Source of the DNA: Bigelowiella natans CCMP2755
Taxonomy: Eukaryota; Protista; Cercozoa
DNA length: 48,015 nucleotides
Assembly (NCBI GenBank): GCA_000320545.1
Contig: ADNK01001581.1
Location: forward strand, 1 to 48,015
Reading direction: 5' to 3'
Position numbers and translations under genes: made by a program
Notes under the pieces: model-generated
What the model saw: only the letters and a program-made list of their open reading frames with translations
What the model was told of the DNA's origin: nothing
The model's database searches: none
Shown here: in pieces, positions 1 through 48,015 of the stretch
Position numbering within the stretch: the first letter of the stretch is position 1
Layout: each line of letters starts with the position of its first letter

Positions 1-45
1 GTGTGTGTGTGTGTGTGTGTGTGTACATAAAGGCGATACGATAAG

Positions 46-251
46 GAGCTTCTAGACTCCGTTAAGCTATATGATCGCGTGAAAACCTTGAACGAAGGTG
101 CCCCGTTATGTGATGACGATGATGATGATGATCATGATGATCATGATATGTAACGAACCAATGGCGATAAACTGCGTTTAATCCTTGGTCCATTCCATTT
201 CCCCAATACATATCTCAAGAAACAAAGATATATCTATATATTAGAGGTAAG

Positions 252-286
<35 letters not shown>

Positions 287-324
287 CTCAAGAAATAAAG
301 ATATATCTATATATTAGATGTAAG

Positions 325-362
<38 letters not shown>

Positions 363-2337
363 CTGTTCCGAAACAATCAGTCTTTACTCTTCGTTCCTCC
401 ATCTCTCACCTTGCCCTCCCCCCGCCTTCAATTCACGCTATGGTGTCTGTCTGTCGCCCTTGCAGAGAAGGACGGGTCGAGGCGAGCATTGATTGCCACG
501 AACATCCTCAACGTCTTGATTGAAACGGCGGGAGACCAACTTCCGACTTCCATTCGAGATAAGATTAAGGTGCTGCTGCTTTGTGTCTTTTCCTCGTTTA
601 AAATGATAGTTTAAGGCTATTGCCATAACTCGTTACATGATGATGATGAGGAGGAGGAGGAGGGGTGGAGGGGGAGAGTGTGCTAAGCGGCTCATACTTT
701 GCTCGACTATTCTATACATCTTCAATCCTCCGGAGTGCTTACGCTGTCCTTTCATTCCGATGAACGCTAGCGGTGTTAGACTTCGCTAGTACTCACCCCA
801 TCCATCCATGGGATATCCGAGTTCGGCTGAGATCATCAGCATCAGTCTCATTCTGACTACCATCATCACCATCATCATCATCACCATCACCATCATCATC
901 ATCATCATCATCCTCTTATAGCCTTTCCCATCATCTGAAAGGCGATGATTACGGAAAACCACGCCCCCAGCTGGATCTTCGATTCGATTCTTCCTCGTCT
1001 TTGTGATAAGCTGTCTAAGGCCTACCAGAGCGCTTTTGTCAAGACCTCCGCTTATAAAGTGAGACTACTACTCAAGATGTAGTATTGCCACCCAGATTCG
1101 TAGTTGGAAACCTAGTAACACGTAGCAGTGGTAGTAGCAATAGTAGTAGTTGTTGTTGTTGTAGTAGTAGTAGTAGTAGTAATAGTAGTGGTAGAAGAAC
1201 GCTGCGTATTGAGGCCTTTCACCTGTGGGTGTGAAGGAACCCCTTGCTTTCCGCAATCTGAATGAAATCATCAAATATCTAATCACGGAGCATCTCCACA
1301 TGACGACTTTCCTCCCCCCCCTCCCCCTCCAGGTTTTTCTCCAAACAGCACGGCTGCCGAAGAACCAGCTGCAAGATCTTGCCTGGAAGCTCTCCGCTGA
1401 GTCTCACAAGGACAAGGGCATGGGGATTGGCTTTAAATTCAACGCGAAGGCGACGGTGAAGGCTGCCGCTGGAGATAGAGACGATGGCGAGGCGGAGGAT
1501 GCAAAGGTAGGAAGGAAAGTCCAATGCGCTCTTGTTCATATAGGAGGAATATTTGAGAAAGATAGCGACTCCTGGGCGAGCTCTATACCGCATCTTCGCT
1601 CTTGCACTACAGGGAGGGGGGGGGGGGGAGGGGGGAGGTGTACGTAGAACTATACGCATTGTTTTGTGCTGACTACATCTTTAGTCCAGACTAGTTTGTG
1701 TTTAATAGTCGAATCATGCTCCTTCCTCATAACCACAATCTACTACTACCACCACCACCACCATGGCCATCACGGCACCATGCTCGTCATATCTACGGTG
1801 ATTGGCCTATTTGTTATCAGAGACCGAGAGATATCGACACGAATGCTGTTCTCCAGCCATTTGCAGTGGAGAAGGACAGGAGGTTGAGCAGCAAAAGGAA
1901 AAATGATGCGGGGGGTGGGGGTGGGGTTATCTGTCGGGATTTTTCTTCAAATTCCTGGTGCTATCACGTCAAAATTATGTTAATGGTCAAATTCGTAATT
2001 GGTGTGGAGTATCATATCCGTGTCACCATCATCATCACCAACATCAGCGTCGTCACAAAGCAGCCTTCGGTTTTCTCAGTTGTTGTATATGTTGTGGTCT
2101 CCTCCCAGCCCGACGATACGGCGGTTTCAACCTGGTGATGAAGAGGCGGATATGGAGGCCCTTGATCTCGCATACAACAGCGATGAGAAGGAGGGGGGGG
2201 CAAGACAAGGACAGGGAGGGGGGGGAGAGACAGAAGATTTAGAAGGTGAAGGAGGAAAGAATGACGATGGCAATAGCGAAGAAGACAAGTCGAAGAAGAA
2301 GACCGAGATTGAGAAGAACACCTGGTATGTGGACTAG
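46..2337 (+). CDS. RGS (regulator of G-protein signalling)-domain-like protein, 5'-partial, multi-exon, acidic low-complexity C-terminus
   Basis: Phase-consistent GT-AG exons 46-97, 466-569, 942-1058, 1333-1506, 1857-1882, 2109-2337 give ELLDSVKLYDRVKTLNEEKDGSRRALIATNILNVLIETAGDQLPTSIRDKIKAMITENHAPSWIFDSILPRLCDKLSKAYQSAFVKTSAYKVFLQ...TWYVD*. The pattern A..I...I....L...IR..I......P..IFD.....L......F..S..Y resembles RGS helices 4-9. Confidence 0.62.
211..360 (+). repeat. Two-copy ~70-bp intronic tandem duplication ending in (TA)n
   Basis: tatctcaagaaa(c/t)aaagatatatctatatattaga(g/t)gtaagtataat(at)n occurs twice. Confidence 0.9.
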
Positions 2338-2453
2338 AGCGATGATACGCTTAACTAGGTTGAGAAGAAGAAGAAGAGAAAGAAGAAGAAGAAGAAGATG
2401 TAAAGACCACAATTATTCATTATATAGACGCAGCTTTTGTTTCATAAGGCTCA

Positions 2454-2493
<40 letters not shown>

Positions 2494-2949
2494 TATTTTA
2501 TACCATCCAGTAGTTTGGCCACAGCACGTCCGCTCTCTTTGACTCTTCTCTACCCTCCCCCCTCTCCCCCCCCCCCCCTTGCCCCCTTCTCCTTGCTGGG
2601 GAAACAGATCAAGATATTATCGAGCTGGGGCTATAGTAGAGGGCGGATAACAACGATGATCAAGTATTTTAATGAAAAAGTAATATTAGCCCCCCATCTC
2701 GAATATTACGCAGTGATTAGAAGCTCTAAAAGGAAGAGCCATGCTGTCACCGAATTCTCTATGCGATTCGTAAGAAACAGTGGAGGGGGGGAGAGAGGGG
2801 AGCAGGGGAAGGGAGGGGGGAATCCATCATTTAGCCAATGATATCAGTTGTTAACCATTGCACGAACGACGATTTAATTGTAAGTTAACTGATATCGTGT
2901 TTATATATCGATATTTATTACGTTAATATGTGTATGCCCAGATGCTATA

Positions 2950-3810
2950 TTTGATCATGCGCACACATATCTGCACATGTATAAGACCAGTCTAGCTAGC
3001 TAGCGCTGTACGTAGCGGTACAATCAGCACGTGATGTCTGGTGTAGATGTAGCGAGGTAGCAGCTAGCTAGCTAGGCAGGCTAGCAGGCTGGCTAGCTGG
3101 CCTGATCAGTGATAGCTAGCTAGCTAGATGGATACGCAGTCATCTCTCTGCATCTGGTTGTCATAAGCTAGATTAGCAACCGTACTAGCTAGCTAGTGTA
3201 GCTAGCTGGTAGCTAGCATTGCTAAATTGCATCTGGATCTCTAGCTAGCTAGCCTCTCTAGCTCTGCTCTAGTGCTAGCTAGCTGCCGCCTAGATTTAGA
3301 GATCTACACGTTCCACCAAGACGCGCGTCTAGCTAGCTAGTAGGACGTAACAGGTACGTAAACTAGTAAGTGCAAGCGATCTCTAGGTCTAGCGATGGAT
3401 ACAAAACTCCAGTCTCTCCCACACCTTTCCAGTATTATAGACATCGAACATGTGAAACAAACTCATGCAGGCATTGAACTAGTATATAGGCCAATTATGC
3501 GCGCATGCTAGCATGTCCCAGCAACGCATACTTTACATGATGCCAGCATCTGCCATTGGCTAGATGAGCGGGCAATGGGTGGGTGCATATAGCGTTAATT
3601 AGTTTTACATTCATTACACCACTCGCTCGCCTGAGAACCGCACACATAGCATGCTGGCAGGTGTCTAGATGTAGGTGAAAAAGGCATATGGCTCGGGATG
3701 TTTCCAGCAGCTCATGATGTTGTCCTTTCACGGCGGTCTCGGGCGCGGCTGTGGTAGACTCAAAATTCGTCCGTGCTCGATATAAGCTCTCATTGTGTTA
3801 GCATATGCTA
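2950..3810. repeat. GCTA/GCTAGC/GCATGC palindrome-dense low-complexity tract
   Basis: Dozens of ctagctagc and gcatgc words between the convergent 3' ends of the RGS and RCC1 genes. Confidence 0.8.
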
Positions 3811-3992
3811 GGTTGTCATATAGGTATTAAACTGATGAGCATCGATTGATGGCCCCTCTCATTACCCACGTTTTTCTCCCCCCCCCCCACCTCCTGGATC
3901 TTGAATAATGGCGCCGATGGTACTATCAACAGCAACCTTTCATCAGTAGCTTCTGCTGCTATTGCTGCAGTTATACTCTTATCTTTCTTCAT

Positions 3993-6900
3993 TCAGTTGG
4001 CTTTCCCAGCCTCTGCCGCTTCTTCTACTCCGTGCTGTCGGTGGAGACGGAGCGCGCACACCGCAAGCTGCTCATCCAGTGTAGATCTAGAGGCGACCGG
4101 CGAGGAGATGTTCGGGTAGTAGTTGAGGTGCGGCGGAGGACCACCGCCAAAGTGGCCGAACCGACTTCCGCTGTGCGCTGCTGGCGCGAGGTCGTAGGGG
4201 GGGGGGAGAGTGAGAAGGGCGGTACTCTCGTTGGCCTCTCTCTCGATGAAGCTGCTACTATTCATGGAGATGTTGTACTCAATGGGGCCTCCCACCTCTG
4301 CTGCATGCTGAAAGACAAAGACAACGGGTGATTGATCGCTCATTCGAAGCTCATCCCTCCCCACCCCATCTCTTTGATGACTCCCATTTATTCAAATATC
4401 ACGCATATAGCTCTCTTTCCTCTCTACCCCCCCCCCCAACCCTATCTTGTTCCTGCAAAACAGAGCCAATAAAACAAACAACTCATCGAAGATACTAAAC
4501 CTGGGAAAGGACTTCGTCGAGCGAGGAAGAAGACGACGAGGCGCTTTTCTGTGCTGCCGCCCGATTCCCTTCCCTCCCAGTGCGAGATGGATGCGACATA
4601 CGACGTGAGATCGGGAAGCGTATCGTTGAAGGACTGAACTGGCCTCCCCTAGCCAGGATCTCCGCATCGTACTTTCCTTTCCCGTCTCCCTATTATGGGG
4701 AAGGAGGGGGGGCACCCACAGCATTGGCGCATGGCGAGAGAAAGTACGTGATTCATTGAAAACATTGCCGCGGAAGATGAAAATGCTGTTTGGGATCATT
4801 GATACTGCTCATCTCCCCACCCCCCCGGCCCCCTCTCCAGAAGCACACATCGTGACTTACCCTTTGCCCTGCAATCCCCATTCCGACGCACCGAACAGCC
4901 TGCATTTGCGTCCCCACCACTGCACACGTATGAGCACTTCCAAGAGCGAGAGAGGAGACTCGAAGGCCGGGGAGAAACCGTGGGAGGGACGATGAGTCGC
5001 TGCCATGTAACGACGGCATCGTTGCGTCCTTTGCTGCCGAGGCCTTCTGGCCCTCCCCTTCGCTTCCCCAAGCTAACTTCGATTTGCCGTGCACTGCTGC
5101 TGCTGCTGCTTTAAACCCGAGCTGCTGGTAGCTGTTCCAACCCTAAAAACGGAGAACAGCACGAGTAAGTAGTCGTGTTGTGAGGGGTGAGGAGAGGGGG
5201 GGGGGGGAGAGAGAGCGAGGAGTACAGTAGACGCTTCATGTGCGAGGAAATAACGCGTCAACAATATTGACGGTAGACGCAAGAGCCGTTTCACGCGGGA
5301 CTATCAGATGCCGCCGGGTTGTTCCATGACGCTTCTTCGCGCACAAATGGCGGGGGAAGTATATCGAGTGTGCTTGCGTGGCGGTGGGTCACGGTACCCA
5401 GCATTTGTGAGTGACGTTCCCGGGGGGAGACCCACACGTGGTAGTCGCCTGCATCAGCGATTTTTATACGATGGTTGTTGTTCTCCCCGAAGCCCTTAAC
5501 TCGAACGGCACGGATCTTCATCACCCCAGCCTTCTTCGTCTATTTGGCAGGGGGAGAAGTCAACTTCAGCGTGGAAGCGAGTTGAAGAGGAGGAATGGCA
5601 TGTACAACAAGCCACTAACAATGTGCTCAGCCCCCCCCCCCCCACCCCCCATTCTTCCCCATAAGGAATCTTGGGGATTTTAAGATCGCTTGCCACCTGG
5701 AATGACGACGAGGAAGGCGACGAATCGTACGTCTCAACTACATCTGTCCCAGGGAACTCCCCGGAGTAGCTCTGCCCCCAGCAGTACCTAATCGAGAGAG
5801 CCCCCCACCCGAACGGAATCGTTAACAAAATGCTTCTAAAGCTAAAATGATGCCGCCTATGGGGCGGGAAAAGGTCTCTTACTCCACGAGTAGCATCAGA
5901 GATAAGTGAATTTTCAAAAGCCATGCCCCCCCCCCCCCCCCCTCCCCCCGCCCGTCTCCCGTCATCTCCCGTCAACTTGTGTAACGGCATCTGAATTCTT
6001 TATTCGCAGAGGCTCTCCCCGCCATTATTGTTGTTAGCATTACATCCCCCCCTCCACAAGAGCGCAAGCGAAGTATCTTCCAGCTAGCAGCTGAGTTGCA
6101 GGCCCAGGCAATGAGACGGCCAAGGGTCGCTTCAAGGACGCAAATCCTACACTTGCAGAACCGAAGCTACCAACGCACTCAACCTATCGCATGCGTGTAT
6201 AACACACGACCGCACCAACAAAACTAGAGGTTAGCTTTAAAAATGCGACTTTTACGCATCTCGAGAAACGTAATCAGCGCTCGCAAAGAAAAGACGCGGT
6301 GAGGGAGAGTAGACGCCAACCTTGCCATCCTCCCCCCGCGCACAGGTGAAGGTAGATCCAGCAACGACTTCGACCTAATAGAAGGGGGGAAGGAGGGGGG
6401 GGGGAAGAGGGGGGAAGAGGGGGAAGAAGCGGGCGAGGTCAATGTGAAATGGGGAAAATCAGACGGTTATATAGGACGGAAATCATAATTTCGCTACTCT
6501 CATATAATACAATACACACACACACGCACACACACACATATATATAAATATATACACATCTCTGTGTGTAAGAAGTGAATTTGAAAAAATACATCGCCTC
6601 CACATCCCTACCCCCCTCCCTTCACCCCCCCCCAACCATTGCCGAGATTACCGTGCTACGGTGCGAGAACTGCATCGGATTGCGCGAAAAGGACATCGGA
6701 AAAGCCTCCAGATCGTGCGGGCTAGGCGAAAACAGCCCCAGCTGCTGATGCGTATTGCATCCCCAGCATCTGACCTTTCCATCGTCCAGAATGGCGCAAG
6801 AGTGCGTTTCTCCGAGGGCTAGGAATACGGCTTTTTCCCCTCCTAAATCAACACGTCGCAGGTTGACGCCCATCTTCCAATGGAGCGAGCGCGCGGGGGG

Positions 6901-6995
6901 GGGGGGAAGGGATAAGGCGTCAATTGGATATTTTAGATAAGTTGTGGCGGATGCAGGTAAGAACTAGGTGTAGCGGAGCGCGGACCTACTTTTCT

Positions 6996-7026
<31 letters not shown>

Positions 7027-7085
7027 AATATTTTATGATGCATATGTTTATGAACCTCAGCAGCATGACACAATTGCATATGCAG

Positions 7086-7127
<42 letters not shown>

Positions 7128-7351
7128 AAAGAGCTGGATAGACAGACAGACACACATAGATAGATAGAGAGAGAAATAGAGGAAGGTGGAAGGAGGGAGA
7201 TATAACACACCTCGTCTGGATCATCTCCTACGGTTTCCGCGGTGGCCAAGCCTGTTTGGCCACACACACCCCAGCCCCAGCACTTAACACCGCCGTCCTC
7301 CAGAAGCACGCACGTGTGAGCTGCCCCAACAGCGACCTGCATCACCACGTC

Positions 7352-7392
<41 letters not shown>

Positions 7393-8478
7393 GTAGAGAA
7401 GACATGCTAACAGCGTTAAGCGCGCAACCAACACCGCGACTGTATTTCATACATAACGCTTCTAAAGCGCGTGTACCTTGATCGGCCTATCTCCTGGGCG
7501 AGTTGAAGTTCCAAGATTCACTCTCGGGATTCCTTCGTTCGTCTCCGTGGGATCTAATGGTGGCCAAACAAGAGCCATTCAAATACTGCTACTGACAAGC
7601 AAACCAAGCAGCAACACATCCTAGCCACTACAAAGACAATCGAACGGAAGCGACGTAAGACGGAGGAAACGTGCCCGCCCCCAGCGCATGCGTTTGAAGC
7701 AGCAGATAATGCATTTTGCACATCCAGCAGATAATGCATTTTGCACATCTAGGCTTCTGTGTTAATCGGCGCGGAACGATGGGTATCTCTGCACGGAAAG
7801 AGGCACTACAAGCAATGAAGTAGCTCACCGTCGCCGATGTTTTCCGAGCTCCCTGACCCCAGTTGTCCATAGAATCCCGATCCCCAGCATCGCACGCCCC
7901 CATCATGAGATAGAACGACGCACGTATGATCTTCTCCAGCGGATATCGATTCCACGGTATAGTACTTGTTCGCAGATGATGCCGTTGTTGAACCTGGAAC
8001 ATTGAAAAAGGCGACGGCGTGACGACGGCGTCAACGACACAGAATTCAAAACAGGCAATAAAGCTGCTTCCAACAAGTGCTTGCATTTCTAAGGGCGAGA
8101 AAGCAACCTCCTTTCGAAGATGTATTGTTTTTCGTCCTAAAATTCGGTTCACTAGCATCCATGGTGTCTAAAGCCGAAGAGTCCCTGGTCCAATAACCTT
8201 GCCTTCCTCCTGCAAAGAGCATGAGTAGGTGGCACTTAGGGTTTAGAGGGGGTTGGTAATATCGGTGGCCAAAAATGTCATCAACTTTCGAGTTTGGAAC
8301 AATTGGCGAAAGAGAGGTTGTCATTTCCAACGAAACCACCTGATGAGATGCCGCTTCCTGCTCTGCTTTGGGCATTATTTGAGTTGGTGTTCCAAACAGC
8401 AAGGGCTTGTTGCTGAAACAGGCCGAATACGAATAATTGCAGAATGGGTACTCGCTGCCGCGAGTACTGCAGCGGCAT
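3993..8478 (-). CDS. RCC1/BLIP-II repeat (UVR8/HERC-like beta-propeller) protein with putative N-terminal signal peptide, multi-exon
   Basis: Exons encode typical RCC1 repeats: ISAGEDHTCVVLSHDGGVRCWGSGFYGQLG (~7830-7994), VAVGAAHTCVLLEDGGVKCWGWGVCGQTG (~7211-7336), LALGETHSCAILDDGKVRCWGCNTHQQLG (~6652-6873), VVAGSTFTCARGEDGK (~6320-6375), LALGSAHTCAVV (~4900-4960). ATG at 8478 starts MPLQYSRQRVPILQLFVFGLFQQQALA. The 3' exons and the stop at 3993 are less certain. Confidence 0.85.
7700..7749. repeat. Perfect 25-bp tandem duplication in an RCC1-gene intron
   Basis: cagcagataatgcattttgcacatc x2. Confidence 0.9.
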
Positions 8479-9652
8479 CGTGCGTATAGATTTTATCCTT
8501 TTCACGAACAGAAAGGCTGGATTAGGTTAGGATTTTTGATGGATTTTTTCTAAATAATCGCGCTCACAACAGTTTTAGCCCCCCCATCCAGTTAATGAAA
8601 TACCCGCTACTAGGCTACATCATGCATGCGACCCTTCGATTGAAAAAAAAATAGTCATTCCCAAGCATTTAATAGGTATAGGTATAGGGGGGAAAATGGG
8701 ATAGAAATAAGTAACGGAGAATCAGATAGCGGAGAGAAGGCAAGGCATGGGGCAGGGATGGCCGCAAGGGCAACTACCAGAGTGCTGATTTTTGTTATTT
8801 TGTTGGAGGAATTATCAAATTATTACAACATTTAATAAAATACAATACAATTTGTACAATCGACATTCGAAAGAAGCACGAATTTCCGAGAATTTTGGTC
8901 AGTGCTCGTTAAGGAAAAGCAAAATGTGTCTGAATGATTATTTTGGATAGAGAGGGATCAGTTTGACAGTTCAGGATATTTCAACGATAGGGTGTTTCTT
9001 TTTGATCAGTTGACTTGTATAATATGCCTACATTTTTAAATAATTTTCTTACTATTAGAAACTTCTTTTCCAATTTCCATTATGTTCGTATCGTTAACAC
9101 ATTGCACATATCTGAATATTCGACCTCAAGGAATGTAATACCAAACCCGCTTCAAGCATTTTCTGCTGAAAAAATCATCTTTCGGATTTTCTTTGCCGGG
9201 ATTTAATCAGATATTTACATATTAGATTCCCTTTTTCTGATTAGTTGAAATGGAATTAATCAGTAGCAGTAGCAAAGCGGCTTGCTCTAAACAACGAGCA
9301 ATTGAGTGAGAAAATAAAACCTCGGCAGAAGGCAAAAACAGTAAACTCAACGGTCAAATCAGAAAAAGGCTACCAAAAAACGCAGGTGATCTGTCAAATG
9401 CGACACCCAACCTATGGATATCTCAGCTTCATTTGTATGTTTCCAATCCACTCTGTTTGATGAATTGCTTAACCAACTTCACGCATCAGTCGCACCGAAG
9501 AAATCCCAGCAAGTTGCCGCAAGGGATGTGCCCTTGCATTCTTTCCACATTTTAGTCACAAATGTTGCTGTCGTAGCATGAGAACAAACGAGAAAATTGG
9601 AATAATTTCAAACGCCAATAATCTCTGATTTAAAATCGTGCCTCGCCCGGTC
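8479..9652. promoter_or_regulatory. Divergent (head-to-head) intergenic region, putative bidirectional promoter
   Basis: AT-rich, microsatellite-free ~1.2 kb between the RCC1-gene ATG (-) and the PLAC8-gene ATG (+); positional inference only. Confidence 0.4.
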
Positions 9653-11209
9653 ATGGCGGACCCCCACGAGGAGTCGGAGCCTTTGATGGCCGATGGAGGA
9701 CATACAGGAGAAAGGGCGCGTACGCAAGACGCAAAGCATAGGGGCCGCCGCGTTGTATTTGCTTCAGCCCCTCCCTTGGAAGGGGAATTTGGAGACAACA
9801 ACAACAACGAGAACGTGACTGGAGAGAGCAATTCGCAGCTAGAAGCGGGATCGGTTGTGATTAGAGAGCCCCGGGAAGGACAATACGATGGTGACTGCAG
9901 GAGAATAAGAAATAGAAGAAGAAGAAGACAGGGACATATTAAAAAAAAATCTTCCGTGAACATACAGGAAAAGCGGCGTTTGGAGAAAATTTCCTACCAA
10001 TGACGCTTTATCTCTTATGTGCAGAAACACGCCGTGAGAATGAAGTCTTCGTTCGGGTGCCGTGGGACAAGAAGGTCGGGGATAGGTTCCTTATTGAAAC
10101 ATCCAATGGCGAACGGGTATTAGATAGAAATACTTGAAATGAGAGAAGCAAAACAAGAGTAGTTGTCAACTGCTATTGGCCGCCGCCCCCCCTTACGTGC
10201 TACCCCTCATCCTTTCCTCAGTTTGCAGTAACTGTTCCAGAGGGAACAGGGCCAGGGACAACTATACGCGTTGAACTGCCCATGGGCGCTAGAATAAACG
10301 CGGTAAATCTTTGAGATAATTGAGGGTTTAGCTGTTTAATCTAAATTGTTTCCATCTGTGTTATATCACCATGATCCTCACCATCCTTTAATATCTTCTT
10401 CTTTCTTCTCTTTTCGTTTCATCTACAGGTCCCCGTTTCTGAGCCATACAATCATGACCGCGATGACATCGTCAACGCGCGTAAGACAGCAATGCCAAAT
10501 AACACCTGCGGGATTAAGATAAGAAAGAAAAGCCCGATTTTTGTATGGAAGCGAGAAAGATCTACGCTGTTTTTGATGACTCACATTGCCATATATTCCA
10601 ACTCTACCATGCTTCCCTATGATATCAGCCCCACTCCGCCCCCCTCCCGGCCATTGGCGCGACGGGATTTGTGCGTGCTGCAACAACATCGTTCCTTCCT
10701 GCTGCCTCGCTTGCACATGCTGGTGAGAGCTATTAGACATCGTCTCCACAGGATCTTTGTTGGTGAACGTTTAATTTTTTGGGGGAGAGGAAATGCCACA
10801 CCGGCAAAGGAGCGCCGAAATGCTTGCGTCTCCCATGATGGACACGTGAAGGGCCCTTTAGCAAGATTCAGCGCGCCGGGTGTTTTCGCTTAAATGATGG
10901 TGTGTGTGTGTGTGTGTGTGTGTGTGTGGTTCTCCGTGGGCTAGCATCTCAAAAGCGAGGTGTTCTCGATCCATACCATTACTTCCCCACCCCTCCAGCT
11001 TCTTCCTCCTTCAACCCTATACAATCTGCTGTTTGAAACCAAAAACAACAGGTGCTTTCCATATGCGAGAATTCGGAACAAAGAGACCCTTTACCAGCCG
11101 AGCATATTAGGGTGGCCAGGTTGGTGTTCTTAGTCAGATAAATCATCACAATGCATACGCGAAAACGAGTACGGATGCAAAAACCGCGCACGCAGTCACG
11201 TGCGCGCCC

Positions 11210-11250
<41 letters not shown>

Positions 11251-12280
11251 AATATCGAGAACCGCTGATTGATTATACATTATGCTGCTTCTAGGATTTC
11301 AGTATTGGGGAAACTGGTTTTTATCTTTATGCGTTTGGATCATGATCTTAGCTGGCCATGTGTACGCTAAGCAGACGAAGGGGATTCTTCTCCTAGCAGC
11401 TGAGTAGTAGCAGCAGCAGCATGCAGCATAGATATGCCTCCACAAATGGACTCTCGAGTGTATCCTGAAAATGCTGTCTTCATGATTACTGATATATACA
11501 TTTAGATTTGTATTTTCATATCAGATAAGAATATATACATAAAATAAATAAATATATATATATATATATATATAAATATGTGTGTGTGTGTGTGTGTGTG
11601 TGTGTATACATATTTGCAAAATCGATATGTTGATATCCTTACGCTTCATCCTCTGTTTAGGCTGGTTTTCATCTCGATGGTATTTGTGACACGTAAGGAG
11701 TTTCGGCAGCAAAATAACATAACACAGCCGGAATGTAAAGACTGTTGTTGCAGTGCGGAGTGTGAAGACTGCTGCTTCTCCTTCTGGTGAGTATCTCTTG
11801 GCCATTAAATAGAAGGCATTGACGTTGATGATGATGACAGTGAGGAGGAGGAGAAGAGTTTACGATTCTGCAAGGAAATGTGCACAATCGGCATGCTCTC
11901 ATTAGCATAGGAGGAGAGGCGGTTGAGTTATTGTATAGGAATTTGCAATGCTGCATTTGCACGATTGCAATCACTTCATCTGAAACGCTAATAGAGAATG
12001 AACGTTGATACAATCCCCGCAAATCTGTATCGATTTGGACGACCAACCGTTCTGGTCGCTGATAGTTGTTTCTTTGTGTGCCATCCAGCGTCGCCAAAGC
12101 CTATCGATAACTCGCTATTTTGTTCTCATTTGGCGCTGTTTGACTTCGATAATGAGCAGGTTTGCTCCCCTCGTGCTCGCCCAAATGGATCGACATTCCT
12201 TTGGAAGGACAAGAAGCTGTGAATGCGATAGGATGGCAGAGGCACTGGGGCCACCTTTGGACTCGGAGTATGCAATCTAA
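9653..12280 (+). CDS. PLAC8-family (Cys-rich) membrane protein with N-terminal V-x-V-P-x-G type repeats, multi-exon
   Basis: ATG at 9653 (MADPHEESEP). Exons encode VFVRVPWDKKVGDRFLIETSNGER, FAVTVPEGTGPGTTIRVELP, GFQYWGNWFLSLCVWIMILAGHVY, LVFISMVFVTRKEFRQQNNITQPECKDCCCSAECEDCCFSFW (11661-11788) and FAPLVLAQMDRH...EYAI* (12160-12280). This matches the PLAC8 pattern R..R....I......DC...W.....L.Q..R. Confidence 0.75.
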
Positions 12281-12409
12281 ATAAAAGTATATTGTCATAG
12301 AATCACGACGATGTAATTAAACCACCTAAAGTTAACCATTAAAAAAAATCATCGCACAATCGAGCGCAGCTTGATGAGAACACACATCAAACAATGAACA
12401 TGGTGTATG

Positions 12410-13770
12410 TGCAGACACAGGCACATGCATGCACAAAGAATTTTGAAACCTCCTAATGCAGTCATCGGCACATGCTTGCTAGCTTGGTCCAGCAAGAACA
12501 AATGCCACAGGTCTAGAGGTGCTCATTTGCAGCATGCCTACTATGCATGGTGTCATGCATGTAGTTAGTTTTAGTGCCTTTTGTGGTTGAAAGGTGTGTT
12601 TTCATCACATCTTTGAACCACTACGTACTAGACTACTAGACTAGACCCTTAGACTTTGATGGGCACAAACACTAGCACATAGCTTGTGTGCGTGTGCATG
12701 TGAGCACGTTTTGAATGGCAGTCGGGCAGTTTGCTCGATCATATGACAGGGCAACGAAAATTCAGTTTCGGGCCTAGCTAGCAGTAGCACGATTGGCTAA
12801 ATTGAGTCACTAGCTTTCGAACCCACTACAAACCGCAGTATTTTCGCATCAGAAACACACAAGAAATTGTGGACATTCGGTTCGCGCTCTGTGCGGCTAC
12901 ACTAGTACAGCTAGAGAACGCACGCTGGCAAGCACAGCATTGTTTTATGGCTTGCACGTCATGCATGCGCACTTGTTTCGTAGCTCGTAGCTTGCGCTAG
13001 TGCACGCAAAAATCGAATAAAAAGACAATTTATTGCATTGATTCTCACTGTACGTGTGTGTGGATGGCATTTTTGTGTACAGGGCAATGCATGATTGCTT
13101 GACTGGCTAGCTGGTGCCGTGCGGCATGAAGTCGTTAGCACCGTTCAACCGCGGCTAGGAGGCCTGAAACCACAGAATGTGAGCCATTTGGCCAAATACC
13201 GTTTGTTCCATGAGCATGCTCTGTGAGTGCGTGCACATTCGCCAACCAACCTGCTAGCATGCATCACATGTAAATGAAATACGAGTATCAAAATTTGACT
13301 TGAATGAATATCAATAACTTTCATGTTGCATCGCCAAAAATATCTGGTGCACTTGTTTCATGCAGCTCACCATGCAATGACAACCAGCAAGAAGCGATTG
13401 ACATTCTAGCATGCGGCACTCAAATGACAAGTTGTGAACACGCATGTGCCGCATGGGCGTGCTAGCGTGCACTAATGTGCGTCAGTTCCTGAATGGGTTC
13501 TCATGCTGTCATGCTAGCGCATTAGCGGCATGCATGTCAATCATCCAGGGACTGACCATGCGCGTTTCATTGCAAGTAGTAAAAAAAAAAAAATGTAGAC
13601 AGTGGCATTTGCAACACACATGACACGTGCTAGCGTCCTGATTGTCCATTGCAAATGCACATGCAGGCATGCACGATGCACACCATGATCATGGCAGAAA
13701 ATGCACATGCTGCGCTTGTTTAGGCTGGCTGCTCCGCTCTGAAGCACCAATTCAAGTGAACACACGCATG
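12410..13770. repeat. GCATGC/GCTAGC/TGCA palindrome-dense tract
   Basis: Dense gcatgc, gctagc and gtgcac words between the convergent 3' ends of the PLAC8 and IP3R-like genes. Confidence 0.7.
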
Positions 13771-13915
13771 TGTGTGCGTACCGATGCGATTCGGAGTCTT
13801 GCGCGCTTTTGATTTCGCCACGTTCAGTGCAAAAGGAAAGATTTGGATTTTTCAATGCTTTGCAACTGCTAACATGTCAAAGACTTCATTCATTCACATA
13901 ACTTTCCACACTGAT

Positions 13916-16900
13916 CTACCCTTCCTGCTTGTGGTCGAAACTCACATGCTTTCCAGCCTTTGTAAAGACATCGTCATCATCGTCTGACAAATCGCTAAAA
14001 GTTTCGTCTGCAGAGGAGTCACGAAGGTGCATAGTGCGCTCGAATCTAAACATGTAAGAAACACAAGTCAAAACGTAACCATCCTTCAAATTTAGCCAAG
14101 AAGTTGACGGAAAATAAATAATTTTCAACTTTTTGCTTCTGCATTCGTACACACAGGCATGATAGACAGAGGTAAAAAAACGAAAAAATAAAATAAATTT
14201 ATAAAAAATGGATTTAAAAACATACGGAATTATCCGGAACACTTTTGTGTCGTCAGTTATGAACTTCGAGACCTGCAACCATATTCAAAACTGCATTAGA
14301 TATTACTGTACAGCGTGAGAAATTAAGAGCACTGGTATATTCATGGAATCGATTTACAAGTGTACATTGTGGATAGAATCAATGGGTTGTACCAAAAGCT
14401 CAAGTCCAGTAAACTTCTCAGGGTGCTTTGAAGCACGTTCCAAGATATAGTATTTGAGATAGACGTATGACCACATGTTGTGCTCGACTGATATTGTTTA
14501 AAAAAAACACAATCGGTATATATAACCCGCTGAAAGTGTAGTCCTAACTCGAGATTGTCCCAACTCAAAGATTACCTTGAATGTGATGCTCATAGCCTTT
14601 GTGATCAGAACACTTATTAAATGTTTCATGATCGATGCGACACAAGAAACACTTTGTGGAAGCCTGAACATGAATTCAAAGCTGTGAGCTAATACATGCT
14701 AAAAAGGAGAATATTGCTTTTTGAGAATTCGGCAGAATTTTTCACCTCCTGATGAATTGCATCCCTCGTTGCTCGCATCTCAGCGAAAGTATCGATGATA
14801 ATACCTAAGAACCACCATTTCAATGAGATGAATTTATCTCACAATGAAGCATCATATGGATAAGGCTTCGATCTTTGCCATCATTTTACAATCGCAATAC
14901 CGCCGAAAGATAGCAATATGCGGACATCTACCGCAATACTTACCGGTAATAATGGCCACCAGAATAGTATTCACGATGAGGAAAAAAGATAGGTCGAACA
15001 AAGGCGTAAAGATCATCTCTGGATTATGCGTGAAAGTCTGATATTAAACATAGCAAGAGAGAAACCGTCACATACAGTTTCAATGCGCGTTCCACAACTA
15101 TAGTTGCGCCAAGTTCAAAGTACCCAGGCAAATAATAAACTGACAAGTAGGTACCGGTGTGTTTCGGAATCCTAAGTCGATGGATTTCTGGACGCAATCA
15201 AAAAGGTTCCCACAAGTGTACGCCTATTTTGAGTATAGAAGTTTGAGATTTAAGTGTGAATGGCACATCGTTATTATCAAGTATAAATTCGGATAGAAAA
15301 CTCATTTAAAAATTCTTTGTGTCTGTGCAGTGAAAAATACTCTCATCGTCGTAAATGTGATAAGTTTTTTACAGTATAATACCGTGTCATCGTCAACATT
15401 GAACAAAATCTTGTTGCGGAAGAAGACGAAGATGATGACAGCATATACATAGACGATGATGAGTCCAAGAACAATAGTGGCCACGATCCTATGTTAATGA
15501 ATAAGACAGATCTTAATTCCTCCCCCTCTCTTCTAATAAGTATAATTATGCAGCATTCTTTCCTTCAATGCCAGTTTCAATGCACATGCGCAAATGATAT
15601 ATACCTATATTTGTGCCTTTTGATGACAAATACAATACTCCTAAGATTTTCCACGTATTGAACGATGTCCACCTGTGGAACCAGATTAATCGGACAAAAA
15701 ATTAGTGTTTGTAGATCCAAATGTAAAATTCTCACACACGCACGCAAACACGCACACACGCACATACGCACGCGCGCACACATACATACACACCATGTGT
15801 TTGTGTATGATATAACTAAATAAATAAACAAATATGCTTTATATTATACTATGTATTCGTAGCACTTGTACGTGTTACATATACTCTCACACATATACTC
15901 GCACATAGCTACAACACATATTTCAGTATATGTATATTATATTGAGAAGGATAGGTTTGTGTAATCACATATATGTATTGTTTTGTGATCTTAGGGTTTT
16001 AATTCTTTTTTTTTTCTTAAAACAGATCGAATGCACAAATGACCATATGGAAAGCAACCCAAAGTGGAGAATGAACAACGGCTAGAGCCTAGTTAAATTG
16101 AAAAAATAAATAATCGAATAAGTCTGTGATGCTATCCGCCAGTAAAAACAAAAAATATGAGGGATAAATCATAAGTGCATAGAAAATGCAACGGCTTGCT
16201 TATCATTTCATTGTGCATTTGATGTAGGGAAGTATGACCGCCATTATCAGATATAAAGCGTAGTAGGTCAAGAGTGGAATTCTGGTTGCTATCTGAATGT
16301 GCCTGGTTAATTTCTGCATAAAGCACGACAAACATCCACTGACATCAGACAATCCTACACGTATGAGGGCATTTAGAGGGAAGTAGAGTATCATTGTATT
16401 GTAGGCACCCGCTATACCATAGACCCACACATCCACTCACCCATACACAAACACACCCACACATGCACGGCCCGAAGAGATTGTTTTATCAAATCATAAC
16501 CGTAAAAAGAATAAATGGATTGTCTTCTCATTTCTCGTTTGATGTCTTTGACTAACAAGGAAAATTCTGAATGAAAATAGCTCATGGATGTATACACGAA
16601 AACCTGAATTCCGAGTAATGAAACAATGGGAAAGCAGAAAGCTGTCTGGCCTACTTAGTTTCCATATGATCCATCGCTTGATTATCATGTTCCAACATTT
16701 TCAAGTAATGGCTTTGTAAAAAATACGATACTCTATTATTATTAAATGTATTCTTGGGCCTGCCATTTTTCCCGTACTATTCCCTGGTGGGAAAGAAAAA
16801 ATGTTGTTTCCCCGCCCCCCGTTCCATGTTACAATTACAATGAATACCTATTGACTCATTCCCAGTTGATTCATTGTGATGATCCCTAGATCTATCGTTA

Positions 16901-16998
16901 CACAACATAGAGCAACCATCAGCTCCAAAATTGCGAATAACGTTGCTTTTCACCCGTAAAAACAACTTGCGTGTTTGTTTGTACACACACATGCATTA

Positions 16999-17029
<31 letters not shown>

Positions 17030-18100
17030 TATGAGGGTGAAAATGGGATTTTGAGAATGTAGAAAATCATGTAAATTAATATGTGAATATACACATACTC
17101 CACACACAATCGCATAAACCCAATTTATCTCAGTTGAAACCTTTCTGGCTCACTTTGTTTCTTGTTCTTTTGTTCGACTTGATCCTTCATTTTAACCCAA
17201 AAACAAGAGTGAGTAGGCCTTTCTAATAAAAGTCTGGACGAGAGGTAGAAATATGCAAAGACTTTTAATTTTAAGGAAAAACTTGAAACCACCTGCTTCT
17301 CTGTTATGACCCATCCTTTGGGAACAAGACCAGCATTCTCCCCATCAGTTGGATATGAAATATTACTGCTTTCATGGTATGCCTTGGATATGGTTTTGCA
17401 GTGTTAATTCATTGATCAAATTTGTTTCTTGGCGACTAAATTATTTATCATTACAATAAGTGTTGCGACTAGAATATGACCTGATAAAAAGCGACGAGAT
17501 CTTCTCCCAAAAACCACGATGATATCATCAAAACCCTAATATACACAAACAACAAAGCGTTTTAAAGCTGCTTGTGTTTCCACCTCTCTGAATTACGATG
17601 CTTTTAACATATTGCTATTGAATGGAAAAAAGTAATCTTAACGTCAAGGCATCATTTCTGTATACGACGTTGCTACGAGATGAAGTACTCCCAAGATGGG
17701 AAACGTCGCTCTTAGAGCTTCGCAATTGGAGTCGGAATCCTCGGTCAACGTGTGGCCTTTAAGAGTAAATAAATGCAGCTTTGTAATGGCAGAACCAATT
17801 ATTGGCAATGTCAATCTACCGCCGGCGATACCATGATACATTGAAACAGTTGTGAATGAATGCCTTTATACCGTCGTACTTCAGCGCACAAGATGTGTTT
17901 GGAGGTCGGAAAAGCAGCAAACCTCCTTCATATCTAGACCTTTGCAAAATATGTGAGTTACAGTTGGTTTCCAAATGTTACCATAGCACCCAATGCACTG
18001 ACCATGTAATCAGAAGAATGTTAGTAACGACAACGAGGAAGTACGTAACAAGCCAAATTAAATCGAAATTATTCCGTAATCTGTTTATCAGCCTGATGGA
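13916..18100 (-). CDS. Ion-transport (TM1-6), pore, C2H2 zinc-site and C-terminal exons of the IP3R-like gene
   Basis: Spliced: LIWLVTYFLVVVTNILLITW (TM1) ... LLTYYALYLIMA|ALAVVHSPLWVAFHM|VDIVQYVENLRSIVFVIKRHKYR|IVATIVLGLIIVYVYAVIIFVFF...|AYTCGNLFDCVQKSIDLGFRNTP|TFTHNPEMIFTPLFDLSFFLIVNTILVAIITG|IIIDTFAEMRATRD. Confidence 0.9.
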
Positions 18101-21100
18101 TCAAAGAAAAGGCGAAAAAATCAAGTTGTTGATCCAGAACCTCTGGCTTCTTTGGCTGTGAGCATTGACCGAGAATAAAATTAACAATTTCTATGATGCG
18201 ACTAATTTCGGGCTAATTCACCATTTGGTACGACCTCACATCCTTGTTAGGAACTCAAATCCGAAATTTCATTAACACCCATATGACATATGTAAGGTAG
18301 TTGCGCATATGTTCATGCTATATCTAGTTTCAGGAAAAATTATACCCTTTCATCGCAGACGAATGTGCTGGTAAAAATAATTGCCCATATTCCCGTAAAA
18401 AATATTTGAAGAATCTCGGCAGCTGATGGTAGAAAATGGAAAAAGAATAATAAGGGAAATATGTAAACGTCGGAAAACTCTCACCTTTTCGTTATGAAAC
18501 TCGGCGATTTTCCACAAACTTGTGGATTTCTCCATGAAGACGGTGATTCGTTTGTCCTTATCTCCTTCCTCAAGCTACACAGTACGTGAAAATCTCATGA
18601 ACTCTTTTAGTGATCGTACTCGGAAATATTGCAAACATACCGCCGCGTCACGTATAGTTCGTCTCAAATCGGCAAAGCTTTGGCCAATATTAAATTGCCT
18701 TTTAAAGATTTACAATAAACGCGAGTTGCAGATAAACCCAAAATCACTTTTGTCTGAAAAATACCATGGCTTTACGAAAAAAACTCTGTCAAGCTCCTTG
18801 TTCGCATGGACAACTTCGCACTGTACTAAAGATTCGGCCTAACACATCACAGCAACCAACACGCAACGAAGTTAAACATATTACTGGCACAATAAAAACT
18901 ATACAAATTTTGGAATGAAATACAATTCCTAGAAATATTGCGATCCCCTACATACTTTCACAGAGAGAAAATAAATTCCCTCTTTTAAATCATAAATAGA
19001 TACGATGCAATCCAACGAAATATCGATTACTAATGAACTACCAATCGATGTTGACAAGGGATTTTAAGGATTAATTCCCTGTTCTTCACGTAGTTCCTAA
19101 TATTTATTTCATGCGCATCGTAAATATTTTACGAAGATGGTTAGATTATGTACTGTATATGCAAACAAGTAGTTAAATTTTTGTATCAAGAACTGTGCTT
19201 TCATCTGACCTCCACTCTTCTAGCACCTCCTTAATTCTCTTCACTTCATGCGGTTTGCCAGCATCCGTTATAGTTGTCAAGTAACCCCTATTTTAATATG
19301 TTAATTTCGGAGCCTCACATACACATCCTTTTCCCCATATTTGTCTTTTTGACAATTGCAAGTTCAAATGCAAACATAACTCACTATCAGTATCTCCTAT
19401 AACGCACACTTTTAGAATTGAGATGCATCTATGAGAAGAATGCACTCTATGGATAATTACATCCATTGTATATACCACAAAAAGAATATACCAGCGCACA
19501 TGCATGCATGCATCTTCATGGATATGTGCATGAACATGTGTATGCGTGTGAGTGCTTGAATATGTCAGGAAAAGTATAATTGCATGAGGAGTGCACACAA
19601 TATGCACTCACCAATACAAACAGACAATTTCAATATCCTCCGCATCAGTTGGGTGTGCCTTAAACCCATCCTTGATACTAAATAATCACAATTCAGACAC
19701 TATCTTAGATACAAGAATGAATTCCTTAGCATCATCTCAAAAAAACTGAACTCGAATTGCCACGGTATCTAATCTAGCAGTTAAAACGAAAATCGCTATG
19801 ATACTTTTGTAATTTTTCGTGATACAGATCCGTGTGCCAGACAAGCAACTTTTTCAGGACCTGGTCACGTATAAATAACAAATAATAGGCAATTTAAGTG
19901 GCGCATATATTTGAACCGACGAATATTTACAACACCTACGCACATGTGTCTTTGATGTAACGTTTTTGGATTTTTAATGAAGTGAAGCAAAAGGGCACTT
20001 AAAGCTAGAAAAATATAGAATGTATACATATAATTATGCACATATACAAAGTTTTACCTTTAACGGGCTTACATCTCCATCAGCTCGAATTGTAGTGTCG
20101 CGATTTAGCAGTCTAGCTTGGAAACTTATTGTCTTGCTGTTATTGCCCTCCATAATCGCAGATAGCAATTTCAGGATGTGTATCTCAATCTGGAAAAAAA
20201 TATAAATATTTGGAAATGCTCTCTCATATTAATCGATGAAAACCAACCCACGCAATGTTAAATTGCACGGCAATGTACATATAACTGGCATCTAAACAAT
20301 GCATTCAGAACGAATGTAAGATTAAGACACATATCATATTCCGATGAAAACAGTTCTTTATTTTTAAGGTGTCGTACATCTCTTAGCTTTCTCCTCAGGT
20401 ACTCTTTCTGTTCTTCGAGTGCCGCTACGTCTTTACCTTTGCCAGGTCGATATTGATATAACTTTCGGCATAACTCCAACAGTACAAAACATGATTCATA
20501 AATCTCATCCATTGTTCCTATCAATCGTTGGTTCTCCCTAGCAGGCCCAACGCACATCTCCCGCAGTACTCGTAATGCATCTCGCACCAGCTCCAGCATT
20601 GTAGAACGTTGCTGCGCATAACCTTGGTGTTTGTCAATCATCTCTTTCAGATCTTTTTGCAATGCATGGACAAACCAGACTGCCTCAGAGACAAGATTTT
20701 GATCCCTTTCACCCTCTTGGTCGCGTAAGTAATCTGCTGTCCCTGTTCGTACTCCTCCCATGCATAAACGAAACAAAAATCCCAGAGACAACTCAACAAG
20801 ACTCAACTCTTCCGCTTGGTGTTTTAGATAGTGCTGCTTTGCTTCCTGTTGGTGCATGAGCACCCGCTGCTGGAAATCGTGCAAAATATCCCTTACGACC
20901 GCTAGCACACGATTTTCTTGATCATTCTTCATTATTCTTAAGTACCTGAACATACATTATAGGAACAAACGTGAAAAATAAATAATAAAATGTACGTAAG
21001 AGTGGAATTACACACGCAAAATATTCAAATAATTTTGTTATTCGGATAAGTAATGCAAAGCACCATGTATTTTGTATAAAAAAAATTACTCTCTCTGAAT

Positions 21101-24100
21101 CTTTGGGTCGCCAGTATTCAGAAGAATATTAGCCAAGAATAAACCCTCGCGTGTTGCTGTCCCTGTTCTTGACCCCTTTCCCAAATGGCAATAAGAATCA
21201 ATAATTAAGTCTACGGATAACTCCGCAAATCTAAAATCTTTTGCAAGTAACAATCGGCGGAGAGCAAAATCCTCAGTGTCGTCGGGATAAGAATATCCTA
21301 TACCATTGAACGGCTTGGAATCTCTCTTGTGTTTGGAGGACCATGTGCGCAGCATTTGGATTACTACTCGGTAAAGTAGACTCGACTTTTCGTTTCTACC
21401 GAAGTCTTCTTTGATAATGTTACGGATACTGCTAAATAAATCTAAGACCCCAAGAACAGTTTCCTTCCGCTTTGCATCTGTGATGTCTGGATCAGATTCC
21501 GAGTTAGCAATCGAGTTATGTATGAGACCAAGCGTCTGCGCTTGGCTATCCTCTTTCTCTATGCCTGGACTTTCTCGACAAAGTGTTTGAAATACGTAAA
21601 GTATAAGCCAAGTCGGTAACAGAATAAGAATACAGCAAATAAAGTATAAAATAATTGGTCCTGACCAGACCAACTCCTTCAAAATCTTACACAAGAAGTT
21701 CAAACCTCTGAAAATTCGTGACTTCCATGAAGCACCATCGGTGTATCTAGAGTCGTCTTCTTCTTTCATATATTGATTATCAACATTGAACATGAACTCT
21801 TGTTCCTTTCGATCGACAGCCGAATCATTAGACGGTTTCTTCGAATTCATGTCTTCCTTGGAGGAGCGTTGGATAATGTACTCAAGACGAGATGATAAGG
21901 AATCCTGTTTCTCAACGACGTGACTTGGAAAGTGTCGCAGATCTGGTGAGATATGCGACAAAGAACACTTGGTGCAAAACAACCCCTCACGGTCTAAATC
22001 CATGTTGGGGCAGTAAAGATTACCTTTAGTGGCATCTTTGTTACCCTGTCTTTTTTTGTGATTACATGAAGTATTTGGAGTTTTCATGTCCTCTTTCCCA
22101 AAGTGCTCGGTACTATTCATCAACTTTTTAACCTGTCTATTTAGCTCAGATGCAATGGATTTAATACCTTCTTCCTTTACTTGTTGTTCGAAAGAAATGT
22201 ATTTTTCTAAATCCAAATCCGCATCTTGATGTCGCCGATTTTCTTCTTTGAAATTTCTGTACTCAGGATCTAGAGTACGCCAGTATAACCGTTCCTTTAA
22301 CGTCTCAATCATTTTTTTCCAAGGACCGCTCTCGTGCTCATTTAAAACCTCGCATAATTCAAGATAGTTGTAAAGAGGTAGCCCAGCCTTTTCCAAGTTA
22401 TCAACAAAGCCTCTAATACTTCCTTCAGGAACTTGTAACTCCTTTTTAACTGATCTGATTTTTTCCACCCATTTAGCAACGACTTTCGGATCTGTAACTT
22501 TTGAGTTCTGTTTCACCATGCACATGAGCCGCGACACAATAGGACCGACAAGACCATACGTATATTCCATTACCTCAAGGAATAAAGTTTTCCCAGGACC
22601 CTCAGGAATTTGTTTTCTGTTCTTACCCACGAGAGGAATTGGGAACTTTTGGGAGTGTTTTATCTCCACCAGATACGGCCTAAGTACTTTAACGTGTGCT
22701 AGAAAATGGTCAACAATTCTATTGAAAATTCCGAGAGCCGTGTTATTCACGTGAGCCGTGTGAATCCATGCCTCGTGTAGAAAGAGGAGAGTGGCTTTGC
22801 GAACACGATTGCATTCCCTAGCACGGGCATCGAAAACATACCAAAGCTTGGATGGACTAAATCGGGTTGCATAACCAATAACAGTCTTCGGACTATATTT
22901 CCCTTTGCAACTGTCTTCTAATTTTTCCATCAACATTTTGGCATCAAGAAGATTTTGCATGCGGTTTTCTGCTTTTGAATGTTTCCCCTGTGCTGTTGCT
23001 GTGAGCAACTTAAGGAATTGATAGCTTTCGCTATAAGCCACATGGGTCTTATTGGAAAAACCTTTCATCCATTCTACACTGTCCCCGTCAGGAACTGCAA
23101 TTGCACCTTCCTGTCTAATTGGCTTAGGCTTAATCTTACATTTTCCTGCATCAGTTTGCCAAAACAAAATATTTCGAATTACAGCGCCTGGATGGTAGAC
23201 GCCGACTCCAAGGTTTATCAGCGACTTCCAAAGATCATCCAAGCTCCCCTTTACTTTAAACTTCACTTCAAAGAGTCTCTCAATTTTTCCGGAATAACGC
23301 TCAAGGCGGAAAGCTTTTCCAACCTTTTCAAAATCTTCGGAAGGGCTCCACTTTTTATATGCATATTTGAGTTTTTTAGCATCTTTCAAGATTTCTTTTT
23401 CATGGATGTGTATTCTGATTTGCTGCAATATTTCACATTTCAATTTGAAACAATGTGCGTACTCGTCATCCACTATGCTTTCTTCGAGTGATTTTTGGAG
23501 ATTATCCTCGCACTTAATCCACCAATTTATCTCCTTCCCTGGATAGCAGAACTCTCCTGTACGACGTTGAGATAAAATTGCTTCTTCGATTTTTTTGACG
23601 CACTCCGCCACCATCTTTTTCCGAGCTTGAGTGTCATCATTTGGCCGGTGAGTCTTTAAAATTACCTTCACTTTTTCACTGATGGTATCAAACGTGGAAG
23701 ACCTTGAAATTCGGGAATCACCCTCCAAAGTGCTAGAGCTGTCACGAGGTGACGCTGGTGGGCCAGATTGAGCCGGTTCAACTGGATTGGTAACAGTACG
23801 TAATCTCATTCCCTCATCTCCTTCATTTGTCCGGTTATTTGTCTTGCGTTCCTTGACGTATTTAAAGGGTTCTAAGGAGTAAATGTTATCTTCTGCAATT
23901 ATTTTCAAAGGGCTGTCTGGCCAGACGGTTTCGTCAGATATAGTGGGTTCAATTTGATTAATAACACTTCCCGTCTTATTTTCAGAAGTAAGCAAATTGT
24001 CCTCCTCAGTCAATCTGACTGCAAACTTGCTCACGTCATTAATTCTGAAGGGTAAAATGAGTTTGTTTCCCCACATTTCGGCAACATCAAGCAACTCGAC

Positions 24101-27100
24101 AACCGCCATTTGAGCCACACGATTCGGAAGTTCATGGCCAGGATTAGGGGACATGATCTTCTGAAGGAGAGATAGCACACTGTCACAGCAAGAGAATTCG
24201 TCGGATCTATAGTTTCGAAACAGAACAAACGATTGGAATAAAGCCTCGATGTCGTTTCTGGAGAAGGTTCGGCAAATATCAGAACTTGATATACAACTGG
24301 AAAGAAGAATTGTCGCCACTTTATTTACGCAAGCGAACGACCATGCAAGGTTGGTATTGTGATCATGGTTTTGTGGATTTTCTTTGCCCTCTTCTTCTCC
24401 AGCAAATTTGTCAGCATCTTGGTTCGATGTCAACTCGAATTCGCGATTTTGACATTTTCTCATGAGATGTACCGCCAAATTGTTGCCGTGTTTCAACACC
24501 TGCAAATCATGGAATTGTGAATGGCACAACAATAAGTCGTGAGTGCAACCGCGACCTCAAGCAACTCCGTGATGAGTCCTTTTTCCGTTGCCAACCGTTT
24601 TGAATTACGAATGGACTGTTCTGTTAACAATGGGGAATGAACATTTGATGCAACAACCTTTGTAGGCACACAGAAATGTCGACAAAAACAAAATTATCGA
24701 ATTAAAATTGCAGACCCCATGTTCCGTCGTTTCTTTGTTTTGCACGCTTTGAGTTCAAATCGACACCTTTCAAGCGAAATGTACCGTCTCAAATCAAAAC
24801 ACATGAGCCCATTTCTATGTTGGTTGCTTGCCATGTGCATGTCAAAAAATGATACGAATGCTGAATGCAGAATATGTGATTTTGGTCATGACACTTTTCA
24901 AGTTTTAACGTTCCGCCAAAAAGTTATAGTCCACCTCCGAAGAACTGCAGAAGCTCTAGACAACACATTGTTATTTGCTTGTGCATCAATGCCTGGGCCC
25001 GGCAAAAAATGTTCAATAAAGAATTTGAGACTTGGAAAAATGACGCAAAATGCACGCTTCCATGCTGGTTGTGTAACTAATCAAAAATTTCGAACCAACC
25101 ATGAAGAAAACAAGGTTTGTAAGGTATTTCAAAGGAAAAAATAATGCTTTTTGAATTTTCAAGTTTGTGTGATGGCAAGCCGCTTCATTATGGTCCACTG
25201 AACAATGCGGAGCACCTCTTCTTCCTTTGACATTGTATCTGTTTTGTTGTCACATGGTTGAAACATGCACGGCTAAATCAAGCGAAACACAAACGCGAAA
25301 GTGTGGTGAAAATTGCGATTGCGGACATAAAATGCATAACGTTTAATCGCATGAATATACCTTCGAAATGTTCTCCCGGCTGCTCATTTTTGGCAAAGCT
25401 GTAAAATTCCCACACACCACAACTAGTGGTCATTTTTTTCCTCAAGGGATTTGTCTGTTGAAATCAAATAAATACATTACATCCCGAAGTTTTTAAAAAT
25501 GCCCAAGCTGTACATTGAATTCACTGTGTAGTGACAATGTTGCCTGTTTAGTTGAACCCACTCGATGCATTTTCATGATTTGCCCGATCCGAACGTGCAC
25601 ATTCAGACTTGCCAATATGACTTGCAAACGTTCTCGGACACCTCATGATTGATGCAAATGTGAAAATGTTAGATTTTTCCTTCAATTGAAAAAATGTGTT
25701 TGCTGTAACACTGTACCACCAACAGTGCGTTGCCAAAATACAACTTGCCTCTAGAACCAAAAATGTAAAACTATGTTGCTTTCACACAACTCGCATGTGG
25801 ATGAAAAACAGTAACTAGTTACCCTTGTCAGGAAGCTGCCGTTGTTTTTTGTGTGATTTTGCGCGTTTGAGTTCGCGTGGGGTGATTGAGGCTCCGTGTT
25901 GGCCCATCGGCAACTGATGAGGCGATGAGACTCCGTGTTGGCCCACCGGCAACTGACGTCGAGGATGCACGAAAACGGGGGCATTTAACACTTGCAGACA
26001 AGAAAATGATTTTAAATTTCACAACAACAAAAACCGATAGAAGTTCAACTATGTTTATGCGTAACTTTAGTCGGGGTCAATAAAAAAGAGAATCGGTTCT
26101 TCGGAATAAAATAAATTTATGTTTGGGTTGGTGTCCATCTTCTATGTAGTGGAAAATAAAAAAATATTGCGATCAGTAACCTTTTGTTCAGGCTCAGATT
26201 GGGATGTGTACTTGAGCACTTGTAGCAACTCTTGAAGCACTAGATTGATTGTGGCCCACTTTGTTCTACTGAGACTAGAACTGCAAAAACCATTTTGCCA
26301 TTTTGCAACGTCATGTATATGCTGAAATCAAACCACTGTTTGACACATGCTGACAAAGAATGACTATAGAATTGCTGCATCCAATTCAATAGAGTTTAAA
26401 TTTTGCCTAACACAATCAATTCGCAGACCTCGTGTGGAACTCATTTAATGTGTTACTTTGCTCCTGGAGGTACGCATACACATCATCCAGTGTCTCCAAA
26501 GTCCGGCTGTTAAACAATCCACCCATTTAAAAGATTTCGCGAAATACAGTTAGATATCAGTACCAATTTTTACTGTGCCAGAAAAATATGATAATGCAGC
26601 CACCCAAAATAGAAGGCACATGTGCAACATCTCTGCTTTTGACCCGAAGATCAAAATGAGTTCGAACTTCAGTGAGTTTCGTGTTAATTCTTTACTGCTT
26701 AAAGCGAACATTCAAACTATCTGTTTTCTATTTACACAACTCATACCAGATTCTTCTCCCAACATTTTTTTCAACAACCCGGCTGCTACGTCTCGATCTC
26801 CTTGGCATTGCAGCAAAATCTTTAAGCTAATACAGATGAAAATATGTGATTGTTATAAGAATACACTCTGTGGATGTTGTTTGGTCAAGTAATATCATAC
26901 TTCCATTTCCGCTCGTATGCTACGGGAACGTGACATATCCCTACGAATCCCCTTTATTTTCTAAACAAAGAAACGAATTTAGCTAATGTGAACCAATAAA
27001 ACAATATTTGGAAAAACTTAACCCAACAAAAAGTTAATCGTAAATGCATGGAGTTTCAAATTCGAGCCCGAATCTAGACCAGAAATCATACCCTTTTAGT

Positions 27101-30100
27101 CTCAAATCTTTTTAGGTGGGATTTGTTATCTGAAATGTTCAGAAGCAATAAATTACTACCACATAAAAAGTATCATTTTTTCCTACAACATTTTACGAAC
27201 GAATGTACGAAACTATTTTAATGATAGAAATGTCAGGCTTGGTTTGTGCTATCAGGCTACAATCAATTTCTGAAGTGGTAGAAGAATTAGGTGATATACA
27301 CTTGACACAACAAATTCGATTCAACCCAAAAAAAATGATGTTGGACATATGCCAGTCATGAAGTTAATCACATTTCTGTACCTTCTTCAGGCTGGATATT
27401 CCAGTTTTTTAATATTAGTTTGACGTAACTCAAAACTATTTTGAGAACATGTTGCTGTGTTATGGCCTTCCAGACTCTGTAATGAAGAAGGGAGATATGG
27501 AATAAAGAAAATTTTGCAGAGGTTTGTACATTTATGGTATATAAATTATTTAAACATTTAACATTTATTTTTATTTTTTACCCTAGATTTGTCCTTTCTC
27601 CAATTTTCAAATCTCCACTTAAAAAGTCAAAGACGATTTCATCAACTTCCTTTGCTGTAATAAGTTCAGATTTCCTAATTTCCTCGTTCATCTGATTGAG
27701 ATGCCACGGCCATATTTCCACAAATATAAGCTCAGATATACAAAATTGAATATGATGGAATAAAATAAATATCAAATCACTATATTTTGTTTTTATTTGT
27801 TGAAACAATTACATATTGACATTAAAATTGTAAAAAAATGCAAACAAAGAATTCATATATGCCAAACTAAACTACCATGTCAATGGGTGAAGGAGAATTT
27901 TTTTCCCCTACAACTGCATGTATTAAAAAAAATAACGGGCAATGATATCCAAATAAAATGGATTTTCTAATTTGAAGCTGCACCATTTCTTCCATTTTTG
28001 AGTAGATAAGCGACTCGTCAGTATGATCCATCAACCCCTTCATCTGAGGGAAACGAGATAATGGGGATGTAAAGATGCAATGTAGAATTATTTTAAGAGG
28101 TAAATTCTACTTGTAAGTTAGGAGAGGAGACACATTATTGTAAAATATCTCGCTATCACTTTTTGTCGAAGTCTTAAAAGAAAAATGATGCCCAATGTTA
28201 AACATTGAACAGAGAATGGCATCCAACCTGCATGGAGATATGCCGAAAGTGTTCTACAACATCGACTCTATGTATTTTCAATGAAAAAAACAGGTCTTAG
28301 ATTCACACACCATACATGTAAATTTCATTTCATTTGTTTATAGTTTAAAACCACCAATATCACCAGAGGCATGGGTTACATTTTTCAACTTTTTTTCTCA
28401 GTATAATTATCTTACCCGTGATACGAGTGGCGAGATAACTTTGATAGTACTGGATCCACATACAACACGCGGCTCACCTTTTAATTTAAAATATCACTTA
28501 TCTTACAGCAACCGATGCACAGACATTAAAGTATCAAATGGTTGAAACTGGTAAGTTCGTAGCTATCACATTCTTTCTATGCATAGTAACTAAAGCCAAA
28601 ATTAAATAAACATCTCATTTACCACTTTTTCTGACTACGCATCGCCGATTTTAAATGAATACCTCGATTAGATTTCTCTTTATTCGAATGAGCATTAATT
28701 TCCAGCGTTTGTCCAGTAAATTTGTAGCGTCTTTATTACAGAATGGTTCAGACACAGCATTCAATCTTAATTCGATAAAAACGAGAATTCACAATACTCA
28801 TGAAATTTGTCATTACAATGCCATTGAGTTTTAAAACAATTTTGGGCATGATAGTATATAAATTCATCTATCATTACGACGAATCCAATCTCAACGTCAT
28901 CAAAATATAGAAAAAAAACGTATTCCATAAGAATATTTATCTTTTAGAATTAGAAACCCACAACAATGTTACCAGTGTCATTTGTTTCGACTTCTTTCAA
29001 TTTCCTATCAATATCTTGAATCTGAGTTACATCGTAAAGAAAGTTATAACGTGAACATAATGGCTGCGAAAAAATGTGTATAACGAAGGTATAGTTAGAT
29101 AAAACCATTGATCTAATCTCCTCCTTTCTGAGCATTTTCCGCAAATGAATCGATGTTATTGCATTACCGACAACAATACCTGACCACAAGGGAAGACATT
29201 CTTAGAAAATAACATTCTGTAAGTCGCATTGCATCTTAATTACCTCGTACAAGCCACAAACATCCTCTAAAGTATTCTAAGGCCTCTCCGGATTTGCGTC
29301 GAGCTTCGGCTAGTTTCTTATCAACTTCCGCTGAAACATTCTTTTTGGAGTCTGCATGCCTCATACTACTCTTTTGGTCACGTTGTACGTCTAATAATGT
29401 TGTAATATGCATGGAATTCTTTGTGTTAAACTTGTTTAAATGCTAATATCATACTGGTGAGGCACATTTGATTGATGTTTTGCCAACACAGATATTAAAC
29501 AGCAGAAAATGAAACAGCCGTTCGAACTTAGGAATCCAAATTATTTTTTATTGAAAGAAAACAAGAAACAAATGAATGCTTATCGTTCGATTCTAAAAAG
29601 AATAGCATCCATATAAATCTTAATATTATTTTCTTCCGTTGATCGAGACATTAAGGTCCGGTTACTTTATAGTCTTGATTAGAATATTTTCACTTTGGCT
29701 TTCGATTTAACGACAAATCTTCTCATACCTTCAACGTGTCGAGGATGGAAATCAGGTACCCAGTCCCAGAAATTGTGACTTTCAGAAAGCGTAATGGCGA
29801 AAGACTGTATAATGTATTTACAAAATTTACTTCATTTTTTGGTTACTCCACTTCACTTGTAAGATATTCAAAAAATTTACATAAAATTTAGTATTGAAAA
29901 TATTGATTCTACCATGAGTTACAATTATCACTATGGATAAAGGGGAAACAACTCTTAAGTGATGGAACAGCCGATTGATAGATATGTAAATGTTGTGTTA
30001 TTAGATTCACATTTTGAGTATAAATCATGTTGTGGTTCGTATTTATCCACATTATAGGATTATACTACTAAAGAAATAACCCATGGTATGTACCTCTCCA

Positions 30101-31004
30101 TGATTGAAACTGTACGACTGTGATTTCTAAGTTTTGCGGATTTGAAAATGAGCGATACTAAATTTTACTTCGAGATAGCAAAAATACTGTTGAATACAAA
30201 TTTCTTCATGTTTACCAACATTTTTTTCACCTATTTCAGTTTTATCAGATTTCAACGAACATGTTATATTATACAAATAATTTAGCACATTAATAGGGAA
30301 AACAAGACTAGTTTACACGACTGAGAAGTGCCATTGCCACACAAAACGCAGAAAAAATTACACAATCCACAACAACATAATGAATATGTAAAATACAAAA
30401 ACCTTATCCAAGACATTCTTGTGGTTGTGCATTAAGTCTTCAGGTTTCCTAACGGAGATTTTAAGAACAATGATTTAATGCTTGCGGTAAAAGGCTCTTA
30501 CTGTATGATAACATCTCTCATTATATGATTAATGAATCGAATAAAAATATTATCACGTGTAATTCACACAATCCTAAATCCATTTAAATGCATGTTTACA
30601 TAGTTCCAAATATTTATGTTAGATGCTCTGAATTTGTTTTTTAAATTCATGATGAGAAGGGAAAAGTTAGGTATGTAATTACGCAAACTCTGTAGCACCA
30701 GGTGGTTGTCCAACCTTAATTTTAACTCCAACAACTAATTCAATGCAAAAAGTCATTACAGACGTTCGTAACACTATTGGAGAAAGCCAGTACACTACAT
30801 TTGTGCCAAAACATCGACATACCATGTAAGACCAACTGTCGCCTATCATATTGCTTCCCCTTTTTATTCATATTTCTTCATGACATACATACCATTATCA
30901 AAACAATCATCGTTGATGCTGCTCCTGATTTTCCCTTTTTCCAATATTGGTACCAGCCTGACACGCAGGTAAGTACATTTGGCTTTCTCATGCATTTGTT
31001 GTTA

Positions 31005-31045
<41 letters not shown>

Positions 31046-34000
31046 AGGAATTATAAATAGCTCTTATAGACTCATGCTGATGATTTCGGGTCCCAAATAG
31101 GAACATATAAACCCTGACTCAACCGTCATTTCTTTGAAAAATTAATATGTTAAAGCAACTTTTACGAAAATAATTTTTTCATGGTTTTATTGTAACTTGA
31201 AATGAAATTACCTTCCGTATCCACGCGAAAGCAATGAGGATTCGCTCCAAAAGAACATCTTAAAAATTTCCTGTTGATTGGTTTCTATGTGGACCTGTAA
31301 GAGTTGCCATAAATGAACGAAACATTTTCTAATATGGCCAGACGCCAAGGTTTCGTTTGATTCGCTCTATTTAAATCCTAACATTTTTTTTAAATCCAAA
31401 AGTAAAAACAATATTCTTACATTGCCGTATTCGCAAAATACTGTAACAAAGTCTGGAATTTTTTTCCAAACCTAACGATCAAACAAATATGCGCTTTAAT
31501 TCTCGACGTACTCGAAAACATTAACTTACACACGCATGAAGAAGAAAACATGATATAGCTACTAGTTCAATAGATTTTCGACATGATCCAGGAACGACTA
31601 CAACCAATTTTGCAATAGTAGCACGGATTGATATTTGAAGATATCAAAATTAAGATCTGACTAGGGTGATAACCGTTTCAAAATTCCACATCATGAGCCG
31701 AACAAGATGATTGTGCCATCCATGTACAATGCAACTCCTAAAAAAATACAGTTCTATTACATTTTTTATATCTGGGAGTCTGTGTACGAGCATGGTAAAA
31801 TATATGAACTAACTTTTTAGAAGTCTCCGAGTTAGTACTTTCTTCCTTGAATTCACTTTCTTCATCACTGCGGGTTTCTCTAAGAGATGCACCATCAATC
31901 ACATAGCAAATAGCCACCATATATTAGCTTAACGTTCAAGAATACTGTGTTATACACATAAAATAATGAATTACAAGAAATAATGATTGCACGACATGTC
32001 CGAAGTGCATGGCACTTATCCATAGTTCCAAGTTTCATATTCAATTTCGCAAACCTTGTGAAAAGTAACTTTCTGTTGTCTTTGTAAAGATAACGGATTT
32101 GCTCCAGGAGGATATTCGCCTTTGATAATAATTTTTGGTAATAATTATGCCGAAATCAAACTAAAATAAATCTGAAAAACATCAATAATTACAATATAAA
32201 CATAAAAATTGTCCCACTATATCAATATGCAAGTACTAGTTTAGATTCTCCTTCGGTAACGAGCCAGTCCCAGATATATGTTAGATATCTAAGTTATGGT
32301 TAATCTTACAGAAACGTAATCCAAAATTCTATCAACTTTTCAACTTTTCAATTTCAGTGTCACTAAATTATGATTTGACATGGACTGAAAAAAGGTCAAT
32401 CGGTGTGGTCATAGCATTCGTGCACTTCGTGCACAACTTAATGTTGAGTTTCCAAAATAACAACGCACATTCATTCGTATACAACCTTTGTCCTGCATTG
32501 TTGTTATTGTTTCGATTGCTGCAAAATCTCTTTGCCACCTGACCAAAAATAAGTGTGCATATGCCATATAGTTTTGTATTGCATTTGTTGACACTTCTTA
32601 ATGTAGTTTCTCATAGTAGTGTCTCATATTCATTTTTTAACTTAAAATAGTTCATATGACATACGTAAGTCTTCATTGATTCGTTCATCCAGGCCATCAA
32701 TTTGAAGAGGTGTAAAATCTGTTCCATAACACGATTAGAAAAATAAAAGTGCTTTTGTTAAACACGTTAAATGCATAACTCGATCCAGTGCTAGTCAAAT
32801 TCTCACTTCCGTTATAATGTTTATCACTAATTGCAGTTTAAAATAGTGCATTGTTTACAAAATACAATTAGAAACTAACTTTTTATCAAAGTGAATATCT
32901 CTAACATTTGTCCCAATGATTCAGAAATAAATCAGATGTGCATCAAAGTAACTAAAACGTGCTCTATGAGAGTATATTTAATATCAGGTAAAGTTCTTCT
33001 GACCAAATAAGATAATAATACTTTACAACTAAGACGTCAAATTGAAACACTTACCGTACATATCAGCTCCGTGGTTATTCGGGTTATTCTTCTTAAGTGC
33101 GCAATCAACTAAAACATTTACCAATTGTACGAAACATGTGTTAAAACTTCGAAAAACCTTTTTTTTTTCTGAAATGGGATTGAGGTATAGAAAATACACT
33201 CATTACAATACTTTGTTGCTTTGATATTCTTTCAGATCTTTTTTGCCAGTCTATAAGTAACACAATAATGTCAAATGGCATGTATGATTATTGTCATTAG
33301 ATAACGAAGATATATTGGAATCCAAAAAGCAGTATTTACTAATTAAAGTTTAAAAAAGTTGTTTTAATTAAATATTGTTTGCACGCAAAAGGAGCGTTTT
33401 AGTATTTACCTTCATTCCATCCTTACCCCACTTCCATTTGGGCTTTTGGATCTATTTATTTTGTCAATGAAGAAGGAAGTCCGCTTCAAATTTGATTCTT
33501 TTTTTTTCTCTTATTGGTAACAAAAGACTTTTCAAGATATACAACAGACAGCCAGCATGATTGTAATGTTGCTTCTGAGACGGAAAAACAAAAATCTCTT
33601 GTACGTATACTAGGCTTTTTAGTTGGAAATTTGTAAACCAACAAAATGTCTACCGTTTTTTTGCGTCTTTTTTTTTTCGAAAATGACATGTCTGTTTAAT
33701 CAAACGATAAAGTTAGCAATCCTGCATGCATATTTGCTAAAATAAATAAGCCTGTGTAACTAGGACAAATCAACAACGTAAATCCATGGTGGATAAAATT
33801 GATCACAAAATTAGAGACCCTAAGTTAAAAATGTCAAATTATTATAAATAGGACTTCAATTTCAAACCTTCTTCTGTCCTTAGAGATAGCCTACCTTTTT
33901 TGTCTTCAGACATTTTACAATAGAGTTTAACTGTCTTTTCGTACAACCTGATATACCAAGGCCATAATGTTTGTAGAGTGTCGACAAGTATTAACAATAA

Positions 34001-37000
34001 TCCAGAAAATAAAACTGTACTAGACATATGTTACTTTCCAAATTGAACGTAGGATGCATCTCCATAGGCGTTTTGTGTCGTCTTATTCGAATCTTTATTG
34101 AATACACAATCTTGAGTCATTGCAAATTTAAAAAAATATGCTCTAACGCGTAAAATTGGTTCGAGGAAGACACAACATAAATATTCCACAACAAAAATGA
34201 GACCTCATATAAAAATCGGACAACGGTGTGTTCCAACTATATTGTTTTGTTACTTCCTTCTAGACGCTGCTTCTCGTCTGGCTTTGCAAGCTTATTGGTG
34301 TATTATTTTAACATTACAATATATAAATGCGGGGAATATGAAGTAAATATGATGAGATGAACAAGAAAATTAGAACGAGAGAAGAAGAGAGAGGAAAAAT
34401 ACGAAAAAAATAAAAAGATCAAAAAGATAAATATCAATAGCACCATCAGGAAATATACCTTTATTTTAGGACGAAATTTTGGATCCGTTGTTTTCGGTTT
34501 CATCTGTTACACAATATAAATTTGTAATCAGGTTAAGGAGGCCAATCGCTAACATAGTTCAATCTTGCAAGTGGAATATTTTTATTTTCAGTACTCTTCT
34601 GCGTCTAAAAATCTCTTTCACTGTGCGCAAAAGTTAAATATAAATGGTACCAAAAACTTTTCTTCCTTGGGCCTTGGGCCTAAATGTAAAGTACACACAG
34701 ATTAAACGAATGTTACTCATATGAAGGGACATACATCTGTGCGTCAAGCAATGTGTACATAATGTACATTATGGGAAAAACCCTGGCCAAAGCAAAAATT
34801 GATGAAATTAATTATGGTCTCGTAGTTGTTATAAACTGTCGCTATTTTTTTGGAACCGGCTCTTTGGGCTAGAATCGCAATTTCTCGGACAAACTTGTAT
34901 TCTGGATTTTGGTTCGCCTTGAAATTAAACCAGTTCCGTCATAATGAGAAGGTGCAAAAAAAATAGGCAAATTTACTGCGTAAAAAATATGGTGATCAGT
35001 AATACTAAAGTAGTATATTCCGATCCAATCTATTTCACATTATCTCAATGTATTTTAAGTTTTTACTTGTTATTTCTAGTTATTCTCGAAATACAATACC
35101 TTAATGAGGAGACAATTGCATGACTCCGTGAGGATGGTGTTTGTTGGAATACGAAATCCAACCTGACAGGGAATCCCAAGCGGAAACTTAAAAGTCAGAA
35201 TCGAAAAAAAAATTGCATGAAAAACTAAAAAAACACGTCACCTGTTTCGTACTACACAAGACGTTTTTAGTTCATGATTATCACAAATAAATCGGCAAAA
35301 CCTCAGATCGCTACCTTGGTGCCAAGATCCACGGCGGTGATCAGTTCGTCCGTTGACTTCTCCCGATCCTCGTCACTGTATTTTGATGGACTGTTCCCGG
35401 TTTTTCTCGATTTTGAATCTGAAAAGATGTGAATCAAATGAGTAACATATGCAGCATAAATTTTGAAAGACGTGTATCGTCAATCTGTAAACAAAGTCAT
35501 TATGATCCGTCTCCTATTCAGATAACTCAACTTGGGATATAACCATCTCGTAAGTGTTCCCGTAGTATTGGTGATGTCGATACAAACGCATGCTTCGATT
35601 GCGAGTCAAGCAAAATCGATTACGAGCCGAGCAAATTATATAATTTGAGTGTTCTAGATATTGCAAAAAGAAACCGGGAAAAGACAACACCTGATTCGAC
35701 CCTTCCATGGCTTAAGTCATAGTTCTCCTACAGGAACAGTCAGAATCGAAATAATAAACAATATGTTATCATATACTAATCAATTAGAGTATTTAACCTT
35801 AGCCTGTATCATTATTTTAAGGGCTAGCTTTTCTCGCAGCAGTCGTCCTCTTTCTAGAAGCTCCAAGGAGATCTTCGTACACATCAAAATGCAATAATAC
35901 GCAAAAAATTGTTATTATACGCGAAAAAATGTTTGCAATTATAAGTTGACCACGTACAAAATTAGGTACATATATTATTTGTCATCATGCAAATTTCTAT
36001 ACTTTATACCATATATTCTTATATACTTATGTGCATATTTTAATAAATACACATATGTATGTTATATTGTCTGTTCGCAATCGATTAACCCTATTCGCTT
36101 ACATTCAATGTACCTTGAAAATGTTCATACTGACAACTTGCTTTTGCACCAGTTTATTTGGTGTCCCTCTTCTTTTACCAATGTTCTGAGGATCCTGGGA
36201 TAAATGTGATGCAAATTAAATATCACTAAATATAGTATACAGAATATTAAATGTCTTCGTAAAGTGCATTTTTTTTTTGTATCCATGTCTCTGTAAATTG
36301 CTGTAACCTCAGTTATTTCGTCCGTGGTTGATATTGCCAGATTTCTTAGAACGCTAATTCCTGAGATATAAGAGTCTAATTTGTAGCCCTGATTTCTCTC
36401 ACGCGCTTTCTCTCGCTCGTTCTCGTAAACATATGATTCAACTTATAAAAGTAGTAGTAATAGACACAAAATGCGTTAACTTATCATACATTCAGTGTGA
36501 TTGTGTGCCGAAAAATGTAGTTACTAATCCAAATATACCAACATGCAGATATTAGGATTACGTATGCCTGTACCGCTATGAACATCAGCTTCGTATCTTT
36601 CCAAAACCGACTTTTGGATATTTCCATTCAGAACCTCTTTCCAAAGACCGTTTTTTTCCCACAACTTAAATGCGTAATCAAAATATAAACTGTTAATTTT
36701 CGTCCTATTCTAGGCATCAGATTCATTTTTTAAAAAATAACATTAATAAGTGGTTCCAATGATACGCCGACTTCTTCTATCAGAAGATTTACCAAATTAA
36801 TCTCGATTGTTTAATTAAGAAATGCAAATATTTGATTCTCACACTTATCCAACTAGATGGTTTTATCTCCAACAATCATTTGTATTTTTTCCGCACAACC
36901 GGTTTGTCTTTTTAAATGTTACCTCGCGCCTGAAGTATGTTCCCAAGAGCCTTAATATCTTCTGCTGACGGTACCTGCAATACCACGGGTTTTTTGGCAA

Positions 37001-38437
37001 CTAATTTAAGTACTAATGTTGTATAATTCCTTGTATTGACAATTTATTTGCTCCAAAGACAATTTACCACGCCGAATAAAACATTTCGGTATGCTCAGCG
37101 TCTAGAAGGCCGAACTCGTAAACATCCTCCCAGTTTTCGTGACTAACAAGATGCAGAACACAATGTTGGCCACGCCTTATTCAAACGACCATGCATACAA
37201 TATGATAAAATACTTACAAAAGGTAACAGCAAAATAATGTCCGCCTATCACCTTGACTTCTCGAGCAGGGTAACGACCAAGTCTTTGTGGGTATCATCAC
37301 TGTTTTGGCTCAAAGTGCTCGATGTCTCTCGTTTTTGGTGCGAGAGCCAATACCATCGATGGGGTTTCGATGAAACGCTTCTGTATAACCTTCGGACTGT
37401 TCCTAAATGGCAATTGCAGCGAGATGTATAATTGTGTGTATCTGCTTGAGTCTCTCGTCCAATTGTATTTTGAGGGAAATCATGTATTCGTGAGAAAACC
37501 AGAATTTTAGTTTGTAATAGTAAACACACATTTTTGAAGAATTTCATGGCTACCATCTGCGCTCGGTGATTTCATATCATCGGCATGCATCTCATTAGAG
37601 GTAGAAGACGAGAAGAATAAATCCCTGCGTCACAATAAACCAGGATGAGTGAAACGATTTTTACGAATTTAATTGCGGTATTGCTGCCAGTTTGTTAACC
37701 TTACTCCAATGTGGTAGGTGAGCTACTCTCACCCTATTTCTCAGTGACTATCAAACGTCGTGAATACACATAAACACCTAAGTCGAGCAGCGTTGTCGCC
37801 CTCCCGCACACTCATATAGACCAACGATTTGTTGTGGACCACATTCTACGCACACATTCAAGATACACACCATATGGAACATATTAGACACCTCCGTATT
37901 TAGCAATAAACGTTTGTAAAATTCTATTGCAAGATTCTTAGTTGTCACCAACCTGACTATCAGACTCCGAATTCCTTCTGCTCTTGACCCCTCGCCCATT
38001 TCCACCGCTATGCCCCCCTTGCATCCGTAACCGGAAAATCGCCTCGAATAATACATTCGTCAGTTCCATGTACCATCGAGGTGTGTACATCAAAGGTCAT
38101 AAATGTAAAGCAAGTAAAGCAATATATCGACTTATCTTAGGCTCAATTCCCCATCAGTTTTTAAATCTGCAAAAAAAATGCCTGAACTATGAGATATTAC
38201 CGCAGCCCGGGGATCTTCAGTCAGTGCCCATGTCGATGTGCTTCCATCCATATGGCTAAGGAGAGAAAGAGAGTGAGAGCGAGAGAGAGAGAGAGAGAGA
38301 GAGCGAGAAGAGAGCGAGAGAGGGGGGGTAAGAAAGAGCAGTACCAACAGTAACAAACTTTTGATCAAACAAAAAGTACGGAAAGAAAAGAGGCACAGAA
38401 TAGAAAAGAGGCACAGAATATATTTATATAAATATAA

Positions 38438-38479
<42 letters not shown>

Positions 38480-38924
38480 TTTTAATGAATTTGCACATTG
38501 TATTTGGGTGAGAGTGTGATTATACATACAGCTTCGAATCGGCCTGAGAGTAGGCGGGGTTGATTGCAATTGCCAGGTACAGTCCTTCATTATTCACAAG
38601 GTCAATCGCGACAAAAAACGGTGGCTTATACATAGTCACCACTGTTAGAAACAGCCTTCATGTCCTATTCTATCTCCCGGTGCAGCCCACCCAGCCGCTT
38701 TTTAAATGTAGTTCCTGATTACCCGTCAGCTTATTCCTAAGAATGCAGTCGCATCTGTGACGTCCTTGGATCGTTGAGCTTTCTGCCGTATTCCATTTGA
38801 ATAGCCCTCCGTCTCTCCACCTTATGAAGTGTGGAATAGCGTACAGTTTTTATGCACAGATTATGTTTCTTAGTCGAGCACATTGTTGATATACCATTTG
38901 ACGTTAGGGAGAATGTGAGAAGGA

Positions 38925-38961
<37 letters not shown>

Positions 38962-39665
38962 CAAGAATGAGACAAAGAGAAAGAGAAAGGGAGAGAGAAA
39001 TAGAGAGAGCAGACGATATATCATTTCACGAGTGTGGAAGAGGCGCGCGAAGTAAATACGGGTGAGAATGTCGCAACGAAGTACCCATTAAGCGTCTGCA
39101 TCTGCCAGATGCCTTTTGGATTCTCCTTCGCATTGTTAATATCCTAAGAGTACAAACACAAACTGCTGTTTTCTCGAGGTGTGGATGCTAAATAAGTGTT
39201 ATTATATCCATCTCTTGTGAGCTGTTAATATGAGGAGACTGGTAAACAAGCGATCCCCGTTTGATGTTTCTTCAGATAGGGAAATGGGATAGGAGGGATA
39301 ACACTAGTCTCTCGATCACATATTCTTGTGCACATAGATATACAATTGAAAGCAAATCATGGATGTTATCTATGAGGCATATCTGACGAGGCGATGTGTG
39401 TAAATGTTAGTGCGTGCGGATGCGAGTGTTGGCAATACGCACAATGTTTTAACAACTGGTGGGATCACCGTAATATGGGTTTTTAGCTTTAAATCGATTG
39501 CCCATGCTCTGTCAGGGTTGATCGGCTCGAAGGATTGTGATGAGCGATGCCATTTCAACTCTGGTGAAACCGCCGTCCTAATGCTCGATCCTTTCCGTTC
39601 CAACTCCGGCGTCTCCGTATTGCTGGTGCACAGTTCCGCAGATGAAAACATATTATATATATATA

Positions 39666-39699
<34 letters not shown>

Positions 39700-39951
39700 T
39701 CATTTATATTTATGCATTGGTGGGAAATTCGGTGCACTACCGATGCCATATTTGATGCAGAGATAAATCAACTCACAAACTTTCAAAAAGTAAATATAAA
39801 TGTAACACACACACATATATATATATTATATAGTATGTGTGTGTGTGTGTGTGTGTGTGTTTCCCGGAGCACTAAAAATAAACGCACATGTTTGTGTGTG
39901 TGTATTCGTGTGTATTGTGCACCAATCCATGTGTTTGTTCAAGTGAGAGAG

Positions 39952-39994
<43 letters not shown>

Positions 39995-40690
39995 CTACGC
40001 ATATATATCGGAAGTAAATGCGAAAAGCAGTAGGTCGCTACCTCAGTGCAGAGTTGTTTTTCCAGTGAGAAGAATGTTTTTTCTGTTTGGCGAACAGGTT
40101 TCCAGGAGACTGAAGTAGATCATAGCGGCGAAGAAACAGGCAGCATTAGTTTGTTTTCGTATGATTTTCCATGACTTTTCTACTCTAGGAATACTTTCGA
40201 GAGTAGCCGTTTGTGTACATCTGTATGCGTGGGTGGGTGCGTGTGCTTATAGTGTTGTTGCGGCTCCGGTCCTTTTGGTTTGGCAAAACTATGGTCTGTA
40301 AGGACCTTAGAAATCATGGTTGGGGTTTTTTTTTTAATTTAACGTACCGATGTTGTCGAGTCGCTCCCTAAATCCGCACCTTCATTGGAAGAGGAAAGGC
40401 ACATATCAACGTATGAAATATATCGATTCTCAGCACTTCGGTGAGTAAAAGTGTGTGTGTGTGTGTGTGTGTGTGTGGTACAAACACACACAATAAGACA
40501 CGTGCAAAAGCAATCGAAATTGCACGCATGATCCGCGTAACACCTATCACTCCTCCGCGCTCAAATATGCTTTTGAGCTCCTTCGCCTCTCTCTTGGGGT
40601 TCCCATCAGCCAGCGGAATTTCAGGTAGTAGCTGAAAAGCATTACCAACCGGTGTTTATCAATAATATGTTACATAAATACATAATATCT

Positions 40691-40730
<40 letters not shown>

Positions 40731-41414
40731 TTATATATGGGTGTACAGAATATAGTGAGTGTTTGGATATGGCTTTAAACGCACACACCCAAATGCTTGC
40801 CCCATATCCCATGCGTCCTTACCGTGAGTATTTCCTCTGTTCCTTTGTGCCATATCCGCACTAATGAACCGCCTTTCAGATATTTTTCCTGGACAATTTC
40901 ATGGCATTGAGGATATTGATATCGATAATCCGGCACAGGCAAGCAAGATGAAAAGGAGGAGAAGACGAAGAATGCGGCTTCATTTTGAATCGAACGAGTT
41001 GCGCAGAGAACTTGCGCGCTTGGTTATACAGACGAAGGTTACTCCGAAGACAAAGGCTATACCGCCCATGTGTGCACGCCGATAAACGTATAAGCGAAGG
41101 GTCTCCGGAGACGATGATATGTTGGTTTTGGTAGAAAGGAAAAGCAAATTTCTCTCGGAGCTTCATTCGTTCTCTTCTCGCTTTTCAGTTCTCCCCTCGC
41201 AAACCACACGCACAAATCCAGGGATAGACAACCTGGAGAGATATCTGATTGCGGGAGAATACTTTCGCCTTCCATAGCACACATCCTCCTGATATAGTAG
41301 AGAGAGAGCGTCAACGCTAGCATAGGAAAATTCAGACTTATCGGGTATATTAAAGTTAGAAAACCATTTGCAGCGATATATGCGTCCCATGTGCGATTAT
41401 ATATAATCAATTAA

Positions 41415-41453
<39 letters not shown>

Positions 41454-41562
41454 ACACGCACCATCGCGACTATAAATAAATGCCAGGAAACACAAGAAAC
41501 ACACACGCAAGCGCATACGTTCCCATGGACACTACTACACATATTATATTAATATTTCCATG

Positions 41563-41630
<68 letters not shown>

Positions 41631-42788
41631 TTGCATTCTTCATATTCGTTACAGGCCTTACTTTTGTTTTTCTTCGACTTGTGTACGCTTAGAATGCTGG
41701 CAAAAACGAAATGCAAGAACGAAATACAAGACACATCTCATATGCAGCACAACCAAGCCGTATTCAATCGATAGAACCCTAGTACAAGGCGATTGGGTGC
41801 GGCTGCATAGAGTAAAGGAGAGAGAGCTTCTAATGCTCCGCTCAACCGAATCATGCGAAAGCGTCTTCATTCATGAGTGGTGAGAATTTACTGTATTGCA
41901 CATATATCGTTGTTTGACCCACCCTCCTTTCTCTAGTATCCGAAGCTTTAAAGGGGTTTCTTCGTAGTCAAATCGATGGCTTAGCCTGAAACATAAGGAT
42001 AATGGTGCGAGTGCCCAGTGTCATCGTGCTGTAATAATATGTTCGTTTTAAGGGCTTATGCACGGTTAATCTTCACAAAATCCAGACTCTCTCCCATCAA
42101 TTTTCTGTATTTCTTCCTCATCCCCCCCCCCCCCCTCAGCGATACTTCTCTCGCTTCCTTGGGTACATAATGTGGCCCAAACACTGCCGATTGGGCGGCA
42201 TTACCTGACAGTTCTGGAGAGGCTTTTCCATCCTTCGTGAGCGCTACTTGCCCCATCTTTAGAGTCGGGGCTCTGCACAGCTTTCTCACTACTTTCATCG
42301 GTAACGACCTGTATTCGTTTATCAAGTCAATCGTATATCTTGGTTGATGAGGTCATGATAAGAATTACTGTCATACACATAGCTGTCATCTCCATCGCCA
42401 TCCGCATCATCATCATTATCATCATCATCATCATCAACAACAACAACAACAACAACAATGGTGGTATTGCCATCAAGACCTCGAGAGAGTAGTTGAAGTT
42501 TTGCGACCCTTGCACTTGGATCCACATGTAACTGTCACGCAATACCTACACCATGATTTCCCAGGACAGCTATCATCTCTCATCTTCACGACTTCTCTCC
42601 CCACCCCCTCCTCAGAGAAGGAGATTCACGGTAAAAGATTAGGTTTATTCTCAATTTGGTAGTCGATGATAAGCATCATTCGGGGGATATTGAGCGATGA
42701 AAAGCATGGTAGAACAATGGAGGCTTCTAGGGGATTCTATATGGTTTAAGGTGCGTTTTGTGCTTAATACAAACAACAATACTATACT

Positions 42789-42829
<41 letters not shown>

Positions 42830-43411
42830 GTATATATTATACTTTCTCCCCAGGGCTGATAAACTGATTTCCAGGAGGCATCAGACGGAATCTAACCGAG
42901 TTAAAATTGGCCGATTTAGCGAGTGTTTTATAATGTGTGTGGAAGGGTGGAACGCAGATGGGGGGACGCAATGCGCCTCGCTGATGCGAAGAATACAGCT
43001 TTTTAGCGGCTCCGGGTAGCAATTATTCGATGTATATGTCAGTGCGTGTGTGTAGTGATAATTTTCTGTTCTTTCTTTTCCTTCTCCTTCTTCTTCTTCC
43101 CAATCTTCTTCTTTTCCTCCCTCTACAACCAGGTTTCATAACGACAAAATCTCGTTTCGAAAGAAATATGCACGATATAAGTATTTAGTAGGAGGCGGGT
43201 TTAAAGGAAGTGAATCGTGAGGTTTTTCAATCGGAGTTTCGAAAATACGACAATCTTCAGATAGTTGGTACATGTAATACCGTGAGTCCGTAGCATCATT
43301 TCCAAGGCCTAGCTCCATAGATCCGGATTCCCCTGGGTTGATATCAAATATGTAGTAAGAATCTATAACCGCATCAATAAAATGGCTTCAATTCACAGTA
43401 ATATATTAACA

Positions 43412-43447
<36 letters not shown>

Positions 43448-43613
43448 CATAAATTACGTATGTGTGTGAGAGAGTTTGAGTTTGTGCGTAAATACAGGTT
43501 ATGTATATTTTAGTTTGGTGATCTCTCTTTTGCTGATTGGGAAGAGAGTGACTCGATGAGCAAGAGCAGTAGATGTTTCAGGATATTGTATACAATAATA
43601 TTATATGGTATAA

Positions 43614-43655
<42 letters not shown>

Positions 43656-44546
43656 TATCCCGTCGTCCTCTACAATACCCCCGTCCACCTATTACACCAT
43701 CATGAGACATCAACTATTATACTCATTGACAAATTCGCATTAAGATTAGTTTCAAATAAAGTAGCATCATATCATCATCATTCTCATCATCATCACCATC
43801 ATAATCAGGAATCTTGCTTACCGCTGGTGCGCTCGTGTTTTCTCCCAAAAGCACCAGGTACTTGCCGCTTTGACAATGATAAAACCGCACCTCATCACTG
43901 AATCGCACCTTTACAACAAATGCAGTTGTCAGAGTTTGGTATTCCAGTATACGATTTATCTTTTCGGATCGTCATACGAAGCACGTATTTGCTCCGAGGA
44001 TTAGAAATGTGATATAATATGCTGCTGTGTGGCCTTCGTAGATACCACGTTGCGATTGCGCTTGAAAGGGCTTTTCACTTCCCAAAGACAGCTCTCTTCG
44101 AAATGCCTGGTTGCCGCCATTACATCTTATCGTTAGGAAGGAAGTTGTGCAAGCACGATAGACGGGGAGTACAGGGATGATGTGCAATAGTAACCTTGGT
44201 CGAATCCGGCAAGCAATAACGTCTCGCTCTTGTATTCGATAAGGACGGGGGGGTGGGGAAGAGATATGTCAGATGTCAAAGAGAGAAAGATTCATTTCAA
44301 GAGGCACATATATTACTTTCATTCCGACGACGACAGAGATAAGCCTTTGATTTATTCCTTTTATACAACATCAACGTCGAATCAAATATTGGCCAATAAC
44401 TAGATCAACTACATTATTCTAGTACAGGTGCTTGTGTGTGTGTGTTCCTAGTCTCATCGTAGTCGCAACTACCGTTTGGTTTCTTCAAAAGGATACAGAA
44501 GGACTGTGTCTCCAAAGCGTAGATAGCAATCCGAGTCTGCCTCCAT
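13916..44546 (-). CDS. Inositol 1,4,5-trisphosphate receptor / ryanodine receptor superfamily intracellular channel (IP3R-like), highly divergent, dozens of exons
   Basis: IP3R landmarks occur in colinear order: MEADSDCYLRFGDTVLLY (44546-44473; cf. FLHIGDICSLY), SCLWEVKSPFKR, VRFSDEVRFYHCQSGKYLV (43908-43822), PNKLVQKQVVSMNIFK (36194-36114), LKLLTATAQGKH and RKATLLFLHEAWIHT (big exon), RIH-associated FLFRLCMG...LREMCVGPARENQ (exon starting 20945), CEVVHANKELDRVFFVKP, TM helices, LFDLSFFLIVNTILVAIITGIIIDTFAEMR, and KCFLC...HHIQVEHNMWSY. Stop at 13916. Confidence 0.9.
21090..24499 (-). CDS. Single 3,410-nt exon of the IP3R-like gene (central armadillo/regulatory region with insertions)
   Basis: Corresponds to the 1148-aa ORF. 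CAG acceptor at 24500 and GT donor at 21089 splice in phase to the exon starting at 20945 (IQRE|YLRIMKNDQE). Confidence 0.88.
25888..25956 (-). repeat. 36-bp coding tandem duplication in the IP3R-like gene
   Basis: Encodes QLPVGQHGVSSPH / QLPMGQHGAS in the open minus-strand frame. Confidence 0.75.
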
Positions 44547-44599
44547 GACAACGGCTCCGCCCCCTCACAAGAACCCTCTCAAATTGTGTCGACTCTGTT

Positions 44600-44624
44600 A
44601 CTTGAGAACTTGAGAACTTGAGAA
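44600..44624. repeat. (ACTTGAGA)x3 tandem repeat just upstream of the IP3R-like start codon
   Basis: acttgaga acttgaga acttgaga, ~55 bp 5' of the ATG at 44546. Confidence 0.85.
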
Positions 44625-44889
44625 ATGAAGCTCTGCTCTGGGGGGAGGGATGGAGTTTCAGAAAAGAATCATCAAATACTGTTATGTCTTAACATTAAAA
44701 CGGCTGCCATTTTCAGGCATTTATGGGTAGCCAAAGGAAGAAAGATAACGGAAACCGCCTTTCGGACAATATGCGGAATACACGTGGCTGCAAACAGATC
44801 TAGGACACTTGATCATGTGCGACAAGGTTTCGATGAACTAGAACTGAAGAAATGGCCTTCCATTCGTCCAGCCTAAGTCAAAGTCCATT

Positions 44890-45620
44890 TATCCTGGCTA
44901 CAGGCTATAGCCCTAGAGCAGGGCTAGAGGGCCCACCACTAGGCCGGAGGATGTGAGACAAAAACCCCTTCATATAATTTCACTTGGCGGGCTTGCCACT
45001 TGCCCAGGAAATGAACGAGTCAGCACTTCCGATGATCCTTCCAGCCTTCCAGCTAGCTGCGCCTTTGTTTCATGGGATTGCTTTGCCCGCTCTAGCGCTG
45101 TTCACCGTTTGTGCACTCGCAATGATACAAAGCTAGCAAGGCTCATCTCATCACGTTGCGCGCACCGCTTGATTTCCTCGTGTAGACGTGTGTCGTCTTG
45201 TATGCACGTTTTCAGTCAACTTCAATGGCTGAGTCGTGTCGGAACAAAGTCATCTAGCTAGCTAGTCATTCCTACATGCTAGCATGATGTGTGCATGGCG
45301 GTGGCCGGTGCGGCTCAGCCGCCGCTAATGCCAACGCCAGCTAACCGTTCCTCAGCTTCAAGCATACATGCTAGCATGCTGATGTCATTTGATAGTTACA
45401 GAGATTCTGCAATTCGCTGTGAGTTGTTCTAGCGTTTTTGCGTAGCTTGCGAGGGGTAGACTAGTAGGTCTAGCTAGCTAGAGGTGGCTGGCATTCAAGC
45501 GCACATTGCCACAGATAGAGATCCATGCAAGCTAGAAAATCATGCAAGCGATTACAATGTGCAGAGAGGAGCCGCTATTAGGATCAATTTGTCACTTGCT
45601 AGATGTGTATGCAGCTTGAC
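44890..45620. repeat. GCTAGC/GCATGC palindrome-dense tract
   Basis: ctagctagctag and catgctagcatg words downstream of the cyclophilin stop codon. Confidence 0.7.
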
Positions 45621-45735
45621 ACGAGCATAATTTTGCTTGTTTGCATCGTGGTGCCCCCACGCTTTACTGCACATACACACACACACAATACAAACTAAAT
45701 ATAATCCATTTCTAAACCTTCGTAGATTGCACTCA

Positions 45736-45910
45736 TTACTCCGACAAAACGCCACAGTCTTCGATGCGTACTTCAGCACTTGTAGACCCGTCACCAGAGC
45801 CCACCTTGACCATTTCCTCTACAACTTCGTCGTACCCTTCCAAGACTTCTCCAAACACAACGTGCCTAAATCCGATTCGCAGCAACGGTGTGTGTGCGTG
45901 TGTGTCTGTG

Positions 45911-45941
<31 letters not shown>

Positions 45942-46370
45942 TTGTGTGTCAATGAGTGTCAGTTGATATGATTAGATCCAAGAGATGATGATGACGATTA
46001 TGGCAATATCACTAATTTTGCATGGTAATTTTTCAATGAACGGATACCGTGATACACACACATGCTCCCTCCCTTTCCAGCCCTTTTATTTTCAAAACTA
46101 ATCCCCCATTCCATTGTATGCATAAACCACCTTCCGTCAAGATGTGGGGTCGGAGTAACTGTGATAAAGAATTGCGAGCCGTTAGTGCCAGGCCCAGCGT
46201 TTGCCATGGAGAGCAGCCCCTTCTTCGAGTGCTTGATCTTGAAGTTTTCATCCGCAAACTTCTCACCGTAGATTGACTCTCCCCCCTTCCCATCACCGTC
46301 CGTGAAATCGCCGCCCTGGCACCTGTGAGGAGTACAAAGAAACACACCCCCGCATTATGTACAAAATAAT

Positions 46371-46408
<38 letters not shown>

Positions 46409-47772
46409 TCGTGTGTGCGTATACATATTTATATCCTAATTTCCATCTGATTTTCTGCTCTAAGTCCTGATTTAGCAATGTGTGCTTGTAGTGTTGCTGC
46501 TGCTGTTCTCACATGAAGTCTGGGATGATCCTATGGAAGATGCTGTTTTTGTAGTGCAACGGCTTTCCCTTCGCCCCTGTCCCCTTTTCGCCGGTGCATA
46601 GAGCACGGAAATTCTCTACAGTTTTAGGAACCTTGAGATGAAAAAGAAGAAGGAGAAGTAAATGAGGAAGGAGGAGAGAATGATGAGAAGAAAACCATTG
46701 CAAAGAGTAAACTTGAGATGAGATCTTGGAACTTAAAAAGGCTGTTTGGTTCCAACAACGACCGAAGCATTGATGGTTTTTTTGGTAACGCAGCACGCAG
46801 TATATGGCATCACGTTGCGCTGTTGCTGTTTTGTTATGGGCTATGATGTATCCCATGATAAAGGCGAGGTTAAGCGACCTGTTTTCCATAAAGACCCATC
46901 ACAATCTTGCCTTTCTTCTCCTTTCCGATCGAGATATCGAAGAAGACTTTTTGCTACCAAACCAGTGGAGGAGGGGGTAGGGGTGATGCAACCTCAGTTC
47001 TCAAAAGTTGAGATAATCGGAAATTCGATATCACATTCCACGTTATCAATGAACTAAACCGATCTTAATTATCACGTTTTCATCACATGTTGGAAAACTG
47101 CATTCAGCGTCTTCTTTGCAGTTGTGAAATGGGATCTCTCTAGCTACATAGCATGGTGTGTGGTTGTGCGTGTGCGTTGCTGTATTTACGTAACGTTTAT
47201 ATACCGTGATGGTTGTGTCCGCAGGTACGTTTTCCTTGGTCAAGAAATACTCCCATTCGTCATGCTCCTAAGAAAGATGCTGTTGTTGATTCATTGGTCC
47301 TTTGGTGAATGATGGAGAAACAAAATCTAACCGAAGGAGATATAAAAATAAATTTCCCCGACGCAAAATTGGTGGAAAGCTGTATTTAGCAGTTGCTTGC
47401 ACACGTGCCTCTGAACATCTTGGGATACGGTTTATTCACGAAATGCATCGATAGGCATGCTTGGAGAGGCAAATAACTAAGGGCTATTTTGAAGAGAAAC
47501 CCACTCCCAATTATTGGAGCCAGCTCAGTTGTTTGATTTGATTTTAGACGCGGCATCTTCATCGGATTTCCCCCTCTTGATCTTAGGTACCTCTTTCTTG
47601 ACGATAAGGAGAACCAGGCAACGTTTTCCGTCAATCTTATCGAATTCCCAGGTGCTCTCCTCGTTCTGAGAGAATTGGAGTCGAAGCAATTGAATCGCAG
47701 TTTGACAAAAATATAACGAGAAATTTTGCCTTCAAAAACACAACGAACGAGAAATTTTGCCTTCACAAGGCA
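45736..47772 (-). CDS. Cyclophilin-type peptidyl-prolyl isomerase with N-terminal CS (p23/NudC-like) domain, 5'-partial
   Basis: Phase-consistent exons 47665-47591 ([25 protein letters not shown]), 47267-47205 ([21 protein letters not shown]), 46953-46879 ([10 protein letters not shown]), 46631-46513 ([17 protein letters not shown]...FHRIIPDF), 46322-46131 (CQGGDFT...[17 protein letters not shown]) and 45865-45736 (HVVFGEV...IEDCGVLSE*). The cyclophilin part is certain; the CS call is moderate. Confidence 0.92.
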
Positions 47773-47857
47773 CTACTCATCCTCGACTAATGCATATATC
47801 GATGCAGACGAAATATTAAGAGTCATGCCTCGATAATTCACTCATGCGGGCACTCGC

Positions 47858-47989
<132 letters not shown>

Positions 47990-48015
47990 GTGTGTGAGTG
48001 CGTGAGTGATAACTC

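What the first reader, a model, noticed from the sequence alone, without database searches (positions are those of the whole stretch)
14944..15223. IP3R-like channel whose GGG(I/V)GD selectivity filter is replaced by GFRNTPTF
Seen: exons 15223-15155 and 15037-14944 splice in phase to CVQKSIDLGFRNTP|TFTHNPEMIFTPLFDLSFFLIV. The 117-nt intron between them holds no Gly-rich micro-exon. Known: IP3R/RyR pores have pore helix + G(L/V)R-x-GGG(I/V)GD, then a loop, then TM6. Here the pore-helix G-x-R, the TM6 gate (GIIIDTFAEMR) and the C2H2 Zn site are kept, but the filter glycines and Asp are gone and the loop is short. Inference: a channel subfamily with altered ion selectivity or conductance, or a non-conducting regulatory subunit.
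Basis: partly seen in the sequence, partly recalled or inferred. Interest (0 to 1): 0.8.

Follow-up and report, generated by a model that had tools for sequence, protein, structure and literature searches.

The report
Calcium-release channel with a short, glycine-free pore loop
This alga (Bigelowiella natans) has a real IP3R/RyR-type channel gene that lacks the usual GGGxGD ion filter, and the same short pore loop marks a deep, untested branch of this channel family found in many single-celled eukaryotes.

Summary
Exons 15223-15155 and 15037-14944 (minus strand) have GT..AG borders and join in frame. The join reads GFRNTP|TFTHNP, where canonical channels have GxRxGGGxGD. The 117-nt intron has stops in all three frames and no Gly-rich stretch.

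The join is not a mis-splice. A paralogue in the same genome (contig C3039) encodes pore helix, GFRNTPVFTRDP and S6 in one uninterrupted exon of the same length. Homologous proteins, several from transcriptomes, align across it with gaps only at the introns.

The genome is Bigelowiella natans. An exhaustive HMMER search found the same short P-loop, consensus D-Y-G-F-R-x-x-P-V-W, in about 60 protein clusters. Named members come from Rhizaria, ciliates, dinoflagellates, a stramenopile, a euglenid, Diphylleia, Rhodelphis and a choanoflagellate.

With the filter columns removed, these proteins sit on one side of a well-supported tree split (98/98). Animal IP3Rs, an insect RyR and protist GGGxGD channels sit on the other side.

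Only two such genes were found in B. natans, and both are short-loop. No canonical-filter gene was detected.

S6 gate, Zn finger and RIH_assoc domain are kept, so a working cation channel with altered permeation is the likeliest reading. That is inferred, not shown. The Paramecium literature had already noted aberrant filters, but no biophysics was found.

The parts
21086..24532 (-). single long open stretch (1148 codons) of the cytosolic regulatory region of the same gene; no Pfam family
   Evidence: Partly collinear with homologues P0001, P0002 and P0004.
20258..20953 (-). open stretch holding the RIH_assoc domain (match 20495-20803). It includes the Ca2+-sensor region, where LCE(G/N)HN is replaced by LCMGGV (20767-20750) and the second Glu is kept in LREMCVGPA (20566-20540).
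   Evidence: Pfam PF08454 E 1.6e-8, 34.8 bits, above the cut-off; six-frame scan; alignments.
15605..15672 (-). exon encoding the stretch just before S5 (VDIVQYVENLRSIVFVIKRHKY+)
   Evidence: AG at 15674-15673 and GT at 15604-15603; tblastn of P0099.
15383..15488 (-). exon encoding S5 and the short lumenal turn (...IIFVFFRNKILFNVDDDT)
   Evidence: AG at 15490-15489 and GT at 15382-15381; tblastn; profile hit.
15155..15223 (-). exon encoding the pore helix and first half of the P-loop; ends DLGFRNTP
15038..15154 (-). 117-nt GT..AG intron; stops in all three frames, no Gly-rich micro-exon
   Evidence: The paralogue has no intron at this position.
14944..15037 (-). exon encoding the second half of the P-loop (TFTHNPEMIFTP) and most of S6 (...NTILVAIIT+G)
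14746..14804 (-). exon encoding the S6 hinge and gate, GIIIDTFAEMR...
14576..14663 (-). exon with the C-x2-C half of the C-terminal zinc site
14393..14487 (-). exon completing the H-x4-H half of the zinc site (..VEHNMWSYVYLKYY..)
14226..14272 (-). penultimate coding exon (VSKFITDDTKVFRII+)
   Evidence: matches the tail of P0003.
13916..14045 (-). last coding exon with an acidic tail and the stop codon (13918-13916)

Best explanation
The window holds the 3' half of a large gene of Bigelowiella natans, on the minus strand from about 13.9 kb to at least 24.5 kb and probably to about 36 kb. It encodes a tetrameric intracellular cation-release channel of the IP3R/RyR superfamily. Shown: its pore-forming loop is about 8 residues shorter than in IP3Rs and RyRs. 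It reads D-L-G-F-R-N-T-P-T-F-T-H-N-P instead of G-x-R-x-G-G-G-(I/V)-G-D. The splice that produces this is correct. The same loop (consensus D-Y-G-F-R-x-x-P-V-W, usually followed by an acidic residue) defines a clade that is separate from canonical IP3R plus RyR and present across many protist lineages. Inferred: S5, the pore helix, the S6 glycine hinge and Ile/Asp gate (GIIIDTF), the C-terminal zinc finger and the RIH_assoc domain are all conserved. The two B. natans genes are also the only members of the superfamily found in this genome. The protein therefore most likely still opens and closes like an IP3R or RyR and conducts cations, probably including Ca2+, out of an internal store. Its lumenal constriction would be built from the R-N-T-P-x-F turn (backbone and Asn/Thr oxygens, an aromatic packing residue, nearby acidic residues) rather than from a glycine carbonyl ladder and an Asp ring. 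Conductance and selectivity should therefore differ. What opens it is unknown: no IP3-binding core was detected, and one Glu of the conserved Ca2+-activation site is replaced in the chlorarachniophyte copies.
For: Splice and sequence. An intron-less paralogue exon has the same length and motif. Homologues are collinear, with gaps only at introns. Family membership: RIH_assoc is above the Pfam cut-off. The close homologue fragment P0003 matches RyR1-3 (E 1.8e-25) and IP3R1-3 (E about 1e-17) channel domains by sequence. Its AlphaFold model (pLDDT 83.9) matches IP3R and RyR transmembrane domains by Foldseek at E about 1e-9, probability 1.0. Clade: 59 of 86 HMMER hits from 1.84 billion representatives carry the short loop. 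Several come from transcriptomes (Paulinella, Diphylleia, Salpingoeca urceolata, MMETSP), so mRNAs encode the short loop. In the tree built without filter columns, 35 short-loop rows stand against 22 canonical rows in one split, UFBoot 98 / SH-aLRT 98. The split is still recovered (SH-aLRT 87) after the pore helix, S6 and gate columns are removed as well. Conservation of GFRN(T/V)PxF across the two paralogues and four other chlorarachniophyte-type proteins argues for purifying selection. An acidic residue lies within 6 residues after the aromatic in 54 of 61 members. Only two loci were hit in the genome, and both are short-loop.
Against: No functional data exist for any member that I could find. 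In canonical channels, from my own knowledge of IP3R1 and RyR1 mutagenesis (not re-read here), the filter Asp and glycines are needed for normal conduction. Their loss could therefore mean a non-conducting protein. The window copy has His-Asn where most members have acidic residues (its nearest Glu is at +5), so it may differ even from its paralogue. A monomer model cannot show a pore. No activating ligand site could be recognised: Ins145_P3_rec, MIR and RIH were not detected, and the first Ca2+-sensor Glu is replaced. No transcript evidence for this particular gene was available. The tree uses only about 300 columns of the channel domain and is unrooted.
Confidence: 0.62

Rival explanations
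1. Non-conducting or scaffold subunit: the protein keeps the tetrameric architecture but has lost ion permeation. It would act as a regulator, tether or sensor, alone or mixed with its paralogue.
For: The GGGxGD glycines and Asp are absent. The window copy also lacks the acidic residues at +2/+3 that are typical of the clade. IP3-binding and Ca2+-sensor features are not recognisable.
Against: No canonical partner gene was found in the genome with four different queries. The pore helix, P-loop motif, S6 hinge and gate are conserved across very distant taxa, which is hard to explain for a pore that carries nothing.
Confidence: 0.2
2. Annotation or splicing artefact: a micro-exon or alternative splice site restores a canonical filter in the real mRNA.
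For: No transcript of this very gene could be examined. The intron length (117 nt) is a multiple of three.
Against: The intron has stops in all three frames and no Gly-rich stretch. The paralogue has the same sequence without any intron. Transcriptome-derived homologues have the same short loop. tblastn shows no residues missing.
Confidence: 0.02
3. Decaying pseudogene copy of a once-canonical channel.
For: The N-terminal ligand-binding region is reported as dismantled by another first-stage note (s1-762623). The Ca2+-sensor Glu is lost.
Against: At least ten consecutive 3' exons are open with GT..AG borders and correct phases. A 1148-codon exon is open. The same 'losses' are shared by orthologue-like proteins of other chlorarachniophytes, so they are old and maintained.
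Confidence: 0.04
4. Convergent loss: the short loop arose several times by independent deletion of the filter in different lineages, so there is no single ancient clade.
For: Inside the canonical clade several proteins show independently eroded filters (P0023, P0073, P0086, P0037/P0057). Filters can therefore decay. The tree is unrooted and based on one domain.
Against: Short-loop rows form one side of a 98/98 split with filter columns removed. The split persists without the pore helix, S6 and gate columns. The replacement motif itself (G-F-R-x-x-P-V-W) is shared, not just the deletion.
Confidence: 0.1

Closest known systems
Metazoan ryanodine receptors (RyR1-3) and IP3 receptors (IP3R1-3), channel domain
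   Same: The S5, pore helix, S6 and C-terminal domain fold is shared. So are the G-x-R at the end of the pore helix, the S6 Gly hinge and I-I-D-x-F gate, the C2H2 zinc finger and the RIH_assoc domain. Sequence matches to the close homologue P0003: RyR E 1.8e-25, IP3R E about 1e-17. Fold matches are at E about 1e-9.
   Different: There is no GGG(I/V)GD, and the P-loop is about 8 residues shorter. S6 reads ..AII(S/T)G.. (RyR-like) rather than the ..LN(I/L)(I/V)FG.. of the IP3Rs and protist GGGxGD channels. No Ins145_P3_rec, MIR, RIH, SPRY or RyR-repeat domain was detected in the B. natans paralogue. The first Ca2+-sensor Glu is replaced. The clade lies outside the split that holds both IP3R and RyR.
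Paramecium tetraurelia Ca2+-release channels (CRC groups V and VI; Ladenburger and Plattner 2011, PMC3213138)
   Same: These are IP3R/RyR-like proteins conserved mainly in the C-terminal channel domain. [quoted passage not shown] CRC-VI shows 'practically no similarity' in the filter. Ciliate members of the short-loop clade exist (Protocruzia, Pseudocohnilembus).
   Different: I could not obtain the Paramecium sequences, so identity of the motif is not verified. That work gives localisation (trafficking vesicles, contractile vacuole, endosomes) but no permeation data. It does not describe a pan-eukaryotic clade.
Other chlorarachniophyte and Paulinella proteins (Amorphochlora GAB5361007.1, an MMETSP transcript, Paulinella chromatophora and P. 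micropora models; the B. natans paralogue jgi Bigna1 70738)
   Same: The same GFR(N/S/T)xP(V/T/E/I)(F/W) loop, the same S6 and the same RIH_assoc-only Pfam picture. Identity to the paralogue pore exon is 46-76%.
   Different: All are unannotated ('hypothetical protein' or unnamed). The window copy has T-H-N-P after the aromatic, where the five other chlorarachniophyte-type proteins have an acidic residue before the Pro (Paulinella has neither).
IP3R-A / IP3R-B / RyR scheme of Alzayady et al. 2015 (Mol Biol Evol 32:2236)
   Same: It is a superfamily-level classification of the same proteins. From memory, IP3R-B from Capsaspora did not bind IP3, which parallels the missing ligand-site features here.
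   Different: The paper is not held in the library, so its filter sequences could not be checked. Its scheme was built for Opisthokonta. The short-loop clade here lies outside the split that contains both metazoan IP3R and RyR. It does include one choanoflagellate protein with full IP3R domain architecture (P0045).

Membership tests
IP3R/RyR superfamily of Ca2+-release channels | RIH_assoc (PF08454) domain in the cytosolic region | tested here: met
   Window ORF 20258-20953(-): E 1.6e-8, 34.8 bits against a cut-off of 28.5; six-frame scan 33.9 bits.
IP3R/RyR superfamily of Ca2+-release channels | C-terminal S5, pore helix, S6 channel domain homologous to solved IP3R and RyR structures | tested here: met
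   Window exons are collinear with P0001, P0002, P0004 and P0099. The homologue fragment P0003 matches RyR at E 1.8e-25 and IP3R at E 2.5e-17. Its model matches IP3R and RyR TMDs with Foldseek at E about 1e-9. The window's own exons were searched singly, not joined.
IP3R/RyR superfamily of Ca2+-release channels | S6 glycine hinge and I-I-D-x-F gate, followed by a C-x2-C ... H-x4-H zinc finger | tested here: met
   Read directly: GIIIDTFAEMR (14804-14746), CFLC...(14663-14576), H-IQVE-H (14487-14393).
IP3R/RyR superfamily of Ca2+-release channels | selectivity filter GGG(I/V)GD after the pore-helix G-x-R | tested here: not met
   Replaced by N-T-P-T-F-T-H-N-P, with the loop about 8 residues shorter.
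Bona fide IP3 receptor (IP3-gated, Ca2+-co-activated) | N-terminal suppressor and IP3-binding core (Ins145_P3_rec, MIR) and RIH domains | tested here: inconclusive
   PF08709 and PF01365 gave no six-frame match anywhere in the genome, but the tool's control genomes hold no positive. The paralogue protein P0001 shows only RIH_assoc at E <= 0.001. Exon fragmentation and divergence may hide the domains. Deep members of the clade (P0045, P0107) do have them.
Bona fide IP3 receptor (IP3-gated, Ca2+-co-activated) | Ca2+-activation site: two ARM3 glutamates (rat IP3R1 E1978 and E2042, PMC9522344) plus a linker Thr | tested here: not met
   The first Glu (LCE(G/N)HN) is replaced by Gly-Gly (LCMGGV, 20767-20750). 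The second Glu is kept (LREMC, 20566-20540). The mapping was checked by the 64-residue spacing in fish IP3R3 P0121. The Thr was not examined.
Ryanodine receptor | SPRY domains, RyR repeats, size about 5000 aa | tested here: not met
   No such Pfam families in the paralogue P0001 (4129 aa). The insect RyR P0098 shows them. The window gene's 5' part was not scanned exon by exon.
Short-P-loop clade (unnamed; defined here) | D-(Y/L)-G-(F/L/W/Y)-x-x-x-P-x-(W/F) directly after the pore helix, about 29 residues before the S6 hinge Gly | tested here: met
   The window reads D-L-G-F-R-N-T-P-T-F, then 29 residues to the hinge Gly.
Short-P-loop clade (unnamed; defined here) | placement on the short-loop side of the tree split when filter columns are excluded | tested here: met
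   Tested for the paralogue P0001 and the orthologue-like P0099, not for the window's own spliced product (joining was left out): 98/98 support and SH-aLRT 87 with the pore block removed.

The most novel reading that the evidence does not exclude
The short-loop proteins are a third ancient branch of the IP3R/RyR superfamily. It would already have been present in the last eukaryotic common ancestor, been lost from animals, fungi and land plants, and have a permeation pathway built without the glycine/Asp filter. In chlorarachniophytes it would be the only branch left, and it has also shed recognisable IP3- and Ca2+-sensor residues, so these cells would release store ions through a channel gated by an unknown signal.
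Probability: 0.35. Interest if true: 0.8.

Novelty: new variant of a known kind. Interest (0 to 1): 0.58.

Why it matters
All structural and biophysical understanding of IP3R and RyR permeation rests on the GGG(I/V)GD filter. A widespread natural clade keeps the gate, pore helix and coupling machinery but replaces that filter with a shorter Pro/aromatic loop. This makes it a ready-made experiment on what the filter contributes to conductance and Ca2+ permeability. It also matters for protist cell biology. B. natans, and probably other chlorarachniophytes, dinoflagellates and ciliates, may rely on these channels for store release. Surveys that score 'IP3R present/absent' by the canonical pore or N-terminal domains will misjudge them. 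Finally, it bears on the origin of the superfamily: the split appears to predate the IP3R/RyR divergence.

Tried and rejected
Exons were searched singly by reference, and the paralogue's single uninterrupted exon (L003:1453-1695:-) was the query for the one exhaustive search.

(2) The word-index searches were nearly blind here. P0009 gave 3 hits and P0108 gave 3 hits. P0020 gave 27 hits, which supplied the canonical reference sequences.

(3) A search for a canonical IP3R or RyR in the genome found none. The Exaiptasia IP3R gave no hit at all, not even the window gene, so that query is insensitive. The protist canonical protein P0111 hit only C3039. A profile of 13 mostly GGGxGD-type channel domains hit only C3039 and C2156, plus one weak hit on a four-domain channel. 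A DNA pattern for GGGxGD matched at the level of its reversed control and is uninformative.

(4) The Pfam RIH and Ins145_P3_rec genome scans were empty, but the tool had no positive control.

(5) A third weak locus (C3455, E 0.15) shows nothing channel-like in its ORFs and was dismissed as chance.

(6) P0130 and P0069 were left out of the final trees as very long branches. In the first quick tree P0130, a canonical-filter protein, sat weakly (63) next to a short-loop row.

(7) Alzayady et al. 2015 could not be read. Paramecium CRC sequences could not be fetched, so the link to CRC-V and CRC-VI rests on that paper's wording only.

(8) No paper mentioning both Bigelowiella and IP3R was found.
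Full report
**What is in the sequence**

On the minus strand the window reads ...ag|GCG TAC ACT TGT ... GGA TTC CGA AAC ACA CCG|gtacct..., then 117 nt, then ...atatcag|ACT TTC ACG CAT AAT CCA.... Translation gives a pore-helix exon (15223-15155) that ends D-L-G-F-R-N-T-P. The next exon (15037-14944) starts T-F-T-H-N-P-E-M-I-F-T-P and runs into a hydrophobic S6. The intron has stop codons in all three frames and no Gly-rich stretch.

Further 3' exons follow, each with GT..AG borders and matching phases:
- the hinge and gate G-I-I-I-D-T-F-A-E-M-R (14804-14746);
- C-F-L-C plus 18 residues (14663-14576);
- H-I-Q-V-E-H-N-M-W (14487-14393);
- two last exons, ending at the stop at 13918-13916.

Upstream lie S5 (15488-15383), an RIH_assoc domain (20495-20803; Pfam 34.8 bits against a cut-off of 28.5) and a 1148-codon open exon (21086-24532).

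**Is the join real?**

Each exon was searched by reference. The S6 exon and the zinc-finger exon each found one other locus in the same genome, on contig C3039. There the pore helix, loop and S6 lie in one uninterrupted open exon that reads ...D-L-G-F-R-N-T-P-V-F-T-R-D-P-V-P-V-I-T-P..., then S6 and G-I-I-I-D-T-F.

The two window exons align to it consecutively and without a gap, at 13/23 and 18/31 identities. tblastn of related proteins against the window places gaps exactly at the two introns, with no missing residues. A missing micro-exon is therefore excluded for practical purposes. The two loci are paralogues, not alleles, because they differ in intron structure and share only about 57% identity over these two exons.

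**Whose genome, and who else has this loop?**

The paralogue's 81-residue exon was used for the single exhaustive HMMER search of 1.84 billion representatives. The 100% hit is a 4129-aa model of Bigelowiella natans (EukProt EP00466; jgi Bigna1 70738). This identifies the genome, and other notes of this scan name the same organism.

Of 86 hits at E <= 0.001, 59 carry the same short loop. The consensus is D-Y-G-F-R-(S/N)-x-P-V-W, and there are typically 29 residues from the aromatic to the S6 hinge Gly. Canonical G-L-R-x-G-G-G-(I/V)-(G/A)-D proteins appear only at the bottom of the list.

Named short-loop members:
- Rhizaria: Amorphochlora, an MMETSP transcript, Paulinella chromatophora and P. 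micropora;
- ciliates: Protocruzia, Pseudocohnilembus;
- dinoflagellates: Symbiodinium, Abedinium;
- a stramenopile: Platysulcus;
- a euglenid: Ploeotia;
- Diphylleia (CRuMs) and Rhodelphis (Archaeplastida);
- a choanoflagellate: Salpingoeca urceolata.

Several of these are transcriptome assemblies, so mRNAs do encode the short loop. Contamination of single-cell transcriptomes cannot be excluded for individual taxa.

**How the loop relates to the canonical filter**

MAFFT places one gap over G-G-G-I-G-D-x-L-x-x and aligns the invariant Pro of the short loop with the Pro of canonical ...R-K-P-S / ...E-D-P-A-G. HMMER against RyR instead aligns N-V-P-T-F-V-E-D-P with G-I-G-D-E-I-E-D-P and opens gaps of 3 and 4 residues. 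Either way the glycines and the filter Asp are gone, and the G-x-R before them is kept.

An acidic residue lies within six residues after the aromatic in 54 of 61 members, mostly at +2 or +3. The paralogue has T-R-D-P. The window copy has T-H-N-P-E, so its nearest acid is at +5.

The short loop always comes with an S6 that reads ..(A/S)-I-I-(S/T)-G-I-I-I-D-T-F. The IP3Rs and protist GGGxGD channels have ..L-N-(I/L)-(I/V)-F-G.., while the insect RyR has ..A-I-I-Q-G...

**Is it a clade?**

I aligned about 355 residues around the pore from 59 proteins (33 short-loop, 20 canonical, 6 odd). The filter columns were removed before building trees.
- The quick tree put the animal IP3Rs, an insect RyR and all but one of the protist GGGxGD channels in one starred clade (97). 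Short-loop rows fell outside it.
- A careful IQ-TREE run (LG+C20 PMSF), without the two longest branches, put 35 short-loop rows against 22 others in one split. Support was UFBoot 98 / SH-aLRT 98.
- After the pore helix, S6 and gate columns were also removed, the split was still recovered at SH-aLRT 87.

The tree is unrooted and single-domain. 'Clade' therefore means 'one side of a split that has both IP3R and RyR on the other side'. Within the canonical side several proteins have independently eroded filters (P0023, P0073, P0086, P0037/P0057). Those keep the canonical S6 and do not have the G-F-R-x-x-P-V-W replacement.

**Fold and family**

P0003 is a 271-aa fragment from an uncultured relative that covers S5 to the C-terminal domain and shares the N-x-P-T-F loop. 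It matches RyR1-3 at E 1.8e-25 and IP3R1-3 at about 1e-17. Its AlphaFold model was built from a 40-sequence alignment and has mean pLDDT 83.9.

The model has a pore helix at 101-111, a non-helical loop at 112-126 (pLDDT 83-88) with a small beta bridge to the S5-P turn, and a long S6 at 127-171. Foldseek's best matches are IP3R3, IP3R1 and RyR1 transmembrane domains at E about 1e-9, probability 1.0. A monomer model cannot show which atoms face the pore axis.

**What else is missing**

Chlorarachniophyte-type proteins give only RIH_assoc, with or without Ion_trans, in Pfam. Deep members of the clade (Salpingoeca urceolata, Rhodelphis) keep Ins145_P3_rec, MIR and RIH. Loss of recognisable ligand-binding domains is therefore secondary within the clade. 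This agrees with the other first-stage note on 31212-36194, which I did not re-examine in detail.

In the RIH_assoc region, the first Glu of the conserved Ca2+-activation site is replaced. That site is rat IP3R1 E1978/E2042 (PMC9522344), and its 64-residue spacing is reproduced in a fish IP3R3. In the window the Glu is replaced by Gly-Gly (L-C-M-G-G-V, 20767-20750), and all five other chlorarachniophyte-type proteins also have Gly-Gly at that position. The second Glu is kept in the window copy and in four of those five. Rhodelphis and Diphylleia keep both.

**Genome content**

A chlorarachniophyte-type protein (P0002) hits only contigs C2156 (the window) and C3039. A canonical protist channel and a profile of 13 mostly GGGxGD-type channel domains hit only these two loci. 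An animal IP3R hits nothing. The assembly is fragmented (3736 contigs) and the first-look filter is word-based. The result is therefore 'no canonical-filter gene found with these queries', not proof of absence.

**Mechanism**

Shown: correct splice, family membership, the short loop, its conservation and distribution, and retention of the gate, hinge, zinc finger and RIH_assoc domain.

Inferred: the protein assembles as a tetramer and gates like IP3R and RyR through S6 and the C-terminal domain. It would conduct cations through a lumenal constriction formed by the R-N-T-P-x-F turn and nearby acidic residues. The result would be different conductance and Ca2+/monovalent selectivity.

A pure scaffold role is less likely. 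The pore elements are conserved over very large evolutionary distances, and no canonical partner was found. The activating signal is unknown.

**Literature**
- Prole and Taylor 2011 found GGGxGD conserved in parasite homologues (PMC3194816).
- Oomycete channels have GGGIGD or GGGLG(G/S) (PMC7399828).
- Diatoms are reported to lack IP3Rs (PMC11085791).
- Ladenburger and Plattner 2011 noted that Paramecium CRC-V has a shortened pore-to-TMD6 distance with a 'shift' of the filter. They also noted that CRC-VI shows practically no similarity there, and they left permeation open. They localised these channels to trafficking organelles (PMC3213138).
- I found no paper that describes the G-F-R-x-x-P-V-W loop, a pan-eukaryotic short-loop clade, or any IP3R/RyR-type channel in Bigelowiella.
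- Alzayady et al. 2015 was not available.

**Verdict**

The scan's notes hold no earlier report of this finding on other DNA.

Noticed in passing
window 20750-20767 and 20540-20566 (minus strand): In the RIH_assoc region the first glutamate of the conserved IP3R/RyR Ca2+-activation site (LCE(G/N)HN) is replaced by Gly-Gly (LCMGGV), while the second (L-x-E-x-C) is kept. All five other chlorarachniophyte-type homologues also have Gly-Gly at that position. Rhodelphis and Diphylleia members of the clade keep both glutamates.
   Followed up: partly
G000:C3039 about 12500-26800 (L003, L005); protein P0001: Second short-loop channel gene of B. natans (jgi Bigna1 70738, model of 4129 aa). Its pore helix, loop and S6 lie in one exon, and it has T-R-D-P where the window copy has T-H-N-P. 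These are the only two loci of the superfamily that my queries found in the assembly.
   Followed up: partly
window 21086-24532 (minus strand): A single 1148-codon open exon inside the channel gene has no Pfam family and is only patchily similar to homologues. It is a large lineage-specific part of the regulatory region.
   Followed up: no
window 14046-14225 (minus strand): The last intron is 180 nt and has no in-frame stop (the ORF 13916-14278 is continuous). Retaining it would insert 60 residues without breaking the frame. The spliced form fits homologue tails better.
   Followed up: no
proteins P0023, P0073, P0086, P0037/P0057 (environmental): Within the canonical clade several proteins have independently degraded filters (for example G-I-R-D-T-G-D-F, G-A-R-S-D-S-G-I-G-N, G-L-L-Y-G-E-L-P-N-F) while keeping the canonical S6. 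Filter erosion has therefore happened more than once in the superfamily.
   Followed up: partly
proteins P0007/P0100 (environmental, near the chlorarachniophyte group in the tree): A member of the short-loop side has a roughly 15-residue insertion in the loop (G-F-R-T-G-I-H-P-L-R-P-D-E-T-T-G-R-D-Y-Y-I-P), so the loop length is not fixed in this clade.
   Followed up: no
window 7025-7450 (minus strand): An ORF with an RCC1 repeat (PF13540, E 3.4e-10) lies in a more GC-rich stretch (4-8 kb, GC 0.51-0.56). It is a neighbouring, unrelated gene.
   Followed up: no
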